A program made the translations under genes and the position numbers. DNA of 64,000 bases. It comes from an uncultured bacterium. Its GTDB lineage: Bacteria; Fidelibacterota; Marinisomatia; Marinisomatales; TCS56. How positions within the stretch are numbered: the first letter of the stretch is position 1; the number at the start of each line of letters is the position of its first letter. Under the pieces are notes generated by a model. It had not been told where the DNA came from. It did not search any database and saw nothing but the letters and a program-made list of their open reading frames with translations. Below are positions 1-64,000 of the stretch, one piece after another. Where the stretch lies: assembly GCA_964439935.1 (NCBI GenBank), contig CAYTPW010000003.1, positions 16,743-80,742 of the forward strand. Reading direction: 5' to 3'.

Positions 1-1056
1 AATGACAAAGTCATCCCATTCAAGTGACGATTCAGCCAGGATTTTCACAATATCTAAATCATCGTACATTATCGCCAGGTAAATTGCGGAAATACCGGTA
101 AGCCGCATAAATGAAGCTTTTTTTGTACAAATAGTCCCGGAGATTGATGTATTTACCAAATCAGGTTGATTGACCAGCCATTCAACAACCTCATTATATC
201 CTTTTGTAGATGCATACATCAGTGGCGAGTATTCACCTTTGATTTGAATAAGGAGCATTCCCGGATTTATTACATGATAGGTAGCATTGTAATCTGCTCC
301 GTTATCAAGCAGACTGAATATTATTTCCTTCCGTCCAAGATTCAATGCTGTGAAAAGCGGAGGTTCACCTGGTTCATCTTCACCGCCTATATTTGTAAGT
401 TTTGTCCGTGCATTGGCGTCATAGCCATTGTCCACCAATACCTTCAGCATTTCTCCGGGCGGTGCATTTAGTTGGTCAGAAGGATTGTAATACCAGTCAG
501 GAACGGTAAGACCATAGCCTTTTAACACGTTCCCATAATTTGTCATTGCCGCTTTGCGATCACTTTGCGATAATCCGTAACTTGCATAAACGCCAATCAG
601 GTTGGCATATACGCCCCCGGAAGTATTTTTGTCAGCACCCTTACTCAACAGCAATTCAGCAGCTTCAGCACAATTTGTCATTTGTACTATTTTAAACAGA
701 GGTGCTTCATTACCGCCTTTTTTATTTGGATCAGCACCATTATCCAGGAGCAATTTCATTACTTCCAATGATGCCACCGATGCAGCAGATACTAAAGCCG
801 GATAAATTCCTCCGTTAGGATCGCAATCCTGTTCCAATAGATATTTTGTTATATCCGCGGAAAAATAGGAATAAGCCAGCGCATTCTGTCCACTGGCTGA
901 ATTCGGCAAATTGACATCTGCCCCACCGTCAACAGCTTTTTTGACTCCTTCCAGGTCAAGTTGGAGACAGGCTGTAAATAAATCCTCCTGCGGTTGTGCA
1001 TACATCAAACCCTGAAGAGTGAATACAATCGCAATTGCCAGAATTGTTGTTTTCAT
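1..1056 (-). CDS. secreted ankyrin-repeat protein (C-terminus runs off the window edge)
   Basis: Absent from the ORF track because no stop lies in-window. My reverse-strand translation starts at the ATG (complement of 1054-1056), preceded by AAAGGGG 7 nt upstream. It gives MKTTILAIAIVFTLQGLMYAQPQEDL (signal peptide), then recurring ankyrin signatures AVDGGADVNL, LLDNGADPNK, LLSKGADKNT, LVDNGYDANA, LLDNGADYNA and SPLMYASTKGYNEVVEWL. The frame stays open for all 352 codons. The + ORFs 166..471 and 602..805 are its shadows. Confidence 0.8.
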   Translation of the reverse strand, partial: MKTTILAIAIVFTLQGLMYAQPQEDLFTACLQLDLEGVKKAVDGGADVNLPNSASGQNALAYSYFSADITKYLLEQDCDPNGGIYPALVSAASVASLEVMKLLLDNGADPNKKGGNEAPLFKIVQMTNCAEAAELLLSKGADKNTSGGVYANLIGVYASYGLSQSDRKAAMTNYGNVLKGYGLTVPDWYYNPSDQLNAPPGEMLKVLVDNGYDANARTKLTNIGGEDEPGEPPLFTALNLGRKEIIFSLLDNGADYNATYHVINPGMLLIQIKGEYSPLMYASTKGYNEVVEWLVNQPDLVNTSISGTICTKKASFMRLTGISAIYLAIMYDDLDIVKILAESSLEWDDFVI

Positions 1057-1253
1057 TTTTTCCCCTTTCTATTTATGCAATCATCCAAATTCAAGATCAG
1101 TGTATTGCTGGTGATGATTGTTATCCCGGAATAATCTCAGGACCCTTTTCCCACCCAACGGCCCGGATTATGTTTGATCACTTTTTGGAATTTAATGCTG
1201 ATGAGGACTGCTTTGAAAAGATTTTGACATTTCACTAAAATCTGATCAGGCGA

Positions 1254-1481
1254 TCAGGGATTAGCAGTGGTATTAAAGGTATGATCCGATTTGGTTATCA
1301 GACACATGATACTGGAATTATCCACCGCTGATATTTCTGACTTTAGTCCTTGTTCGCTACATAGTTGTTGAAATTGCTCGGCAGTTAATGAACTTGCGTG
1401 GAAGCCATCCTTACAGGCTATTGTGCCCGGTACTGTCTTCTGATAATCTATTTCACCTACCAAACCGCGAGCGGACTGCAA
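1254..1481 (-). CDS. hypothetical protein (possibly the 3' part of a frame-disrupted gene)
   Basis: 75-codon ORF with a TTG start and no clear RBS. No family recognised. A 33-codon ORF with a good RBS (1493..1594, minus strand) ends 11 nt upstream in another frame. Confidence 0.25.
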   Translation of the reverse strand: MQSARGLVGEIDYQKTVPGTIACKDGFHASSLTAEQFQQLCSEQGLKSEISAVDNSSIMCLITKSDHTFNTTANP

Positions 1482-1758
1482 TTCAAACTATTTCAATCTA
1501 TCAGTCCATATTTTATTGGAGTAGCTGGAAAATAGGATTTGATTCCTTCTTTTCTGATATATCTGGGCGCATTTTCTTGCTTTAGAGCTTTCATTTCCAA
1601 TCTCCAATTATGCATTTTATAATCGTTTAAAAATTATCTTAGCAAACCGGTTTTTGATTACAATTTTTTACAACTCCTTACATGACCATGACCATTATTA
1701 TTTAGATATCAGGTAATATCATTGTGGAAGTTTCATATGATCAAAAAGGAGTAATACA

Positions 1759-2211
1759 ATGAAAAGTATCAAAACACTGAGCAAGTGGATAATATTGATC
1801 ATAATGCTAGGATCAATTGGGCTGGCAAATTCGAACTACATTTCTACCAGTAAATCCGAAGCAACAAATGTCAAATTATCAACCATAAAAGGAGGACTTT
1901 CAACCTCGGTCACCAAGAATATATATCTTGAGAGTATTCCTCAACCGGTTGATGGATATCAGAGCCTGCATGATAAATGCACTTACCCCTGGGCCGCAAA
2001 AGTTCTGAGAAAAGAAGTAGAAATACTGATCTGGGTCTTAGTTGACGCAGAAGGTAATGTAGCTGATTATAAAATCATTCGTGGCGCAGAAAATACACTT
2101 TTCACCCAGGAAGTAATTTCAGTGGTTGAGTCTTCAAAATGGATCCCTGCCAGACGCGAAGGAGAACCGGTTGATGTTGGGCTATACATTCCATTTAAAT
2201 TTAAAATCTGA
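1759..2211 (+). CDS. TonB C-terminal-domain-like protein, N-terminally anchored
   Basis: RBS AAAGGAG upstream of the ATG. N-terminal hydrophobic segment WIILIIMLGSIGLA. The C-terminal approx 80 aa (YPWAAKVLRKEVEILIWVLVDAEGNVADYKIIRG...WIPARREGEPVDVGLYIPFKF) matches the TonB_C / energy-transducer fold pattern. Confidence 0.6.
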   Translation: MKSIKTLSKWIILIIMLGSIGLANSNYISTSKSEATNVKLSTIKGGLSTSVTKNIYLESIPQPVDGYQSLHDKCTYPWAAKVLRKEVEILIWVLVDAEGNVADYKIIRGAENTLFTQEVISVVESSKWIPARREGEPVDVGLYIPFKFKI

Positions 2212-2297
2212 ATAGTTAATTGGACTTAAATGGCAATCTGATTGCTTATCATCCAATAAGGTACTATTTTTAGTAGCATTCTGTCAGGAATTACGAT

Positions 2298-3872
2298 TTG
2301 CATCGCAAACATATCATAATCATCCTATTTGCGCTAATTCTCTTGCCGGCGCTATTCTACACTGCTTATGAATTCAATGTTCTTTCCGAAAATGAAGAAT
2401 TGATCAAGGGGATTTATGAGCAGCAGCTGAATGGTCTATTATTTTCAGTGAACCAATATGCCTGGGATGTGGTTCAAAACTGGACTGTTTCGTTAAACCG
2501 GATCGGTTCACTTCCTGCAGCTGATCAAGCACCTGCATTTTCGGATTTTCTTAATAACAACAGTTCCATTCGATCATTGTTTTTCACTGATACGTCGTTT
2601 ATAGAATTGCACCAGCAGCAGATTCCGGGCAGGGCGGAAATACCCGATGAGAAGCTGATAACATTCTTGAAATCACAACCAGCATTGGTCAGCCAACTAA
2701 TAAAAAAGTATCAAAGCGGTTATACTAAAATAGAGCCTGTCTATCGAATGGATGAAGCAGGTCTTGCTGAGTCAGCGATCCTCCTGGCATTTATCAATAA
2801 AACAGCGGTGGGGGAATTACAGATTGGCGGAATAGTCCTGGATATTGATATTTTTATCAATACTATCATCGGACCGAAGATCTACGGCTCGGTCGGGAAC
2901 GAATTTATCATAGCTATTTTCACTGATGAACTGGTAGATCCGGTTTTCTCCAGCGCAGAGTCTGTTACTCCGGAGATGGCAATCGCTAAGAATCTATGGT
3001 TATTCCCTGATCACCGGATTGGTATCAGATTAAAGGGCACCAGTATCGAATCCCTGGCACGCCAACGCTATTTACGAAGTGCAATTCTTATCATTGGGTT
3101 GGATTTAATACTGATATTTGCAGTCTTTTTCCTATATCGAAATATTCGTAAGGCAGTCGAGTTAGCCCGTCTCAAAACCGATTTTGTTTCCAACGTATCG
3201 CACGAACTCCGGACACCATTAGCATTAATACGCATGTTTGCCGAAACTTTGGAATTGCAACGGGTCAAGACCCAGGAAAAAGCACAGGAATATGTAAAAA
3301 TTATTCGTCAGGAGACCGAGCGTTTATCCCAGATAATTAACAGGATCCTTGACTTTTCGCAAATTGAGGCGAAAAAGAAGCAGTTTATTTACAAACCAGT
3401 GGATTTAAACCAACTGGTAACAGGTACACTTGATTTCTACAAATTTCATATAGAGAATAATGGTTTTGACTTAAAGATTGATCTGTCCGATGAAACACTG
3501 ATGATCAGGGTAGATTACGAATCAATTGTGGAAGTGGTCATTAATCTCCTGGACAATGCAATCAAGTACAGTGATGCAGTTAAAGAAATCACTATCACAA
3601 CCGGTCTTGATGATAATATTGTGTTTATGGAAATTGCTGATAAAGGTATTGGTATTTCCGAAAAAGATCAGACTAAAATATTTAACAAATTTTATCGTAT
3701 CCGGGAAGATCGCACCTATAACAGGACGGGCAGCGGGCTTGGTTTAACATTGGTTCATTACATAATGAAAGCCCATCAAGGCAATGTAACGGTATCAAGC
3801 CGACCTAATGCCGGTAGCCAATTCAGGATGAATTTTCCAGTTATGATTTTAGAAGAGACGGAGGAGCAATGA
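2298..3872 (+). CDS. sensor histidine kinase with approx 235-aa extracytoplasmic domain between two TM helices
   Basis: H-box FVSNVSHELRTPL, N-box LLDNAIKYS, G1 DKGIGI, F-box FNKFYR and G2 GSGLGLTLV. TM helices lie near aa 6-24 and 262-281. TTG start. 4-nt overlap with the downstream regulator. Confidence 0.9.
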   Translation: MHRKHIIIILFALILLPALFYTAYEFNVLSENEELIKGIYEQQLNGLLFSVNQYAWDVVQNWTVSLNRIGSLPAADQAPAFSDFLNNNSSIRSLFFTDTSFIELHQQQIPGRAEIPDEKLITFLKSQPALVSQLIKKYQSGYTKIEPVYRMDEAGLAESAILLAFINKTAVGELQIGGIVLDIDIFINTIIGPKIYGSVGNEFIIAIFTDELVDPVFSSAESVTPEMAIAKNLWLFPDHRIGIRLKGTSIESLARQRYLRSAILIIGLDLILIFAVFFLYRNIRKAVELARLKTDFVSNVSHELRTPLALIRMFAETLELQRVKTQEKAQEYVKIIRQETERLSQIINRILDFSQIEAKKKQFIYKPVDLNQLVTGTLDFYKFHIENNGFDLKIDLSDETLMIRVDYESIVEVVINLLDNAIKYSDAVKEITITTGLDDNIVFMEIADKGIGISEKDQTKIFNKFYRIREDRTYNRTGSGLGLTLVHYIMKAHQGNVTVSSRPNAGSQFRMNFPVMILEETEEQ

Positions 3873-4552
3873 AACAAATCCTGGTCGTTGAAGATGAAGC
3901 GCCAATGCGGCTTGGTTTGATTGACAATCTGGAATTCGAAGGTTATCATGTGACTGGGGCTGCCGATGGACAAGAGGCTTATGATTTGATCCAGAAAAAT
4001 CAGTACGATTTAATCCTGCTGGATATTATGCTGCCAAAATTATCAGGATTTGATCTATGTAAAAAAATTCGCTCGGAGGGTATAACCACACCGATCATAA
4101 TGCTCACGGCAAAAGGGGAGGAAATCGACCGGGTTCTCGGCCTGGAATTGGGGGCGGATGATTACATTACCAAACCATTCAGTCTGCGGGAGTTAATTGC
4201 ACGCGTCAAGGCTGTGCTGCGCAGGTCTACCGATTCAGAGCCACATTTTTCCGGTCCGGTAGAGATCGGGCGGTTATCGATTGATTTTCAAACCTATAAT
4301 GCTCATTCAGGTAATGAAAAAGTATCCCTGTCATATAAAGAATTTGAAATTCTCAAATGTTTGTGGAAACATCGCAATGCTACCGTTAGCCGTGACCAGC
4401 TGTTAAACGAGGTCTGGGGTTATGCTGAAATAATCACAACACGGACAATTGATAATTTTATTCTGAAATTGAGACAAAAACTGGAAGAAAATCCCAAAAA
4501 ACCGATTCATATCCTCACCGTTCATGGTATCGGATATAAACTGGTAGCATAG
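3869..4552 (+). CDS. OmpR/PhoB-family response regulator
   Basis: Receiver motifs ILVVEDE, LILLDIMLP and TAKG...ADDYITKPF. Winged-helix C-terminus LSYKEFEILKCL...TRTIDNFILKLRQKLE...VHGIGYKL. Confidence 0.93.
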   Translation: MKQILVVEDEAPMRLGLIDNLEFEGYHVTGAADGQEAYDLIQKNQYDLILLDIMLPKLSGFDLCKKIRSEGITTPIIMLTAKGEEIDRVLGLELGADDYITKPFSLRELIARVKAVLRRSTDSEPHFSGPVEIGRLSIDFQTYNAHSGNEKVSLSYKEFEILKCLWKHRNATVSRDQLLNEVWGYAEIITTRTIDNFILKLRQKLEENPKKPIHILTVHGIGYKLVA

Positions 4553-4591
4553 ATCTTAATTAAAGATGATGACCTGTGAATAAAGAATAAT

Positions 4592-5755
4592 ATGATGAGA
4601 AATAGACTTATTGCATTGATGGTGATATTTGGTTTGTTTTGTCCAGAGAATGTAGCATCAGCGCCGAGAGCTAAGGCTGATAAATCTCAGTCATTTCGCC
4701 CCGGGAACCGCGATCTTATGTTTTATGCCGGAAATGGAGCATATCCCAATTATAATTTCGATCGAATTGTCGATCTGCGCGGTATTTGGAAATTCGAGAC
4801 GGGCGATGAAGAAGAATGGGCTGTACCGGAATTCGATGATAAACGGTGGGCTGATATTTATGTGCCTTCCGCCTGGGAAGATGAGGGATTTCCTGGTTAC
4901 GATGGTTATGCCTGGTATCGAAAGGAATTTGAACTAAATTCAGATCTCAATGGCCAAACTGTCTATCTGTATATTGGTTATATCGATGATGTTGATGAAG
5001 TCTATATCAATGGTCACCTGGTCGGATTAACCGGTCATTTCCCTCCCAAAACGGTGGAAAGAGATTATGTTTTACGCCGCTATTTGATACCCCGTGATTA
5101 TTTGAATTTCAGCGGTGAGAATCTGATTGCAGTCAGAGTTTATGATAGTCGTCTGGCCGGCGGAATTATAAAAGGTAAACCAGGATTGTACGTAATTAAA
5201 GATGAAGTTATTCCTGATCGTGACTTACGAGGTCTTTGGAAATTCAAAAAGGGCGACCGCTTGCGATGGTCTGATCCGAAATATAATGATCGATCCTGGG
5301 ATGAGATCCAGGTACCGGCAGTCTGGGAGACTCAGGGCTATATAAGACTTGACGGTTTTGCCTGGTACCGTAAACATATTTCTATCGATGCAACTTTGGC
5401 ATCAGACCGCCTGATCTTAATGTTGGGACGAATTGATGATTACGATCAAGTATATTTCAATGGTCATGTAATAGGTGGTAGTCGTCAGATTAAAAATCCT
5501 GGAATTCGTCCACTGGCCGGTGATGAGTGGGTTCGACTTAGAGCGTATTATATTCCGGTCGAGTATATCGAAATGTCAGGCGATAACGTTATAGCGGTAC
5601 GGGTGTATGACGGCCTAGAAAAAGGTGGAATTTATGACGGACCGGTCGGTCTGTTCACTCAAAGTAGTTTTAAGAGCGTGCAGCATCACATTCAAGATCA
5701 AGATAAAAAAGAATTTTGGGAAATTGTAACAGATATTCTTCATTATCTGTTTTAG
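4592..5755 (+). CDS. secreted protein made of two tandem GH2-N-type (galactose-binding-like jelly-roll) domains, no catalytic barrel
   Basis: Signal peptide. The motif block W..I.VP..WE..G....DG.AWYRK appears twice, each followed by a YINGH/YFNGH and IAVRVYD block, as in the sugar-binding N-domain of family-2 glycosidases. No TIM-barrel part is present. Confidence 0.65.
   Translation: MMRNRLIALMVIFGLFCPENVASAPRAKADKSQSFRPGNRDLMFYAGNGAYPNYNFDRIVDLRGIWKFETGDEEEWAVPEFDDKRWADIYVPSAWEDEGFPGYDGYAWYRKEFELNSDLNGQTVYLYIGYIDDVDEVYINGHLVGLTGHFPPKTVERDYVLRRYLIPRDYLNFSGENLIAVRVYDSRLAGGIIKGKPGLYVIKDEVIPDRDLRGLWKFKKGDRLRWSDPKYNDRSWDEIQVPAVWETQGYIRLDGFAWYRKHISIDATLASDRLILMLGRIDDYDQVYFNGHVIGGSRQIKNPGIRPLAGDEWVRLRAYYIPVEYIEMSGDNVIAVRVYDGLEKGGIYDGPVGLFTQSSFKSVQHHIQDQDKKEFWEIVTDILHYLF
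4772..5194 (+). repeat. internal protein-level repeat 1 of the GH2-N-like domain (aa 61-201)
   Basis: DLRGIWKFETGDEEEW...WADIYVPSAWEDEGFPGYDGYAWYRKEF...VYINGHLVG...NLIAVRVYDSRLAGGI aligns by eye to repeat 2. Confidence 0.7.
5222..5656 (+). repeat. internal protein-level repeat 2 of the GH2-N-like domain (aa 211-355)
   Basis: DLRGLWKFKKGDRLRW...WDEIQVPAVWETQGYIRLDGFAWYRKHI...VYFNGHVIG...NVIAVRVYDGLEKGGI. Confidence 0.7.
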
Positions 5756-5914
5756 GCTGCAAAGGATGGTTAAGATCCATTCTTTTGCTAATTTATACTA
5801 TGTAAGCTGTCATGCAAAGCTAACATAAGCTCTGCCGTACTTGTTTTAGCTTAGAATAATATTTAATGACTTATTGATTATTAAAGATGGTGTTCAGAAG
5901 GGTAGCTGGAAATT

Positions 5915-5979
5915 CGAAAAATAATTAAAAATCAATCTCAGGGCAAGGCTGGTATTAATTAATCGCTCTACCCTGAGAT
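5915..5979 (-). terminator. candidate rho-independent terminator for the minus-strand gene 5991..6371
   Basis: 9-bp stem: ATCTCAGGG (5935-5943) pairs with CCCTGAGAT (5971-5979). On the minus strand it is followed by the T-rich run TGATTTTTAATTATTTTT. The 27-nt loop is unusually large. Confidence 0.35.
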
Positions 5980-5990
5980 GCATCGACCAT

Positions 5991-6371
5991 TCAAATGCCG
6001 GCGACCAGGTTTGACCAGAATTCCGGTCCGTCAGAAATATTCGGTGTACTGAGTTCGCTGGCTAGCTTCGGCTGGGCATAGCTGATCAATACCAGGTTGG
6101 CCTTGTAGCGGATTTCGGGGTTGCAACCTTTTTTGGCCAACCGTTTAATCTCCCTGGTAATCTGATTAAAATCGTGATCAGGGAATTTGGCTTTCAACCG
6201 GATTGAACAATACAGTAACGATTCAGTCATAGATGACAATTCACAGGTGCGCAATTGCCGTGCGTACAGCTTTTCAACATCAGCCAGTGTTTGTTTTGAC
6301 GTCAATGTTTCGGATTTTCCAAACACAAGACCGGTGAGGATGATGGTTGTCAGAATTAGTATTTGTTTCAT
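5991..6371 (-). CDS. hypothetical secreted protein
   Basis: 126-aa ORF with signal peptide MKQILILTTIILTGLVFG. No family recognised. Confidence 0.5.
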   Translation of the reverse strand: MKQILILTTIILTGLVFGKSETLTSKQTLADVEKLYARQLRTCELSSMTESLLYCSIRLKAKFPDHDFNQITREIKRLAKKGCNPEIRYKANLVLISYAQPKLASELSTPNISDGPEFWSNLVAGI

Positions 6372-6573
6372 GATTATTTCCTTTCTGTTGCTTATTAATT
6401 ATGACAGCCAGCAATTATTACGGATGTCCGTCGTGACAATCGATGACATCTTTTTACAAATCAGTACATTAGATGCTTCCTTTATATACTTCAGGTTGCA
6501 GCAAGTCTCTGTGATTATCGAGTTAAATTTGTCGTGCTGATAAAAGGAGGGCGGTGCTTGACTAACGCTAAAA

Positions 6574-7191
6574 CTAAATCCGGATTTCCAGTGGTGGATT
6601 ATTGCGTTGCAAATGGGATTTTTTTGGATCAAGATCCCGACGATAATATTCGAATGTCTGGTTGGTACCATTCCAATTATCGATCCGGTTGATAATTTTT
6701 ACATCGCCGGTAAAGCGTGAGGATATGCCCACTCTGACATGACCGGTAATATAACGGATTGCCGAGCGCTTTTTAGCCCAACTCAGGTAAACCCGCTTTA
6801 ACATTTTAGCATAACCATTGGATTTGTAATGTTTTAAAATAACAAAAGCGTAGGTGTATAATGTATTGTGCTTACCGAAATTCTTATCGACCCGGGCCCA
6901 TGGTTCCGAGCTCAATTCCTCCAGCGGTATCCCAATGATATAGCCGATTAATTCTCCACGGTAACGAGCGATAAATGGTAATGAACTGGATTTGTTAAAA
7001 TATTTGTGAATCGTATTTTTGGTCAGGATGGCCGACTGTCCGTAATCTTCTGCCAAATGGCGGGAGATGGCAATTAAGGCATCGTAATCTTCCTCGCCGA
7101 CATGCTCGATCAATTCAATCCGGAAAACACCGGATGTAGCGATGACCCTTGATTTCGAACCTGATGATATATCGAATTCCAGCTGTTCCAT
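6574..7191 (-). CDS. GNAT-like N-acetyltransferase (tentative)
   Basis: 205-aa ORF. The central segment LIGYIIGIPL...YTYAFVILKHYKSNGYAKMLKRVYLSWAKK resembles GNAT beta4-alpha3 (motif A). Confidence 0.45.
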   Translation of the reverse strand: MEQLEFDISSGSKSRVIATSGVFRIELIEHVGEEDYDALIAISRHLAEDYGQSAILTKNTIHKYFNKSSSLPFIARYRGELIGYIIGIPLEELSSEPWARVDKNFGKHNTLYTYAFVILKHYKSNGYAKMLKRVYLSWAKKRSAIRYITGHVRVGISSRFTGDVKIINRIDNWNGTNQTFEYYRRDLDPKKSHLQRNNPPLEIRI

Positions 7192-7410
7192 GACCGGCTT
7201 AATTTAGCATACCGGACTTATGATTGCACATACCGACAAACAAGAAATATTCAGGTATTTATATTCTCAGTAGCCCTGAGCATTGAATTCAAAATTTTAA
7301 ATCAGTATGCAGATTCATATCGTCAATCTGATTATTGTTACAATGAACACTGCTAGAATGATGTTTAGTTCATTGTTTCAACTATTAATACAAAGCTAAA
7401 TTTCCGGCCG

Positions 7411-8217
7411 ATGGAATCGTTCAATTCACAACTCCGGCAACGCGTTACCACTGTAAAATCGCATTTATGTGTTGGATTGGATATCAGCCCGGAAAAATTC
7501 CAATCACAAGCTCCAGCATTATCGGAGTTGGTGGAATATTCCTTCAAGGTGATTGATGCGACCAGGGATCTGGCGGCGGCTTATAAGCCTAACCTGGCCT
7601 TTTTTGAGCGTTGGGGTGCAGCCGGATTCGAATGGCTGGAGCAGGTGCTGGCAAAAATTGGCACCGGTCCACTATTGATCGGCGATGCCAAGCGCGGTGA
7701 TATCGGGAATACTGCCAATCAATACGCCCACAGTCTCTTCGATCATTTTGGATTTGATGCAGTGACGGTTAATCCCTACATGGGGCGGGACGCGATTGAA
7801 CCATTCTTAAAACGCCCTGAAAAAGGTGCATTTATTCTATGTCGAACTTCAAATCCATCGGCGGTTGATTTACAGAATTTACGGTCGAATGGAAAAACGC
7901 TATACGAACAGGTAGCGAAATTGGCGATTGAATTGAATAAAAATAATAATGTCGGTCTGGTGGTTGGAGCAACCGCTACTCCGGAGATCGATATTATTCG
8001 TACGATAGCCCCTGATCTACCATTTCTGATTCCAGGTATCGGCGCTCAGGGCGGCGACCTGGAAGCCAGTTTCACCAGCGGTAACCGGGAGGGGATTGCG
8101 ATAATTAACGTATCGCGGGGTATCAGTTTTGCCGGTGATTGCAGCGCTGAGGCCATCCGTTCAGAAGCAGAGAATTATGTTAATCGTATGCGCGATTATT
8201 CTAAAAAGCTAAACTAA
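7411..8217 (+). CDS. pyrF: orotidine 5'-phosphate decarboxylase (type 2)
   Basis: LCVGLDISPE, AAYKPNLAFFERWG, LLIGDAKRGDIGNTA, VTVNPYMG and FILCRTSNPSA are hallmark PyrF type-2 blocks. Confidence 0.9.
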   Translation: MESFNSQLRQRVTTVKSHLCVGLDISPEKFQSQAPALSELVEYSFKVIDATRDLAAAYKPNLAFFERWGAAGFEWLEQVLAKIGTGPLLIGDAKRGDIGNTANQYAHSLFDHFGFDAVTVNPYMGRDAIEPFLKRPEKGAFILCRTSNPSAVDLQNLRSNGKTLYEQVAKLAIELNKNNNVGLVVGATATPEIDIIRTIAPDLPFLIPGIGAQGGDLEASFTSGNREGIAIINVSRGISFAGDCSAEAIRSEAENYVNRMRDYSKKLN

Positions 8218-8235
8218 CCAAACAAACCCGGGATT

Positions 8236-8808
8236 ATGAATCAAACAGAACTATTAGATATTTTTAAGAAAACAGGAGCACTTTTGGAAGGGCATTTTAT
8301 TTTAACTTCCGGTCGGCGCAGTGCCCGCTATTTTCAGTGTGCCAAAGTGCTTCAGTACCCCGAACACCTGACCAGCCTGTCGACCGCAATCACGCGTCAT
8401 TTTCGCGATACAGCAGTGGATACTGTCATTTCACCGGCTATTGGCGGAGTCGTTGTCGGTACTGAAGTGGGTCGCCAGATGAATGTTCGTACTATTTTTG
8501 CCGAGCGTCAGGATGGTAAAATGACCCTGCGTCGTGGATTTGAATTGCAGCCTGGAGAGAAAGTATTATTAGTCGAAGATGTGATCACCACCGGCGGATC
8601 GGTCAAGGAAGTGATCGATGTTGTTAATTCCTTTGGAGCGATTGTGACCGGCGTCGGTGTGATAGTTGACCGGAGCAACGGACAGGTTAAACTGCACGAA
8701 AATCAGTATGCAGTCTTATCGATGGAATCTGTCAGCTATGCTGCCAATGAAATCCCTCCGGAACTGGCCCGGATTCCGGCGGTTAAACCAGGCAGTCGCA
8801 ACTTATAA
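8236..8808 (+). CDS. pyrE: orotate phosphoribosyltransferase
   Basis: [17 protein letters not shown] and the PRPP-binding loop [16 protein letters not shown]. Adjacent to pyrF. Confidence 0.92.
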
Positions 8809-8831
8809 TGAACGCCCAGTAAAGGAAAAAT

Positions 8832-9437
8832 ATGAAATACGGAATCATTTTCTTCAGTTTATTTATTCTGATTGGCTGCGGCCCGGGAGAGGAAGTTGCC
8901 GTTATATCCACCCAGCACGGTGATATCGTCATCGCCTTTTTCCCCGATACGGCTCCAAAACATGTTGAGAGCTTTATGCTGCATGCCAGGGAAGGTTATT
9001 TCGATGGCACTACTTTCCACCGGATTATTCCCGGTTTTGTTATCCAGGGAGGCGATCCCCACAGCCGGGATAAGAATAAAATGAATGATGGAAGTGGCGG
9101 GCATGCGGCTCGCTTCTATGGAGTGGGCACTGAAGCCGACACAAATAGTTGGATGTTACCGTCAGAGTTCAGTGATCTTCCACATACCAAAGGTGCCTTA
9201 TCAATGGCCCGTGCTCAAGATCCTAACTCGGCTGGCAGTCAGTTTTTTATCTGTGTGGCCGATGTCCGACGTCTTGATAATAAATATACCGTTTTTGGCG
9301 AGGTGATTCAAGGCCTGGACGTGGTTGATAAAATTGTTAACTCCAAACGCGATGCTCGTGATAATCCAATAGGAAAAGTGACAATGACTGTAAAACTGGT
9401 TCCACGGAAAACGCTTGCGGTTGATCAGCAAGGTTAG
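8832..9437 (+). CDS. cyclophilin-type peptidyl-prolyl isomerase, lipoprotein
   Basis: Lipobox FILIGC. FHRIIPGFVIQGGDP, ALSMARAQDPNSAGSQFFI and YTVFGEVIQGLDVVDKI. Confidence 0.9.
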   Translation: MKYGIIFFSLFILIGCGPGEEVAVISTQHGDIVIAFFPDTAPKHVESFMLHAREGYFDGTTFHRIIPGFVIQGGDPHSRDKNKMNDGSGGHAARFYGVGTEADTNSWMLPSEFSDLPHTKGALSMARAQDPNSAGSQFFICVADVRRLDNKYTVFGEVIQGLDVVDKIVNSKRDARDNPIGKVTMTVKLVPRKTLAVDQQG

Positions 9438-9492
9438 CTTGAGTTGTATTTAATTTCTATTATTAATTTGATTTTTTGGCGGGCGGAATAAA

Positions 9493-10395
9493 GTGAGGAT
9501 TGGATTAGCGTTAGGTGGAGGAGGCGCCCGGGGAGCTGCTCATATTGGCGTATTGCAGGTGTTGCAAGATCATGGTCTGCAATTCGATCATATTGCCGGC
9601 AGCAGCGCCGGTGCTACCATCGGTGCCATGTATGCAGCAACTCGCGACGCGTACTGGATCGAAAAGCATTTTTATCGGTTTTTGGACAGTGATGTCTTCC
9701 GGGCGCTGGGTACTGATCGGATGTCGGAAGACCATGACCCTGACTCAGTCTTCAGTCAATTCGCCAGTTCAATCAGAGATCAGGTTGTAATCATGATGGC
9801 GCGTAACCGCAAATCGATTATCCGCCGTGAGAAACTGGAACGCTGCATCAAATACCTGTTACCGGTACCAACATTTGAAGAGCTCTCGATCCCATTGGAA
9901 GTGGTTTCAGCTGATTTGCAGACCGGACAGCCGGTAATTTATAATTCCGGTGATCTGGTTGAAGCTGTGACCCAATCGTCTTCAATTCCTGGTTTCGTGC
10001 CGCCACTCCAGAAGGATGATCAATTACTGGTTGACGGAGGTATTATATCCCCGACTCCCGTAGACTATCTACGCCGCCATGTCGATTTTGCGATTGCCTG
10101 CGATATATCCAAAAGAATTGCGGAACCTTTGCGGAAAATGGATATTATTTCTATCAGCATGCGGTCTGAACAGGTAACCACATTAACCCTGAATCAGCAG
10201 CTTTTATCACAGGCTGATTATGTAATTCGCCCGGAGGTGCTTGGCCTGCACTGGTCGCGTTTTGATACTTTTGAGCGCCTGATCCAGAATGGTCGTGAAA
10301 CAGCCGAAAAAATATTCGAAGATCTGGTTCAAGAAATCAAACGGCACAAACGTTGGAGTTATAAACTAAAACGATGGCTGAAAGTGCGATTATAA
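9493..10395 (+). CDS. patatin-like phospholipase (RssA-like, soluble)
   Basis: GTG start. Oxyanion GGGGARG, nucleophile GSSAG and catalytic Asp in VDGG. Confidence 0.85.
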   Translation: MRIGLALGGGGARGAAHIGVLQVLQDHGLQFDHIAGSSAGATIGAMYAATRDAYWIEKHFYRFLDSDVFRALGTDRMSEDHDPDSVFSQFASSIRDQVVIMMARNRKSIIRREKLERCIKYLLPVPTFEELSIPLEVVSADLQTGQPVIYNSGDLVEAVTQSSSIPGFVPPLQKDDQLLVDGGIISPTPVDYLRRHVDFAIACDISKRIAEPLRKMDIISISMRSEQVTTLTLNQQLLSQADYVIRPEVLGLHWSRFDTFERLIQNGRETAEKIFEDLVQEIKRHKRWSYKLKRWLKVRL

Positions 10396-10437
10396 GTGTT
10401 ACCTTCTTAACCTGTCTGCATCAAAAGAAATTAAATA

Positions 10438-12309
10438 ATGCTAAAATACAGTAAATATCTGATCCTGACATTGCTGGTCTTTCCCCTGGCTCTTTTTGCC
10501 CAGCCTACCAATCCAGCTAATCCATCGGTTGGCGTCCCTGAACCGGCGCGCGCCGGTGAGGTTGTTGATCTGGAGGTTACTGTCACAATGGATGAAAAAT
10601 GGCACATCTACGCTGTTCACGACGTATCCGGTGGACCGATTGCAACATCGATAAAAATCAGTGGCAATGCTGTGGACCGGCAGGGAGTGGTAGAGGAACC
10701 GCGGCCAACGGTGAAATTCGATGAGGGTTTCCAGGTTAAAACCAGATACCATCAGGGAACGGTAACCTTTATTGCCCCTGTTCTGTTAAAAAACGATCTG
10801 ATGTCTGGATCCGCCGAACTTGAAGTTTCGGTACTTTATCAGGCCTGTGATGCTGCGGTATGTTATCCACCGGTTGAAGAAAAAATTCTGGTACCCATAA
10901 CTATTGAGTCAGGCAGTCCTCGTGAGGACCGTAGCCAACTGGCAGCGGCAATAGCTATCGACAGCAGTGGAAATATCGACCTTGATCGAGCTATCTCCGA
11001 AGGTTTGTTTTCATTTATTTTACTGGCTTTATCAATGGGCTTTCTGGCCTTATTGACTCCCTGTGTTTTTCCAATGATTCCAATTACAGTGTCATATTTT
11101 ACTCATCAGGGTGAAATGGAAAACCGAAATCCGGTCAAACAGGCATCGGTTTATGCAATTGGAATAATACTCACTTTTTCGATCCTGGGCTTAATACTGG
11201 CATTGACTCTGGGTGCTGCCGGGGCTAATCAGCTGGCGGCCAATCCCTGGGTGAATTTATTTATCGGTGCCCTGTTCATTTACTTTGCCCTGTCTTTATT
11301 CGGGATGTATGAAATTCAAGTACCTGAAAAATTGCGTTCCTTTACTTTGAAGCAGGAAGGTCGTTCGGGTTACGTTGGAACCCTGTTTATGGCCTTAACC
11401 TTCACCTTGACCTCCTTTACCTGCACCGTTCAGTTTGTCGGTTTGCTGCTGGTAGCGGCAGCTCAAGGACAATGGTTCTGGCCATCAATCGGAATGCTGG
11501 TTTTCAGTGCCGCCTTTGCACTACCGTTCTTCTTCCTGGCCCTGTTTCCCCAATATCTGGCCAAATTACCCCAATCCGGCGGCTGGTTGAATTCCGTTAA
11601 AGTAGTCATGGGTTTCCTGGAACTGGCGGCTGCTTTCAAATTTCTCAGCAATACAGATCTCGTCTGGCGCTGGAGTATTTTCACCCATACCACCGTATTG
11701 GCAGTATGGACAATCATTGCATTGGTCACTGGTATTTATTTGCTGGGGAAATTGAAATTACCACATGATTCGGAAGTTAGTTCGGTCGGTGTACCACGGA
11801 TGCTTTTAAGCATGTTTTTCCTGACCTTTGGGCTGTACTTGGGCACCGGTCTGCTCGGACAACCAATCCACGGATTGATCTATTCTTACCTGCCACCAAG
11901 AATTGAACAGGAAAGCCAGAGTGTCATAACTAACAATTCGATCCATGAGCAGTTTACCTGGTATAAAGATCTGGACGAAGCTCTGCTTGTGGCCCAGCGG
12001 GAACAGCGTCCGGTCTTTATCGATTTTACGGGCTATACCTGCACCAATTGCCGCTGGATGGAAGCCAATGTGTTTACCCATCCAGAAGTCCGGTCACGTT
12101 TCAGTGAATTCATTCTGGTACAATTATACACTGATGGGGGAGAAAATTATCGCGAGCATCAACAGTATGAAATTGATCGTTTTGGAACGGCATCGCTACC
12201 TTTTTACGTGGTGTTGAGTCCTGAGAATAAGGAGATTACACGCTTTCCGGGAATGTCACGCAACATTAATGACTTTATAGATTTTCTGGATATGGGATTG
12301 GCTGGTTAA
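10438..12309 (+). CDS. dsbD: thiol:disulfide interchange protein DsbD (three-domain)
   Basis: Signal peptide plus an N-terminal beta domain with YQACDAAVCYPP. Polytopic core with LTPCVFPMIP and a second TM Cys (SFTCT). C-terminal thioredoxin-like FTGYTCTNCRWME. Confidence 0.88.
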   Translation: MLKYSKYLILTLLVFPLALFAQPTNPANPSVGVPEPARAGEVVDLEVTVTMDEKWHIYAVHDVSGGPIATSIKISGNAVDRQGVVEEPRPTVKFDEGFQVKTRYHQGTVTFIAPVLLKNDLMSGSAELEVSVLYQACDAAVCYPPVEEKILVPITIESGSPREDRSQLAAAIAIDSSGNIDLDRAISEGLFSFILLALSMGFLALLTPCVFPMIPITVSYFTHQGEMENRNPVKQASVYAIGIILTFSILGLILALTLGAAGANQLAANPWVNLFIGALFIYFALSLFGMYEIQVPEKLRSFTLKQEGRSGYVGTLFMALTFTLTSFTCTVQFVGLLLVAAAQGQWFWPSIGMLVFSAAFALPFFFLALFPQYLAKLPQSGGWLNSVKVVMGFLELAAAFKFLSNTDLVWRWSIFTHTTVLAVWTIIALVTGIYLLGKLKLPHDSEVSSVGVPRMLLSMFFLTFGLYLGTGLLGQPIHGLIYSYLPPRIEQESQSVITNNSIHEQFTWYKDLDEALLVAQREQRPVFIDFTGYTCTNCRWMEANVFTHPEVRSRFSEFILVQLYTDGGENYREHQQYEIDRFGTASLPFYVVLSPENKEITRFPGMSRNINDFIDFLDMGLAG

Positions 12310-12324
12310 GTAGAAAGGACAGAT

Positions 12325-12870
12325 ATGCGAAAATATACTATTATTGGAACAATATTATTGGCTGTAATAATTGGATGCGCTCAGAAAGATACTAATCCTT
12401 CTGGTAAAGCACCGGCCCGGCCGGCTAATGCGGTCAAGGCACCGGACTTTACTCTGATGTCGGTCGATGGCCGGATTTTTTCATTCAACGACTTGAAGGG
12501 TAAAGTGGTTTTATTGAACTTCTGGGGAACCTGGTGCCCGCCCTGTCGTCGTGAAATTCCTGATTTTATTAAACTATATGATAAATATCAGGCGGATGGA
12601 CTGGAAATTGTTGGTATCACACTTTCTTCCGGGACTGTGGCCGATATTGAGAAATTTGTCCAGCACTGGAATATGAATTACAATATTTTAACAGATATTA
12701 AAAATAATGAAACCCAGGAAGTTACTGCTTTATTTAGCCGGGCGACCGGTTATCCTATTAACGGGATTCCAACCACTTTTTTAATTGATCGTGATGGGTA
12801 TATTCGAAAATCATATGTTGGACCACGATCGGAAGAGGTTTTTCTCGCTGATTTCAAACCTTTCCTATGA
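12325..12870 (+). CDS. TlpA/ResA-like periplasmic thiol-disulfide oxidoreductase, lipoprotein
   Basis: Lipobox VIIGC. Thioredoxin motif FWGTWCPPCRRE. 15 nt downstream of dsbD. Confidence 0.85.
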   Translation: MRKYTIIGTILLAVIIGCAQKDTNPSGKAPARPANAVKAPDFTLMSVDGRIFSFNDLKGKVVLLNFWGTWCPPCRREIPDFIKLYDKYQADGLEIVGITLSSGTVADIEKFVQHWNMNYNILTDIKNNETQEVTALFSRATGYPINGIPTTFLIDRDGYIRKSYVGPRSEEVFLADFKPFL

Positions 12871-12908
12871 TTTATCAGCCGCGGTGAAGAAGCGGTAAGC
12901 ATTAGATG

Positions 12909-12951
12909 GCGGGCTGGGATTAAGCGTAATTCCAGCCCGCTGTTTATTTTT
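12909..12951 (+). terminator. rho-independent terminator after tlpA-like gene
   Basis: GCGGGCTGG (12909-12917) pairs with CCAGCCCGC (12932-12940), followed by TGTTTATTTTT. Confidence 0.6.
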
Positions 12952-13140
12952 CTGGATGAACCAGGTGCTTGATACAGACCTTCATTAAATGACGTTAGTC
13001 CAACGATTATTTTTATTAACTTTTAAAAATCAAATCCGTTTCAGCAGCGCAATTTTATCTACTGGGAGCCAGAAATTATGGATTTGAACAGCGGGTGGCA
13101 AATTATCTGCCGGTAATACCAGATTGAGTGTTAAAATATA

Positions 13141-13168
13141 TTGATAAACACAGGGTAATAATTAAATT
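13141..13168 (+). promoter_or_regulatory. candidate sigma70-like promoter for the giant-gene pair
   Basis: TTGATA (13141-13146), 16-nt spacer, TAAATT (13163-13168), about 70 nt upstream of the ATG. Pattern match only. Confidence 0.25.
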
Positions 13169-13238
13169 CAGCTATCCGATTTTCGACTTCGGTCAAGGAT
13201 AACAATTCGATAGTGAACAACAGTATAGTGGAGGTTCC

Positions 13239-16200
13239 ATGTTTAAATCGAAAGCTATGGCATTAATAGTAGCATTATTTTTCATTACGTCGCTTTCTTT
13301 GGCGCAATATGATCGTGATGCGGTAATCGAGATTTTATATCCCGATAATGAAACGGTAGTTGATACGGATTTTGTCGAAGTCGATTTCTATCTGGCACCA
13401 TTTTTTGCTATCGGTGATTCCGGCTGTACTGATTGCGATGGATACATCCAAGCTTTTTTGAACGACGAGTTTTACGGTAATATAAACACTGCTTCACCAG
13501 CTCTGGTCAGTGGACTGAGTGACGGACCATATTTTCTAGAATTGGTTGTTGTGAATTCCTCCGGTGTTGGTTTTACGCCCGCCCTCGGTGATACTACTTC
13601 ATTCATGGTAGATATTTTATCGCAAGCAGACCTGTGTCCGCCACGCAATCTGGAGGTTATCGCCGGAGATGGCCGAAATTTCCTGAATTGGACACCACCG
13701 GCAGGGGGTATGAGTGGCGATATTGGTTGTGGAGATTTTCTGGTTACATCGATTCCATTTAATACCTCAGGAGTAACTACTGGAATGGGAAATGACTGGG
13801 AGTTGACTGGCAGTAATAATGACGATGTTGCTTACACTTTAAATCTGAGTGATCAAACGATCATCGATGTTACTCTCTGTGATCCGGGTTCCAACTATGA
13901 CACTAAACTTGCAATTTTTACAGGTTGTCCTGATGATGGAACAGCTGATGAGATTTATTATAATGATGATGATTTTACTTGTACAGTGAGTGGTCTTCGA
14001 TCTTCGATTTTTGGTGCCGATCTTGCTCCAGGTCAGTACTATATAGTAGTTGACGGGTTTAGTACCAGCAATGGTAGTTATGTTCTTGATATAACAGAAG
14101 TAACCACCCGCAATGAAAATGCCATTGATCTTAGAGATGCTCTCGCTAATGAAACTCATAAAATGCTAATAGAAGGCTTTTCTGAGGAAGATGTGGAAAC
14201 CTTGATTCAAGAGTATCGTGCTCTAACTTGGCGTAATTATTCCCGTGAAATTGACCCGGCCTGCGGTACCTTCCTGCATTATTCAATTGTTGACGCCAAT
14301 ACCGGAACAGAAATAACCACAGCTGATACAAATTTGTATATCCATGAGGGTCTTACCAACGATACCGAATATTGTTATGAAATAGTAGCTGTATATTCTG
14401 AAGGATCTTCTGTTGCAACTGAGGTTGTTTGCGCAACACCGGAGCTATATATTCCAGCGCCACCCACAAATCTTGCTGCTGTTGGTTACGATGAAGAAGT
14501 TTTCTTGAGCTGGACCAGCCCCGACGTGCAACAGTTGGGAATTCCCTATTCAGAGGATTTCAGTTCACAATTGGTAGAACTCTGGACCTGGGAAGGTGAA
14601 AACTGGTCTATCTATGACTTCACCGGCAATCCCCCGCCCAGCGCCCAATTCAGTTGGATCCCGTCTCAGGCTAATTACGATTTAAGCCTGTATTCACCAT
14701 TTGTGCCGCTTGATGGCTACACTGATGTAATAGTCACTTTCGATATGTATTTAGATATGTATTCAGACACCGGCGAAGAATTTCTTACAATCGAATATCT
14801 TAATGGCGGTACCTGGAATCTGCTGCGTGAATTTGTTAACACCGCTGATATCCCGTGGGCCACTTATACCGATACTCTTTCCGGTGTTAGCGGGAGTATC
14901 CGTTTGCGCTTCCGCGCTCATGGTATAGATTCATTTAACTTGAATTACTGGTACATCGACAATGTCAATATTGATGGATACGTACCAACCCGTGATATGA
15001 CGGGTTCAACTGTTTTTGCCCTTGACGAATACATCGGTGGTGCCAGACAGGTAATTAATTTTAATTTGGTCTTGACCGCTCCTGATGGGGCATACTGTGA
15101 CATGTTCGAGATTACTTTCCCAGCCGGGATAACCGTAAATGGCGCTGGACCTGAATTGCTTGGCACTGGTGGTAGCATCTATCCGCCGGAAGCTTATAAT
15201 GGAGTCAATGGGCAAACTGTTTCCTGGGGTACCGATAATAATGATCAGGCTGGTGGTATTTATGGAACATTGCCCTTCTGGGTTGATCTGACATTTGATC
15301 CGTCTGTCAGCGGTCCAGTGACCTGTGATTTCTTGTTTTCAGATGACGCCTGGGGGAATCAACCCCTTGATGCTACCGGTACGGTTGATATATTAGAGCG
15401 TACTTTTGTGGATGGGGAATTATTGGGTTACAATATTTACATTGATGGCAGTACCACACCCGATAACGATTTTACTATTGGCGATAGATTTTATACGGCT
15501 ACTGAATTGATCAATGGTGTTGAATATGATTTTGAGGTTACAGCGTCTTACTATCCGGATTATGAAAGTACACCTGCATCAGCATCGGCAACTCCGACCT
15601 GGTTATTTGGCGATATTGCAGGTGTTGTTACCGATCCGGCCGACAACCTGTTGGATAGTGCAATTGTCAGTGTCGGCGGACTCAGCGATACCACCGGGAT
15701 TGATGGGGCATATATGATTTATGGTCTGGTACCAGGTGTCCATACCGTGAATGTTTCCCGACCGGGATTCGATGGCACGGAAGCAGATGTAACCGTCATT
15801 GCCCAAGAAGCTGCTGTCGAGCATGATTTCATGATGATTCCTAAACTCGGTATCCCGATGGCAGTGGAAGCGTTTGGTGGTGATCATCTGATCGATCTGC
15901 AATGGCGAGCACCAGGGGCAATGGCACCGGGTGAGTGGATGCTTTTTCATGATGGTTCTTTCGAAAATTCCATTTCTTCAACCGATGGCGGTATGGGTCT
16001 GGCCCAATTATTCATTCCACCTGGCTATCCTGCTACGATCCAGGCTGTACGATTCCATGTATCCGAATTCGGTTCGTTTGATCAGGAAATTGAGGTTAAT
16101 GTTTTTGATGCGGTTGATGGATTCACCGTTTTGTCAGGTCCGTATTTTGTCAACGGTGTCAGCAACGACTGGATCGAAATCGATATTGATGATGCCACCA

Positions 16201-17627
16201 TAGACGCCGGCGCCTTTCTGGTTGCTACCTATAACACATTACCAGGCGGTCCCTATATCTCAATTGATGAGGACAATGATTCACACAGTCTTTTCTTTGG
16301 CAGCGCTGTCGATGGTTGGACTGATATGGCCGATTATGGTTATTTCGCTGAAGGAAGCCACGAAGCATTGATCGCTGCCTCCGGACGTTCGTTCGTAATC
16401 CGTAATAATGACACAGTCGAAGAAATCTCTGATTTCAATGCGGATCTGCCGGTTAGCTTGATCAGCAGCGCTGGTACTCATGGTCCGACAGCACCGCATC
16501 CAACTGATCTTAGCCGCACTGAATCAACTCGTGATGATAGTCTGGTTGGTTACAATGTCTATCAAATTTTTGGCCTGGTTGATTCGTTGGTAGCATCCAC
16601 CGAAAGTGGCGACACAACGGCAACGATTATGGTGGATTCTAACTATGTGGAATACTGCTTTAAGATTAAAGCAATCTGGGAAACTGATCTTTACGATACA
16701 CTGGAATCAAAACCTTCTGGTGTGGCCTGTACGGAAACATTCAAGCCTGGTGATGTTGATTTCAGCGATGATGTTTCAATTACTGACTTAACAATGGTGG
16801 TCGATTTTGTTCTGGGTCTGATGGAACCTACAGTCGAACAATTCCGCGGCAGTGATATCAACCGTGATGAGATGATCAATATCCAGGATGTTATTCTGAT
16901 GGTTGATCTGATATTTGGGACCCCGGTTGCCAGATATTCTGCTGGCGACGGCTCGGAATCAGCTACACTGAGCCTGACCGTAAATAATGGCACAATGTTG
17001 AATCTGGCTCTGTCCAGTAACGTTCCGGTTCGTGGGCTGCAGTTTACCGTGGAATCAACTGCCAGTTCAATCCAGCTTGGGAGTCCTTCGATTCTGGGTG
17101 CCAATGGTGAGTTATTATTGGCAGGGAACACCAATGCCAGTAATCAGGTGACCTATGTGATAGCCAGGATTGATGGACAGGCGCTCGATTTGCGCGGTGA
17201 AGTGCTGGCAACCATACCATTCACGGTAAAGGGACAATCAAGAGAAATGGCGGAAATCAGTCTCAATAATTCTCGATTGGCGGGATTCAACGGTGTGTCG
17301 ATTCCGGTTACGGAGCGTTCCACGGTTATCGATTTTGATGTGATGCCTTCCAGTTATGCCTTGCATCAGAATTATCCCAATCCCTTCAACCCGGAAACGG
17401 ATATTAAATTTGATTTACCGGATGCAGGTCTGGTCCAACTGGTAATCTATAATATTACCGGTCAGAAAATTCGGACACTGGTGAGCGATAATCTGGAAGC
17501 TGGATTTCACCAAATCCGGTGGAACGGCACCAATGAATATAACGAACCGGTAGCCACTGGGATGTATTTTTACCAGTTGACGGCCGGCAATTACCATGCC
17601 ACCAAGAAAATGGTAATCTTGAAGTAA
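13239..17627 (+). CDS. giant modular surface protein P1 (1462 aa), T9SS-sorted
   Basis: RBS GGAGG. Signal peptide ending SLA|QY. FN3-like modules, a PPC-like module, a MAM/jelly-roll-like module, a CarboxypepD_reg-like module, dockerin-like and cohesin-like modules, and a T9SS C-terminal domain. Paralogous to the next gene along its whole length. Confidence 0.92.
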   Translation: MFKSKAMALIVALFFITSLSLAQYDRDAVIEILYPDNETVVDTDFVEVDFYLAPFFAIGDSGCTDCDGYIQAFLNDEFYGNINTASPALVSGLSDGPYFLELVVVNSSGVGFTPALGDTTSFMVDILSQADLCPPRNLEVIAGDGRNFLNWTPPAGGMSGDIGCGDFLVTSIPFNTSGVTTGMGNDWELTGSNNDDVAYTLNLSDQTIIDVTLCDPGSNYDTKLAIFTGCPDDGTADEIYYNDDDFTCTVSGLRSSIFGADLAPGQYYIVVDGFSTSNGSYVLDITEVTTRNENAIDLRDALANETHKMLIEGFSEEDVETLIQEYRALTWRNYSREIDPACGTFLHYSIVDANTGTEITTADTNLYIHEGLTNDTEYCYEIVAVYSEGSSVATEVVCATPELYIPAPPTNLAAVGYDEEVFLSWTSPDVQQLGIPYSEDFSSQLVELWTWEGENWSIYDFTGNPPPSAQFSWIPSQANYDLSLYSPFVPLDGYTDVIVTFDMYLDMYSDTGEEFLTIEYLNGGTWNLLREFVNTADIPWATYTDTLSGVSGSIRLRFRAHGIDSFNLNYWYIDNVNIDGYVPTRDMTGSTVFALDEYIGGARQVINFNLVLTAPDGAYCDMFEITFPAGITVNGAGPELLGTGGSIYPPEAYNGVNGQTVSWGTDNNDQAGGIYGTLPFWVDLTFDPSVSGPVTCDFLFSDDAWGNQPLDATGTVDILERTFVDGELLGYNIYIDGSTTPDNDFTIGDRFYTATELINGVEYDFEVTASYYPDYESTPASASATPTWLFGDIAGVVTDPADNLLDSAIVSVGGLSDTTGIDGAYMIYGLVPGVHTVNVSRPGFDGTEADVTVIAQEAAVEHDFMMIPKLGIPMAVEAFGGDHLIDLQWRAPGAMAPGEWMLFHDGSFENSISSTDGGMGLAQLFIPPGYPATIQAVRFHVSEFGSFDQEIEVNVFDAVDGFTVLSGPYFVNGVSNDWIEIDIDDATIDAGAFLVATYNTLPGGPYISIDEDNDSHSLFFGSAVDGWTDMADYGYFAEGSHEALIAASGRSFVIRNNDTVEEISDFNADLPVSLISSAGTHGPTAPHPTDLSRTESTRDDSLVGYNVYQIFGLVDSLVASTESGDTTATIMVDSNYVEYCFKIKAIWETDLYDTLESKPSGVACTETFKPGDVDFSDDVSITDLTMVVDFVLGLMEPTVEQFRGSDINRDEMINIQDVILMVDLIFGTPVARYSAGDGSESATLSLTVNNGTMLNLALSSNVPVRGLQFTVESTASSIQLGSPSILGANGELLLAGNTNASNQVTYVIARIDGQALDLRGEVLATIPFTVKGQSREMAEISLNNSRLAGFNGVSIPVTERSTVIDFDVMPSSYALHQNYPNPFNPETDIKFDLPDAGLVQLVIYNITGQKIRTLVSDNLEAGFHQIRWNGTNEYNEPVATGMYFYQLTAGNYHATKKMVILK
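13719..14096 (+). other. P1 pre-peptidase-C-terminal (PPC)-like domain, nested in the first FN3-like module (aa approx 161-286)
   Basis: DDVAYTLNLSDQTIIDVTLCDPGSNYDTKLAIFTGC...APGQYYIVVDGFSTSNGSYVLDI. Homologous to P2 aa approx 439-563. Confidence 0.55.
14544..14978 (+). other. P1 MAM/'choice-of-anchor J'-like jelly-roll domain, nested in the second FN3-like module (aa approx 436-580)
   Basis: YSEDFSSQLVELWTWEGENWSIYDF...LYSPFVPLDGYTDVIVTFDMY...EFLTIEYLNGGTWNLL...IRLRFRAHG...WYIDNVNIDG. Confidence 0.5.
15609..15836 (+). other. P1 carboxypeptidase-regulatory-like beta-sandwich
   Basis: GDIAGVVTDPADNLLDSAIVSVGGLSDTTGIDGAYMIYGLVPGVHTVNVSRPGFDG. P2 has GDVTGVITDPNGVTLDSAVVSAGGISDTTDTDGEYLLHNLVPGTYTVNVQRPGFDG. 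Confidence 0.7.
15933..16391 (+). other. P1 copy of the highly conserved unknown domain (aa 899-1051)
   Basis: EWMLFHDGSFENSISSTDGGMGLAQLF...ATIQAVRFHVSEFGSFDQEIEVNVF...NDWIEIDIDDATIDAGAFLVATYN...DYGYFAEGSHEALIAASGRS. 126 of 153 aligned positions are identical to P2 in my hand alignment. Confidence 0.8.
16749..16919 (+). other. P1 dockerin-like module (two EF-hand-like Ca loops)
   Basis: GDVDFSDDVSITDLTMVVDFVLG...GSDINRDEMINIQDVILMVDLIFG has the duplicated D.D/N.D....I...D + hydrophobic helix pattern of type-I dockerins. Confidence 0.65.
16962..17354 (+). other. P1 cohesin-like beta-sandwich (tentative)
   Basis: ATLSLTVNNGTMLNLALSSNVPVRGLQFTVESTASSIQLGSP...GEVLATIPFTVKGQSREMAEISLNNSRL. This fits the G.QF.(L/V).Y/E...(L/I)....I.F.V pattern common to cohesin-type modules. 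Confidence 0.45.
17355..17624 (+). other. P1 T9SS C-terminal sorting domain (type A, FlgD-Ig-like)
   Basis: YALHQNYPNPFNPETDIKFDLPDAGLVQLVIYNITGQKIRTLV...HQIRWNGTNEYNEPVATGMYFYQLTAGNYHATKKMVILK. Confidence 0.88.
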
Positions 17628-17660
17628 TCTGACGCTACAAAAATTCTCTAGGAGGAATCC

Positions 17661-20600
17661 ATGCTTAGAAAATCAGCATTATTGTTCTTAATTATCCTTA
17701 TTCTGTGTGGTGGACCGGTCATGGCACAATATGACCGGGATGAAGTCGTGAATATCAGCTCCCCGGTATCCGGCACGGTCGTTAATACTGATACACTCGA
17801 GGTCACTTTTGATCTGGCTTCATTTTTTACGATCGGCGACTCAGCCTGCAGCGATTGTGATGGTTATCTAAATGCTTATTTGAATGCTGAGTTGGCAACC
17901 ACAGCTCATGAGACCGGTAGTTTTATGCTGCGAGACCTTACCGATGGTTACTATATCCTGCTGCTTGAAGCAGTCGATCCGGATGGTAACAGCTTCACAC
18001 CCACAGTCTGGGATACAGCCAGCTTTTCGGTGATGTATGAAGAGAACTTTTGTCCCCCGGGGAATTTAGCGGTCAGTCCAACCTATCAATATGAGGCCCT
18101 GGCCCTCAATTGGAGGGAACCTTTCCTGGGAGCTGAAGGACTGTATTTTGAGGATTTTGAGGCTGGTGACGGTGGCTATGCCAGTACAGCTGATTGGGCT
18201 TATGGTGCGCCAACTTCAGGCGAACCACCGAATGCTTACTCCGGTGATTTTCTATGGGGTATCAATTTAGTGGGCGATTACCCCAACAGTTCCAACAGTA
18301 CCCTTGACAGTCCTCCCATATCACTGTCTGGCTTATTGGCTCCGCATCTTATGTTCTGGCACTGGTATGATATAGAATTCAGTTGGGATGGAGGTAATGT
18401 AAAATTATCTGTCGATAACGGTGCTAATTGGACAATTATTGAACCAATTGATGGATATGATGATGATGCAGCCTACACCGGCAATCCTGGGATTCCCGGA
18501 GAACCTTGTTTTACAGGAACTCAGGATTTTTGGCATGAAGCCATTTTTGATTTGTCAGATTATGCCGGAGAAGAAGTAATAATTCGCTGGCATTTTGGGT
18601 CCGATAGCTCCGTACCATATCCCGGCTGGTTTATCGATGATGTTACTATTAGTGAGCCGGTTCCAGATATTTTCTCGCGTGAATTTATCATGAGCTGTGG
18701 TGATCTGACCGGCTATGAAGTTTATCGTGGTGGTGCCTGGGTGGCGGATGTTGATACCAATTTTTACCTCGATGAAGCAGTAACGCTGGGAACCGAATAT
18801 TGCTATTATGTAACAGCGGTATACGACAGTGCCGGATCCGTGGTTGTCTCCGATACCAGTAATAATGCCTGTGGTATTCCGGAAACATACATTCCAATGC
18901 CACCGACCTATTTGTCAGCCATCCCTGGTGATGAAGAGGTCTATCTGAACTGGGAAGCTCCCGGATTGACATTCCAGGATGGTGAAAACTGCCTGGTACC
19001 AATTGTAATCGGCGATGTTGGTGATGGATTCAGTCAGATTATAAATGGCGATAATACCGGCTTTATCAATGATTATACCAATGGATTCTCTGCGGGAGGA
19101 CCCGATGTTGTTTATCAGTTTACCATTCTGGAAACAGTAAATATATCCTTTTCACTTTGTGGTGGCGCCACCTGGGATACCTACCTGATCCTTTTAAATG
19201 GCGGCTGTGATGAGACACTGGCCTTTGATGATGATGGTTGCGGCACTTTACAGTCTTTGCTCGAAGGAACCCTGGGACCCGGCGTTTATAATATCGTTGT
19301 CGATGGTTTCAGCACGTCATCCTATGGCGCTTATAGTATGACAATGACTGCGACAGCAACCCGGACTCTACCCGGTTTCCCAGCCACTGTAATAGATCGG
19401 GATAAGCTAACTGAGCGTGAATTGGAATACCAGAAGGCAGCTACAGCAGCTGGTCGTGATATCGGTGGTTCATTTGTTGTTGCCAATGGCGGTTATCTAC
19501 CTGGGTCTGCCACTTTCACCGATTTCACGTTAACAATTGTCTCAACCGATTTTTCGGAGTGCGATTCATTTGCGGTGACCTTCCCGGCCGAACTGGTCGT
19601 TTTAGATGCTGGTCCGCAACCGTTGTCTGGTGAAGAATTCAATGGTGTTCAGGGTCAGACAATTTCATGGGGTAGCGACCGCGATGATGGCATGGGCGGT
19701 ATCATCGGTACAATTGATTTTTGGGCTATGATTCTGGCAGATCCTCTAGCCTCAGGCCCGCTGACCTGTGATTATTTCTTCTCCGATGATGGTGATGCAT
19801 CGATAGTTGATGCTGGCGGTACGTTTGATATCGAAGAATGGATACCGGGTGATGGTGAATTCATGGGCTACAATGTTTATATTGATGGTGGTACCGATCC
19901 CGACAATGATTTCGAATTGCCCTTCCCGGGATACCTGGTTGAAGAACTGACCAATGATGTCAGCTACGATTTCCAGGTTACCGCTTTTTATTACCCTGAT
20001 TATGAAAGTGCACCAGTCTCGGTATCAGCCACACCCACCTGGCTGTTCGGCGATGTTACTGGTGTAATTACCGATCCGAACGGCGTCACACTGGATAGTG
20101 CTGTGGTTTCCGCAGGTGGTATCAGCGATACAACCGATACCGATGGAGAATATCTACTGCATAACTTGGTACCCGGTACCTACACCGTCAATGTCCAGCG
20201 ACCAGGATTTGATGGGGCCAAGGGTGGCGTTAGCGTTATGGCCCAGGAAGCAGCCACAGTTCTCGATTTCATGATGATTCCGAAGCTGGGGAAACCTGGT
20301 GGTTTGACCGCCACTAGTGCTGACGAGGTAGTATATCTGGCCTGGAATTCACCCGGTTCGGTTGTACCAGGTGAGTGGATGTTCTTCCATGATGGAACTT
20401 TTGAGAATTCGATCTCTTCCACCGCCGGTGGTATGGGACTGGCCCAGTTATTTGTTCCGCTGGCCTATCCGGCCACAATTCAGGCAGTGCGTTTCCATGT
20501 ATCCGATTTTGGATCATTTGACCAGGATATTGAGGTCAATGTCTTTGCGGATGACGGCTTAACAGTCCTGTCAGGACCATATATCATTCCAGGCGTTTAT

Positions 20601-22052
20601 AATGATTGGATTGAAATCGATATTGACGATGCTACTATTGATGAAGGAGCCTTCCTGGTGGCAACCTATAATGTTTTAGCGGGTGGTCCCTATGTTTCAA
20701 TCGATCAGGATAACTATTCAGCCAGTTTATTCTTTGGAAATACGGTTGATGGTTGGACGGAAATGGGTGACTATGGCTATTTTGCCGAAGGCAGTCATGA
20801 AGCGTTGATCGCAGCAGCGGGCCGCTCGGTGACAGTCCAGCCCAATGGTGTTGTCCTGGACAATCAAACAAGCAATATACCAGTCAGTCTGGCTTCTATT
20901 GCTGTATCACATGGAACGACAGCCCCCCGTATGCCCGATGGATTACGGACTGTATCAACCCGTGAGGATAGTTTAATCGGCTATCATGTCTATCAGGAGA
21001 CGGTGACCGGCGATAGTCTGGTTGCAGCCAATGCCAGTGATGATACGACCGCCACAATCGTTGTCCCTGCTAATTATATTGAATACTGCTATACTGTAAA
21101 AGCAGTCTGGGACACTGATGAGTATGATACGCTGGAATCAAAGCCGTCCAATATGGCCTGTGTGGTTCCATTCTTGCCCGGAGATGTTGATTTCGTTGGC
21201 GGTGTTACCGTATTGGATCTGGTAATGGTGGTCGATTTTGCCCTTGGTGTAGCTGTACCCAGTCTGGATCAATTCCGTGGAGCCGATATCAATCTTGATG
21301 GTATAATCAATATTCAGGACATCATCATGATCGTCGATATAATCATCCCCCCGACGACTGCCAGAACCAGTGTTCTAAATGGAAGTACAGCAGCACTGGA
21401 ATTACTGTATGACGGGCATCAGAATCTCAGCCCATTGCTGATCTATGACGGAATTGTCCGTGGTATTCAATTCGTCCTGGAATACGATGCCGACGGTATT
21501 GAACTGGGAGCACCGGTCATTTCTGGTTCAACGAAAGATCAGCTGATGAACTACCAGGTATCCGCACCGGGTGTCATGCATATTCTGATCGCGAATATTA
21601 ATGGTGGCGCGCTTGATATCGACAAAGCACTGGCGGCAATTCCTTTGACTGTAAAAGCGAAATCCGGGTCTGAATCAGAAATAAAGCTGATCGATCCGGT
21701 TCTGGTTGGCTCCAATGGTGAGAGTATTCCAGTTGTTACTAAATCCATTAGTCTTGATTTAATAGCTGTACCAACGCAGTATTCTTTACATCAGAACTAT
21801 CCCAATCCGTTCAATCCGGTTACTGATATCATGTTTGATATTCCCAACGCCGGACCGGTGGAATTGGTTATCTACAACCTGATGGGACAGAAAGTCAGGA
21901 CTCTGGTTAAAGGTGACATATCCATCGGATATCACTCAATTCGCTGGAACGGATTAGGCGATAATGGGACACCAGTTGCTACCGGTATGTATTTCTATCA
22001 GATTACTGCCGGTAATTTCCATGCGACTAAGAAGATGGTATTATTGAAATAA
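17661..22052 (+). CDS. giant modular surface protein P2 (1463 aa), T9SS-sorted paralog of P1
   Basis: RBS AGGAGG. Signal peptide ending VMA|QY. Same scaffold as P1 with two nested domains in the opposite order. 33-nt gap from P1. Confidence 0.92.
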   Translation: MLRKSALLFLIILILCGGPVMAQYDRDEVVNISSPVSGTVVNTDTLEVTFDLASFFTIGDSACSDCDGYLNAYLNAELATTAHETGSFMLRDLTDGYYILLLEAVDPDGNSFTPTVWDTASFSVMYEENFCPPGNLAVSPTYQYEALALNWREPFLGAEGLYFEDFEAGDGGYASTADWAYGAPTSGEPPNAYSGDFLWGINLVGDYPNSSNSTLDSPPISLSGLLAPHLMFWHWYDIEFSWDGGNVKLSVDNGANWTIIEPIDGYDDDAAYTGNPGIPGEPCFTGTQDFWHEAIFDLSDYAGEEVIIRWHFGSDSSVPYPGWFIDDVTISEPVPDIFSREFIMSCGDLTGYEVYRGGAWVADVDTNFYLDEAVTLGTEYCYYVTAVYDSAGSVVVSDTSNNACGIPETYIPMPPTYLSAIPGDEEVYLNWEAPGLTFQDGENCLVPIVIGDVGDGFSQIINGDNTGFINDYTNGFSAGGPDVVYQFTILETVNISFSLCGGATWDTYLILLNGGCDETLAFDDDGCGTLQSLLEGTLGPGVYNIVVDGFSTSSYGAYSMTMTATATRTLPGFPATVIDRDKLTERELEYQKAATAAGRDIGGSFVVANGGYLPGSATFTDFTLTIVSTDFSECDSFAVTFPAELVVLDAGPQPLSGEEFNGVQGQTISWGSDRDDGMGGIIGTIDFWAMILADPLASGPLTCDYFFSDDGDASIVDAGGTFDIEEWIPGDGEFMGYNVYIDGGTDPDNDFELPFPGYLVEELTNDVSYDFQVTAFYYPDYESAPVSVSATPTWLFGDVTGVITDPNGVTLDSAVVSAGGISDTTDTDGEYLLHNLVPGTYTVNVQRPGFDGAKGGVSVMAQEAATVLDFMMIPKLGKPGGLTATSADEVVYLAWNSPGSVVPGEWMFFHDGTFENSISSTAGGMGLAQLFVPLAYPATIQAVRFHVSDFGSFDQDIEVNVFADDGLTVLSGPYIIPGVYNDWIEIDIDDATIDEGAFLVATYNVLAGGPYVSIDQDNYSASLFFGNTVDGWTEMGDYGYFAEGSHEALIAAAGRSVTVQPNGVVLDNQTSNIPVSLASIAVSHGTTAPRMPDGLRTVSTREDSLIGYHVYQETVTGDSLVAANASDDTTATIVVPANYIEYCYTVKAVWDTDEYDTLESKPSNMACVVPFLPGDVDFVGGVTVLDLVMVVDFALGVAVPSLDQFRGADINLDGIINIQDIIMIVDIIIPPTTARTSVLNGSTAALELLYDGHQNLSPLLIYDGIVRGIQFVLEYDADGIELGAPVISGSTKDQLMNYQVSAPGVMHILIANINGGALDIDKALAAIPLTVKAKSGSESEIKLIDPVLVGSNGESIPVVTKSISLDLIAVPTQYSLHQNYPNPFNPVTDIMFDIPNAGPVELVIYNLMGQKVRTLVKGDISIGYHSIRWNGLGDNGTPVATGMYFYQITAGNFHATKKMVLLK
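18141..18650 (+). other. P2 MAM/'choice-of-anchor J'-like jelly-roll, nested in the first FN3-like module (aa approx 161-330)
   Basis: YFEDFEAGDGGYASTADWAYG...LDSPPISLSGLLAPHLMFWHWYDIEFSWDGGNVKLSVDNGANWTII...EEVIIRWHFGSDSSVPYPGWFIDDVTI. Confidence 0.55.
18975..19349 (+). other. P2 PPC-like domain, nested in the second FN3-like module (aa approx 439-563)
   Basis: PDVVYQFTILETVNISFSLCGGATWDTYLILLNGGC...GPGVYNIVVDGFSTSSYGAYSMTM. Confidence 0.55.
20373..20828 (+). other. P2 copy of the highly conserved unknown domain (aa 905-1056)
   Basis: EWMFFHDGTFENSISSTAGGMGLAQLF...ATIQAVRFHVSDFGSFDQDIEVNVF...NDWIEIDIDDATIDEGAFLVATYN...DYGYFAEGSHEALIAAAGRS. Confidence 0.8.
21180..21347 (+). other. P2 dockerin-like module
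   Basis: GDVDFVGGVTVLDLVMVVDFALG...GADINLDGIINIQDIIMIVDII. Confidence 0.65.
21390..21779 (+). other. P2 cohesin-like beta-sandwich (tentative)
   Basis: AALELLYDG...IVRGIQFVLEYDADGIELGAPVI...ALAAIPLTVKAKSGSESEIKLIDPVL. Confidence 0.45.
21780..22049 (+). other. P2 T9SS C-terminal sorting domain
   Basis: YSLHQNYPNPFNPVTDIMFDIPNAGPVELVIYNLMGQKVRTLV...HSIRWNGLGDNGTPVATGMYFYQITAGNFHATKKMVLLK. Confidence 0.88.
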
Positions 22053-22074
22053 GAAATAGAGTACAATTCATGGT

Positions 22075-22106
22075 AAAACGGCTTCCTTTTGGAAGCCGTT
22101 TTGCTT
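22075..22106 (+). terminator. rho-independent terminator after P2
   Basis: Perfect 12-bp stem AAAACGGCTTCC / GGAAGCCGTTTT with a TTTT loop, then GCTTTGG. Confidence 0.7.
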
Positions 22107-22159
22107 TGGAACAATTCCTGTCCAAATTGCATTGAAATATTAAATTTTTGGAGAATACA

Positions 22160-23557
22160 ATGCGAAAATTGATACTGTTCACCATATTATTTGTTGTAAC
22201 AGCTTATACGCAGAATTCAATCGTCGATAAGTTCAGTCAGGCTCTGGCTGATGTTGCCGAGCGGGCCAACCCGGCGGTAGTGACCATCACTACTGAGAAG
22301 GTTTATAACTCAAATTCACGTAATCCTTATCACGGAACTCCGTTTGAGGAATTTTTCAATTACCATTTCAATGTTCCTGACCGTAAATACAAGGGACAGG
22401 CTTTGGGTTCTGGTGTAATTGTCAATTCCCGGAAAGGTTATATTTTAACCAATAACCACGTAGTGGACGATGCTGATGCGATTAATATCCAACTGATTGA
22501 TAAACGGGTTATTCAGGCGGAAGTAGTGGGGTCAGATCCCAAATCTGATCTGGCAGTGCTGCAAATTGATGCAAAGAATCTCACTGCACTGGAATTAGGA
22601 AATTCCGATCAACTGCGCGTCGGCGAGTGGGTTATGGCCGTTGGTAGCCCATTTTCAGCAAACCTTAGCCATACTGTGACAGCCGGAATTGTTAGCGCTC
22701 TGGGTCGATCAAATATTATTCCAGGGTCTGAGGACTATGAAGATTTCATCCAAACCGATGCAGCGATTAATCCTGGAAACAGTGGTGGTGCCCTGTTGAA
22801 TATGAAGGGTGATCTGGTGGGAATTAATACAGCAATTGCCACTGGCGGTTATGAGCGAGCTAATCGGGGAGTCGGATTTGCCATACCGTCTAATATGGCC
22901 AAAAAGGTTATGCAGGATTTGATCGAAAATGGTTACGTCATTCGCTCCTGGCTGGGTGTTTGGATTCAGGAAGTCGAAGATAAAGTAGCCCGTGCCTTGG
23001 ATCTCGAGACACGGGAGGGAGCGATTATCAGCCAGGTCGCCGAAGACAGTCCAGCTGAGAAAGCAGGGCTCAGTACAGGCGATATTATTGTTGCCTTTGA
23101 TGGAGTCAGTATAAATGGCCCATCAAAATTGCAGAATGTGGTATCAGCTACCAAACCGGGCACGAAATCGAAAGTGGAAATCATCCGCGATGGAAAGAAA
23201 AAAACAATTAATGTGATTTTGGAGGAGTTACCCCAGGATGATCAAGTTTTTTCCAGCCGTTTACCAAGTAAGACAGATGATCTTGGCATAGAGGTGCAGG
23301 AATTAACCGGATCACTGGCAGAGCGATACGGCATTGATTCAAACACAGAAGGAGTAGTCATTACCAACGTGGAGCGTGGCAGCCCTGGTGATGAAGCCGG
23401 CTTGCGTCCTGGTGACGTTGTGATTCGGATTGGCTCCCGAGATATTACAGGCTTAAAAGAATTCCGGCGCTTGAGCAGCCCTGAGGATAATAATGTTCTG
23501 TTGCTACTGGTTAAGCGTGGGAATGTATCACGTTATTTCACTTTGGATATTGGTTAA
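22160..23557 (+). CDS. htrA: periplasmic serine endoprotease HtrA/DegP/DegQ family with two PDZ domains
   Basis: Catalytic triad context TNNHVV (His), DLAVLQI (Asp) and GNSGGAL (Ser). Two PDZ-like blocks (SPAEKAGLSTGDIIVAFDG, SPGDEAGLRPGDVVIRIG). I prefer the ATG at 22160 (RBS GGAGA 7 nt upstream) over the track's TTG at 22148. Confidence 0.9.
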   Translation: MRKLILFTILFVVTAYTQNSIVDKFSQALADVAERANPAVVTITTEKVYNSNSRNPYHGTPFEEFFNYHFNVPDRKYKGQALGSGVIVNSRKGYILTNNHVVDDADAINIQLIDKRVIQAEVVGSDPKSDLAVLQIDAKNLTALELGNSDQLRVGEWVMAVGSPFSANLSHTVTAGIVSALGRSNIIPGSEDYEDFIQTDAAINPGNSGGALLNMKGDLVGINTAIATGGYERANRGVGFAIPSNMAKKVMQDLIENGYVIRSWLGVWIQEVEDKVARALDLETREGAIISQVAEDSPAEKAGLSTGDIIVAFDGVSINGPSKLQNVVSATKPGTKSKVEIIRDGKKKTINVILEELPQDDQVFSSRLPSKTDDLGIEVQELTGSLAERYGIDSNTEGVVITNVERGSPGDEAGLRPGDVVIRIGSRDITGLKEFRRLSSPEDNNVLLLLVKRGNVSRYFTLDIG

Positions 23558-23575
23558 TTCTGAATTCTACATAAA

Positions 23576-23608
23576 GAAAATCCTCTTTCGGGAGGATTTT
23601 CTTTTATC
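23576..23608 (+). terminator. rho-independent terminator after htrA
   Basis: GAAAATCCTC (23576-23585) pairs with GAGGATTTTC (23592-23601), followed by TTTTATC. Confidence 0.7.
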
Positions 23609-23763
23609 AAAGGTTCGCAGTTCAAATTGACACTGGTGAGCTGCTACAATTAACTTCATTCACTAAAAACATACCGATTTATGTAACTATTAGTGGTATT
23701 ATTTCTGCAACACTTCTCCTGCTTATAATTATGCTAGATGAATATTGAAGACACAGTAAGCTA

Positions 23764-26700
23764 ATGATCAAGAAAGTCGATCCTAAAGTTGATTTTATCG
23801 CGCTGGAACACCAGATCCAGGAATTCTGGAAATCCAACCGGATTTTTGAAAAACGCGTGCAGGCTAATCAGGGGAAGCCGCGCTGGAGTTTTCTAGACGG
23901 ACCGATTACAGCCAATAATCCGATGGGGGTACACCATGCCTGGGGGCGTACTTTAAAAGATATATATCAACGCTATATGGCGATGACCGGTCATGAATTG
24001 CGTTACCAGAATGGATTCGACTGTCAGGGCTTATGGGTTGAAGTTGAAGTGGAAAAGGATCTTGGTTTTAAATCCAAGCGCGATATTGAGGAATTCGGAA
24101 TAGAGAAATTTGTCAATCTATGTAAAGAACGAGTGCGTAAATATTCTGATATCCAGACCCAGCAATCAATTCGACTCGGCTACTGGATGGATTGGGATAA
24201 TTCCTATTATACCATGTCCGATGAAAACAATTATACGATCTGGGCTTTCCTTAAAAAATTATTTGAGCGTGGTAAAATTTATCGAGGTACTGATGTTGTG
24301 CCCTGGTCCGGAAAATCGGGAACATCCTATTCCCAGATGGAAATTATTGAAGGTCGTAAACTGGTTGCACATGATGCTGTTTTTGTTCGTTTTCCGCTCC
24401 TGGAGCGGGAAAATGAGTATTTGTTGATCTGGACAACAACGCCCTGGACCTTGACCTCCAATGTGGCTGCAGCAGTTAATGCTGATCTGGATTATGTTCG
24501 CCTGCGAGCTCAAGATGGCGCCGTGTATTATTTGGCTGCTGATAATCTGGAATACCAGCGCCTTGAAAAGCAATTTGATGACAAGAAACAATGGATCGAG
24601 GGTGTCCCGAAGCTAAAGACGATTGTCCAGATCTTCAAGGAACATGGCGGTTATTCTCTGGAAGGTACCATTAAAGGTGCTGATATGATCGGCTGGCGTT
24701 ATCGTGGTCCGTTTGACGATCTGGAAGCGCAGGCCTTACCTGGTGGACATCCCTTCTCCAGAACTGATTTAAAAGACCAGGGGGTAACCGGAATCAGTTG
24801 CCATCGGGTCATTGATGGCGGAAAGGATTCGGAAGGCAAGGATGTCGTTGTAGCCGGCGAAGGTACCGGAATTGTACATATTGCTCCCGGTTGTGGAGAT
24901 ATCGATCATGCCATTGGCCGCGAGTTGGGATTGGTGGATATCGCTCCTCTGGATGATGAATCCAAGTATATCGATGGGTTTGGATGGCTGACTGGCATGT
25001 TGGCCACCGATCAGGCAACTACCGATAAAATAACTGCGAACTTGAAGCAAAATGGTTTTCTGGTCCATGTTGAAAGCTATCCTCACATATATCCCCATTG
25101 TTGGCGTTCGGGAGATGAACTGGTGTTCAGGATGGTAGGTGAATGGTACATAAAAATGGACTGGCGCAATGCTATTAAAGCCATCGTTGATAATATTGAG
25201 TGGCTGCCAGAGTGGGGTCGTGAGCGGGAACATGAATGGCTCGATAATATGAGCGATTGGATGATCTCTAAAAAACGTTTCTGGGGTCTGGCTTTACCAA
25301 TTTGGACATTTGAAGATGGTAGTTTCTATGTCGTCGGTTCGCGACATGAGCTGCAGGAGTTGGCGGTAGAGGGCTGGGATGATTTTGACGGTCACAGTCC
25401 ACATCGACCCTGGGTGGATCGAGTGAAAATCCGCCATCCGGAAACGGGATTGATCGGTACTCGTATTCCAGATGTGGGAAATCCCTGGCTGGATGCCGGC
25501 ATAGTGCCCTATTCCACCATGAATTATCTCAACGATCCGGAATATTGGCGGAAATGGTTCCCGGCTGATTTTATCACGGAATGTTTTCCGGGTCAATTCC
25601 GTAACTGGTTTTATTCATTGTTGGCCATGTCAACAGTCATGGAGAATGAACCGCCGTTCAAGACCCTGTTGGGACATGCCCTGGTCAAGGCTGAGGATGG
25701 CCGCGATATGCATAAATCATGGGGTAATGCGATCTGGTTTGATGATGCCGCCGAGAAAATGGGTGTTGATGTCATGCGCTGGATGTATGCATCTCAGAAT
25801 GTTGAACATAATCTGCTGTTCGGATATCACCATGCTGATGAGGTCCGTAAACGGATTATCACCTTGTGGAATTCATACTCCTTTTTTGCAACCTACGCTG
25901 CTTTGGATAAGTTTGAACCAACTTCATCCGAACTAAACTTGCAGGATTTGACCGTCCTGGATCGCTGGATTATCGCCAAATTAAATCAATTAATTCTGGA
26001 CTGCCGCGAATCCACTGAAAAATATCAAACATTTCGTATGATGCGGAAAGTGGATCAATTTCTGGAAGATTTATCGAACTGGTATATCCGCCGTAACCGT
26101 CGCCGCTTCTGGAAAAGTGAGGATGATGCGGATAAATTGGCTGCTTATCAGGTATTATATGAAGTGCTATTAAAAACAGTTCAATTACTGGCGCCGGTAT
26201 TACCATTTTTAACCGAAGAAATTTATCAGAATCTGGCATGTAGTGGCGGTGCGGACGCGCCGGAAAGCATCCATCTATGCGATTATCCCCAGGCAGACCG
26301 AGAGCGAATCGATCATGGGTTGATGGACCAGGTGGATGCCCTACGTAAGCTGGTTGAATTGGGACGTTCTGCCCGGAACCAGGTCGGAATAAAAATCCGC
26401 CAGCCCTTATCTAAGCTGGCCTATGTCATCGAGGATGATGCGAGTGCTGAATTTATACAGGATCAACAATCCGTGATTATGGAAGAATTAAATGTAAAAA
26501 CAATTGAGCGCTTTACTGACTCCAGCCATTTGATGACTCATATTGTCAGACCAAATCTACGGGTAATGGGTCCGAAATATGGCAAATTTATGAATGGTAT
26601 TCAGGAAAAAATTGCCGAGTCGGATGGTAGTTTCTTGGCAAACTCCCTTAAAAGTACTGGCCAGGTCAATTTTACCATTGATGGAACTGGCATTATTCTT

Positions 26701-27075
26701 GATGCAAATGATTTGTTAATTGACAAAACTTCAGCAGATGGCTATGCCGCTACCAGCGAAGGTGACATGACTATAGGTCTGGTAACCGAGCTAACCGAAG
26801 ATTTAGTTCAAGAAGGTCTGGTGCGTGATGCAATAAGACAGGTGCAGATTATGCGAAAAAGAGCTAAATTTATGGTTGAAGATCGAATCAAAATATATGG
26901 AAGATTTGATGGACCTGTAGGTATAGCAATACAAGCAAATAAGGAATATTTTTATAACGAGACACTAACTCAAGAGATGATACCTGAGTTCCAGCCGGGC
27001 GAATACAGCGAGAAGGTTACAGTGCGCGAATGGAGCTTTGACGTAGCGATTGAACGCGTTGAAAAGGTAAAGTGA
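23764..27075 (+). CDS. ileS: isoleucine--tRNA ligase (long, type-2-like form)
   Basis: HIGH-type motif PMGVHHAWGRTLKD, WTTTPWTL editing-domain block and KMSKS-type DMHKSWGN. The 1103-aa length and the downstream lspA are classical. Confidence 0.95.
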   Translation: MIKKVDPKVDFIALEHQIQEFWKSNRIFEKRVQANQGKPRWSFLDGPITANNPMGVHHAWGRTLKDIYQRYMAMTGHELRYQNGFDCQGLWVEVEVEKDLGFKSKRDIEEFGIEKFVNLCKERVRKYSDIQTQQSIRLGYWMDWDNSYYTMSDENNYTIWAFLKKLFERGKIYRGTDVVPWSGKSGTSYSQMEIIEGRKLVAHDAVFVRFPLLERENEYLLIWTTTPWTLTSNVAAAVNADLDYVRLRAQDGAVYYLAADNLEYQRLEKQFDDKKQWIEGVPKLKTIVQIFKEHGGYSLEGTIKGADMIGWRYRGPFDDLEAQALPGGHPFSRTDLKDQGVTGISCHRVIDGGKDSEGKDVVVAGEGTGIVHIAPGCGDIDHAIGRELGLVDIAPLDDESKYIDGFGWLTGMLATDQATTDKITANLKQNGFLVHVESYPHIYPHCWRSGDELVFRMVGEWYIKMDWRNAIKAIVDNIEWLPEWGREREHEWLDNMSDWMISKKRFWGLALPIWTFEDGSFYVVGSRHELQELAVEGWDDFDGHSPHRPWVDRVKIRHPETGLIGTRIPDVGNPWLDAGIVPYSTMNYLNDPEYWRKWFPADFITECFPGQFRNWFYSLLAMSTVMENEPPFKTLLGHALVKAEDGRDMHKSWGNAIWFDDAAEKMGVDVMRWMYASQNVEHNLLFGYHHADEVRKRIITLWNSYSFFATYAALDKFEPTSSELNLQDLTVLDRWIIAKLNQLILDCRESTEKYQTFRMMRKVDQFLEDLSNWYIRRNRRRFWKSEDDADKLAAYQVLYEVLLKTVQLLAPVLPFLTEEIYQNLACSGGADAPESIHLCDYPQADRERIDHGLMDQVDALRKLVELGRSARNQVGIKIRQPLSKLAYVIEDDASAEFIQDQQSVIMEELNVKTIERFTDSSHLMTHIVRPNLRVMGPKYGKFMNGIQEKIAESDGSFLANSLKSTGQVNFTIDGTGIILDANDLLIDKTSADGYAATSEGDMTIGLVTELTEDLVQEGLVRDAIRQVQIMRKRAKFMVEDRIKIYGRFDGPVGIAIQANKEYFYNETLTQEMIPEFQPGEYSEKVTVREWSFDVAIERVEKVK

Positions 27076-27083
27076 GGTTTACT

Positions 27084-27479
27084 ATGGTAAAGAAGCAATA
27101 TTCTGCACAAAAATTGGAAAAATTTCGTAAGCTGATTCTGGACAAGATGAACGTAGTTGCAGACGAAGTAGTTACTATCCAGAACGGAATAAATACATCA
27201 AAAAATCCGAACGGCGCAATGTCCCAGGATTCAATCTATAGTGTTCATATGGCGGATGCCGGAACTGATTCCCATGAAAGGGAAAAAAGTTATCTGCTAA
27301 TGACGCGGGAAGAAAATTATTACCGCAATTTAAGTGTTGCCCTTGAGCGAATTGAAACCAAAGAATTTGGAACTTGTATCATCTGTGGAGAACTCATTCC
27401 GGAAGAACGGATGAAGGAAGTGCCCAATGCCAATAAATGTGTCGCCTGTAAAATGAAGGATAAACTAAATCCGGTATGA
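27084..27479 (+). CDS. DksA/TraR-family C4 zinc-finger protein
   Basis: C-terminal CIICGELIPEERMKEVPNANKCVACK (CxxC-17-CxxC). I prefer the ATG at 27084 (GAGG 6 nt upstream). The track's GTG at 27072 would overlap the ileS stop by 4 nt. Confidence 0.8.
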   Translation: MVKKQYSAQKLEKFRKLILDKMNVVADEVVTIQNGINTSKNPNGAMSQDSIYSVHMADAGTDSHEREKSYLLMTREENYYRNLSVALERIETKEFGTCIICGELIPEERMKEVPNANKCVACKMKDKLNPV

Positions 27480-27952
27480 GGGTCCTGTACGCCACTGTAT
27501 CTTTAATTATACTTGATCAAATCACTAAAATAATTACCCGGGCGAAAATGGACCTGCACGAGTCCATTCCGGTTATTCAGGATTTTTTTCACCTGACCTA
27601 TGTTTCTAATGATGGTATGGCTTTTGGAATTAATTTCCCGGCCGGTATCTATGTTTTTACTACTGTCTCTTTCATTGCCTCAATCGGTATAGCCTGGTAT
27701 CTCTGGACCGTCCGTACCGAGAATTTTCTTTTGCGGTTGTCTCTGGCGTTCATCCTGGCCGGTGCCATTGGTAATCTAATTGATCGAATATTATTCGGAG
27801 AAGTTGCCGATTTTTTCGATTTCATATTTTGGGGTCATCATTTCCCGGTATTTAATATAGCTGATTCTTCAGTCACGGTCGGTATGATCTTTTTTCTTTA
27901 TTTCACGCTGATTATTCAACCAAAACTGGAAACCGCCCAGCAGCAGAGTTGA
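27476..27952 (+). CDS. lspA: lipoprotein signal peptidase II
   Basis: NDGMAFG, GAIGNLIDR and FNIADSSVTVG blocks, with four hydrophobic helices. ATGA overlap with the upstream gene. Confidence 0.9.
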   Translation: MRVLYATVSLIILDQITKIITRAKMDLHESIPVIQDFFHLTYVSNDGMAFGINFPAGIYVFTTVSFIASIGIAWYLWTVRTENFLLRLSLAFILAGAIGNLIDRILFGEVADFFDFIFWGHHFPVFNIADSSVTVGMIFFLYFTLIIQPKLETAQQQS

Positions 27953-28917
27953 AGTCTGTTACTTTAAAAGTACAGGCACAGGATAAAATACGACTGGACA
28001 AGTATTTATCCACTCAGCTGGCAGATTACTCCCGCACCTGCATCCAGGAGCATATTAAATCCGGTTATGTAACCGTTAACGGACGACCCGAGAAAGCAAG
28101 CTTTCAGTTAGTTGGAACTGAAGAGATCGTCTTTAATATCATAGATACCAAACCAGCTACTACTTCTGTCGAACCGCAGCCGATGGAGTTAGATATTATA
28201 TTTGAAGATCCTGCCATAGCAGTGATCAACAAACCGGCCGGATTGGTGGTGCATCCCGGAAAAGGTCATCACGAAGGTACTTTAGCTAATGGTTTAGCCT
28301 ACCATTTCAAGAAATTATCGGATCTAAATGGTAATCTCCGTCCCGGTATTGTCCATCGCTTGGATAAGGATACTTCCGGTCTTATTATTATAGCTAAGAA
28401 CAATTCTATTCATAATTACCTGGCGCAATTATTTGCAAACCGGCAGATTGAAAAAACTTATCTGGGCATTACCTGGGGTGAGTGGGCGATGAAATCGGGA
28501 CGGATTGATATCGGAATACGCCGGCAACGATCTGATCCGACCCGGTTCGAGGCTGTAGAGGGAGGCAAATCAGCGATCACTGATTTCAAGGTGATCGATA
28601 CTTATCGCTATCTCAGTCATGTTGAGTTTCGACCGTTGACGGGGCGTACTCACCAAATTCGGGTTCATTCGGCACATTCCGGATTTGCTATTTTCGCCGA
28701 TTCAGTGTATAATGGAGGTGCGAATCGTACCAGAGGGTATATACCTGAGGTAAGGAAAATTCTACAGAGATTATTGAATACAATCAATCGTCATGCCCTG
28801 CACGCACACTGGATCAGGTTCCAACATCCGGTATCGGGGGAAATGGTCCAGTTTGAGGCGTCTTTACCAGAGGATATGAATTATTTATTATCGGAATTGA
28901 ATAGCCTCAATGGATAA
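27949..28917 (+). CDS. rluD: RluA-family 23S rRNA pseudouridine synthase (RluD-like, with S4 domain)
   Basis: N-terminal S4-like RLDKYLS, catalytic HRLDKDTSGLIIIAK and THQIRVH. TTG start overlapping the lspA stop. Confidence 0.85.
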   Translation: MKSVTLKVQAQDKIRLDKYLSTQLADYSRTCIQEHIKSGYVTVNGRPEKASFQLVGTEEIVFNIIDTKPATTSVEPQPMELDIIFEDPAIAVINKPAGLVVHPGKGHHEGTLANGLAYHFKKLSDLNGNLRPGIVHRLDKDTSGLIIIAKNNSIHNYLAQLFANRQIEKTYLGITWGEWAMKSGRIDIGIRRQRSDPTRFEAVEGGKSAITDFKVIDTYRYLSHVEFRPLTGRTHQIRVHSAHSGFAIFADSVYNGGANRTRGYIPEVRKILQRLLNTINRHALHAHWIRFQHPVSGEMVQFEASLPEDMNYLLSELNSLNG

Positions 28918-29833
28918 TTCTAATCTTTATTTAATTGATGATTTTCTGACCTACATAACCAAAGAACGTAATTACTCCCCAAAAACCAGTCTGGCTTACG
29001 CCCATGATTTAAAGCGATTCCAGAATTTTTATCTATCATACGCCGGTTCAGGTACTGAAACATATTCCGAGGTTGATAAAACTGCAATCAGGCATTTTCT
29101 GGGAGCTGAATTTGAGAATGGTTTTTCCAGTCGCACTGTAGCCCGCCGGTTAGCATCGTTGAAATCCTTCTTTAAATACCTTCAGAAGGCAGAAGTTTTA
29201 CTAACAAATCCCAGCATCGACATTAAGACGCCGCGAACACCCCGTTCCCTGCCCACCGTTTGCTCAGAGAAACTGATCGATCAGTTAATGGCTATTCCAG
29301 TAACTGATACTTTAACCGGGCTGTGTGACCGGGCGATCTTAGAATTGTTTTATAGCACCGGTATCCGGCTCAGTGAGCTGGCAGATCTGAATCTGGGAGA
29401 TGTTGACTTTAAGAATCTATTGATAAAAGTTACCGGCAAGGGGAATAAACAAAGAATTATCCCCTTTGGTTTAACTGCTAAAAAATCCTTGGAACATTAT
29501 CTTCGGGAACGTGGTATCACCAATCTTCATCCGCGACGACAACAACCACTATTTATGAACCACAGAAAGCAGCGTATTTCGGTAAGAACCATTCAACGCC
29601 ACGTCAATCAGTATTTGCGTCTACTGATGGAAGGTGAGAATCTGGGACCGCACACACTGCGACATAGTTTTGCAACTCATCTGCTGAACAAAGGGGCGGA
29701 CATACGATCAGTTAAGGATTTGTTAGGTCACAGTAGTCTGTCTTCTACTCAGATTTACACTCATTTACAACCGGATCGAATCAAGAAAATCCATCGTCAG
29801 GCTCACCCCCATGGAGGCAGGAGCCATAAATAA
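28910..29833 (+). CDS. tyrosine recombinase XerC/XerD family
   Basis: N-terminal SAM-like FLTYITKERNYSPKTSLAYAHDLKRF. Catalytic box HTLRHSFATHLL...GHSSLSSTQIYTH. 8-nt overlap with rluD, so it is embedded in a housekeeping operon. Confidence 0.85.
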   Translation: MDNSNLYLIDDFLTYITKERNYSPKTSLAYAHDLKRFQNFYLSYAGSGTETYSEVDKTAIRHFLGAEFENGFSSRTVARRLASLKSFFKYLQKAEVLLTNPSIDIKTPRTPRSLPTVCSEKLIDQLMAIPVTDTLTGLCDRAILELFYSTGIRLSELADLNLGDVDFKNLLIKVTGKGNKQRIIPFGLTAKKSLEHYLRERGITNLHPRRQQPLFMNHRKQRISVRTIQRHVNQYLRLLMEGENLGPHTLRHSFATHLLNKGADIRSVKDLLGHSSLSSTQIYTHLQPDRIKKIHRQAHPHGGRSHK

Positions 29834-29931
29834 TATAATTTACCATTTATACAGTCGGTATTGGAACATGATTTGTCCCTGGTATGACGTATCAAACCAG
29901 ATCAACGCTAAATAAAATGAAAGGTAATAAT

Positions 29932-30219
29932 ATGATAATTGAATTCACAGCCCGTCATTTCAAGGCACCCGATCAACTCAAACAATATGCTGAAACTGAA
30001 ATGCTACGCTTGAACCGCTATTTCGATCGGATTACCCAGGGACAAATTATCCTGATGCATGAGAATAATTCTTATTCAGCGGAGATAAATCTCTCAGTCC
30101 CGAGTGACAAATTGAATGTGAAGGAATCATCAGATAATATTACTAAAAGTATTGATCGCGCCGTTAACACAATGATTACCCGGGTAAAAAAGTATAAGCA
30201 GAAAATAAAACGTTATTGA
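29932..30219 (+). CDS. hpf: ribosome hibernation promoting factor (short HPF/RaiA)
   Basis: MIIEFTARHFKAPDQLKQYAETEMLRLNRYFDRI is the typical sigma54-modulation/S30EA N-terminus. I chose the ATG at 29932 (AAAGG 8 nt upstream) rather than the track start at 29884. Confidence 0.8.
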   Translation: MIIEFTARHFKAPDQLKQYAETEMLRLNRYFDRITQGQIILMHENNSYSAEINLSVPSDKLNVKESSDNITKSIDRAVNTMITRVKKYKQKIKRY

Positions 30220-30240
30220 TCATTCGCACAGGACTGAAGT

Positions 30241-31155
30241 TTGAAAATTATAATTCCGGTAGCGGGTTATGGCACCAGGCTGAAGCCCCATACTGATAGT
30301 ATACAGAAAGCATTATTACCAGTTGCTGGAAAATCGGTACTAGACCATATTGTTGAAGATCTGTTTGATTCTGGCTTTAACCAAATCAGTTTTATTGTAG
30401 GTCATCTTGGTGAGCAGATTGAAAATCATATGATCCGGTATACGGGTGAATTTTCATTTATTAAACAAACCGAACGCCTGGGCTTGGGGCATGCGGTGCT
30501 GCAGGGGCTGGAAAATGTAGATGAGCCGGTTCTGGTCCACCTGGGGGACGCTGTCTACAAGTATCAGTTTTCAACACTGAAATCGCTGGGAGTAAACGGG
30601 ATTGCTGTTCTGCCTGTAGCTGATCCTTCACGTTTTGGCGTTGTTGAAACCAGCGGTGACCGGATCATTGGATTTCACGAAAAAGTAGCTGATCCGCCCA
30701 GCAATCTGGCAATAATCGGATTGTATTATTTCCGAAGTGAAGCGCGTTTGAAGCAAGCCCTCGAATATCTGATTCAAAATGATCTGCGACACAAAGGTGA
30801 ATTTCAAATAACTGATGCAATGGAAATCATGCTCAAATGGGGTGATCAGTTTAAGGTTCTCACTGACGCTAAATGGTATGATGCCGGTGTGCCCGAAACT
30901 TACCTGGAAACCAACCGTTTACTGCTGGAGTCCAGTCATGACGAATACCCGGGTGTGAAGTTCAGGGAACCGGTATTTGTCGGGGAAAACTGTTCAATTT
31001 CAAATTCGATCATTGGTCCCAATGTGACTATCATGGAAAATTGTACTGTGGCTGACTGTGAGATTGAGGATAGTATAGTATTGGCTGATTCCAACCTCAA
31101 GAATCAATCGTATGTTTCTAAAATTGTTGCCGAAGATGGTTCAAAAATATGCTGA
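30241..31155 (+). CDS. sugar-phosphate nucleotidyltransferase with C-terminal left-handed beta-helix
   Basis: TTG start. IIPVAGYGTRLKP (GxGTRxxP) and the LGDAV / GVVE blocks. C-terminal hexapeptide-like IGPNVTIMENCTVADCEIEDSIV. Confidence 0.75.
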   Translation: MKIIIPVAGYGTRLKPHTDSIQKALLPVAGKSVLDHIVEDLFDSGFNQISFIVGHLGEQIENHMIRYTGEFSFIKQTERLGLGHAVLQGLENVDEPVLVHLGDAVYKYQFSTLKSLGVNGIAVLPVADPSRFGVVETSGDRIIGFHEKVADPPSNLAIIGLYYFRSEARLKQALEYLIQNDLRHKGEFQITDAMEIMLKWGDQFKVLTDAKWYDAGVPETYLETNRLLLESSHDEYPGVKFREPVFVGENCSISNSIIGPNVTIMENCTVADCEIEDSIVLADSNLKNQSYVSKIVAEDGSKIC

Positions 31156-31266
31156 ATAGGCACCGGAAAAGACTTTGAATCAACAGTAAAACTGATTAAA
31201 ATCGCCCCTGTCGGGATTTGAGCCATATTGCTCCGACGTTAAATAATGCAGCTAAAAAGGCCAACC

Positions 31267-31291
31267 AGCCGGTTTTAGCGCCGGCTTTTTT
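31267..31291 (+). promoter_or_regulatory. GC hairpin plus U-tract ending 4 nt before the metH ATG (terminator of the upstream gene and/or attenuator/RBS-masking element)
   Basis: AGCCGG (31267-31272) pairs with CCGGCT (31281-31286), followed by TTTTTATT. No purine-rich SD lies between the hairpin and the ATG at 31295. Confidence 0.4.
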
Positions 31292-31294
31292 ATT

Positions 31295-34200
31295 ATGGAT
31301 AACTTAACAGAAATATTGCAGCAGCGCATCCTGTTCCTGGACGGGGCTATGGGCACTATGATCCAGGCTAATAATTTGGAGGAAACCGATTTCCGGGGTG
31401 AAAAATTCAAGAATCATTCAATCGATCTCCTGGGGAATAACGATATTCTCAACTTGACCCGACCGGATGTTGTCGAATCGATTTACCGGGCTTATTTAGA
31501 ATCCGGGGCTGATATTATTGAGACCAACACTTTCAGCGCCAATGCCATCTCTCAGTCTGACTTTCAGCTTGAGGACCAGGTCTATAATATGAATCTGGAG
31601 GCAGCCAGGCTGGCTCGCCAGGCAGCAGATGATTTTACCGACCAAAAAGCTGAAAAACCTCGATTTGTCGCCGGTGTACTGGGACCGACTAACCGTACGG
31701 CAACCCTATCACCTGATGTTGAGCGCCCCGGGTACCGGGCAGTAAATTTTGATCAACTGAAGGAGGCCTACGCTACCCAGGTGGCTGCCTTATTGGAAGG
31801 TCTGGTCGATATACTATTGGTCGAAACAGTTTTCGATACGCTTAATTGTAAAGCTGCCCTATTTGCCATACAAGAGTATTTTTATGACCATGATTGCTCG
31901 GTGCCAATTATGGTATCGGGGACAATTACCGATGCCAGCGGGCGAACCTTATCAGGCCAGACTCTGGAGGCTTTCTGGAATTCGATTAGTCATGCAAATC
32001 TATTCTGTGTTGGTTTGAATTGTTCTTTAGGCGCCGAGGAATTGCGTCCTTACCTGCGCGAATTATCCGAGATTGCTAATACATTTGTGTCAATCCATCC
32101 CAATGCCGGATTGCCTAATGAATTGGGTGAATATGATCAATCGCCAGAAAATATGTCCCATCTGATCGGTGATTTTGCCACCAATAGGTTAGTAAACATA
32201 GTTGGCGGTTGTTGCGGAACGACCCCAGATCATATAAAAGCGATTGTCGAAACCGTTGCAAGTAAAAAGCCACGAAAAATTCCGGTGATACCCGAATTTA
32301 CCCGCCTTAGTGGTCTGGAAGCGCTTACAATTCAGCCCGATTCCCTGTTTGTCAATATTGGTGAGCGTACCAACGTTGCCGGTTCAACGCGTTTTGCCCG
32401 TTTGATTCGCGAAGGGAATTATGAGCGGGCACTCGAAATTGCCCGTCAACAGATTGATAATGGAGCTCAGATTATTGACATAAATATTGATGATGCCATG
32501 CTGGATTCGGCCGCAGTAATGGAAATATTCCTGAATATGATTGCGTCTGATCCCGGTATCAGTAAGGTGCCAATCATGCTGGATTCATCTGACTGGGAGG
32601 TGCTGGAGCGAGGTCTAAAATGCCTGCAGGGTAAAGGCATTGTCAATTCGATCAGCCTTAAAGATGGTGAAAAACTGTTTCTGCAACGGGCACGACTGAT
32701 CCGGAATTACGGTGCTGCTGTTATAATAATGGCTTTTGATGAAAATGGGCAAGCCGAAACATATGATCGCAAGATTTCAATCTGTCGGCACGCTTTTAAC
32801 CTGCTGACCAATCAGCTTGGATTTCCCGCCCAGGATATAATTTTTGACCCCAATATATTCGCTGTTGCCACAGGAATTGAAGAACATAATTCCTATGCGG
32901 CTGATTATATTGCTGCCTGCCGTACGATTAAGCAGGAATTTCCCAATGCTCTGGTCAGCGGTGGTGTAAGCAATATTTCCTTTGCTTTTCGTGGTAATAA
33001 TGCAATTCGGGAAGCGATTCATTCAGTCTTTCTTTATCACGCTGTCCAGGCTGGTATGGATATGGGAATTGTGAATGCCGGTCAATTGGCGGTCCATGAT
33101 GATATACCGGATGAATTACGACAAATTGTTGAGGATGTTATTCTGAACCGAAATCCACAGGCAGTCGAGCAATTAACGAAACTGGCGGTGAAATTTCGGC
33201 AATCCGAACCTATCAAAACGGCCAAAGCGGAATGGCGCGAGCAGGCCGTTGAAGAGCGGATTAAGTATGCACTTGTTGAAGGTTTAGCTGATTTTATTGA
33301 GCAGGATGTTGAGGAATTACGATTAAAATCCGGTCGTGCACTTTCGATAATAGAAGGTACATTGATGGAGGGTATGCGATCGGTCGGTGATTTGTTCAGC
33401 AGTGGAAAAATGTTTCTTCCACAAGTTGTAAAAAGTGCCCGCGTTATGAAAAAGGCTGTAGCCTATCTGGTTCCGTTTGTTGAAGAAGAAAGGCAGAAAA
33501 ACGGTAATGCATTTCCGGTACGTGCAAAAATCCTTTTGGCAACCGTTAAGGGTGATGTGCACGATATAGGAAAGAATATTGTTGCGGTAGTGCTGGGATG
33601 TAATAATTATGAAATTATTGATCTGGGGGTAATGGTTCCAGCTGATCAGATTTTGACAGAGGCAATCAAACACCAGGTCGATATTATTGGCCTGAGCGGG
33701 TTGATAACTCCTTCACTGATAGAAATGACCCGGGTCGCCAGAGAAATGAATCACCGGAAGCTAAAAATACCATTGTTGATCGGCGGAGCAACAACTTCTC
33801 AAATACATACAGCCGTTAAAATCGATCCCGAATATTCGGGACCGGTCATTCATGTTACCGATGCTTCAAGAAGTGTGGATACGGTTAATCAGTTATTAAG
33901 TGACGAATCAACAGCCGGATTTGTTGAATCGACAGATCAATCATACCGCCAAATAAGGAAAACATATAAAGCACGGCGCGTAGCAACCAGCCTGCTGTCA
34001 ATTGGTGAAGCTCGCCGTAATCATTTCAAGATTGATAGGAAAGATTATCAACCACCGCGGCCGGCTGTCCGGGAACGCCAGGTATACAGAAATTTCCCCC
34101 TGGAAAAACTGGTGCCATACATAGATTGGACTCCCTTCTTTCATGTTTGGGAGTTGAAAGGCCGATATCCTGCTATTTTAAATAACAACAGTTTTGGTAC

Positions 34201-34987
34201 TCAAGCACGGGAGCTGCTGGAGAACGGACAGGACTGGTTGGAGCGACTCAGCTCCGAAAAACTGATTGAGGCACGTTCAGTGTCCGCTTTTTTCCCAGCA
34301 AATTCGAATGGTGATGATATTCTGGTTTACGCTGATAAATTACGTTCAAATCCAATAGCCACACTATTTGGTTTACGACAACAGACCGATCACAAACTTA
34401 AACGATCCAATATTTGTCTAAGCGATTATGTCGTGCCTCAAGATTTTGGACTAAATGATTGGATTGGTGGCTTTGTAGTCAGCGCTGGTTTTGGTGTCAA
34501 GCAATTAGTTAAACAATTGCGTGCGGAAAATGACGTATACGGTGTAACTATGGTCCAGGCCCTGGCCGATCGGCTGGCTGAGGCATTTGCGGAATATCTG
34601 CACGAATTGACACGCCGGGAATTTTGGGGCTATGCTGCTGGTGAAAAATTAGATAATGACCAGTTAATCAGGGAAAATTATCGGGGCATACGTCCCGCGC
34701 CCGGTTACCCGGCATGCCCGGACCATTCGGAAAAGGGGACCTTATTCAATCTGCTAGATGTCGAACAGGAAATCGGTGTTAATTTGACAGAAAATTATGC
34801 TATGGATCCGGCTGCTACTGTCAGCGGGTGGTACCTGTCACATCCCGAAGCGCGGTATTTCAGTGTCGGTAAACTGGATCGTGACCAGATTGAGGATTAC
34901 GCTGATCGTAAAGGAATGAATTTGAGTGTGATTGAAGAATTATTAAGCCAAAATCTGGCCTATGAACCCTCCCGGATAAAAGTATGA
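31295..34987 (+). CDS. metH: cobalamin-dependent methionine synthase
   Basis: Hcy-binding [10 protein letters not shown] and [11 protein letters not shown], a pterin-binding domain, the B12-binding [10 protein letters not shown] (DxHxxG) with SGL and GGA blocks, and a C-terminal AdoMet-activation domain. 1230 aa. Confidence 0.95.
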
Positions 34988-35009
34988 AACAAATTACAAT
35001 GGTAAAATT

Positions 35010-35954
35010 ATGAAGGTTATCGAGCATATTGAGCGCGCCCAATCGCCATTATTCAGTTATGAAATTATTCCTCCTCCCCGTGGAAAAAGTGCCCAGGAAA
35101 TCATTGATATTGTCAAATTGCTGCAGTCCTATGATCCACCCTACATTGATGTGACCAGCCATTCTGCTGAAGCCACCTACGAAGAACGAGATGATGGCAC
35201 GATTAAGCGGCGCATCCGTAAAAAACGGCCCGGAACCATCAGTATCTGTGGCATTATTCAGAATCGTTTCAAGATTGATACTGTAGCCCATTTATTATGC
35301 CGAGGTTTTACGCAGGAAGAAACAGAGGATGCATTGATCGAATTAAATTACCTGGGGATTGAAAATGTGCTGGCGGTTCGTGGCGACGAGACGAATTACA
35401 AGAAAATGCACAGTAAGGATCGTAGTATTAATTTATATACCAGTGATCTCGTAGTCCAGATTGGAAAAATGAATCGGGGTCAGTATCTGGAAGAATTATT
35501 AAATGCCGAACCGACTAATTTTTGCATCGGTGTCGGCGGTTACCCGGAAAAACATTTTGAAGCACCCAATTTGAAAACCGATATTGATCATTTGAAATCC
35601 AAGGTGGCTATCGGTGCGGAGTATATTGTTACGCAGATGTTTTTCAATAACCAGGTCTATTTTGATTTTGTAGAACTTTGTCGAAACGCTGGAATCGATG
35701 TACCTGTAATCCCCGGTATAAAAGTTATTAATCAACTTTCCCAATTAAAAAATATTCCTCGTAATTTCCACGTTGATTTACCGGATGAACTGGTAGATGA
35801 GATTCAAGAGAATCCATCTCATATCAAAGAGATCGGCTTCGAATGGGCTTATAAACAATGTGTTGAATTATTGAACTGTGGTATAACAAACCTGCATTTC
35901 TACATAATGAATGATGCTACCGTTATCACCAGAATTATTGATCAATTGAATTAA
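35010..35954 (+). CDS. metF: 5,10-methylenetetrahydrofolate reductase
   Basis: FSYEIIPPPRG, HLLCRG, LAVRGD, GGYPEKH and AEYIVTQMFF blocks. Confidence 0.9.
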   Translation: MKVIEHIERAQSPLFSYEIIPPPRGKSAQEIIDIVKLLQSYDPPYIDVTSHSAEATYEERDDGTIKRRIRKKRPGTISICGIIQNRFKIDTVAHLLCRGFTQEETEDALIELNYLGIENVLAVRGDETNYKKMHSKDRSINLYTSDLVVQIGKMNRGQYLEELLNAEPTNFCIGVGGYPEKHFEAPNLKTDIDHLKSKVAIGAEYIVTQMFFNNQVYFDFVELCRNAGIDVPVIPGIKVINQLSQLKNIPRNFHVDLPDELVDEIQENPSHIKEIGFEWAYKQCVELLNCGITNLHFYIMNDATVITRIIDQLN

Positions 35955-36004
35955 AGGTATGAACCAGCAAGAAATAATATGAATAATGAAACTAAGGAGT
36001 TATT

Positions 36005-37180
36005 ATGAGTCGATTCTTATTTACCTCAGAATCTGTTACCGAAGGACACCCCGATAAAGTTTGTGATGCGATATCGGATGCGATTTTGGATGATTTACTG
36101 CGCCAGGATCCCAATTCACACGTAGCCTGTGAAACACTGGTTACCAAAGGGCTGGTCGTCGTATCCGGCGAAGTTAGCACCAATGGATTTGCTGAAGTTG
36201 AGGCAATTGTGAAGCAAACACTCGAGGAAATTGGGTATGTCGATCAGGCCTATGGTATGGATAGCGACGAGGTCCGTGTTTTATCCCTGTTACATCATCA
36301 GAGTGGTGATATTGCCCGGGGTGTTGACCAGGATCAGGAACGCGAACAGGGGGCTGGAGATCAGGGTTTGATGTTCGGATTTGCCTGTCGGGAAACGCCG
36401 GAGTTAATGCCATTACCGATTCAATTAGCACAGCAACTCACTGCCCGGTTGGCAGAATTGCGCAAGAATGGTAAACTGGACTGGCTGCGACCGGATGGAA
36501 AATCGCAGGTAACGGTGGAATACGAAGGTGTGAAACCGGTAAAAATAGAAAAGGTCGTGATTGCAACCCAGCATGATGATATGGCTGATCGTTTTGGGGA
36601 TGAAAGCAAGGAGCATGATTTTATATCTGAACAAATTATTGAAAATATTATCAAGCCGGTTCTGGATCAGACCGGGTTACCCTACACTGATAAATTCATC
36701 GTGAATGGCACCGGTCGTTTCGTAAAAGGCGGACCGGATGCTGATACCGGCCTCACTGGACGGAAAATTATTGTAGATACATATGGTGGTTATGCTCCGC
36801 ACGGTGGTGGTGCCTTCAGTGGGAAGGATCCTTCTAAGGTCGATCGTTCCGGAACTTATATGGCCCGCTATATTGCCAAGAATATCGTTGCCGCCGATCT
36901 GGCTGAGCGCTGTGAGGTCCAGCTATCATACAGCATCGGTGTGGCTGAACCGACTTCTCTCAGTGTCCGCACGTTCGGCACTGGGAATATTAACGATGAA
37001 CGAATCACCGAAATTGTTCGAGAAGTATTTCCCCTGAAACCGCGGCAAATCATCCAGCATTTAGAACTGAAACAACCACGTTACCGCGAAACAGCCGCCT
37101 ATGGTCACTTTGGTCGGAATGGTGATAATTTCTCCTGGGAAAAAACAGACCTTGTCGATCGTTTGAAAACCTATTTGTAA
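36005..37180 (+). CDS. metK: S-adenosylmethionine synthetase
   Basis: [53 protein letters not shown]. Confidence 0.97.
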
Positions 37181-37194
37181 AATTGGAATAAAAT

Positions 37195-38640
37195 ATGAGT
37201 GTTTTGGAAAGTACAGTTAAATCTATTGTTGATTTACCCTACAAGATCAAGGATGTCAGCTTAGCAGAGTCCGGCCGTAAAGCAATATCGATGGCGGAAA
37301 AAGAGATGCCGGGTCTGATGGCTACCCGCCGGAAATACGGTGCCGAACAGCCTCTGAAAGGTTTGCGGATCAGTGGCTCATTGCACATGACTGTTGAAAC
37401 GGCTGTTTTAATCGAAACATTGCATGACCTTGGCGCTGATGTCCGTTGGGCCAGTTGTAATATTTTCTCAACCCAGGATCATGCAGCAGCAGCAATTGCC
37501 GCCCGGGGAGTACCTGTTTTTGCCTGGAAGGGTGAAACACTGGACGAATACTGGTGGTGTACCCGTCAGGCGCTGACATTTCCAGGTAATTTAGGACCGC
37601 AATTAATTGTTGATGACGGTGGCGATGCCACTATGATGATCCACCGGGGAGTCGAGTTGGAACGGGAGTTGGCTGAAAAGGGCGAACTTTCGCCTGATAA
37701 TTCCGAAAGCGGGGATGAAAAAGCACTGGTTACCAATCTGCGCGATGCGTTGTTAACTGAACCGGATCACTGGCAGAAGATTGTAAAGGACATTTTCGGT
37801 GTCTCAGAAGAAACGACGACTGGTGTCCATCGTTTGGAACAAATGGCAGCCGCTGGTACATTACTTTTTGCGGCTTACAATGTCAATGATTCAGTAACCA
37901 AATCAAAATTTGACAATATCTATGGTTGCCGGGAATCATTGGCTGATGGGATAAAACGTGCTACTGATGTCATGATCGCCGGTAAGACGGTAGTTATCTG
38001 TGGCTACGGCGATGTTGGTCGGGGTTGCGCTCAATCCATGCGAGGTTATGGTGCCAAAGTGCTGGTAACTGAAATTGATCCGATCTGCGCCCTGCAGGCC
38101 GCAATGGAGGGTTACCGGGTGGTTACGCTGGAACAGAGTCTGAAAGAAGGCAATATTTTTGTTACCGCGACCGGTAATATCGATGTAATAACATTCGAGC
38201 ATATGGAACAAATGAATGACCAGTCAATTGTCTGTAATATTGGTCATTTCGATAATGAGATCCAGGTAGAACCGTTGAATGCGGCTCCTCAAGTAAAACG
38301 TGATATAATCAAACCCCAGGTTGATCGGTATACATTTCCTGACGGCCATCAGATTTTCATGTTGGCCGAGGGACGCCTGGTCAATCTCGGTTGCGCCACC
38401 GGCCACCCCAGCTTTGTTATGTCCAATTCCTTTACTAATCAGATTTTGGCACAAATAGCTCTGGCAAAAGACCGACCGGCAACCGGCGTTTATCGATTAC
38501 CGAAAGAGCTTGACGAAGAAGTGGCTCGTTTACATCTCGATCATCTTGGTGTCACTTTAACTGAGTTAAGCGATAAACAAGCTGCTTATCTTGGAATACC
38601 CAAGGAAGGCCCATATAAATCAGAACATTATCGTTATTAA
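37195..38640 (+). CDS. ahcY: adenosylhomocysteinase
   Basis: [19 protein letters not shown] site [22 protein letters not shown] and the C-terminal YRY. Confidence 0.97.
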
Positions 38641-38657
38641 TTCTACTGCGAAAGTGT

Positions 38658-38691
38658 AAAAAACACTCCGTTTCGACGGAGTGTTTTTTTT
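38658..38691 (+). terminator. strong rho-independent terminator after ahcY
   Basis: CACTCCGT (38664-38671) pairs with ACGGAGTG (38676-38683) around a TTCG tetraloop. It is flanked by an A-run upstream and T8 downstream. Confidence 0.85.
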
Positions 38692-38808
38692 ATGGCAAAG
38701 CTCATAAAAATGAGTGAACTTTAACCTGTAATCTTATGTCCATTTGTTTGAACAACTTATCAGACAACCTCCGGGTGCACGGATCGGAATAAACCAGAAA
38801 ATCATTTT

Positions 38809-41775
38809 ATGAAGCTGTTCAGTAAGAAAATAAATGCTTTAAAGAAGGTAATAATTTTCGCAACGATACTCTTGATTCTGATTGCCGTCAGTTGTGATTT
38901 TCAAAGTCCAGCCAGTTTTGAGATGCCAACCTGGTTCATGGATTTGACCATTCCGTTAATTCAGGAGCGGTATCCGCTTGGGGGAATAGTTGATGATGAA
39001 CAGATTTTTGCAACCCCTGATTCGCTGGGAATGCAGGTTGTATTTGAAGGCACATTGCCCGACACATCTATCGATGAATCATATCTACAGGTTGAATTAA
39101 ATCAAAATATAGATTTTACCCAGGATCCAACCTATGCCCCAGATCTTGATTTTACTTTTGATACACTGATAACAATCGAAATTCCATTCGCACCGAATAA
39201 TCAGTTTGTCGATGTTGCTTTTCAGGCCTTTGATGTTCCACCTGCGATCGACCGTGAGATATTGGCAGATACCTGGAATCAAATTGCATCAGCTTTTGAT
39301 ACCACAATTAGCATTGACATCGATATTCCTCAAGTCGATGATAGTGCGCTGCCTGAGTTTATTTCCTCGATTGATGCGATCGTTATTAGTGCTGATACTG
39401 ATAGCGATTCGAGCCTTTTTCTTACTGATCTGATTAATAATGGTTTACCAACAGCTGTAAAAGATATTGATTTCAGCCTGGTGACTGATCTAAGTACCCC
39501 CGATGATATTCTGGCTACGCATACTCAGAATCGACTCGAGAAGGACAGCACTTTTTCCGAGTATACATTATTGGGGGACAAACGTCTGGGTACAACAATC
39601 CGTATGACTTTCGGGTTCGGTCTGGAAGAGGAAACAGTGCTGGATACGATAATTATAAATGCCGGTGACTCAGTAAAAGTCAACCTGGCTTTTCGGATAC
39701 GAATTGCTGGAGTCGACGAAGCAATTGTTCAGGTCACTGAAACTGATTTATCACCTGAAATTCCAGCAGTAGAATTTCCTTCCGATATTGAAATTTATTC
39801 CGGAGTATTCAAAGATCCGTCGCTGGTTCCTGGCGCCAACGAGATTATTGTATCAAATCTCCAGAGCACCTATCTGTTTGATATTGATTTTAGTATGAAT
39901 TTCCGCAATTTTCTCCCGCCCGCAGGAGAGGACTCGGTTAAAATTGAGACTGTATTGAGTCAGGACAGCTCAGCCTATGCCCAGACCTTTGATCTGGATG
40001 GTTATACTTTTGCTAATCCGATCAGTGCCGACAGTGCCCTGGAATCGATGATAATTGATGTGTCAGCTGTCATTCCCGCCCAGCAGGCTACAATTCCCCT
40101 TGACGGTTCTGAATTCGGACGAATGTCCCTGAGCGTTAATGTACAGGAATTGCATTTCGAATCACTGCAGGCCAACTTGATCCAGGAATTTCCTCCCACT
40201 GAACAGGAAATGACCGGCATGCCCAAGGGCTTTTCGGGAATGGCTTTTACCGATGTTCAAATCGAATTTATCATGTTGAATCAGATTCAACTGCCAGTAA
40301 TGCTGGATCTTGATATGATCGGCATCGACACATTCGGTGATTCAACCTTCGTGCGGGTCAGGGCTCAAATGGGTAGCCCGGATAATGCCATTGATACCAT
40401 TAAAACCGTTATCCGGTTAAGTCGTGATGGCACTACCAGCTTGGTTTATGATTCACCATCTGATTCGGTAGCGTCGGACACCACTATTGTACCTCCGGGT
40501 CCGGGTGAATCTACGATTGTGGATTTATTATCCTCAAACCCGGAAACAATGTTAATCAATTCAAAGGCCCGAATCGATGGCAGGGGAACAATTGTTGTTG
40601 GGGCTTCAATTGGTGGAGGTTACCGATTAGTAGCACCCTTTGAGGTACAGATGGCACCCATGACATTTATTCCGGTCAATGAATCACCCCTGGAAGAATG
40701 GGATTATGAATTGCGGAATAAAATCCGCAGTGGCCTGAAGTCTGCCACCGCTGTGGCCCGGGTAATCAACCATTTTCCGGTGGGAGGTGAAATTTCAATC
40801 CTTCTTTCTGATCAGAGTCATTTTCCCCTTGACCTGAACCGGAAATACCTTGATAGCCTGGCAATTGCGTTGGGAATTGATATTACCAGCGGTGACAGTC
40901 TATATGTGATCACTGAATGTTCCAGTCTTGACCCGGCATTAGGGTCGGATTCAACCGCCGCGATCCATATCTTCAACGTAATGGCTGATTTCGGTGATTG
41001 TGTGGATGGGATCAATTATTTTGTTCGCAGTTCCGCATCCGGTACCGATACAGTCATGACTTATGTGGATACCCTACTGAATATTGTGTTACCCGATCCA
41101 CAGCTGATTAACTATGATTCGAGTGATAAGGGACGGCGGTTGGTGGATGTTGCCGGCGATATTGTCAGCAACAGTGAGATCGATCCGGATAAGATCAGGT
41201 TAATGACCAGCCCGGGTGATCATTATACAACTCCCCGGATTCATCTGAGCGGATCGCCGATTGATCCGATTACCGCTGAAACGCTGTCCGTCTTTCTTTC
41301 GCTAGACGATTATATTGAGATCAAATCATTTCTTAATTTTGAAATCAGCAGTACCGGTGTCATGGAACCAGCACCTGGTGAACTGGTCATGGTATTCCCG
41401 AATGGGGGTGAATCGCTGAATGTGCTGGAGTTGATCACTATCCGCTGGCGTACGTTCGGTAAAGCGAAAAATATTGATCTTGATTATTCGATTGTTACTG
41501 ACCCGGATATTGATGAAGATGATGATTGGACGCCACTGGAATCGAACTGGACCGCCATCGCCAATGTGGATTCCTTCATCTGGGATGCCAGGTCGGTTTT
41601 TCCGAATATTCCAACTGCACAACATGATAGCATTCGCATCAGAATTTCGGATGCAGATTCAGATATCAGTGATATGAGCGGCTGGTATTTTACACTGAAG
41701 GAAGTGTTGCGCAGTTTCAGCCGTGGGCGGAATGGTCTTACCGATAATGGGTCAAAACGGGGAGGGAGCCGATGA
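38809..41775 (+). CDS. large acidic lipoprotein of unknown function (988 aa) with C-terminal Ig-like domain
   Basis: N-terminal KK...IIFATILLILIAVSC lipobox-like signal. D/E/S/T-rich body with no family recognised. The C-terminal segment VFPNGGESLNVLELITIRWRTFG...IDLDYSI...WTPL...FIWDA is the NGGE..I.W Ig-like pattern. ATGA overlap with the next gene. Confidence 0.75.
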   Translation: MKLFSKKINALKKVIIFATILLILIAVSCDFQSPASFEMPTWFMDLTIPLIQERYPLGGIVDDEQIFATPDSLGMQVVFEGTLPDTSIDESYLQVELNQNIDFTQDPTYAPDLDFTFDTLITIEIPFAPNNQFVDVAFQAFDVPPAIDREILADTWNQIASAFDTTISIDIDIPQVDDSALPEFISSIDAIVISADTDSDSSLFLTDLINNGLPTAVKDIDFSLVTDLSTPDDILATHTQNRLEKDSTFSEYTLLGDKRLGTTIRMTFGFGLEEETVLDTIIINAGDSVKVNLAFRIRIAGVDEAIVQVTETDLSPEIPAVEFPSDIEIYSGVFKDPSLVPGANEIIVSNLQSTYLFDIDFSMNFRNFLPPAGEDSVKIETVLSQDSSAYAQTFDLDGYTFANPISADSALESMIIDVSAVIPAQQATIPLDGSEFGRMSLSVNVQELHFESLQANLIQEFPPTEQEMTGMPKGFSGMAFTDVQIEFIMLNQIQLPVMLDLDMIGIDTFGDSTFVRVRAQMGSPDNAIDTIKTVIRLSRDGTTSLVYDSPSDSVASDTTIVPPGPGESTIVDLLSSNPETMLINSKARIDGRGTIVVGASIGGGYRLVAPFEVQMAPMTFIPVNESPLEEWDYELRNKIRSGLKSATAVARVINHFPVGGEISILLSDQSHFPLDLNRKYLDSLAIALGIDITSGDSLYVITECSSLDPALGSDSTAAIHIFNVMADFGDCVDGINYFVRSSASGTDTVMTYVDTLLNIVLPDPQLINYDSSDKGRRLVDVAGDIVSNSEIDPDKIRLMTSPGDHYTTPRIHLSGSPIDPITAETLSVFLSLDDYIEIKSFLNFEISSTGVMEPAPGELVMVFPNGGESLNVLELITIRWRTFGKAKNIDLDYSIVTDPDIDEDDDWTPLESNWTAIANVDSFIWDARSVFPNIPTAQHDSIRIRISDADSDISDMSGWYFTLKEVLRSFSRGRNGLTDNGSKRGGSR

Positions 41776-43247
41776 TGAGCACTAAAATTATCAGGCTGCT
41801 TGCCGTTGGGTGCATTGTCTCCATTTCTCTGTTTGGTCAATCAAAGCGCGATCCCCGGGCAGTCGGGTTGGCCGGATCCTACGGTTCGGTAGCCGATGGT
41901 ATCTTTGCAGTTGGATACAATCCAGCCCTGATTGCGCTGCAGCAGGATAAACCGTTCATGCTCCAACTGTTTGGTATGGATTTCGGCATGGTCAGCAATT
42001 ATATCTCACTGGCGAATCTGAACGAAATCAGCGGTGACACATTAAGCGATGATGATACCGATTTAATTCTCCGTGAACTCGACCGCAGCGGAGGATTGCG
42101 TCTCTTCACAGACATGCATTTACCGATTCCGGTTCTGAATTTTGCCTCGGGCAATATGGCTTTAACCTCTAACATGATCGTGCTGGGCGATATTACTATT
42201 CCCACCGGGATAATGGGTATTTTACTTAAAGGCAACGGTGAATATTTGTCTGAAGAAGTAGACATGACCCTGGAATTGGACCTGCTTGGTGTCAATGAAT
42301 TTGGTTTCACTTTTGCCATTCCCAGTACCGATTTTGCCTGGGGTATGACTCTTAAATACCTCCAGGGAATGTTTTATTTTGGCATCGATCCGGACTCGAG
42401 CTCTGCCTTCATGATTACCGACACAACTGCGCTGTACGGCAGCGGGACCTATTATTTCAGGCAAGGTATAGGTGGCAGCGGTCTGGGACTGGACCTGGGA
42501 TTCACAACCCGCGATTTGGATGGCTGGCGGATCGGTATATCGATGATCAATGCAATCGGACGGATTAACTGGAATCGCCCCAGTTTCATTAAGGATATTA
42601 TGGATGGCAGCGATAACCGCTATGGAAATTCTGATGATCTGTTTCATTTATCCTGGGGCGGAACTGCCTTAAACGACAGCAATGCTGTACGCTATATTTA
42701 TACAATCGATTCCCTTAACGCCCAGTCAATGGCCAGCGATTCTTTGTTCTATTCCAATCCAACTGATGAACAGGTGGTCTACGATTTAACGGCTGATGGG
42801 GAGATTAAACGGTTTAGTACCCGCTATCCGGCGTTGTTTCGCGTTTCTGTATCCAAGCGTTTCCCGGATGTACTGGTGGTATCAGATCTTGTAGCTGGGT
42901 TTGAGGATCGTTTCTTTGCCCGGGATCGCTGGCGTTGGTCAATAGGGGCAGAATTAGTACGCAATCCTGGAATACCGATCAGGTTCGGTTATTCCTGGGC
43001 CGGTTATGATTTCAAAGAGTTGGGGATGGGGTTTGGTATACATAAGGGACCGGTCATTTTTGACTTTGGGCTGGCATTCAGAAATGGTGTCTGGATCCAT
43101 TCCATGAAGGGAGTGAATATATCACTGGGTGTAACCATTACCAGTTTTAAAAGTCGCCGAGAAACACCGCCGGAACCGGGCGTGGATGAGGATTCTATCA
43201 TCCTGCCACCTGATGATACTCCAGATGAGGAGGGGAGTCCGAACTGA
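41772..43247 (+). CDS. outer-membrane beta-barrel protein (FadL/PorV/TraF-like N-terminal motif) with acidic Pro-rich C-terminal tail
   Basis: Signal peptide, then PRAVGLAGSYGSVADGIFAVGYNPALIA (the A.G.GGA....D....YNPA motif of this barrel superfamily). Alternating amphipathic strands follow. The last 35 aa, RRETPPEPGVDEDSIILPPDDTPDEEGSPN, are non-barrel. Confidence 0.65.
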   Translation: MMSTKIIRLLAVGCIVSISLFGQSKRDPRAVGLAGSYGSVADGIFAVGYNPALIALQQDKPFMLQLFGMDFGMVSNYISLANLNEISGDTLSDDDTDLILRELDRSGGLRLFTDMHLPIPVLNFASGNMALTSNMIVLGDITIPTGIMGILLKGNGEYLSEEVDMTLELDLLGVNEFGFTFAIPSTDFAWGMTLKYLQGMFYFGIDPDSSSAFMITDTTALYGSGTYYFRQGIGGSGLGLDLGFTTRDLDGWRIGISMINAIGRINWNRPSFIKDIMDGSDNRYGNSDDLFHLSWGGTALNDSNAVRYIYTIDSLNAQSMASDSLFYSNPTDEQVVYDLTADGEIKRFSTRYPALFRVSVSKRFPDVLVVSDLVAGFEDRFFARDRWRWSIGAELVRNPGIPIRFGYSWAGYDFKELGMGFGIHKGPVIFDFGLAFRNGVWIHSMKGVNISLGVTITSFKSRRETPPEPGVDEDSIILPPDDTPDEEGSPN

Positions 43248-44336
43248 TTACTTTCTAACGCCGAGCAGTAATAAAATCCCACCGATTGAAAAAATGAAAT
43301 TACCGATCCAAGCAGCGTAGATTGGTTCAATTATTCCCTTATAGCCCATTGATTGGCCGAATTTTATAAACGCGTAATATGAAAATATCACCAGGACGCT
43401 CAAACCGGCGCCAAATGACAGTCCACCTTTTGGTTTTAATAATACCAATGGTAGTCCGAACAGGACCACAATAAGATTAGTAAAGGCAAAAGAAATTTTA
43501 AAGTCCCGTACGACCTCCCAACGGGTCGTGTCGACCCCATTCTCATCCAGTTGTGCGATAAACTGTTTAAGATCTGCGTAATTCAATTCTTCCGGTGATG
43601 ATGACTTGCGTTCCACATCTTCTGGGATGAAACCCAGGTATAAAAGAGTATCAAGCTCACTTATACGGACATCTTCTTCCTCACCGGCTGAATTAAAATT
43701 CCTGATAGAGTACCGGTCAGCCGCCCAAAATTCCAGAGAGTCTACCCAGGTAATTTTCTGTATATCGATGCGTTCAGTAATCTGGCCCTGATCCATGATT
43801 TGAACCGTAACACCATCAGCTGTCTTTTTGTTGAAATTATATTTACCGATTGCAATATGGTATTTTTCGGATCGTTGCAGAAATATATTGGTTTTGACAT
43901 TCTTATTCCGTCGTTTGTATTTCTGTATATATTCCTTTTTCAATTCTGCCCGATTGACGTTGCCCCAGATTACCAACTGATCCTCAAATTCAAAAGATAC
44001 CAGACTGATAAAGAAACCCAGGATTATCAGGGGAACCGCTATACGGTAGACGCTTATCCCGGTTGCTTTCATTGCAGTAAGTTCGTTGCGTTTGGCGGTT
44101 AACCCGATCGAAAATACCGTAGCGATCAGCATTGCCATTGGCAGACCGATATTAAAGAACCAGGGCAGGGAATAATAATAATAACGCAAAATGACCGGAA
44201 ATGGGACGGCGCTGTCAATAAATTTGTCTAATTGTTCGAATATGTCGACAATAATAAAAACACAGATAAAACCGGTCAATGCCATCACGAGAATGGTCAA
44301 GAACTGTCGTGCCAGGTAAATATCAAGCTTTTTCAT
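43248..44336 (-). CDS. LptF/LptG-family LPS export permease
   Basis: MKKLDIYLARQFLTILVMALTGFICVFIIVDIFEQLDKFID is the YjgP/YjgQ N-terminus. Six hydrophobic helices flank a periplasmic middle domain. Confidence 0.85.
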   Translation of the reverse strand: MKKLDIYLARQFLTILVMALTGFICVFIIVDIFEQLDKFIDSAVPFPVILRYYYYSLPWFFNIGLPMAMLIATVFSIGLTAKRNELTAMKATGISVYRIAVPLIILGFFISLVSFEFEDQLVIWGNVNRAELKKEYIQKYKRRNKNVKTNIFLQRSEKYHIAIGKYNFNKKTADGVTVQIMDQGQITERIDIQKITWVDSLEFWAADRYSIRNFNSAGEEEDVRISELDTLLYLGFIPEDVERKSSSPEELNYADLKQFIAQLDENGVDTTRWEVVRDFKISFAFTNLIVVLFGLPLVLLKPKGGLSFGAGLSVLVIFSYYAFIKFGQSMGYKGIIEPIYAAWIGNFIFSIGGILLLLGVRK

Positions 44337-44578
44337 CCGAACATGTGCCTGTTTCAGGTTGCTAATTTGAATATATTATTGATATAATTGAAGAGATTTA
44401 AGTAAAGCTATGGCAGCAAAAATAATCTGATATTTCTCAATTAAATAAATACTTGGTAAATAACGACTATAGCAATTAGATTGAACGCCAGATTGTATTG
44501 AAAAATAAATAGTTACAGTCTCAGAGGGAAGGAGAAATTCGTACTATTACTTTCGCAGTCTCCACGTTAATCTGTATA

Positions 44579-44624
44579 GTAATCAAACGGGTTGTTAATA
44601 TTACATTACCGTTTACAAGATTAC
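44579..44624. promoter_or_regulatory. long imperfect inverted repeat in the 567-nt intergenic region
   Basis: GTAATC+AAACGG (44579-44590) pairs with CCGTTT (44609-44614) and GATTAC (44619-44624). That gives 12 bp in two helices, a 4-nt bulge and an 18-nt loop containing the palindrome TAATATTA. Confidence 0.25.
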
Positions 44625-44903
44625 TTTCAATCAGATATTCAAGTTTTCCATTACTTTATTCAGCCGATTGTGATCATAGGAGACTACCAGTATGAATTTC
44701 GGCAAATTGATACCATGCATCACCGTTATCAAGGTTGGGGTGATCAGGCCTTTGTTATTCAAAATCAGGACAATGAGAAAATTACATAATTAACCTTTGC
44801 CCAGAATGCAGTTACTTTTCACAGATTACCTCTTTGGTTGCATACTCCTCTCGATGAGTTATTACCAGAGAAACAATCGGAACTGAATTAGGAGGGAAGA
44901 CCA

Positions 44904-47900
44904 ATGAAATCATTCTTTAGATTTTTTGCCGAGCGTCATATGCTGGCGACTATGATCACATTAATGATACTATTGTTAGGACTGAATACCCTCAGGCACA
45001 TTAAACGGGACAGTTATCCAAATGCCAGCTTTGGTGTAATGATGGTCAGCACCCGTTATCCAGGCGCTTCACCGGAGGATGTTGAACTCAATGTTACTAA
45101 TAAAATTGAGGATGAGCTAAAAAGCGTAAACGGCATCAAAAAAATGACTTCATTTTCCATGGAGAATATGTCATTCATCAATGTCCAGCTTGATATTGAC
45201 GAAGAGGATCAGGATCAAATCAAAAACGAAATCAGGGAAGCTGTTGCCAAGGTATCTGATTTACCGATGGAAGTACCTGAATCTCCGCAGGTAATAGAAA
45301 TAAAAAATACCCTTATACCCATCATTGAGGTTGGGCTAACCGGAGATGTTCCATATAAAGAATTAAGAGAACGTGCCCGAATACTCGATAAAAAACTGAA
45401 GGCTCTGCCGGGTGTTTCTCAAGTTGAGAAATATGGTTACCGCGCCCGCGAGATTCAGGTGGATGTGTCATCGGATGCTGTTGAGCAGTATCAGATACCA
45501 ATGGGGGAAATTATAGCTGCGATCCAAAAGCGAAATGTTCGGGGGACTTCCGGTTCTTTTGAATCCTATACTAGCGAAAAAGATATTGTAACATTAGCCC
45601 AATTCCGTGATCCCATGGAGGTCGGTGAAGTGATTGTACGATCCACGTTCGAAGGTGTGGAAGTGAAAATAACAGATTTAGCTGTTGTCAAGGATGGCTT
45701 CGAAGATGAACGTGTTCTTTCACGTATTGGTGGCGAACCTGCAATCTCACTAATCGCCTATAAAAGCGAGTCAGCTGATGTTATCAGAACTTGCGATGCC
45801 ATCAAAGCATTGGTAACCAATGAAAGTGTTAACCTACCCGAGGATATTAAAATCGTCTATGCCAACGATATGGATCGGTATGTCAAAAACAGGTTCAATG
45901 TTGTCCTTAATAATGGTGCCATCGGGTTTCTCCTATTACTGGTAGTACTGCCTTTCTTTCTTAGTTTGCGTCTCTCTTTCTGGGTGGCGATGGGAATCCC
46001 GGTAGCTTTGTTGGGTACGATTTTCCTGCTACCAACCTTTGGTGTCTATTTAGATAGCCTCACCCTGATGGGAATTCTATTAGTACTTGGAATTATAGTT
46101 GATGATGCAATTATCATCGGTGAGAATATTGCCAGTCACCGGGAGAAAGGCAAATCACCGTTGGATGCCGCGGTCGATGGCATTCATGAGGTATTCCTTC
46201 CGGTTATCACTACCGTTCTGACAACTTTTCTGGTATTTGCACCCATGTTTTTCCTGAAGGGGATGATGGGAAATTTCATTTTTGTAATTCCTTTGGCAAT
46301 CAGTTTAGCATTGTTTATTTCGCTTGCTGAAGGATTGATTGCTCTGCCGGCGCATCTGGCGGGTGGTATGAGCAAGCATGCCGCCGGCAAAGAAGGCAAG
46401 CACTGGTTTCACGTTATCAGTGATTGGTACCGGCAGATAATGAAGCATGTACTCAGATTGCGTTATGTTTTGATTCCGATTTTTGTCATTCTGCTGATCA
46501 CGGCATTCTGGTTCGCCGGCACTCATTTGAAATTCGTGCTGTTCCCATCAGAAATGTCAGACCGCTTTTATGCTTTTGTTACTACGCCAACCGGGACTTC
46601 CCTGCAAAAGACGTCTGAAAAAGTTACCGAGATTGAAAGCCTGATAAATGAAATTTCAGATGAGGAGATGGCTTCATACGTTACACGGATCGGACTTAAA
46701 GTTCTCGAGGGCAGCTTTGTTTCGATGGAAACTGAAAACGCTGCCCAGATGACAGTTGACCTCACGCCCTATACTAAGCGAGACAGAACCGCGCATGAGA
46801 TCGTAGATGAGTTACGTGAAAAGTCCGCTAAGCTCAAAGGTTTCGATGAAATTAATTACCTGGTTGCCGAGGGTGGACCTCCGGTAGGAAGAGATGTTGA
46901 ATTACGCGTGGTCGGTGCTGATGATGAAATGCGCAGTCAATTGGCTGAAGCAGTAACAACTATGATGTCCACAATTGACGGAGTCAGTAGTATCACACGC
47001 GATGATACACCGGGCAAAGACCAGGTGGAAATCAAGATCGATTACAGCAATCTGGCCCGGTTGGGACTGACCGTGGCTGACATTGCTCAGAATGTCCGCA
47101 TCGCCTATGATGGCCAGGTTGTGACCAGTATGCGTTCCGGTGATGAGGATGTGAATCTGCGGGTCATGCTTCAGGAAAGTGCCCGTGAAGGTGCGGAACA
47201 ATTGAGTGAATTAAAGATACCAAATCGTCAGGGCCGTTTAATACCACTGAATGAAGTCGCTTCCCTCAAACCCGGCCCAGGACCGTCGGATTACCGGCAT
47301 ATAGGTGGTGAACGTACAATCACGGTTGAAGCCAATGTTGACAATGCTCTCACCACTCCACTGGCAGTAACTAATACCGTTATCAGTAATTTTAACCTGG
47401 ATAAAGATTGGCCCGGGATGCGATTCATCGTTGGCGGAGAAGCCCAGGAAACTGCAGAATCGATGGCCGGTCTTTTCAGCGCACTGCTGATGGCTATCAT
47501 TGGTATCTATTTCCTGCTGGTACTATTGTTTAATTCTCTGACCCAGCCATTCCTGGTAATGGCAGCAATTCCATTCGGCATCACCGGTGTCATCTTTGCC
47601 TTCGGATTTCATGGCCAGGCATTTGGATTCTTCTCCTTTCTGGGGATCATCGGACTCTCCGGAGTTGTCGTAAATGATTCACTGGTCCTGATCAATCATG
47701 TTAATGACTTGAGACTCGCAAATCCTAAGCGCTCGATAATGGACATCGTAGCCGAAGGAACAGCCAACCGCATGCGCGCCATTGTCATGACTACCGTGAC
47801 AACCGTTGCAGCCCTGCTGCCACTAGCTTACGGGTTGGGTGGTATTGATTCCTGGATGGCTCCGATGGCGCTAGCCCTGGGTTGGGGATTACTTTTTGCT

Positions 47901-47999
47901 ACACCACTAACGCTGGTTCTGGTTCCCTGTATGTTTATTGTCGGACAGGATTTACGAGGAGTCAGACTGAAAATACAAGGGATTTTCAGGAGAAAATAA
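44904..47999 (+). CDS. RND-superfamily efflux permease (AcrB-like), copy 1
   Basis: RBS AGGAGGG. 1031 aa, with 12-TM plus two large periplasmic loops. Typical blocks: RYPGASPEDVE, GIIVDDAIIIGENI, VVNDSLVLINHVN. Confidence 0.92.
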   Translation: MKSFFRFFAERHMLATMITLMILLLGLNTLRHIKRDSYPNASFGVMMVSTRYPGASPEDVELNVTNKIEDELKSVNGIKKMTSFSMENMSFINVQLDIDEEDQDQIKNEIREAVAKVSDLPMEVPESPQVIEIKNTLIPIIEVGLTGDVPYKELRERARILDKKLKALPGVSQVEKYGYRAREIQVDVSSDAVEQYQIPMGEIIAAIQKRNVRGTSGSFESYTSEKDIVTLAQFRDPMEVGEVIVRSTFEGVEVKITDLAVVKDGFEDERVLSRIGGEPAISLIAYKSESADVIRTCDAIKALVTNESVNLPEDIKIVYANDMDRYVKNRFNVVLNNGAIGFLLLLVVLPFFLSLRLSFWVAMGIPVALLGTIFLLPTFGVYLDSLTLMGILLVLGIIVDDAIIIGENIASHREKGKSPLDAAVDGIHEVFLPVITTVLTTFLVFAPMFFLKGMMGNFIFVIPLAISLALFISLAEGLIALPAHLAGGMSKHAAGKEGKHWFHVISDWYRQIMKHVLRLRYVLIPIFVILLITAFWFAGTHLKFVLFPSEMSDRFYAFVTTPTGTSLQKTSEKVTEIESLINEISDEEMASYVTRIGLKVLEGSFVSMETENAAQMTVDLTPYTKRDRTAHEIVDELREKSAKLKGFDEINYLVAEGGPPVGRDVELRVVGADDEMRSQLAEAVTTMMSTIDGVSSITRDDTPGKDQVEIKIDYSNLARLGLTVADIAQNVRIAYDGQVVTSMRSGDEDVNLRVMLQESAREGAEQLSELKIPNRQGRLIPLNEVASLKPGPGPSDYRHIGGERTITVEANVDNALTTPLAVTNTVISNFNLDKDWPGMRFIVGGEAQETAESMAGLFSALLMAIIGIYFLLVLLFNSLTQPFLVMAAIPFGITGVIFAFGFHGQAFGFFSFLGIIGLSGVVVNDSLVLINHVNDLRLANPKRSIMDIVAEGTANRMRAIVMTTVTTVAALLPLAYGLGGIDSWMAPMALALGWGLLFATPLTLVLVPCMFIVGQDLRGVRLKIQGIFRRK

Positions 48000-48033
48000 T
48001 CTGCCTAGAATAAATCGAGATACCGAGAAAAAT

Positions 48034-48753
48034 ATGCCCACTGGTAATCGATGGATAAAATGGATAGTTGAATACCGGTTCGTCTTCATTGTCTGTTTTC
48101 TGGTACTCCAGAATATTGCATATGTGACATACAGTACATTGGATCTGGCCGGAGTAGATCTCTTCGGCAGTGCCATGGGAATACTAGTATTTGCTTTTTG
48201 TATCCTGGCAGTCAGCAAGGACAAAAAATCACTGAGAATCGGTATTATCTGGGGTATTCTAGCAATCATATCCGCTTGGGTACTCATACTGTCTAATTTC
48301 CTGTATTGGCTTTTTATGCCTATTTACCTGTCGTTTTATGTATATACAACCGTAGTAATAATCTATAATGTGGCAAAAAGTAAAGAGATAAATCTAAATA
48401 TTATTTTTGGATCCATTGCCGGTTTTCTCTTGATCAGTTCATTAGGTTCTGCGATATGCACCGTTATCGAGACTTTCTATCCTGGATCGTTTAATATGAC
48501 GGGGGGTATTGAAAATCCAATCAACACGTTTTTTTATTTCACAATTATAACTATGACATCCCTGGGATATGGAGACATCACACCTGCCACGGATATTACC
48601 AGATCGGTTGCTGTCTACCTGGTATTGATAGGACAATTGTATCTGGTTATATTAGTAGCAATCCTGGTTGGTAAATTTATTACTCGCTCAATTGATACTG
48701 ATGATGAGATCGCTAAATTGAAAAGGGAAATACAATTATTGAAGAAAGGTTGA
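48034..48753 (+). CDS. 6-TM potassium channel (pore-loop TSLGYGD), no RCK or charged S4
   Basis: Selectivity filter TMTSLGYGD (TSLGYGD encoded at 48556-48576). Five preceding hydrophobic helices and one following. Short coiled C-terminus. Confidence 0.85.
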   Translation: MPTGNRWIKWIVEYRFVFIVCFLVLQNIAYVTYSTLDLAGVDLFGSAMGILVFAFCILAVSKDKKSLRIGIIWGILAIISAWVLILSNFLYWLFMPIYLSFYVYTTVVIIYNVAKSKEINLNIIFGSIAGFLLISSLGSAICTVIETFYPGSFNMTGGIENPINTFFYFTIITMTSLGYGDITPATDITRSVAVYLVLIGQLYLVILVAILVGKFITRSIDTDDEIAKLKREIQLLKKG

Positions 48754-48859
48754 AAATCAATGTGTTGGATCGTATCATCTGTTTGGCTACGACTAAGTAC
48801 TTTGAATTCCGGATTACTACCAATAATTCCAAAGAATATTCTAACTGGAGAACTTTGAG

Positions 48860-51800
48860 ATGAAATCACTTTTCCGCTTTTTCGCTGAGCGCCATATGCT
48901 GGCTTACATAATCACGATACTGATTCTGCTGCTGGGATTGAGTACGCTGATCGATATTAAGCGTGATGTGTATCCGGCCGTTGACTTTGGTATGGTGCGA
49001 ATCCTGACCCGTTATCCTGGTGCTTCACCGGAGGATGTTGAGTTAAACGTCACCAATAGGATTGAAAAAGAAATCCAGACCGTTACCGGGATTGCAGGCT
49101 TTTCCTCGGTGTCAATGGAAAATGTTTCCGTAATCTATGTATCAATTGATATCGATGCCAAAGATCTGGATAAGGTAAAAAACGAGATCCGGGAAGCGGT
49201 TGGCAGTGTTACTGATTTCCCCCCGGAAGTAACCGAGTCCCCGGCAATTTGGGAAATGACGCACCAATCGGCCAATCATGTTATCGAGGTTGGTGTGACC
49301 GGTCAATTACCGTATAATGAGATGCGTAATTATGCCCACCTGGTTGAAAAGAAATTGAAAAAAGTATCCGGTGTATCGAAACTGGAGAAAGTTGGGTACC
49401 ATGCCCGCGAAATTGAAGTGGAAATTATTCCGGACAAAATAAATGCCTATCAGATTCCAATTCGTGAGATTATCGCAGCTATTCAAAGCAGAAATATAAG
49501 GGGCACCACCGGGTCATTTGAGTCATATACCAGCGAAAAGGATTTGGTCACGCTGGCACAATTTGATGATCCCATGGAAGTCGGTGATGTAATCGTAAGA
49601 TCCACATTTGATGGCCCGGTCATCAAGGTTAAAGATCTGGCAATTATTAAGGATGATTTTGCCGATGTGCGGTTGTTGTCACGGGTGAATGGGAAAGCGG
49701 CGATTTCTTTCCGGGTATTCATGACCGAATCAGCTGATGTAATCCGTACTTGTGATGCTGTTAAAGAATTGATTCAGAAAGAGAATGAGACCGCTCCCGC
49801 AGGTATTGAAATCATGTATTCCAATGATAGCTCTCATTATATTAAGAATAGTTTTGATGTAGTCTTAAATAATGGTTGGATGGGCTTGGTATTAGTTGTG
49901 GTTTTATTACCGATATTTCTGAATTTTCGTACGTCTTTCTGGGTGGCAATGGGAATTCCTATTACATTTTTAGGTACCATTTTTTTGCTGCCATCTTTCA
50001 ATGGTTACTTGGATACAATCACCCTGTCCGGGATGATATTGGTCATTGGCATAATCGTTGATGATGCAATAATCATCGCTGAGAATATTTCCAAGCGACG
50101 CGAACAGGGAGACGATCCAATAGATGCTGCCGTAAATGGCTTAAATGAAGTATTCAAACCGGTTGTAACGACGGTTTTTACTACCTTTTTAGTTTTCGCA
50201 CCGATGTTTTTTATGCCTGGAGTTTTTGGGAAATATATAATTCCAATTCCACTGGCATTAAGCATAGCATTATTTGTTTCGCTAATTGAATCGGTTTTTG
50301 TTTTACCTGCTCACTTGGCACATGGAATGAAAAAAAGAGCGGTCAAGTCAACCGGCAGAAACTGGTTTCGAAAATTGAGCGGTAAATATCAGAAAATTAT
50401 GCCACGGATCCTGAAATTACGCTATGCTTTTGTTGTAGTATTCATAGTATTTCTGGTTGGTTCATTTTGGTACGCCGGTAAATATATGAAAATGATAATG
50501 TTTCCTTCCGGTATGGCCCGCGAATTTTATGTAATGGTAGAATTACCGGTCGGGACTCCGTTATTGACAACATCTGATAAAGTCAAGGAGCTCGAAGAAC
50601 TGGTTGCGGAACTTCCGAGGGAGGAATTGGCATCGTTCAACACCTGGATTGGAACCAATGTTCAGGTGGGGGTCGAAAGTGAGAATTTTGCGGCAACGGC
50701 TGTTTTACTTACTGACTATACTGATCGAGAACGAAGTGCTGAAGAAATTGTAGATGCATTGAGATTAAAAACAGACCAGCTGGAAGGATTTACTCAAATA
50801 GCCTATTCTATTTCCAGTGGTGGCCCACCGGTCGGTAAACCGATCAGTTTGCGTATCACCGGTTCTGATGACGAATTACGCACTGCCTTAACAGACAGTG
50901 TGGAAGCTTTCCTGGGCACAATTAGCGGAGTAAAGGATATCAGCCGCGATGACATCAGCGGCAAGGATCAGGTTAAAATTGATATCGATTATGACCGTCT
51001 GGCCCGGCTGGGTCTCACTGTAGCCGATGTGGCGGTGAATGTTCGTTTGGCCTACGATGGTGAAGTGGTTACCAGCGTCCGCTATGGTGATGAAGATGTT
51101 GCCTTCCGCGTTATCGTTGAAGAAGAATCCCGCCAGCGCCTCAGTTTTTTGGATGAGATTCTGATTCCCAATCGCCAGGGACGTTTGATACCTTTGAAGG
51201 AGATTGCCAGCCTGGAACCTGGTCCGGGTAAATCTGATTTTAGGCACTATGACGGTGATCGATCGGTAACCATCGAAGCCGATGTAGATCAGGAAACTAT
51301 CACCCCACTCGAAGTGAATAACGCCGTTTTTGCACATTTCGATGTTGATCGCGACTGGCCTGGTATTCAATTGGGAGTTGGTGGAGAAGTCTTCGAAACC
51401 GAAAAATCGATGGCCGGACTATTCAGGACGATGATAATCGCTTTACTCGGCGTCTTTTTCCTGCTGATCCTGTTATTCAACTCCCTTACCCAACCTTTCC
51501 TGGTAATGATGGCCATTCCGTTTGGAATTACCGGTGTAATAATTGCCTTTGCCCTGCATGGTGAACCATTCAGCTTCATGGGTATTATGGGAATTATTGG
51601 CCTGTCTGGAGTTGTGGTAAATGATTCCCTGGTTTTAGTAAGTCATGTCAATGATCTTAAACGGGAGCGGCGAGGTGTCGATATCCGGGATATAATTTCC
51701 GAAGGCACAGCCGACCGACTTCGGGCGATTATAATGACCACCTTAACTACTGTGGCAGCCTTATTACCACTGGCTTATGGTATTGGCGGAAACGCGCTGT

Positions 51801-51928
51801 TCATGGCGCCAATGGCATTGTCGCTGGGTTGGGGTTTATTATTTGCAACTCCGCTTACTTTGGTACTGTTGCCCTGCATGTATATGATCGGGCAGGATAT
51901 TCACAGATTATTCAATAGAAAAAAATAG
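48860..51928 (+). CDS. RND-superfamily efflux permease (AcrB-like), copy 2, paralog of 44904..47999
   Basis: 1022 aa. Collinear with copy 1 from MKS(F/L)FRFFAERHMLA to the C-terminus. Shares RYPGASPEDVELNVTN, GIIVDDAIII and VVNDSLVL. Confidence 0.92.
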   Translation: MKSLFRFFAERHMLAYIITILILLLGLSTLIDIKRDVYPAVDFGMVRILTRYPGASPEDVELNVTNRIEKEIQTVTGIAGFSSVSMENVSVIYVSIDIDAKDLDKVKNEIREAVGSVTDFPPEVTESPAIWEMTHQSANHVIEVGVTGQLPYNEMRNYAHLVEKKLKKVSGVSKLEKVGYHAREIEVEIIPDKINAYQIPIREIIAAIQSRNIRGTTGSFESYTSEKDLVTLAQFDDPMEVGDVIVRSTFDGPVIKVKDLAIIKDDFADVRLLSRVNGKAAISFRVFMTESADVIRTCDAVKELIQKENETAPAGIEIMYSNDSSHYIKNSFDVVLNNGWMGLVLVVVLLPIFLNFRTSFWVAMGIPITFLGTIFLLPSFNGYLDTITLSGMILVIGIIVDDAIIIAENISKRREQGDDPIDAAVNGLNEVFKPVVTTVFTTFLVFAPMFFMPGVFGKYIIPIPLALSIALFVSLIESVFVLPAHLAHGMKKRAVKSTGRNWFRKLSGKYQKIMPRILKLRYAFVVVFIVFLVGSFWYAGKYMKMIMFPSGMAREFYVMVELPVGTPLLTTSDKVKELEELVAELPREELASFNTWIGTNVQVGVESENFAATAVLLTDYTDRERSAEEIVDALRLKTDQLEGFTQIAYSISSGGPPVGKPISLRITGSDDELRTALTDSVEAFLGTISGVKDISRDDISGKDQVKIDIDYDRLARLGLTVADVAVNVRLAYDGEVVTSVRYGDEDVAFRVIVEEESRQRLSFLDEILIPNRQGRLIPLKEIASLEPGPGKSDFRHYDGDRSVTIEADVDQETITPLEVNNAVFAHFDVDRDWPGIQLGVGGEVFETEKSMAGLFRTMIIALLGVFFLLILLFNSLTQPFLVMMAIPFGITGVIIAFALHGEPFSFMGIMGIIGLSGVVVNDSLVLVSHVNDLKRERRGVDIRDIISEGTADRLRAIIMTTLTTVAALLPLAYGIGGNALFMAPMALSLGWGLLFATPLTLVLLPCMYMIGQDIHRLFNRKK

Positions 51929-51958
51929 TGAGATACTATAGAGCAAAGGACCAATATA

Positions 51959-52879
51959 ATGGATAAAAATACTCTAGTTGAATTAAACATCCGAAAGTAT
52001 GTTACAATTATCTTGTTTACTGGATTGATTACGACAGGACTTGCTCAGCAGGTGGTGGGATTATCAGTCGGTTATAATGAATTCCCCTTTGTAAGACTTG
52101 CCGATCCTGTTTCTGGGGCTGAGGATATGGAGATTCAGACGCAGGTCAAAACGGTTGGTGCCGCATTCCCATTGATGTTTCAGGATGGGAAAATCATGAT
52201 TCTAAATCAACTGAGTTACCGGAATGTGGCATTTCAATACAAAAACCTTGGTTCGGAAGCTGATATTGCATATAATTTAGATCGTGCTATCTCAATTAAT
52301 TACACCGCCTTTATGCTGGATTCACTGTCAGAAAAGTGGACGATGGTGGCTGTACTCATTCCAGGATTGGCGTCTGATTTTAAAGCCGATAAGCTAACTG
52401 GTGATGATTTTACCCTGCAGGCTATTTTCGGATATATCCGAAAATACAGCAAACAATTTCAACTGGGGCTTGGCTTAGCATACATGCGTGATTTTGGCCG
52501 ACCGTTACCAATGCCATTCATTTATTTTGACTGGAATAATGGCGCTAAACTCAGTGCAAGTGGTCTGGTCCCTATGGACATGACAGCAGTATACAAATTG
52601 CATCCTATGATTGATTTAATGTTGGCGTTTAGAGTTTTTGGAGACCGACATCACGGTGATCCAGATATATTCAGTGTTGATAACCCACAATTGGAATATT
52701 CGGAAGGTACTTTAAGTCCCAGTGTCAATATCCACGTGAAACAATGGCTGCATATTGGTTTTGAAGCCGGCTATGCGGCCTATAGAAATTTACGGTTTCT
52801 TGATGGTGATGAAGAAGCTGGTTCGTACGATTTGGAAAAAACCGCCTATTATCGTGTAAATCTAGTATTGGGAATCTGA
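51959..52879 (+). CDS. putative outer-membrane beta-barrel protein
   Basis: Signal-like N-terminus ...TGLAQQ. Alternating aromatic/aliphatic strand pattern throughout (LGLGLAYMRDF, LMLAFRVFG, YYRVNLVLGI). No family named with certainty. Confidence 0.5.
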   Translation: MDKNTLVELNIRKYVTIILFTGLITTGLAQQVVGLSVGYNEFPFVRLADPVSGAEDMEIQTQVKTVGAAFPLMFQDGKIMILNQLSYRNVAFQYKNLGSEADIAYNLDRAISINYTAFMLDSLSEKWTMVAVLIPGLASDFKADKLTGDDFTLQAIFGYIRKYSKQFQLGLGLAYMRDFGRPLPMPFIYFDWNNGAKLSASGLVPMDMTAVYKLHPMIDLMLAFRVFGDRHHGDPDIFSVDNPQLEYSEGTLSPSVNIHVKQWLHIGFEAGYAAYRNLRFLDGDEEAGSYDLEKTAYYRVNLVLGI

Positions 52880-52907
52880 TTTTGAATGCTGTGAAGGTCG
52901 ATGATAT

Positions 52908-52936
52908 TTGACTTGGTACTACTTCATAAATAAATA
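52908..52936 (+). promoter_or_regulatory. candidate sigma70-like promoter, would give a near-leaderless transcript
   Basis: TTGACT (52908-52913), 17-nt spacer, TAAATA (52931-52936). The ATG lies at 52946. Pattern match only. Confidence 0.3.
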
Positions 52937-52945
52937 TATCGCACG

Positions 52946-55393
52946 ATGTTTGACAAATATATTAAAATCCTGAGTGTTCTAATATTTAGTACAATGCTGT
53001 TTTCACAGTTTGTGGCCGCTGAAAACGAACGGCCGAAGATTGGCTTGGTATTATCGGGTGGGGGTGCGCGCGGATTAGCCCATGTGGGAATCCTGAACAT
53101 GATCGATTCGCTTAAAATCCCGATCGATTTTGTCGTTGGAACTAGCATGGGCGGCATTGCCGGTGCCCTGTACGCTATTGGGTACAGTGGCAAAGAGATT
53201 GAAGAACTGGCCCTTCGCAATGATTGGTTGGAATTATTTTCTGATGTACCTCCCCGGGATATGTTGCCCTATATCGAGAAAAAGGATGATGGGAAATTCC
53301 AGTTGGAATTTGATGTGGTTGACTATCGACCGGTTCCACCCAGTGGCCTGATTCGTGGCCAGAAAATCTCGCTGCAGTTTTCAAAATTGACCTATGCCTA
53401 TGAACATATTGCCGATTTCGATCAATTTCCAATTCCATACCGTTGTGTGGCGGTGGATCTTATTACCGGCGCTGAAATCGTGATTAAGAGTGGATCCCTG
53501 GCGAAAGCCATGCGATCGACAATGTCGATTCCGACCATATTTAATCCGGTTGACTGGGGCGAACATATGCTGATTGACGGCGGTTTATTAAATAATCTGC
53601 CAATCGATGTGGCTGTGGAAATGGGTGCCGATTATATAATCGCCGTTAATGTCGGACGGCCCAAGCGGCAACGCCATGAATTAAAGACTTTACTGGAAAT
53701 TTTGGAACAAACAATTGCAATCCCGGAATACATCCGCGAGGAAGAAAATGCACCGCTGGCCGACATACTGATTACTCCCCAGTTAGAGGATTTGAGCCCG
53801 GCTGATTTCAGCAGAAAAAATATCAGTGAAGTCGTTCATCGAGGTAAAATAAGTGCTAAGGCTAATCTTGATAAATTGATCGAATTGAAAAATAAATTGA
53901 CAGCAATTGAGTCCGAAGCTAGTACTTCTTCGCCTGATTCAAGCCCTAGAATTTATGGTGTTACAATTGGTGGAAATACCTCCTTACCATTTGCTTATAT
54001 TTATGATTTATTGAATGTCAAACCCGGTGACCAATTCGATCTCATATCTATTGAGAATCGTGTTCAAGAGATGTATAAAACTGGCTATTTTGAAAAAATC
54101 AATTATGAAGCGCAGCCAGTTGATTTAAATTTTGTGCGCCTTTTCTTTCGTATAAAAGAGCAGCAAAAACCGGTCATTCATGGAATTACGATCTCTGGAA
54201 ATGAGCTATTGTCATTCAATTTTATATACTCATTATTGGGAATCGCTCCCCTTGATTTGTTTGATACGGAAGTCGTGGAAAAACGGATTACCGAATTGTA
54301 CAGTCTGGGATATTTTGAAACGATCAATTATGAAATAGAATCCGTCTCTAAGGACAGCATTCGTTTAAACATTAATGTTCATGAACGATCGTACAACCGT
54401 CTGCGTCTAGGCTTGCGTTATGATCGCAATGTCAATCTGGTGGGTATAATCGGTTTTTTTGGTAATAATATTTTTTTTCCGGGGCTGCGGCTGGAGCAAA
54501 CTATACAATTTGCTGGCTTATCTAAGTGGAATACCAAACTGTATTTTCCATCCCGTACACTCGATCTGGCAGTTTATCCCTTTATTCGATTCGAGTATGT
54601 TGATGAGCCAGTTAATATCTTCAGTCAAGGACAGCAAATTGCTTTATACAAAGCGCAGTCAACCACCGGGGGTGCTGGTCTTGGATTTTTACCTCTGAAA
54701 TCCTGGAATACCGAAATTGAATATATCCAGGAACACGTTGATGTTTTTCCTGCGATTGGGGAAAGTGATTCTCTGCCAGTCTGGGATGAAAAAAATCGGA
54801 GATTGAATCTAAAAGCCCAAATTGACTGGCTCGACGATGTTTTAATTCCGCGAAAAGGATTTCTATTGAATTTGGGCTATGAATACACTCCACAAGGAAT
54901 TGGATCAGAAATAATCTACCGCAAGGAAGAAATAGCGCTGGACATTTATTATACAATAAATAAGAGACATACTTTCAGGTTACTGACACAATATGGATAT
55001 TATCATGGCAATTTTTTCAATCTTTATAAATGGTTTTATTTTGGTGGTCCACAGGATTTTGTAGGTATTGACTATAATGAATTTGCTTACTACCGGTCGT
55101 CATTTTATCGTTTCGATTACCGGTATCAGGGAGCGAATCCATTCTTCTTAAAATTCATTTTCAACTTCGCGCCCAATTACGATGGTGAATTTTATCCATT
55201 AGAAATAGATAGGAAATTTGATACTGGCTACATTTGGTTTGACAGAGGTTTGATCGGTTATGGAATTGGATTTATTATACTGACACCAATCGGTCCATTG
55301 GAAATGATCTATAGTCGCGGGAGCGAGATTATATCTGAATCCAAAAACGCCATGCAAAACCACTTATATTTCACTTTCGGATATAAGTTTTAA
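52946..55393 (+). CDS. patatin-like phospholipase fused to POTRA repeats and an Omp85-type beta-barrel (PlpD/type Vd-like architecture)
   Basis: Signal peptide. Patatin motifs GGGARG, GTSMGG and IDGG. Two POTRA-like units (IYGVTIGGNTSLPFAYIYDLLNVKPGDQFD...YFEKINYE; IHGITISGNELLSFNFIYSLLGIAPLDLFD...YFETINYE). C-terminal barrel ending in the OMP signature YFTFGYKF. Confidence 0.85.
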   Translation: MFDKYIKILSVLIFSTMLFSQFVAAENERPKIGLVLSGGGARGLAHVGILNMIDSLKIPIDFVVGTSMGGIAGALYAIGYSGKEIEELALRNDWLELFSDVPPRDMLPYIEKKDDGKFQLEFDVVDYRPVPPSGLIRGQKISLQFSKLTYAYEHIADFDQFPIPYRCVAVDLITGAEIVIKSGSLAKAMRSTMSIPTIFNPVDWGEHMLIDGGLLNNLPIDVAVEMGADYIIAVNVGRPKRQRHELKTLLEILEQTIAIPEYIREEENAPLADILITPQLEDLSPADFSRKNISEVVHRGKISAKANLDKLIELKNKLTAIESEASTSSPDSSPRIYGVTIGGNTSLPFAYIYDLLNVKPGDQFDLISIENRVQEMYKTGYFEKINYEAQPVDLNFVRLFFRIKEQQKPVIHGITISGNELLSFNFIYSLLGIAPLDLFDTEVVEKRITELYSLGYFETINYEIESVSKDSIRLNINVHERSYNRLRLGLRYDRNVNLVGIIGFFGNNIFFPGLRLEQTIQFAGLSKWNTKLYFPSRTLDLAVYPFIRFEYVDEPVNIFSQGQQIALYKAQSTTGGAGLGFLPLKSWNTEIEYIQEHVDVFPAIGESDSLPVWDEKNRRLNLKAQIDWLDDVLIPRKGFLLNLGYEYTPQGIGSEIIYRKEEIALDIYYTINKRHTFRLLTQYGYYHGNFFNLYKWFYFGGPQDFVGIDYNEFAYYRSSFYRFDYRYQGANPFFLKFIFNFAPNYDGEFYPLEIDRKFDTGYIWFDRGLIGYGIGFIILTPIGPLEMIYSRGSEIISESKNAMQNHLYFTFGYKF

Positions 55394-56299
55394 TTAAACT
55401 TCGAATATACTCCGCTTATATCCCGCCAGTAATATCCAGTCTCCCGAAGATTCTTGTTCGAATCCGGTGAAATATTTCTGATAGACTTGCTTTGTCCGGT
55501 CCGATTGGGTATGTAAGATTCCTGACAAAGCAATTTTACCTCCATCGTTCAGTAGCTCGGAAAATATATGCACCATTTCAAGTAGTGGATTTGCCAGGAT
55601 ATTAGCAACGATCAGATCGAATTTATCAGGTAGCAATTCTTCTGGCAGACCGGTTGGAAAACAGACCTGATTGATCGAAGCATTCTCCAACGCTGCGGCA
55701 TTTGCTTGGGGATCGATATCCACGCCGACGGCCTCTGCGGCACCAAGTTTCAGGGCGGCAATTCCCAGAATACCCGATCCACAACCATAATCGAGGACCT
55801 GCTCACCACCGCTGATTTCCTGGTCCAGCCACTGCAGGCATAATCTGGTAGTGGGGTGAGTACCGCTACCAAAAGCAATCCCCGGATCAAAACGCAAATT
55901 GATTGCCTTCGGGTCCACAATCGATTCCCAGGTTGGGATGATCCACAACCGGTCTGATATTTTCAATGGCTGGGACAGACTGCGGGAACGTTTGACCCAA
56001 TCCCGCTCAGGAATTTGTTCAATTTTGTATTTGAGTTTACTGGGTATTTTGAAATGCAGTCTAACTTTTTCCACTAACAGATCAATTTCTGAATCAAGTG
56101 GCAGCATAGCTGTTACAGATGCTGTATCAGGGATTAGTACTTCCGGTAAACTGGGATCATCAAGCCATTCTTGCTCAGGATGACTATCAAGATCATTATT
56201 AAGGATAGCAACAGATAGCACATTTTGTTCGATCAGAAAATTTGCCAGTTGCCGGGGTGGTAATCCCTGACATTCGAAAATCAAATTGAGCCAGCCCAA
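55394..56299 (-). CDS. prmA: ribosomal protein L11 methyltransferase
   Basis: TTG start giving (M)GWLNLIFE. FGSGTHPTT and the SAM motif LDYGCGSGILGIAALKLGA. Confidence 0.88.
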   Translation of the reverse strand: MGWLNLIFECQGLPPRQLANFLIEQNVLSVAILNNDLDSHPEQEWLDDPSLPEVLIPDTASVTAMLPLDSEIDLLVEKVRLHFKIPSKLKYKIEQIPERDWVKRSRSLSQPLKISDRLWIIPTWESIVDPKAINLRFDPGIAFGSGTHPTTRLCLQWLDQEISGGEQVLDYGCGSGILGIAALKLGAAEAVGVDIDPQANAAALENASINQVCFPTGLPEELLPDKFDLIVANILANPLLEMVHIFSELLNDGGKIALSGILHTQSDRTKQVYQKYFTGFEQESSGDWILLAGYKRSIFEV

Positions 56300-56306
56300 G
56301 GTTGAC

Positions 56307-56606
56307 CTATAAAAACTCGATCTGCTGTGCGATAATCTCAGCCATGCGCCAGTGATCGATTTTATGTATAATTATTTGCAGGGTCTGTTCCAGATGTCGT
56401 TTACTATTACCGATTGCTGCAAAGCCCAGGGTAGCAGTCTGCCATTTTTTGGTGTCGCCAACCTCAGCAACCGAAATATTATAACGAGCACTGATACGCT
56501 CTTTGATACTTTTTATTACTCTACGTCGGTCTTTTAAAGATTGGGCTGCCGGAATGTGCAATTCCAGTGTAAGTACAGCGATGTGCGGTTGTTTTATGAT
56601 TGTCAT
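56307..56606 (-). CDS. DUF503-family protein (YlxP-like)
   Basis: LTLELHIPAAQSLKDRRRVIKSIKERISARYNISVAEVGD is the characteristic DUF503 pattern. 99 aa. Confidence 0.8.
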   Translation of the reverse strand: MTIIKQPHIAVLTLELHIPAAQSLKDRRRVIKSIKERISARYNISVAEVGDTKKWQTATLGFAAIGNSKRHLEQTLQIIIHKIDHWRMAEIIAQQIEFL

Positions 56607-56734
56607 TATTCTATCGTTGTGCCGACTGAATTTGATGAATTCTAATCAATTTACCAAAAATATACCCGGGAACGGATTATCGATAACCACAAATTGCAGT
56701 AAATCCGTATTGATGATCAATTCTAAATTAGAGC

Positions 56735-57658
56735 ATGGAAAATACTAAACCAAAAGCTCGAAAAGATCTGACCACCGAAAAGCAAAATCCATCCTCGCAT
56801 CGTATAGATAAACGTTCGATAACAGAAATTCTGCAAATAATGAATCAGGAGGATCAGTTAATCGCCCATAAAATTCAGAAGGTGATCCCGGCGATCACAG
56901 CCGCGGTTGAACTGGCTGTCAAAGCGATCCAGAATGGCGGACATGTATTTTATATCGGTGCCGGGACCAGCGGTCGGCTGGGCGTGCTTGATGCCTCTGA
57001 GATACCGCCAACTTTTTCCGCTCCCCGCAGCTGGTTCCAGGGTGTAATTGCCGGCGGTCGGGAAGCATTGATAAGATCAATCGAGGGCGCCGAGGATATA
57101 CCTGAAGATGCCGAAAAAGCATTGCAGGAGGTTGGTTTTTGCTCCAAAGATTTGTTAGTTGGTATCGCCAGCAGCAGTGCAACACCTTATGTCGTCCATG
57201 CCCTGCAATGGGCGCGCGGTATCGGCGCTGCTACGGCCTATATTATATGTAATCCCCAACCACTTTTGGATATTGAAGTCGATTCACTGATTGCCGTTGA
57301 TGTGGGACCGGAAATCCTGACTGGCTCCACCAGGCTGAAATCGGGGACAGCCACCAAATTGGTATTAAACATGATATCAACGACTACAATGATCAGAATC
57401 GGGAAGGTGTACGGGAATCTGATGGTTGATCTGGACGCAGTCAACCAAAAGCTGGTTGATCGTGGTTCACGGATCATCAGGCAGTTAACTGGTCTGCCCT
57501 ATGAAAAAGCAAAGGATATGCTATTCGCGGCCGATAAAGAAGTAAAAACAGCGATTGTAATGACCCGCTTGAATTGTGATAAGGATGAAGCACACCAACT
57601 GATAAAAATTAATGATGGCTTCCTGCGGCGCATTATTGGCGATGTGGCGGGGCAGTGA
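56735..57658 (+). CDS. murQ: N-acetylmuramic acid 6-phosphate etherase
   Basis: SIS-domain blocks GAGTSGRLGVLDASEIPPTF, IASSSATPYV and TGSTRLKSGTATKLVLNMIST. Confidence 0.9.
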   Translation: MENTKPKARKDLTTEKQNPSSHRIDKRSITEILQIMNQEDQLIAHKIQKVIPAITAAVELAVKAIQNGGHVFYIGAGTSGRLGVLDASEIPPTFSAPRSWFQGVIAGGREALIRSIEGAEDIPEDAEKALQEVGFCSKDLLVGIASSSATPYVVHALQWARGIGAATAYIICNPQPLLDIEVDSLIAVDVGPEILTGSTRLKSGTATKLVLNMISTTTMIRIGKVYGNLMVDLDAVNQKLVDRGSRIIRQLTGLPYEKAKDMLFAADKEVKTAIVMTRLNCDKDEAHQLIKINDGFLRRIIGDVAGQ

Positions 57659-58380
57659 ATAGAATAATGGAAACAAGTGACAGAATCAAAATTTGTATCG
57701 TGGGAGCATCCGGAAAACTCGGGCAGTACATGGTACAGCACGCGCTGGACCGGGACTATGAGGTGATTGGCGTTTGTCGGGAGCGCAGCATAGGCAAGCT
57801 CGATGTGTTCAAAGGGCGGATCACTATCATTCCAGGAGCAACGAATGATCGTGGTGCCATCAAGAAAGCAGTCGCAGGGTGTAGCGGGGTGCTCACTGTG
57901 CTGATGCCCTGGGGTGTACAGCAGTACTCATCTGGAACAGCGCAGGCGGTGCTTGATCACGCACCGCCTGAGGCACGCCTTGTGTTCTCCTGTGGGTGGC
58001 ACATCACACGCGACGGCAAAGATGTATACTCGCGGACCTTTAAATGGGCTGTAAGTGCCGCCAGCTGGCTTGGGCGACTTTTTCGTGTTGTTGAAATTGA
58101 TGATCAGGTGGAAGCATGCCGACGGGTATTTGACAGCGACACCCGCTGGACGGTCGTGCGCGGGAGTAGCCTCGAAGAGGGTGAGAGTCAGGGCTTACCG
58201 GTGTGGAGTCGTCATGTTGGCGATCCCATCCTCGAAAGCAATATCACGCGCCGAGTGGACTTTGCTCTGTTCATGGTAGCAGCCATGGAGAATGACGAGC
58301 TCATCCACAAGGCTCCGGCTATTGTTGGCTGTCAAACGCCTTCAGCGCTTACACACGCTGTGAACAAAAGAACTTCTTAG
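57655..58380 (+). CDS. NAD(P)-binding Rossmann protein (NmrA/atypical-SDR-like)
   Basis: KICIVGASGKLGQYMVQHAL (GxxGxxG). GTG at 57655 overlaps the murQ stop, and the ATG at 57667 is an alternative. Visibly GC-richer than the surroundings. Confidence 0.7.
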   Translation: MNRIMETSDRIKICIVGASGKLGQYMVQHALDRDYEVIGVCRERSIGKLDVFKGRITIIPGATNDRGAIKKAVAGCSGVLTVLMPWGVQQYSSGTAQAVLDHAPPEARLVFSCGWHITRDGKDVYSRTFKWAVSAASWLGRLFRVVEIDDQVEACRRVFDSDTRWTVVRGSSLEEGESQGLPVWSRHVGDPILESNITRRVDFALFMVAAMENDELIHKAPAIVGCQTPSALTHAVNKRTS

Positions 58381-58603
58381 CCTATTTCTGTACAATGAAG
58401 TTTCATGGTTGTAAACGACAGGGCTTCGTAACTTAAGACTATAGAGTAATAAAAGCGTTTATGTGGTTGCCGTTGCGAGGTTTAGTGTCTGATTAATAGA
58501 TTTACCTATTAAGTTAGCTTTTAGCCGCGTGGTTGCACCGCTAGGTAACAGTGTTACATAGACTCATGAGCCTAAAATCCAAATATGATATGAGGTTTTA
58601 AGA

Positions 58604-60367
58604 ATGATAAAAAGAATTAAACAAGTATTGCCCGGCGTGTCGACTCTACAGAGGCCGATTCGGGTATGGCCAGGAGTGGTAGCAGTGATATTGCTGTGGT
58701 TGGCTCGGTTTGGCCTGAAAATTATCATACCTGGGTTTGAAGGCTTTGAGTTAGGAATTTTGGGTGGTTTTATTGGTTCGCTGGCTGTTGTTCTATGGTG
58801 GGCCTTTTTCAGCCGGACACCGCAACTCGAACGCTGGGGTGCAATCGTCCTAATGGTGGTCGCCATGTCTGCAACATGGCACCTAAGGCACGAATCGATG
58901 GGGCCTCTGTGGATCGCCGCATACGCCGTCCCGGTTCTGTGTCTCACTCTTGTCCTTTGGGCGGTGATCAGCCGTCGACTATCAGATGTAACCAGGCGTG
59001 TAACACTGGTTGTGACCATCCTGCTCTCGTGCGGTGCATGGACGCTAGTCCGGACCGGTGGAATTGATGGCGACCACGTTGCGGATTTCGCGTGGCGCTG
59101 GGCGGAGTCTCCTGAAGAGCAGCTTATGGCCCAATCTATCGCTGAACCAGCAGCGCTGCCAGTAGTCCCGACAGCATCAGAGATGGAAGCTGACTGGCCA
59201 GGCTTTCGCGGACCAGATCGTGCTGGCATAATTCCCGGATTGCATATTGAAACTGACTGGTCTACCTCCCCGCCGGTCGAATTGTGGCGCCGACCGATTG
59301 GACCCGGTTGGTCTTCTTTCGCTGTTCATGGAGACCTCTTCTACACCCAGGAGCAGCGCGGGGATGATGAAATCGTCGCTTGCTACAATAAAACCACAGG
59401 CGAACCAGTGTGGAAACACCGCGACGCGGCTCGGTTCCTTGAATCGAATTCCGGCGTCGGTCCACGCGGAACGCCAACTCTCAGCAACGGGCGTGTATAC
59501 ACACTGGGTGCGACCGGAATCATGAATGCGCTCGATGGCGGTGACGGCTCTATCGTGTGGACTCGCAATGCAGCATCCGACACCGACACCAAGATCCCCG
59601 TCTGGGGCTTCACAAGCTCACCGCTGGTAGTAGACGATGTCGTTGTTGTAGCTGCTGCCAGTTCACTCATTGCTTATGACCTCACGACGGGCGAGCCACG
59701 CTGGTTTAAAACGGCTGGTACCGGCTGCTACAGTTCACCACATTTGCTAAGTATTGACGGAGTCACACAGATCGTGATGTTGAATGAAACCGGTACTATC
59801 AGCATCACACCGGCTGATGGAACGCTACTCTGGGAGTACCCCTGGCCGGGTGGTGTCCCAATTGTGCAGCCAGCCCTGACCAAGGACGGAGACGTTTTGA
59901 TCACATCCAGCGAACGAAGTGGTATACGCCGTATCGCAGTCGCTTATGGTTCTGACGGATGGACAGTTGAAAAACGTTGGACCTCAGCCAGGCTGAAGCC
60001 CTACTTCAACGACTTCGTTGTTCACAAAGGCTATGTCTACGGTCTCAGCGGCCGCACCCTTGCGTGCATTGGTGTTGATGACGGTAAGCACAAATGGAAT
60101 GGCAAGAACTACGGCGGTCAGTTGATCCTGCTGTCCGATCAGGACCTGCTACTGGTGTTATCAGAGAAAGGTGAGTTGGCGCTGGTCAGAGCAATTCCAG
60201 ACAAATTCACAGAGCTTGCGCGTTTCCCGGCGATCAAGGGTAAGACCTGGAATCATCCGGTAATTGTCGGCGACATTCTGTTGGTTCGCAATGGCCAGGA
60301 AATGGTCGCTTTCCGGTTGTCGCTCACAGGCGAGTCAAAGGAGTTGTCTTCGCGGCCATCGACTTGA
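58604..60367 (+). CDS. polytopic membrane-anchored PQQ-like (BamB-type) beta-propeller repeat protein
   Basis: About five N-terminal hydrophobic helices (aa approx 20-165). Then repeated propeller blades with the ...G.VY....G.L.ALD..TG...W pattern (VYTLGATGIMNALDGGDGSIVW; LIAYDLTTGEPRW; GTISITPADGTLLW; TLACIGVDDGKHKW). Confidence 0.8.
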   Translation: MIKRIKQVLPGVSTLQRPIRVWPGVVAVILLWLARFGLKIIIPGFEGFELGILGGFIGSLAVVLWWAFFSRTPQLERWGAIVLMVVAMSATWHLRHESMGPLWIAAYAVPVLCLTLVLWAVISRRLSDVTRRVTLVVTILLSCGAWTLVRTGGIDGDHVADFAWRWAESPEEQLMAQSIAEPAALPVVPTASEMEADWPGFRGPDRAGIIPGLHIETDWSTSPPVELWRRPIGPGWSSFAVHGDLFYTQEQRGDDEIVACYNKTTGEPVWKHRDAARFLESNSGVGPRGTPTLSNGRVYTLGATGIMNALDGGDGSIVWTRNAASDTDTKIPVWGFTSSPLVVDDVVVVAAASSLIAYDLTTGEPRWFKTAGTGCYSSPHLLSIDGVTQIVMLNETGTISITPADGTLLWEYPWPGGVPIVQPALTKDGDVLITSSERSGIRRIAVAYGSDGWTVEKRWTSARLKPYFNDFVVHKGYVYGLSGRTLACIGVDDGKHKWNGKNYGGQLILLSDQDLLLVLSEKGELALVRAIPDKFTELARFPAIKGKTWNHPVIVGDILLVRNGQEMVAFRLSLTGESKELSSRPST

Positions 60368-60510
60368 TACTGGTTATCAAATAGGAATGCCGCTTGTGTA
60401 GCAACCTGTAAAATCAATCGTTTGCTGGTATACGATATTAATCCATTTTTGCTCCATAATAGCTACAGCAAATTGTTTTTATTTTTGGGAGTTGTCAAAC
60501 TAGAAAAGCC

Positions 60511-61665
60511 ATGAACATGAAAGAACAACCTTCTCCGAAACGGATTCGGATTTACTGGATGGACAACCTCAGAGCTATTGTCATCCTTTTAGTGGTTCTA
60601 TATCATGTTGGGGGTGTTTATGAATCTGCCGGTCTATGGGGCTGGTTCTGGATTGTTGATGATCCCGCAACAATAATGTGGGTTGGCATCCTGGGGATAA
60701 TATTCGATATTTCCGTGATGCCAATCCTATTCTTTATATCAGGCTACTTAGTTCCAGCGTCACTGGTACACAAAACTGGCTGGAAATTTCTTAAAGGAAA
60801 ATTAAGGCGGTTGATGCTTCCCTGGGTGATAGCAGTGTTTACTTTAATCCCACTCTATAAGGTCATATTTTTGTATTCGCGAAATCTACCACAAGAGCAC
60901 TGGAGCACCTATTTTCACATCACCAATCCTAACAGCCAGAACTGGTTATGGTTTCTACCCGTTTTGTTTGTGTTCAACCTACTGTATGTACTTTTTTCTA
61001 AAGTAAAAATAAGGATTCCAGACATTTCACTAAGGAGTGCTATCTTTGGCACTCTCCTAATAGGTTTTGTTTACAGTTTTTGTATAGGTGGTGTTTTGGG
61101 TTTTCGGAGTTGGACGCTAACCCCATTGATCGATTTCGAAAACGAAAGATTGTTTGTGTACTTCTTGACTTTCTTACTTGGATCGTTGTGTTTTCGAAAG
61201 AATGTATTTGAAAAAAACCCCACAAGAAAAACATTGTATACAGTTGTAAATGCGATTGCCTGGATTCCGATCACTGTACACATCTTTGTACGGTTAATTC
61301 CTTTCTTTTACCCGGAAGGATTTTCTTTTACAGCACTATATCGGCTAATCTGGTGGCTCAGTTTTGATCTTTCATTACTCTGCATTATGTATTTAATGAT
61401 CGAATCATTCAGGCGATATTTATATAAAAACGGAAAAATCTGGAGTGAATTGAATAGGAATTCCTATGGTGTTTATATCGTCCACGTGTTCTTCATTGGT
61501 GCATTCGGTACTTTACTGTTGAACTCAAGCTTTCCTGCTTTGGTGAAATATCCCACGCTTTTTGTTTTAACCTATCTAGTCAGCAATTTAGTCGTTTCGG
61601 TTTATCGATCCTTGGTTCAAACCATAAAAATTAGAGTAAGCAAGAGTGAAGATCTGGCTGGCTAG
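60511..61665 (+). CDS. acyltransferase family 3 membrane O-acyltransferase
   Basis: RIYWMDNLRAIVILLVVLYHVG is the family N-terminus. About ten hydrophobic helices. Confidence 0.8.
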   Translation: MNMKEQPSPKRIRIYWMDNLRAIVILLVVLYHVGGVYESAGLWGWFWIVDDPATIMWVGILGIIFDISVMPILFFISGYLVPASLVHKTGWKFLKGKLRRLMLPWVIAVFTLIPLYKVIFLYSRNLPQEHWSTYFHITNPNSQNWLWFLPVLFVFNLLYVLFSKVKIRIPDISLRSAIFGTLLIGFVYSFCIGGVLGFRSWTLTPLIDFENERLFVYFLTFLLGSLCFRKNVFEKNPTRKTLYTVVNAIAWIPITVHIFVRLIPFFYPEGFSFTALYRLIWWLSFDLSLLCIMYLMIESFRRYLYKNGKIWSELNRNSYGVYIVHVFFIGAFGTLLLNSSFPALVKYPTLFVLTYLVSNLVVSVYRSLVQTIKIRVSKSEDLAG

Positions 61666-61764
61666 CATATTCCTCAGAGCAATCCCGTTAGCGGGACGAT
61701 ACACGTTCAGCGATTCGAGGTCAGAGCTCATTTACAGCCCGAATAGACCATGTGAATAGTAGCA

Positions 61765-62214
61765 ATGAAAATTTCATATACATTAGAAATCAAAGCCACT
61801 CCCGATAAAGTTTTTTATTGGCTTGAATATCCTCATCGGGCAAAGGAGTGGATGACCAGTGTTACCAAATTTGAAATCATTAGTGAAAATCCAAATAAAG
61901 TTGGGACGACTTTCCGTGAATACATTGAAGAAGATGGCCGCGGAACAGAAATGCGTGGAGTAATAACTGACTTTGTTTCAAATAAGCGACTTGCCTTTCA
62001 TCTGGAGGGTGATTTTAACACTGTCGATGTTGATTTTACTCTCAAAGAGCATAAGGGAATTACCCAATTGACACAGAATGCTAAAGTAAACTTTAAGGGC
62101 ATTTTCAGACTATTGAATTTGATTTTTAGCTATAATGTTAAAAGAAAGATTATGAGGCAGATCCAGAGTGAATTTGCCAGGTTAAAGGTACTCTGTGAAA
62201 ATGATGTCCAATAA
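61765..62214 (+). CDS. SRPBCC (START/polyketide-cyclase-like) family protein
   Basis: IKATPDKVFYWLEYPHRAKEWM...GTTFREYIEEDGR...RLAFHLEGDF matches the SRPBCC helix-grip pattern. Confidence 0.65.
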   Translation: MKISYTLEIKATPDKVFYWLEYPHRAKEWMTSVTKFEIISENPNKVGTTFREYIEEDGRGTEMRGVITDFVSNKRLAFHLEGDFNTVDVDFTLKEHKGITQLTQNAKVNFKGIFRLLNLIFSYNVKRKIMRQIQSEFARLKVLCENDVQ

Positions 62215-62298
62215 TCAAAATCGACAGCAAACCGAATTGAAAGTTGCAATGTGCAGCATCATAGAGTTGTATCTATCAAGTAATTTTTATAGAGGTTA

Positions 62299-63369
62299 AT
62301 GACCGACCGAAGAAACACCAGTTTTCTCGTTGGTGCTGGTTTGCTTGCAGCCTGTCTTTTTGGTGCTGCTACACCTGCCAGTAAGACGCTATTACAGGAT
62401 GTTAAACCTCAAGCCTTGGCTGGCTTACTTTACATTGGTGCTGCAATTGGAGTCCTGCCCATCCTGATTCGTGAGCGTTCTTTTCGCTGGCCGTGGCAGG
62501 CGGGGCGTCGGACGAGTTTGCTGCTGGCCGGTGCGGTCGTGTCTGGTGGGGTACTTGGTCCATGGTTCCTCTTACTCGGCCTGAGGTTTGTGCGATCCGG
62601 GTCGGTTGCGCTACTTCTCAGTCTCGAACTCGTCGCCACTGTTTTGCTGGGTCGTCTGTTGTTTCGCGAACATTTGTCTGCCAGAGGTTGGCTTGGAGCG
62701 GCAGGAACACTGGCAGCTGCTGTACTTCTGGCTGTGGGAGAAGGCCAGACCGGTGTTATTGCCACTCTGTTAGTGGGTACAGGCTGTCTTTTCTGGGGAT
62801 TTGATAATCATTTCACAGCTCTGATTGATGGAATCACACCTGCTCAGACGACTTTCTGGAAAGGTGTCGTGGCTGGCCTGTTCAATCTGATCGTGGGCGG
62901 GGCACTGCTCGGCGGAGTTAGTAATATGACCTCAGTGATATTGGCTGTGATGGTCGGGGTGTTTGCCTATGGTATCAGCATTACTCTTTACATTATGGCA
63001 GCACAGGGGCTGGGGGCTTCCCGAAGCCAGATGGTATTTTCCACTGCCCCGTTTTTCGGTGTGATTCTATCCGTACTGTTCCTGGGTGAGTTGATAACCG
63101 GAATGCAGGCAGGGGCGGCTGTACTCGTTGGTGGTTCATTGGTACTTTTGCTGAGCGAGCGGCACGGTCATATGCATCGTCACGATCAGATGGCACATCA
63201 ACACTGGCATCGCCACGACGATGAACATCATAATCATGACCATGCCGATGAACCGGACGCAACTGCTCACACGCACCAGCACAACCACGATGTCACGGAA
63301 CATGAGCATGTGCATTGGCCTGACTTACATCATCGACATGGTCACACAGACGAAGAGGAACACGATTAG
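62299..63369 (+). CDS. DMT/EamA-family transporter with 68-aa histidine-rich C-terminal tail
   Basis: Ten hydrophobic helices in two EamA-like halves, GC-rich. The tail HGHMHRHDQMAHQHWHRHDDEHHNHDHADEPDATAHTHQHNHDVTEHEHVHWPDLHHRHGHTDEEEHD is encoded at 63163-63366. Confidence 0.8.
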   Translation: MTDRRNTSFLVGAGLLAACLFGAATPASKTLLQDVKPQALAGLLYIGAAIGVLPILIRERSFRWPWQAGRRTSLLLAGAVVSGGVLGPWFLLLGLRFVRSGSVALLLSLELVATVLLGRLLFREHLSARGWLGAAGTLAAAVLLAVGEGQTGVIATLLVGTGCLFWGFDNHFTALIDGITPAQTTFWKGVVAGLFNLIVGGALLGGVSNMTSVILAVMVGVFAYGISITLYIMAAQGLGASRSQMVFSTAPFFGVILSVLFLGELITGMQAGAAVLVGGSLVLLLSERHGHMHRHDQMAHQHWHRHDDEHHNHDHADEPDATAHTHQHNHDVTEHEHVHWPDLHHRHGHTDEEEHD

Positions 63370-63553
63370 TGCCATAAGTCTATTGCCGGAAATTGTAAAT
63401 AACAGCACCTGATTTGAACTACATGCTGGTGCTTTGTGAAAATCTCAAAATATTAATTACTAACCCCTAATAGAATTCTATCCAATATAGCTGTAAATTT
63501 TTACCAGTAATTATCAGAAACTTTAACACATTAAGACTTATTTGAGGTAATCG

Positions 63554-64000
63554 GTGAATATCAATCCTTATATATTTCGTGAATATGATATCCGCGGCAA
63601 CGTTGCGGAAGATTTTCCACCGGATGTGGTGGAATTACTTGGAAAGGGTTTTGGTACTTTTGTTGCCAATCAGGGGGGACGTGAGATTGCCCTCAGTGGT
63701 GATGTCCGCATGACCACCCCCAGCCTGATGGATCAGTTCAAACGTGGTGTTTTGTCTGCTGGCGTAGATGTAATTGATCTGGGGATATTGCCAACTCCCG
63801 TTAATTATTATAGCATGTTTCATCTTGATGTAGCCGGGGCAGTTCAGATTACCGGTAGCCATAATCCGCCGGAGTTTAACGGTTTCAAGCTAAGCTATAA
63901 CCGTGGGGCCGTGTACGGACAGCAGATTCAGGATATCCGTCAGATAATCGAGACAAATCGGTTTACGGTTGGCGAAGGTAATGAGGTCCGGCACGAACTT
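63554..64000 (+). CDS. phosphomannomutase/phosphoglucomutase (N-terminal 149 aa; runs off the window)
   Basis: Absent from the ORF track (no in-window stop). GTG start with GAGG upstream. My translation is VNINPYIFREYDIRGNVAEDF...GVDVIDLGILPTPV...AVQITGSHNPPEFNGFK, which contains the active-site TGSHNP serine loop. Confidence 0.88.
   Translation, partial: MNINPYIFREYDIRGNVAEDFPPDVVELLGKGFGTFVANQGGREIALSGDVRMTTPSLMDQFKRGVLSAGVDVIDLGILPTPVNYYSMFHLDVAGAVQITGSHNPPEFNGFKLSYNRGAVYGQQIQDIRQIIETNRFTVGEGNEVRHEL

Follow-up and report, generated by a model that had tools for sequence, protein, structure and literature searches.

With which partner would a dockerin pair when a cohesin lies next to it on the same surface protein? 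The question is raised by two tandem genes in the window (the whole 64-kb stretch of DNA that was analysed), which encode large proteins, P1 and P2, with dockerin-like and cohesin-like modules side by side just upstream of a T9SS anchor signal. A sequence-only reading of this DNA had taken each protein to carry a receptor together with its potential ligand, and had proposed that the two paralogs chain to one another on the outer membrane. We examined whether the modules are real, how widely the arrangement occurs, and which pairing the evidence favours.

P1, P2 and their C-terminal modules

P1 (nt 13239-17627, plus strand; 1462 aa) was defined from its open reading frame and is a predicted secreted, non-catalytic surface protein with multiple beta-sandwiches. 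P2 (nt 17661-22052, plus strand; 1463 aa), defined from its open reading frame and by alignment, is a paralog that is 51% identical to P1 from aa 334 to the end and only 45% identical in the dockerin-cohesin region. Both translations have a hydrophobic N-terminus with an A-x-A-like cleavage site, and the signal-peptide-like sequences read MFKSKAMALIVALFFITSLSLA/QYD in P1 and …CGGPVMA/QYD in P2. Scans of full-length P1 with Pfam and NCBIfam returned fn3, CarboxypepD_reg, a weak choice-of-anchor J match and the sorting domain, and Pfam assigned InhA-like MAM, CarboxypepD_reg, fn3 and sorting domains to P2. No catalytic domain was detected in the N-terminal 1160 residues of either protein, where a transthyretin-like domain was the sole match. 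Relatives carry the names Marinimicrobia, Neomarinimicrobiota or Fidelibacterota and public annotation has them as "choice-of-anchor J" or "FlgD Ig-like domain containing protein". The Neomarinimicrobiota metagenome-assembled genome L003 keeps the tandem pair, with an open reading frame in the HtrA position after it. Judged from these sequences, P1 and P2 are tandem paralogous, non-catalytic proteins, predicted to lie on the cell surface of an uncultured marine bacterium of the Marinimicrobia (Fidelibacterota). Elsewhere in the window, we found no further dockerins, cohesins or sorting domains and no dockerin-only gene, and we recognised no gene for T9SS machinery.

The dockerins lie at aa 1171-1227 of P1 (nt 16749-16919, plus strand) and aa 1174-1230 of P2 (nt 21180-21350, plus strand). 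We defined a dockerin by two tandem 12-residue Ca loops with ligands at positions 1, 3, 5 and 12 and a helix after each loop, and both proteins show this arrangement, save position 5 of P2 loop 1. In P1, where a helix follows each of the loops DVDFSDDVSITD and DINRDEMINIQD, the ligands are D-D-S-D and D-N-D-D, with positions 1, 3 and 12 kept in both loops and position 5 held by Ser in the first and by Asp in the second. In P2, loop 2 (DINLDGIINIQD) is canonical with D-N-D-D, and loop 1 (DVDFVGGVTVLD) reads D-D-V-D, the position-5 Asp being lost to Val. This position is Asp in 90 of 110 related tails and hydrophobic in three, every one of which belongs to the P2 clade; across the same tails, the Ca-ligand positions are 82-100% conserved. 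On the isolated segments, the type I-like Dockerin_1 model PF00404 scored 26.0 bits for P1 and 23.4 bits for P2, both just above the curated cut-off of 22.9, whereas the full-length scans remained below it (19.5 and 16.7 bits, respectively). A profile of the tails also matched the solved dockerins 9qf9, 5nrm_B and 4uyp_B at E values of 3e-4 to 7e-4, and an AlphaFold2 (AF2) model of the P2 tail places dockerin helices at model residues 23-34, 41-47 and 57-67 with pLDDT of 94-97.

The cohesins follow at aa 1245-1371 of P1 (nt 16971-17351, plus strand) and aa 1244-1365 of P2 (nt 21390-21755, plus strand), in colinear positions. The hmmscan check that had been proposed with the cohesin model succeeded for P2, which scored just above the PF00963 cut-off (24.7 versus 24.1 bits), and failed for P1, for which this model gave no match. 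We then used an independent profile of 18 distant cassette cohesins from which P1 and P2 were left out. It recovered residues 1245-1371 of P1 at 61.8 bits (E = 6e-18) and the P2 cohesin at 67.8 bits, compared to 7.7 bits for the best of 2000 shuffles. A cohesin-only profile that included both proteins (A5) matched the solved cohesins 3l8q at 2.5e-5 and 2xdh_A at 4e-4, as well as the NagJ cohesin at 7e-4. The P2-tail model contains nine strands at residues 83-204, predicted to form a beta-sandwich of the jelly-roll type, and its top Foldseek matches in the PDB were nearly all cohesins, with single-module TM scores of 0.65-0.74 (for example 2jh2_C at 0.74, 5nrm_A at 0.71 and 2xdh at 0.70; probability 1.0, rmsd 3.4-3.7 Å). 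The G-x-Q motif of strand 3, which is 94-95% conserved across the 110 tails, aligns with the SGCQ motif of ScaA cohesins, an indirect hint that a dockerin may bind on the 8-3-6-5 sheet.

Both proteins end in a T9SS type-A sorting domain, at aa 1379-1462 of P1 (nt 17373-17624, plus strand), with the motif HQNYPNPFNP, and at aa 1380-1463 of P2 (nt 21798-22049, plus strand), modelled as a beta-sandwich at residues 227-300. With TIGR04183, whose cut-off is 23 bits, P1 scored 42.6 and P2 42.9 bits, and the P1 domain was also matched by PF18962 (29.8 bits) and PF13860 (35.8 bits). P1 and P2 combine a sorting domain at the extreme C-terminus with a predicted N-terminal signal peptide, two hallmarks of T9SS type-A cargo. 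To our knowledge, T9SS function has been proven experimentally in Bacteroidota only.

Together, these results confirm that the dockerin, cohesin and sorting modules of P1 and P2 are real, on evidence far beyond chance. The sequence-only reading had called dockerin-like and cohesin-like modules in both paralogs, a degenerate first Ca loop in P2 and an anchor signal directly after each cohesin, and all of these calls were upheld, as was the adjacency of the three modules, which is evident from their coordinates. The segments that it had placed at nt 16749-17354 and 21180-21779 translate to exactly the peptides that it quoted.

Spread and geometry of the cassette

As read from sequence, this three-module cassette opens with a Ca-loop dockerin, which a linker of some 15 residues joins to the cohesin; about 10 more residues separate the cohesin from the type-A sorting domain. 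Word-indexed searches had given only 1, and then 34, relatives. An exhaustive HMMER profile search returned 1717 proteins at E ≤ 1e-3. At E ≤ 1e-10 there were 150, and most matches took in the whole dockerin-cohesin unit without a break and stopped about 85 residues short of the C-terminus. Of the 150 best cluster representatives, 108 had a complete unit 70-115 residues from the C-terminus and 113 had a PNPF motif within about 105 residues of it. Among 50 distant members, Pfam recognised Dockerin_1 in 44 (best E = 4e-13), Cohesin in 30 (best E = 1e-30), FlgD_ig in 49 and Por_Secre_tail in 35. Cassette bearers include Marinimicrobia and KSB1 proteins, and their cargo is varied and mostly non-catalytic; in the 50 distant members it includes Ig-like/ASH, NHL, FG-GAP, MAM and beta-helix domains. 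A scan of genomes used a different alignment (A1), which recovers mainly close relatives and generic dockerins. These data show that the cassette is a portable C-terminal unit carried by more than 100 diverged protein families, and that the pair P1/P2 is not special. It follows that any dockerin-cohesin pairing concerns all cassette proteins, rather than a heterodimer code of P1 and P2. The geometry is also not unique, because some relatives have the order cohesin-dockerin-cohesin-sorting domain and others, in Poribacteria, have cohesin-dockerin-sorting domain.

The spacing of the modules is constrained. The dockerin-to-cohesin linker has a median length of 15 residues and measures 13-18 in 98 of the 110 tails, and the cohesin-to-sorting-domain linker is exactly 10 residues long in 68, with no sequence conservation in the linker columns (entropy 3.2-3.8 bits). 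The AF2 model of the P2 tail, which spans 302 residues and all three domains, reached a pLDDT of 90.2 and a pTM of 0.74 when run on an alignment of 44 sequences; the tail sequence alone gave a pLDDT of 37. Mean-field direct-coupling analysis of the 110 tails (effective number about 103) found inter-domain pairs at the same density as intra-cohesin pairs among the top 100-400, and an apparent cluster among the top 60 pairs was not robust, an alignment of 110 tails having no power to locate an interface.

Candidate partners of the cassette dockerin and cohesin

We tentatively favour a model in which the cassette dockerin and cohesin form a self-complementary pair in fixed contact, making a rigid pedestal for the cargo, and we rate this as somewhat short of an even chance. 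By our estimate, a pTM of 0.74 is higher than independent domains could give, and this value and the constrained linker length suggest a fixed dockerin-cohesin geometry; the contact itself is one that we infer from the pTM alone. By analogy with Bacteroidota, T9SS would export the protein, remove the sorting domain and attach the new C-terminus to the outer membrane, which would leave the cohesin as the membrane-proximal module. The dockerin-cohesin contact would most simply be intramolecular, or else reciprocal between two copies, and the two modules would form a Ca-stabilised pedestal that keeps the variable cargo off the membrane. More speculatively, the pair could open and exchange with other cassettes or with dockerin-only enzymes. 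However, the AF2 model is equally compatible with contacts in cis or in trans, and a permanently self-capped cohesin would leave the dockerin-only hydrolases of this phylum without an obvious receptor.

Those hydrolases bear on a second possibility, in which P1 and P2 act as single-cohesin anchoring scaffoldins. The cohesin would be a socket for secreted dockerin-only enzymes and the protein's own dockerin would plug into another cohesin, giving a cellulosome-like display of peptidases and esterases rather than cellulases. Neomarinimicrobiota loci indeed encode proteins with a dockerin and no sorting domain (an M43 peptidase, an esterase, a DUF1028 protein and a PNGase-like protein), metagenomic dockerin-bearing matches include M4 peptidase, esterase and phosphatase proteins, and a comparable T9SS-sorted cohesin scaffoldin with dockerin enzymes has been proposed for Cloacimonadota (PMC8542988). 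The dockerin-only hydrolases of related genomes are possible ligands for the cassette cohesin. We nonetheless find the scaffoldin model rather doubtful: these loci belong to other genomes and none lies in the 64-kb window, a lone cohesin per anchor beside its own dockerin is an odd receptor design, and proteins that lack a sorting domain have no evident route across the outer membrane.

The chaining that the sequence-only reading had proposed, when generalised to all cassette-bearing surface proteins, would have each dockerin bind the cohesin of a neighbour, so that these proteins co-polymerise into chains or a two-dimensional, Ca-dependent mesh just above the outer membrane. On every cassette protein, the dockerin and the cohesin do belong to the same families and lie at equal height above the anchor, two diverged paralogs are also kept in tandem in another genome, the degenerate Ca loop 1 specific to the P2 clade could bias the dockerin to one binding mode, and the constrained linkers are also compatible with a regular lattice. 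A linker of 14-15 residues probably permits capping in cis, however, which would compete with chain growth, and AF2 already models the monomer with high global confidence. Because the linker is constrained and AF2 gives one confident arrangement, a fixed cis or reciprocal contact fits at least as well as open chains. Moreover, the cassette occurs on many cargos, so a specific alternation of P1 and P2 is unneeded. We therefore regard chaining in trans as unlikely. Its broadest form is a longer shot: T9SS cargo across several uncultured FCB phyla (among them Marinimicrobia and KSB1) would share the cassette as a universal self-assembling base, with neighbours interlocking Ca-dependently into a two-dimensional outer-membrane mesh. 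This modular plug-and-socket surface layer would display diverse binding domains and could take up dockerin-only hydrolases.

Loss of partner binding, with the modules retained as folded spacers upstream of the sorting signal, in the manner of Ig-like domains in many T9SS cargos, would accommodate the borderline Pfam scores of P1 and P2, the Ca ligand missing from P2 loop 1 and the mere 45% identity of the two dockerin-cohesin regions, but it is very unlikely in view of the conserved Ca-ligand positions (82-100% in the 110 tails) and strand-3 G-x-Q motif (94-95%), and of a strict co-occurrence with constrained linkers across more than 100 families that argues for selection on the pair.

Known cohesin-dockerin systems and significance of the cassette

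The scaffoldins of Clostridia (OlpC/OlpA of C. thermocellum and ScaA/ScaB of A. cellulolyticus) resemble P1 and P2 in that one polypeptide joins a cohesin to a surface anchor, with a dockerin as well in the case of adaptors. They share the two-Ca-loop dockerin and the cohesin fold, and 4dh2, 3l8q and 5nrm were among the top Foldseek matches. In contrast, P1 and P2 come from an FCB-group diderm and carry a T9SS sorting domain as their anchor rather than SLH or sortase, the single cohesin adjoins its own dockerin through a short linker of fixed length, and the cargo consists of non-catalytic beta-sandwich domains without a CBM or glycoside hydrolase. Cellulosome membership was considered and rejected for P1 and P2, each of which has one cohesin, no CBM and no GH. 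Gingipain-type T9SS cargo has an Ig-like beta-sandwich directly upstream of a type-A sorting domain that is expected to be cleaved and swapped for a lipid anchor, whereas the beta-sandwich of P1 and P2 is a cohesin that is always paired with a dockerin.

Cohesin and dockerin modules likewise occur outside cellulose degradation in Archaeoglobus fulgidus (cohesin 2XDH), C. perfringens NagJ/NagH and ANME archaea. Binding has been demonstrated for those of clostridial toxin complexes. It has also been demonstrated for archaeal modules, as cited in PMC9012536, and ANME proteins with both a dockerin and cohesins are reported (PMC9012536). Compared to these modules, the dockerin and cohesin of P1 and P2, a putative binding pair, form a fixed cassette with a T9SS signal that occurs on many cargo types in bacterial candidate phyla. 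A non-cellulolytic cohesin-dockerin system is not new in kind: examples were already on record (Peer et al. 2009, cited in PMC9012536), and for Cloacimonadota a cohesin scaffoldin anchored by T9SS has been proposed (PMC8542988). In the latter phylum, Williams et al. (2021) proposed a cellulosome-like complex for Ca. Stygibacter, with a 3755-aa scaffoldin that carries tandem cohesins and CBM2/CBM3 (PMC8542988). Like P1 and P2, this FCB-group organism has cohesins on a protein with a T9SS C-terminal domain, and it adds dockerin-bearing peptidases and glycosidases (PMC8542988); P1 and P2 differ in having one dockerin and one cohesin each, side by side, and no CBM. In the literature that was searched, we found no account of a dockerin-cohesin-T9SS cassette from Marinimicrobia or from any other candidate phylum of the FCB group.

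Abundant in the dark ocean, Marinimicrobia (SAR406) remain almost uncultured. The cassette fused to a T9SS signal offers a concrete, testable handle on their surface organisation and on the retention of extracellular enzymes, and corrects the public annotation of a family labelled FlgD Ig-like or choice-of-anchor J. Short self-complementary cohesin-dockerin units may also serve surface-display engineering. More broadly, the cassette takes cohesin-dockerin biology beyond the cellulosomes of Gram-positive bacteria, to display at the outer membrane of diderm candidate phyla.

Modules at the C-termini of P1 and P2

The neighbouring paralogous surface proteins P1 (13239-17627, forward strand, 1462 aa) and P2 (17661-22052, forward strand, 1463 aa) are encoded by adjoining ORFs and have signal peptide-like N-termini. 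Pairwise alignment showed 51% identity from residue 334 to the end. The N-terminal thirds (13239-14700 and 17661-19400) carry shuffled modules, the order of which seems permuted: a Cys-rich β domain in P1 from residue 134 onward aligns with P2 from residue 414, and the MAM/choice-of-anchor-J-like module is at residues 448-578 of P1 and 213-330 of P2. Pfam and NCBIfam profile scans revealed no recognisable catalytic domain in either protein.

A sequence-only reading had placed a dockerin-like and a cohesin-like module beside a type IX secretion system (T9SS) anchor signal in both paralogs, and the peptides it quoted match the translation exactly. Pfam Dockerin_1 exceeded its cut-off of 22.9 bits on the isolated segments (P1, 26.0 bits; P2, 23.4 bits) and fell slightly under it in whole-protein scans, and a small tail profile matched solved dockerins (E 3e-4 to 7e-4). 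Pfam Cohesin recognized P2 (24.7 bits; cut-off 24.1) and gave no match to P1. An independent profile, built from 18 distant cassette cohesins with P1 and P2 left out, gave 61.8 bits for residues 1245-1371 of P1 and 67.8 bits for P2, compared with 7.7 bits for the top of 2000 shuffles. The cohesin-only profile A5, which takes in the P1 and P2 cohesins, matched the sequences of solved cohesins (3l8q, 2.5e-5; Archaeoglobus fulgidus 2xdh, 4e-4; Clostridium perfringens NagJ, 7e-4). The T9SS type-A sorting domain (TIGR04183, cut-off 23) was clear, at 42.6 bits in P1 and 42.9 bits in P2. Both modules and the anchor signal are thus borne out in both paralogs.

We used AlphaFold2 to model the last 302 residues of P2 with 44 aligned tails. 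The model (mean pLDDT 90.2, pTM 0.74) contains three helices corresponding to the dockerin, nine strands corresponding to the cohesin and a second β-sandwich corresponding to the sorting domain. The top Foldseek matches in the PDB were nearly all cohesins (probability 1.0), with single-module matches at TM 0.65-0.74 and rmsd of ~3.5 Å.

The window is chromosomal housekeeping DNA, and P1/P2 are flanked by genes for DsbD, a TlpA-like redoxin, HtrA and IleRS. Envelope folding and quality-control genes bracket the pair (DsbD and TlpA/AhpC-like redoxin upstream, 10438-12870; HtrA/DegP downstream, 22148-23557) and may matter for how these Cys-containing giants fold. Elsewhere, in a compact activated-methyl-cycle cluster (31295-38640), genes for B12-dependent methionine synthase MetH, MTHFR, SAM synthetase and SAH hydrolase follow one another. 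At 38809-43247, an ORF of 988 aa, for which Pfam gave no match at E ≤ 1e-3, overlaps by 4 bases the gene for a 491-aa DUF5723 protein with weak TraF_2 similarity, and the two could be a surface protein and its outer-membrane partner. Two tandem AcrB-type RND pumps of ~1030 aa each (44904-51928) precede a patatin-POTRA-Omp85 fusion protein (52946-55393).

Distribution and variants of the cassette

We searched 1.84 billion cluster representatives exhaustively by HMMER with a dockerin-cohesin profile, and 1717 proteins reached E ≤ 1e-3, of which 150 also passed E ≤ 1e-10. The majority of matches spanned the entire unit in one stretch and ended ~85 residues from the C-terminus of proteins of 300-3000 aa. 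Among the 150 best, a complete unit lay 70-115 residues from the C-terminus in 108, and the PNPF sorting-domain motif lay within ~105 residues of it in 113. Of 50 distant members analyzed with Pfam, 44 had Dockerin_1, 30 had Cohesin (best E 1e-30) and nearly all had a sorting domain; their N-terminal cargo was mixed and largely non-catalytic (Ig-like/ASH/DUF1573, NHL, FG-GAP, MAM and β-helix). The dockerin-cohesin-sorting-domain tail (Doc-Coh-CTD) is a cassette and is not peculiar to the P1/P2 pair.

Close relatives were located in metagenome-assembled genomes of Candidatus Neomarinimicrobiota, one of which (L003) retains the tandem P1/P2 pair and has, downstream of it, an ORF in the position that HtrA occupies here. 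Family members named by NCBI come from Marinimicrobia, Neomarinimicrobiota or Fidelibacterota, the last described as an FCB-group phylum previously called Marinimicrobia or SAR406 (PMC11652737), and are labeled "FlgD immunoglobulin-like domain containing protein" or "choice-of-anchor J domain-containing protein". Tara mesopelagic samples also hold family members, and two distant cassette proteins from candidate division KSB1 are labeled "dockerin type I domain-containing protein".

Several distant members carry an extra cohesin upstream of the dockerin. In P0046 (candidate division KSB1), P0055, P0078, P0081 and P0117, this Pfam-positive cohesin directly precedes the dockerin (Coh-Doc-Coh-CTD), giving two sockets per plug. 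Poribacteria loci L022-L041 (e.g. L028 482-4777 and L036 6619-10767) show the opposite order, Coh-Doc-CTD, in proteins of ~1400-1750 aa with the cohesin-like part immediately upstream of the dockerin and a T9SS-type PNPF tail beginning ~60 residues past the dockerin start. Neomarinimicrobiota loci L010 (3114-7838), L013 (2599-7841) and L033 (1533-3763) contain clusters of ~390-410-aa paralogs with a conserved Cys-containing N-terminal domain (QPYSCTQWGN), dockerin, cohesin-like stretch and sorting domain; an adjoining related protein has a PKD domain and C-terminal dockerin without a sorting domain. P0052 (6124 aa), P0084, P0096 and P0106 have 5-23 repeated cohesin-part matches and no PNPF tail, making them candidate multi-cohesin scaffoldins. 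Hydrolases with a dockerin and no sorting domain are encoded at L029 (1283-6159) and L042 (5827-7614) in Neomarinimicrobiota and at L016 (1459-2424) in an "uncultured bacterium" genome; they comprise an M43 peptidase, a BD-FAE/carboxylesterase, a DUF1028 protein and a PNGase-F-like protein whose dockerin is N-terminal.

Linker lengths and possible arrangements of the modules

Dockerin and cohesin are separated by 14-15 residues in P2 and P1. This linker has a median length of 15 across 110 tails, in 98 of which it falls between 13 and 18, and the linker from cohesin to sorting domain measures exactly 10 residues in 68 of the 110. Because length is conserved while the sequence of the linker columns is not, the modules appear to be held at fixed distances, unlike those of beads-on-a-string scaffoldins, which have variable linkers. 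By our estimate, pTM would reach at most ~0.45 if the three domains moved independently and ~0.65 with any two of them rigid. The modeled value of 0.74 points to a single defined arrangement of the three domains, although AlphaFold2 does not separate cis from trans contacts. Fixed linkers and this pTM together favor, tentatively and at somewhat less than even probability, a self-complementary pair, with dockerin and cohesin in a fixed cis or reciprocal contact; the pair would form a Ca-stabilized pedestal. By analogy with Bacteroidota, for which sorting-domain removal and anchoring are described (PMC8545088), T9SS would cut off the sorting domain and anchor the protein, leaving the pedestal membrane-proximal.

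The P1-P2 chaining or lattice proposed from sequence, in which cassette proteins would link plug-to-socket between molecules, is a less likely possibility, open because plug and socket sit together on each cassette protein at an equal distance from its anchor. Cassette cohesins could also display hydrolases. Dockerins without a sorting domain occur on the M43 peptidase, esterase, DUF1028 and PNGase-like proteins, mostly at Neomarinimicrobiota loci, and dockerin-bearing peptidases and esterases are also found among the metagenomic matches; such hydrolases need cohesin partners, and cassette cohesins are obvious candidate receptors, resembling a proposal for Cloacimonadota (PMC8542988). However, the 64-kb window contains no dockerin-only hydrolase gene. 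The degenerate first Ca loop noted in P2 does have Val at ligand position 5, which is Asp in 90 of the 110 tails and Ser or Asn in another 14; a hydrophobic residue occurs there in only three, all within the P2 clade. The remaining Ca-ligand positions are kept in 82-100% of tails, and this conservation, with that of the strand-3 G-x-Q motif of the cohesin, makes it unlikely that the modules are only inert folded spacers.

Comparison with known systems

A cellulosome is ruled out for the P1/P2 cassette, since these proteins have no CBM or GH and only one cohesin each. Cohesins and dockerins outside cellulosomes, including proteins with both, are already established (PMC9012536, citing Peer et al. 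2009 and Haimovitz et al. 2008), and T9SS-anchored cohesin scaffoldins were previously proposed in Cloacimonadota (PMC8542988). Our literature search found no description of a fixed Doc-Coh-CTD cassette with constrained linkers, shared by many cargo families across Marinimicrobia, KSB1 and related uncultured bacteria.

What the first reader, a model, noticed from the sequence alone, without database searches (positions are those of the whole stretch)
44904..55393. Adaptor-less duplicated RND permeases flanking a K+ channel, followed by an OM barrel and a patatin-POTRA-Omp85 protein
Five same-strand genes lie in a row: RND permease, 6-TM K+ channel, paralogous RND permease, a 306-aa putative OM barrel, and an 815-aa patatin-Omp85 fusion.

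Canonical tripartite efflux operons encode a membrane-fusion adaptor and usually a TolC-like channel. Neither is present here or in the flanks. Upstream lies a 567-nt gap and then lptF/G on the other strand.

RND members that work without adaptors are typically lipid or envelope-component exporters of the HpnN/MmpL/SecDF type. Together with a lipase-barrel fusion and an extra OM barrel, this raises the possibility of an outer-membrane lipid-handling or remodelling locus rather than drug efflux.
Basis: partly seen in the sequence, partly recalled or inferred. Interest (0 to 1): 0.6.

Follow-up and report, generated by a model that had tools for sequence, protein, structure and literature searches.

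The report
Mosaic efflux-pump locus with decayed TolC gene
The five genes are real, but they are two AcrB-type efflux pumps from a little-studied bacterial clade that normally sit beside a TolC-like outer-membrane channel gene (here reduced to a broken stub), joined to a potassium channel, an outer-membrane barrel and a known type of membrane-bound phospholipase, rather than a demonstrated lipid-export machine.

Summary
All five same-strand ORFs sit at the stated coordinates and the domain calls hold. They are two RND permeases (59% identical), a GYGD K+ channel, a DUF6268 outer-membrane barrel (AF2 pLDDT 85) and a patatin-POTRA-Omp85 protein. No intact MFP or OMF gene lies in the 64 kb window.

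Three corrections apply.
1. The "567-nt gap" holds the last ~77 codons of a TolC-like OMF gene (44658-44891, with an in-frame TAA). The closest relative's locus keeps an intact OMF in the order OMF-RND-RND-DUF6268-patatin/Omp85.
2. The pumps are AcrB-type, not HpnN/MmpL/SecDF-type. They align full-length to MexK/MexB/AcrB, the Foldseek TM-score is 0.72, and HAE3 scores only 19-34 bits.
3. The 815-aa protein belongs to the PlpD family (E 3.5e-66).

The pumps belong to a distinct clade of the FCB bacterial group. Its OMF-linked subclade never has an adjacent MFP (0/27 readable loci, OMF in 22/27). A sister subclade has MFP-RND and no OMF. All 91 members replace AcrB K940-N941 with N-D.

The cluster is a mosaic of modules:
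- RND1 with the K+ channel (2 loci).
- RND2 with DUF6268 (recurrent).
- The PlpD-like gene, linked only in close relatives.

The lipid-remodelling reading is weakly supported and not excluded. Whether an MFP is truly dispensable could not be tested here.

The parts
44658..44891 (+). Relic (pseudogene fragment) of a TolC-like outer-membrane factor gene. Only the last ~77 codons remain, with an in-frame TAA at 44787-44789 and the original TAG stop at 44889-44891. An AGGAGGG Shine-Dalgarno-like motif for RND1 follows.
   Evidence: tblastn of five OEP-positive OMFs from orthologous loci gives E 4e-12 to 3e-8 and 40-57% identity to their C-termini. The sequence was read directly. Locus L007 carries the same fragment as an intact 81-aa ORF.
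44904..47999 (+). RND1: an AcrB-architecture RND permease of an FCB-specific clade ('RND1-type'). Its orthologs in L014 and L007 are 69-70% identical.
   Evidence: PF00873 scores 590 bits over residues 4-1013. phmmer against PDB gives MexK 262 bits, with MexB and AcrB aligned full-length. The AF2 model matches AcrB at Foldseek TM 0.72.
48034..48753 (+). Small K+ channel with about 6 TM segments, a GYGD filter and no ligand-binding or voltage-sensor signature.
   Evidence: PF07885 gives 38 bits. GYGD sits at residue 178 and hydropathy shows the segments. The pore resembles SthK/Kv. A 36%-identical channel follows the RND1-type pump in L014.
48860..51928 (+). RND2: the paralogous permease ('RND2-type'). 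It is 88% identical to the second pump of L011 and 73% identical to the second pump of the Fidelibacterota locus L001.
Evidence: PF00873 scores 582 bits.
51959..52879 (+). DUF6268 outer-membrane beta-barrel of roughly 14 strands with a signal peptide. It is a recurrent accessory gene of this pump subclade.
   Evidence: PF19783 scores 71 bits. The AF2 model has pLDDT 85.3 and is all-beta. Foldseek matches only generic OM barrels at TM <=0.53. The gene is adjacent to the RND in L002, L009, L011, L014, L015, L022 and the P0160 locus.
52946..55393 (+). PlpD-family patatin-POTRA-Omp85 protein (PL-Omp85, 'type Vd') with intact catalytic motifs GGGARG38, GTSMG65 and DGG211.
   Evidence: Pfam finds Patatin, POTRA and Omp85. 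The PlpD patatin domain 5fqu matches at E 3.5e-66. Orthologs in L011/L012 sit in the same position.
43248..44336 (-). LptF/LptG-family permease, divergently oriented. It marks the upstream boundary and is not part of the unit.
   Evidence: PF03739 scores 252 bits. TIGR04408 (LptG) scores 188 bits, below its cutoff of 240.
55394..56299 (-). prmA (ribosomal protein L11 methyltransferase), convergent with the cluster. It marks the downstream boundary.
   Evidence: TIGR00406 scores 216 bits, above its cutoff.

Best explanation
The cluster is a mosaic envelope locus built around two paralogous pumps. Both belong to an uncharacterised RND clade of the FCB bacterial group (seen in Fidelibacterota/Marinimicrobia, Zixibacteria, KSB1, Cloacimonetes, WOR-3, Eisenibacteria and Bacteroidota-like bins).

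The pumps have AcrB architecture, with 12 TM helices and porter plus docking subdomains. In their subclade they are normally encoded directly downstream of a divergent TolC-like OMF. I therefore infer that they are trans-envelope efflux pumps that dock to an OMF, not inner-membrane-only lipid flippases.

In this genome the cis OMF was deleted down to a 77-codon stub, so any OMF must be supplied in trans. No MFP is adjacent anywhere in the subclade. The adaptor is either encoded elsewhere or not needed. One possible source is the sister 'MFP-RND' loci, which lack an OMF.

The locus was assembled from modules of different evolutionary depth:
- [delta-OMF]-RND1-K+ channel.
- RND2-DUF6268 barrel.
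- A PlpD-type periplasm-facing phospholipase, joined only in this lineage.

Shown: gene content, homologies, the relic, the synteny pattern and the altered ion-relay residues (K940N/N941D). Inferred: OMF dependence, supply of partners in trans, co-transcription, and any substrate.
For: - Architecture. Both pumps match PF00873 full-length, and RND1 aligns full-length to MexK/MexB/AcrB. All AcrB subdomains, including DN and DC, are present at AcrB-like lengths. The AF2 model matches AcrB, CmeB, OqxB and AdeB at TM 0.70-0.73.
- OMF linkage. Proteins of ~480 aa upstream of the pumps pass the Pfam OEP gathering threshold at 62-74 bits. An OMF lies upstream in 22 of 27 readable Group A loci. The closest relative L011 reads OMF-RND-RND-DUF6268-PL-Omp85.
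- Relic. Window 44658-44891 matches the OMF C-terminus and carries an in-frame stop.
- MFP pattern. MFP is adjacent in 0 of 27 Group A loci, while the sister Group B has TIGR01730-positive MFPs (166-173 bits) upstream.
- Modularity. RND2 is 88% identical to the second pump of L011, while RND1 groups with L014 and L007 and not with L011's first pump. L014 reads RND2-type-DUF6268-RND1-type-K+ channel. PL-Omp85 orthologs at 54-55% identity lie in unrelated contexts.
- Both pumps retain the family's invariant columns. Both gaps are short and lack terminator-like sites.
Against: - No whole-genome census of MFP or OMF genes was possible, so supply in trans is an assumption.
- OMF dependence is inferred from gene neighbourhood only.
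- Three RND1-type loci (window, L007, L014) all lack an intact OMF. RND1-type pumps may therefore have become OMF-independent.
- The OMFs are divergent. They pass Pfam OEP but no NCBIfam model.
- The tree is neighbour-joining, has no bootstrap support and includes only four E. coli references.
- The tight RND2-DUF6268-PL-Omp85 spacing, conserved in L011/L012, could reflect a real functional unit.
Confidence: 0.55

Rival explanations
1. The locus is a dedicated outer-membrane lipid-handling unit. The periplasm-facing PL-Omp85 phospholipase cleaves inner-leaflet OM phospholipids. The RND pumps remove or relocate the lipid products (lysolipids, fatty acids). The DUF6268 barrel gives them a route through or into the outer membrane. 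No adaptor is needed.
For: - RND2-DUF6268-PL-Omp85 is kept with 4-70 nt spacing in the closest relatives L011 and L012.
- PlpD is reported to be periplasmic, and its loss alters phospholipid levels.
- The catalytic motifs are intact.
- The best structural matches of DUF6268 include hydrophobic-compound channels (COG4313, FadL, TodX), but only at TM <=0.53.
- One related locus has a glycerophosphodiester phosphodiesterase directly after DUF6268-RND (L015).
- No MFP is adjacent anywhere in the subclade.
Against: - PL-Omp85 linkage is confined to relatives at >=77% identity. Orthologs at 54-55% have no RND or DUF6268 neighbour.
- Most DUF6268-RND loci lack any lipase.
- The pumps are AcrB-type with docking domains and OMF partners, unlike known lipid-exporting RNDs.
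- No substrate evidence exists.
Confidence: 0.18
2. The OMF-linked subclade consists of genuinely adaptor-independent two-component RND-OMF machines, with the RND docking domain engaging the OMF directly. They may be energised by Na+ or K+ rather than H+. The K+ channel would then act as an ion-balancing partner.
For: - MFP is adjacent in 0 of 27 Group A loci although an OMF is adjacent in 22 of 27. This reverses the usual rule that MFP and RND are the inseparable pair.
- All 91 family members have N-D in place of AcrB K940-N941. This gives a D-D (TM4) plus D (TM10) triad with no lysine. DISP1 has the same kind of triad, and there it coordinates Na+.
- TM5 and TM11 are Thr-rich.
- A K+ channel follows RND1-type pumps in two loci even though the channels are only 36% identical.
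- Marine RND clades have been proposed to be Na+-linked.
Against: - Absence from the neighbourhood is not absence from the genome.
- The sister Group B shares the same N-D signature yet has a standard MFP, so the signature does not go with loss of the adaptor.
- R971 and T978 are conserved as in H+ pumps.
- The K+ channel link rests on two loci.
- The OMFs are of ordinary length (470-503 aa), with no extension that could replace an adaptor.
Confidence: 0.15
3. The adjacency is incidental. Five envelope genes were brought together by rearrangement and have no shared function. RND1 has lost its OMF and may itself be on the way to decay.
For: - The locus is demonstrably a product of rearrangement. 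It holds an OMF stub, and RND1 is not orthologous to the first pump of L011.
- L102 shows DUF6268 alone beside transposase fragments.
- L007 has a solo RND1-type pump with the same OMF stub.
Against: - Both pumps are full-length and keep all family-invariant residues.
- DUF6268 is adjacent to the RND in 4 of 5 contexts sampled from the DUF6268 side, and across several phyla.
- The RND1-K+ channel pairing survives a rearranged context.
- The gaps are short, the genes share a strand, and no terminator-like sites fall between them.
Confidence: 0.12

Closest known systems
AcrAB-TolC / MexJK / MdtABC-type tripartite RND efflux pumps (HAE-1 and allies)
   Same: The permeases have the same full-length architecture, with 12 TM helices and PN1/PN2/PC1/PC2 porter plus DN/DC docking subdomains. 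D407, D408, R971 and T978 are conserved. A TolC-family OMF gene is the usual neighbour. Tandem paralogous permeases recall MdtB/MdtC.
   Different: Sequence identity is only about 19-25%, and scores are far below the NCBIfam cutoffs (352-508 bits against 940-1250). K940-N941 is replaced by N-D in every member. No MFP gene is adjacent in the OMF-linked subclade. A DUF6268 barrel is a recurrent extra gene. In this window the OMF gene is a stub.
HpnN / MmpL / SecDF (adaptor-less RND lipid or protein exporters)
   Same: No adaptor gene is adjacent. TM10 carries an aspartate rather than a lysine, and there are weak local SecD_SecF_C and HAE3 matches in the TM bundle.
   Different: The periplasmic architecture differs: these pumps have the full AcrB-type porter and docking domains. 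HAE3 TIGR00921 scores only 19-34 bits, locally. Orthologous loci have OMF partners, which HpnN, MmpL and SecDF do not use.
PlpD / FplA (PL-Omp85, 'type Vd secretion')
   Same: The protein has an N-terminal patatin domain with the oxyanion, GxSxG and DGG motifs, then POTRA and an Omp85 barrel. The patatin domain matches PlpD at E 3.5e-66. NCBI names a Calditrichia ortholog 'PlpD'.
   Different: It is 815 aa, with two POTRA-like stretches reported by Pfam. It comes from an FCB-group bacterium and sits immediately after an RND-DUF6268 pair in this lineage only. Localisation and dimerisation are untested.
Proposed HAE-4 family (Clade H, includes Na+-dependent VexEF; ISME Commun 2024, PMC10872679)
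   Same: It is a large RND clade outside HAE-1 in the strict sense, is predominantly marine or saline, and is suspected of Na+ involvement. Many relatives of the clade studied here come from marine and saline metagenomes.
   Different: Membership was not tested because no VexF or TCDB reference sequences were available. This is a lead from the literature only.
Dispatched / Patched (eukaryotic RND, Na+-coupled)
   Same: The charge cluster is two adjacent Asp in TM4 and one Asp in TM10 with no lysine, and TM5 and TM11 are Thr-rich.
   Different: They are very distantly related and have different extramembrane domains. The TM11 arginine of bacterial H+ pumps is retained here. Ion coupling is untested.

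Membership tests
RND superfamily, AcrB/AcrD/AcrF-type (PF00873) | Full-length match to the ACR_tran profile above the gathering score | tested here: met
   The two pumps score 590 and 582 bits against a cutoff of 28, covering profile positions 1-1019 of 1021.
RND superfamily, AcrB/AcrD/AcrF-type (PF00873) | Porter (PN1, PN2, PC1, PC2) and docking (DN, DC) subdomains present | tested here: met
   Each AcrB subdomain aligns with a segment of near-identical length, for example DN 86 against 92 and DC 89 against 89. The AF2 model matches AcrB at TM 0.72, but pLDDT is below 50 in the docking regions.
HAE-1 (TIGR00915 / NF000282 / NF033617 multidrug RND permease) | Score at or above the curated NCBIfam cutoff | tested here: not met
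   TIGR00915 scores 352-371 against 940. NF033617 scores 498-508 against 1250. NF000282 scores 406-428 against 1250.
HAE-1 (AcrB-like proton relay) | D407, D408, K940, R971, T978 network | tested here: not met
   D407, D408, R971 and T978 are conserved. K940 is N and N941 is D in 91 of 91 family members. MexK and TriC have R-N, and AcrB and AdeB have K-N.
Tripartite RND efflux operon | Adjacent periplasmic adaptor (MFP) gene | tested here: not met
   No HlyD or MFP hit in the window by Pfam (>=150-aa ORFs), phmmer (>=80-aa ORFs) or tblastn. MFP is adjacent in 0 of 27 Group A loci. The sister Group B does have an MFP.
Tripartite RND efflux operon | Cognate TolC-family OMF gene | tested here: inconclusive
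   Only a 77-codon relic with an internal stop remains here. An intact OEP-positive OMF lies upstream in 22 of 27 related loci and in the closest relative. The rest of the genome could not be searched.
HAE3 / HpnN-type and SecDF (adaptor-less RND) | Family-level profile match and the corresponding smaller periplasmic architecture | tested here: not met
   TIGR00921 scores 19-34 bits against a cutoff of 352, over about 160-180 TM residues only. SecDF models score <=56 bits, locally. The top 50 fold matches are all AcrB-type. No HpnN or MmpL reference tree was built.
PlpD / PL-Omp85 (type Vd) | N-terminal patatin domain with GGGxR/KG, GxSxG and DGG motifs, homologous to PlpD | tested here: met
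   PF01734 scores 97 bits. PlpD 5fqu matches at E 3.5e-66 over residues 28-315. The motifs sit at residues 38, 65 and 211.
PlpD / PL-Omp85 (type Vd) | POTRA domain followed by a C-terminal Omp85 barrel | tested here: met
   PF07244 scores 65 bits and PF01103 scores 43 bits (cutoff 24) over residues 564-815.
PlpD / PL-Omp85 (type Vd) | Periplasmic PL domain, homodimer, phospholipase A1 activity | not testable with these tools
   This is known for PlpD only from experiments.
DUF6268 outer-membrane beta-barrel (PF19783) | Profile match above the gathering score, and a closed beta-barrel fold with a signal peptide | tested here: met
   The profile scores 71.3 bits against 22.8. The AF2 model has pLDDT 85.3 and about 14-15 strands spanning residues 34-305 after an N-terminal helix. 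The only fold matches are OM barrels.
K+ channel (Ion_trans_2, tetrameric P-loop) | Pore helix plus a GYG(D) selectivity filter between two TM helices | tested here: met
   PF07885 scores 38 bits over residues 165-213. GYGD sits at residue 178. The pore aligns to SthK and Kv channels.
HAE-4 (Clade H of PMC10872679) | Monophyly with VexF and the other Clade H TCDB references | not tested
This is a literature lead only.

The most novel reading that the evidence does not exclude
An FCB-wide RND subclade works as an adaptor-free RND-OMF (or RND-DUF6268 barrel) machine. It would be driven through a lysine-free D-D/N-D ion site by Na+ or K+ rather than H+. In this lineage it would be coupled to a K+ channel and to a periplasm-facing PlpD-type lipase, to clear or relocate outer-membrane lipid breakdown products.
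Probability: 0.1. Interest if true: 0.85.

Novelty: new variant of a known kind. Interest (0 to 1): 0.45.

Why it matters
Tripartite RND pumps are thought to need a periplasmic adaptor, and the adaptor and permease genes are normally the inseparable pair. Here a large, widely distributed but unstudied clade shows the opposite pattern. The OMF and RND genes are adjacent and the adaptor is never adjacent. The clade also has a rewired ion-relay site and a recurrent extra outer-membrane barrel.

If the adaptor is truly dispensable, or the coupling ion differs, current assembly and energisation models for RND efflux would need to change. If the adaptor is simply encoded elsewhere, the locus is an ordinary though poorly annotated efflux system. 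The lesson is then practical. The "missing" TolC in this window is a pseudogene stub that ORF-level reading cannot see.

Tried and rejected
The metagenome scan with an alignment was the productive one.
- I tested whether the 988-aa no-Pfam protein upstream (38809-41775) matches the ~960-970-aa proteins seen upstream of OMF-RND in L001, L035, L039 and L058. It shows no detectable homology, so the idea was rejected.
- I tested whether the ~600-aa gene upstream of Group C pumps is a novel partner. It is BipA/TypA, which is unrelated.
- Genes upstream of Group A OMFs (CorA, SDR, glycosyltransferase-like, thymidylate-synthase-like) are not conserved and are not adaptors.
- Sigma-70 promoter and terminator scans were at chance level (37 against 33, 14 against 11) and are uninformative for this phylum.
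- The KSB1 389-aa Omp85-like protein hit DUF6268 seeds only weakly (27 bits) and is not counted as solid evidence.
- Literature searches found no description of DUF6268 function and no report of an MFP-less OMF-RND clade.

Full report
**Observation**

The five + strand ORFs are exactly where the finding places them. Pfam and NCBIfam confirm each domain call.
- Both pumps match ACR_tran full-length, at 590 and 582 bits.
- The 239-aa protein matches Ion_trans_2.
- The 306-aa protein matches DUF6268 at 71 bits.
- The 815-aa protein matches Patatin, POTRA and Omp85.

The two pumps are 59% identical. The channel has a GYGD filter and about six hydrophobic segments, and no charged S4-like helix.

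The intergenic gaps are 34, 106, 30 and 66 nt, and none holds a terminator-like site. The flanks are an LptF/G-family gene on the minus strand after a 567-nt gap, and a convergent prmA.

Pfam scans of the window's ORFs of 150 aa or more found no MFP or OMF family in the cluster, its immediate flanks or the rest of the window. phmmer on ORFs of 80 aa or more and six-frame tblastn found none either, apart from the relic described next. The window comes from a bacterium of the FCB group, shown by T9SS C-terminal sorting domains and PorV-like barrels.

**The "gap" is not empty**

I ran tblastn with the ~480-aa proteins that precede the orthologous pumps elsewhere. It matches window 44658-44867 in frame +3 to their last ~73 residues (40-57% identity, best E 4e-12).

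Read directly, the frame carries TAA at 44787-44789. It runs on to the original TAG at 44889-44891, just before an AGGAGGG motif and the RND1 start codon. Those ~480-aa proteins pass the Pfam OEP (TolC-family) gathering threshold at 62-74 bits with two repeats. They reach no NCBIfam model.

The locus therefore once read OMF-RND1, and about 400 codons of the OMF have been deleted. A pump 70% identical to RND1 (L007) is preceded by the same fragment as an open 81-aa ORF. The loss may therefore predate the split of those lineages.

**What the pumps are**

Several lines of evidence point to AcrB-type architecture.
- RND1 aligns over residues 6-1013 to MexK (262 bits), MexB, TriC, CmeB, MdtB, ZneA and AcrB.
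- NCBIfam gives 352-371 bits on HAE1 and 299-318 on HME over the full length. HAE3 scores only 19-34 bits over part of the TM bundle.
- Every AcrB porter and docking subdomain has a counterpart of nearly the same length.
- An AF2 model (pLDDT 65.5, weak in the docking regions) matches AcrB, CmeB, OqxB, AdeB and MtrD at TM 0.70-0.73. No HpnN- or MmpL-type entry appears in the top 50.

The analogy to HpnN, MmpL and SecDF is therefore not supported.

The pumps are also far below the curated HAE-1 cutoffs. In a neighbour-joining tree with E. coli references they form their own clade beside AcrB and MdtB/C. That tree has no bootstrap support and few references.

The clade is highly conserved across FCB phyla. 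Members are about 60% identical to RND1 and a 15-sequence alignment has 74% mean column identity. It carries an invariant signature. D407, D408, R971 and T978 are kept, but K940-N941 is N-D in 91 of 91 members. By contrast MexK and TriC have R-N, AcrB and AdeB have K-N, and ZneA has L-N.

**Neighbourhoods**

I analysed 80 metagenome loci plus loci fetched by exact protein look-up. I called ORFs, labelled them with phmmer seeds, clustered them, and checked representatives against Pfam and NCBIfam. Three subclades emerge.

| Subclade | Identity to RND1 | Loci | OMF upstream | MFP upstream |
|---|---|---|---|---|
| Group A (contains both window pumps) | about 47-70% | 40 | 22 of 27 readable | 0 of 27 |
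| Group B | about 50-54% | 11 | 0 | 5 of 6 readable (8 of 11 anywhere nearby) |
| Group C (marine) | 36-40% | 28 | 0 | 0 |

- The Group B adaptors are short but bona fide. They are 257-302 aa and score 166-173 bits on TIGR01730, covering model positions 6-244 of 322.
- Group C pumps are solo and sit after bipA.

"Adaptor-less" is thus a real, subclade-wide property of the gene neighbourhood. However, relatives sharing the same N-D signature do use an MFP. Whether Group A genomes encode an MFP elsewhere could not be tested.

**Mosaic structure**

The closest relative, L011, has a DUF6268 83% identical to the window's. Its locus reads OMF-RND-RND-DUF6268-patatin/POTRA/Omp85.

Window RND2 is 88% identical to L011's second pump and 73% identical to the second pump of a Fidelibacterota genome. 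Window RND1 is not the counterpart of L011's first pump (53%). It groups instead with L014 (69%) and L007 (70%).

L014 reads RND2-type (partial)-DUF6268-RND1-type-Ion_trans_2. The two channels are only 36% identical. The RND1-channel pairing is therefore old, but it is documented in just two loci.

DUF6268 lies next to the pump in L002 (Zixibacteria), L009 (a Cytophagia-labelled bin), L011, L014, L015, L022 and the P0160 locus. It does not in L102. That is 4 of 5 contexts sampled from the DUF6268 side and 4 of 40 from the RND side.

Its AF2 model (pLDDT 85.3) is a ~14-strand barrel with no periplasmic domain. It resembles only generic outer-membrane barrels (COG4313 channel, NanC, OmpG, FadL/TodX; TM <=0.53). 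It cannot bridge the periplasm as an adaptor would.

**The 815-aa protein**

Its patatin domain matches P. aeruginosa PlpD at E 3.5e-66. The GGGARG, GTSMG and DGG motifs are intact. It is a member of the PL-Omp85 ("type Vd") family.

Hanson et al. 2024 report that the PlpD lipase domain stays in the periplasm, that the protein dimerises, and that its loss raises phospholipid levels. They propose a role in outer-membrane lipid homeostasis.

Its linkage to the pumps is shallow, though. Orthologs at >=77% identity share the position. Orthologs at 54-55% sit among unrelated genes.

**Interpretation**

The best-supported reading is a rearranged envelope locus.
- Two AcrB-type pumps come from an uncharacterised FCB clade that is ancestrally OMF-linked.
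- The cis OMF has decayed.
- The DUF6268 barrel is a recurrent accessory gene.
- The K+ channel travels with RND1-type pumps.
- A PlpD-type lipase was added in this lineage.

OMF dependence, supply of OMF and MFP in trans, co-transcription and substrates are all inferences.

The lipid-handling reading is not excluded. In its favour are the tight RND2-DUF6268-lipase spacing conserved in L011 and L012, and a GDPD gene after DUF6268-RND in L015. It lacks breadth.

The more radical reading is adaptor-free RND-OMF machines with a Na+ or K+ coupled, lysine-free D-D/N-D site. It draws on the reversed adjacency rule, the resemblance to the DISP1 Na+ triad, and the proposal of Na+-linked marine RND clades. 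It is weakened because the MFP-bearing sister group shares the signature.

**Verdict**

What remains is a moderately interesting, experimentally untouched variant of tripartite RND efflux. The open question is where, or whether, the adaptor is.

Noticed in passing
window 31200-31276 (+), with 31295-38640: A SAM-II (RF00521, SAM_alpha) riboswitch scores 42.7 bits against a gathering score of 36. It lies directly upstream of metH and is followed by MTHFR, metK and ahcY. This looks like a whole activated-methyl-cycle operon under one SAM riboswitch in an FCB-group bacterium.
   Followed up: partly
window 13239-17627 and 17661-22052 (+): Two tandem paralogous proteins of ~1,460 aa carry CarboxypepD_reg, FlgD_ig and T9SS Por_Secre_tail domains. 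One also has an InhA-like MAM domain. They are probably secreted or surface proteases and were not characterised further.
   Followed up: no
window 9493-10395 (+): A second, stand-alone patatin-like phospholipase (300 aa, PF01734 at 114 bits) lies next to dsbD and a peroxiredoxin. The genome therefore has at least two patatin genes in this 64 kb.
   Followed up: no
window 38809-41775 and 41772-43247 (+): A 988-aa protein with no Pfam or NCBIfam match overlaps by 4 nt a 491-aa DUF5723/PorV-like barrel. I tested whether it matches the ~960-970-aa proteins upstream of OMF-RND in other loci, and it does not.
   Followed up: partly
L037 6793-7566, L048 2393-3268, L059 5139-5903, L060 7050-7958 and others: The adaptors of the sister pump subclade are unusually short (254-302 aa). 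They cover only positions ~6-244 of the 322-position TIGR01730 model, so they appear to lack the C-terminal (membrane-proximal) part. These loci have no OMF.
   Followed up: partly
L064-L094 (about 28 marine metagenome loci): A deeper branch of the same pump clade (36-40% identity) sits alone directly downstream of bipA/typA. The block is rigidly conserved (685-323-205 aa genes on the opposite strand upstream, 197-204-466 aa downstream), with neither an OMF nor an MFP nearby.
   Followed up: no
L015 6789-7496; L011 568-1221; L009 13482-14123: Lipid-related or hydrophobic-ligand genes sit next to some DUF6268-RND loci. They are a glycerophosphodiester phosphodiesterase (L015), a weak START-domain protein (L011) and an SRPBCC/polyketide-cyclase-like protein (L009). 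Each is seen once only.
   Followed up: no
L007 2698-2943 (also L008 734-979): The OMF C-terminal fragment survives as an intact 81-aa ORF in front of a pump 70% identical to RND1. In the window the same fragment has acquired a stop. The stub may be retained for its promoter or translation signals, or it may encode a small protein.
   Followed up: partly
RND1 residues ~433-442 and ~956-967 (window ~46200-46230 and ~47770-47805): The pump family has Thr-rich motifs in TM5 (PVxTTxxTT) and TM11 (TTxTT) that AcrB, MdtB/C and CusA lack. They lie next to the D-D/N-D charge cluster and may be extra cation ligands.
   Followed up: partly
window 58564-59229 (-) versus 58604-60367 (+): A 221-aa minus-strand ORF with no family match lies entirely inside the PQQ/BamB-like beta-propeller gene, in the most GC-rich segment of the window (GC 0.53). 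It is probably a spurious ORF.
   Followed up: no
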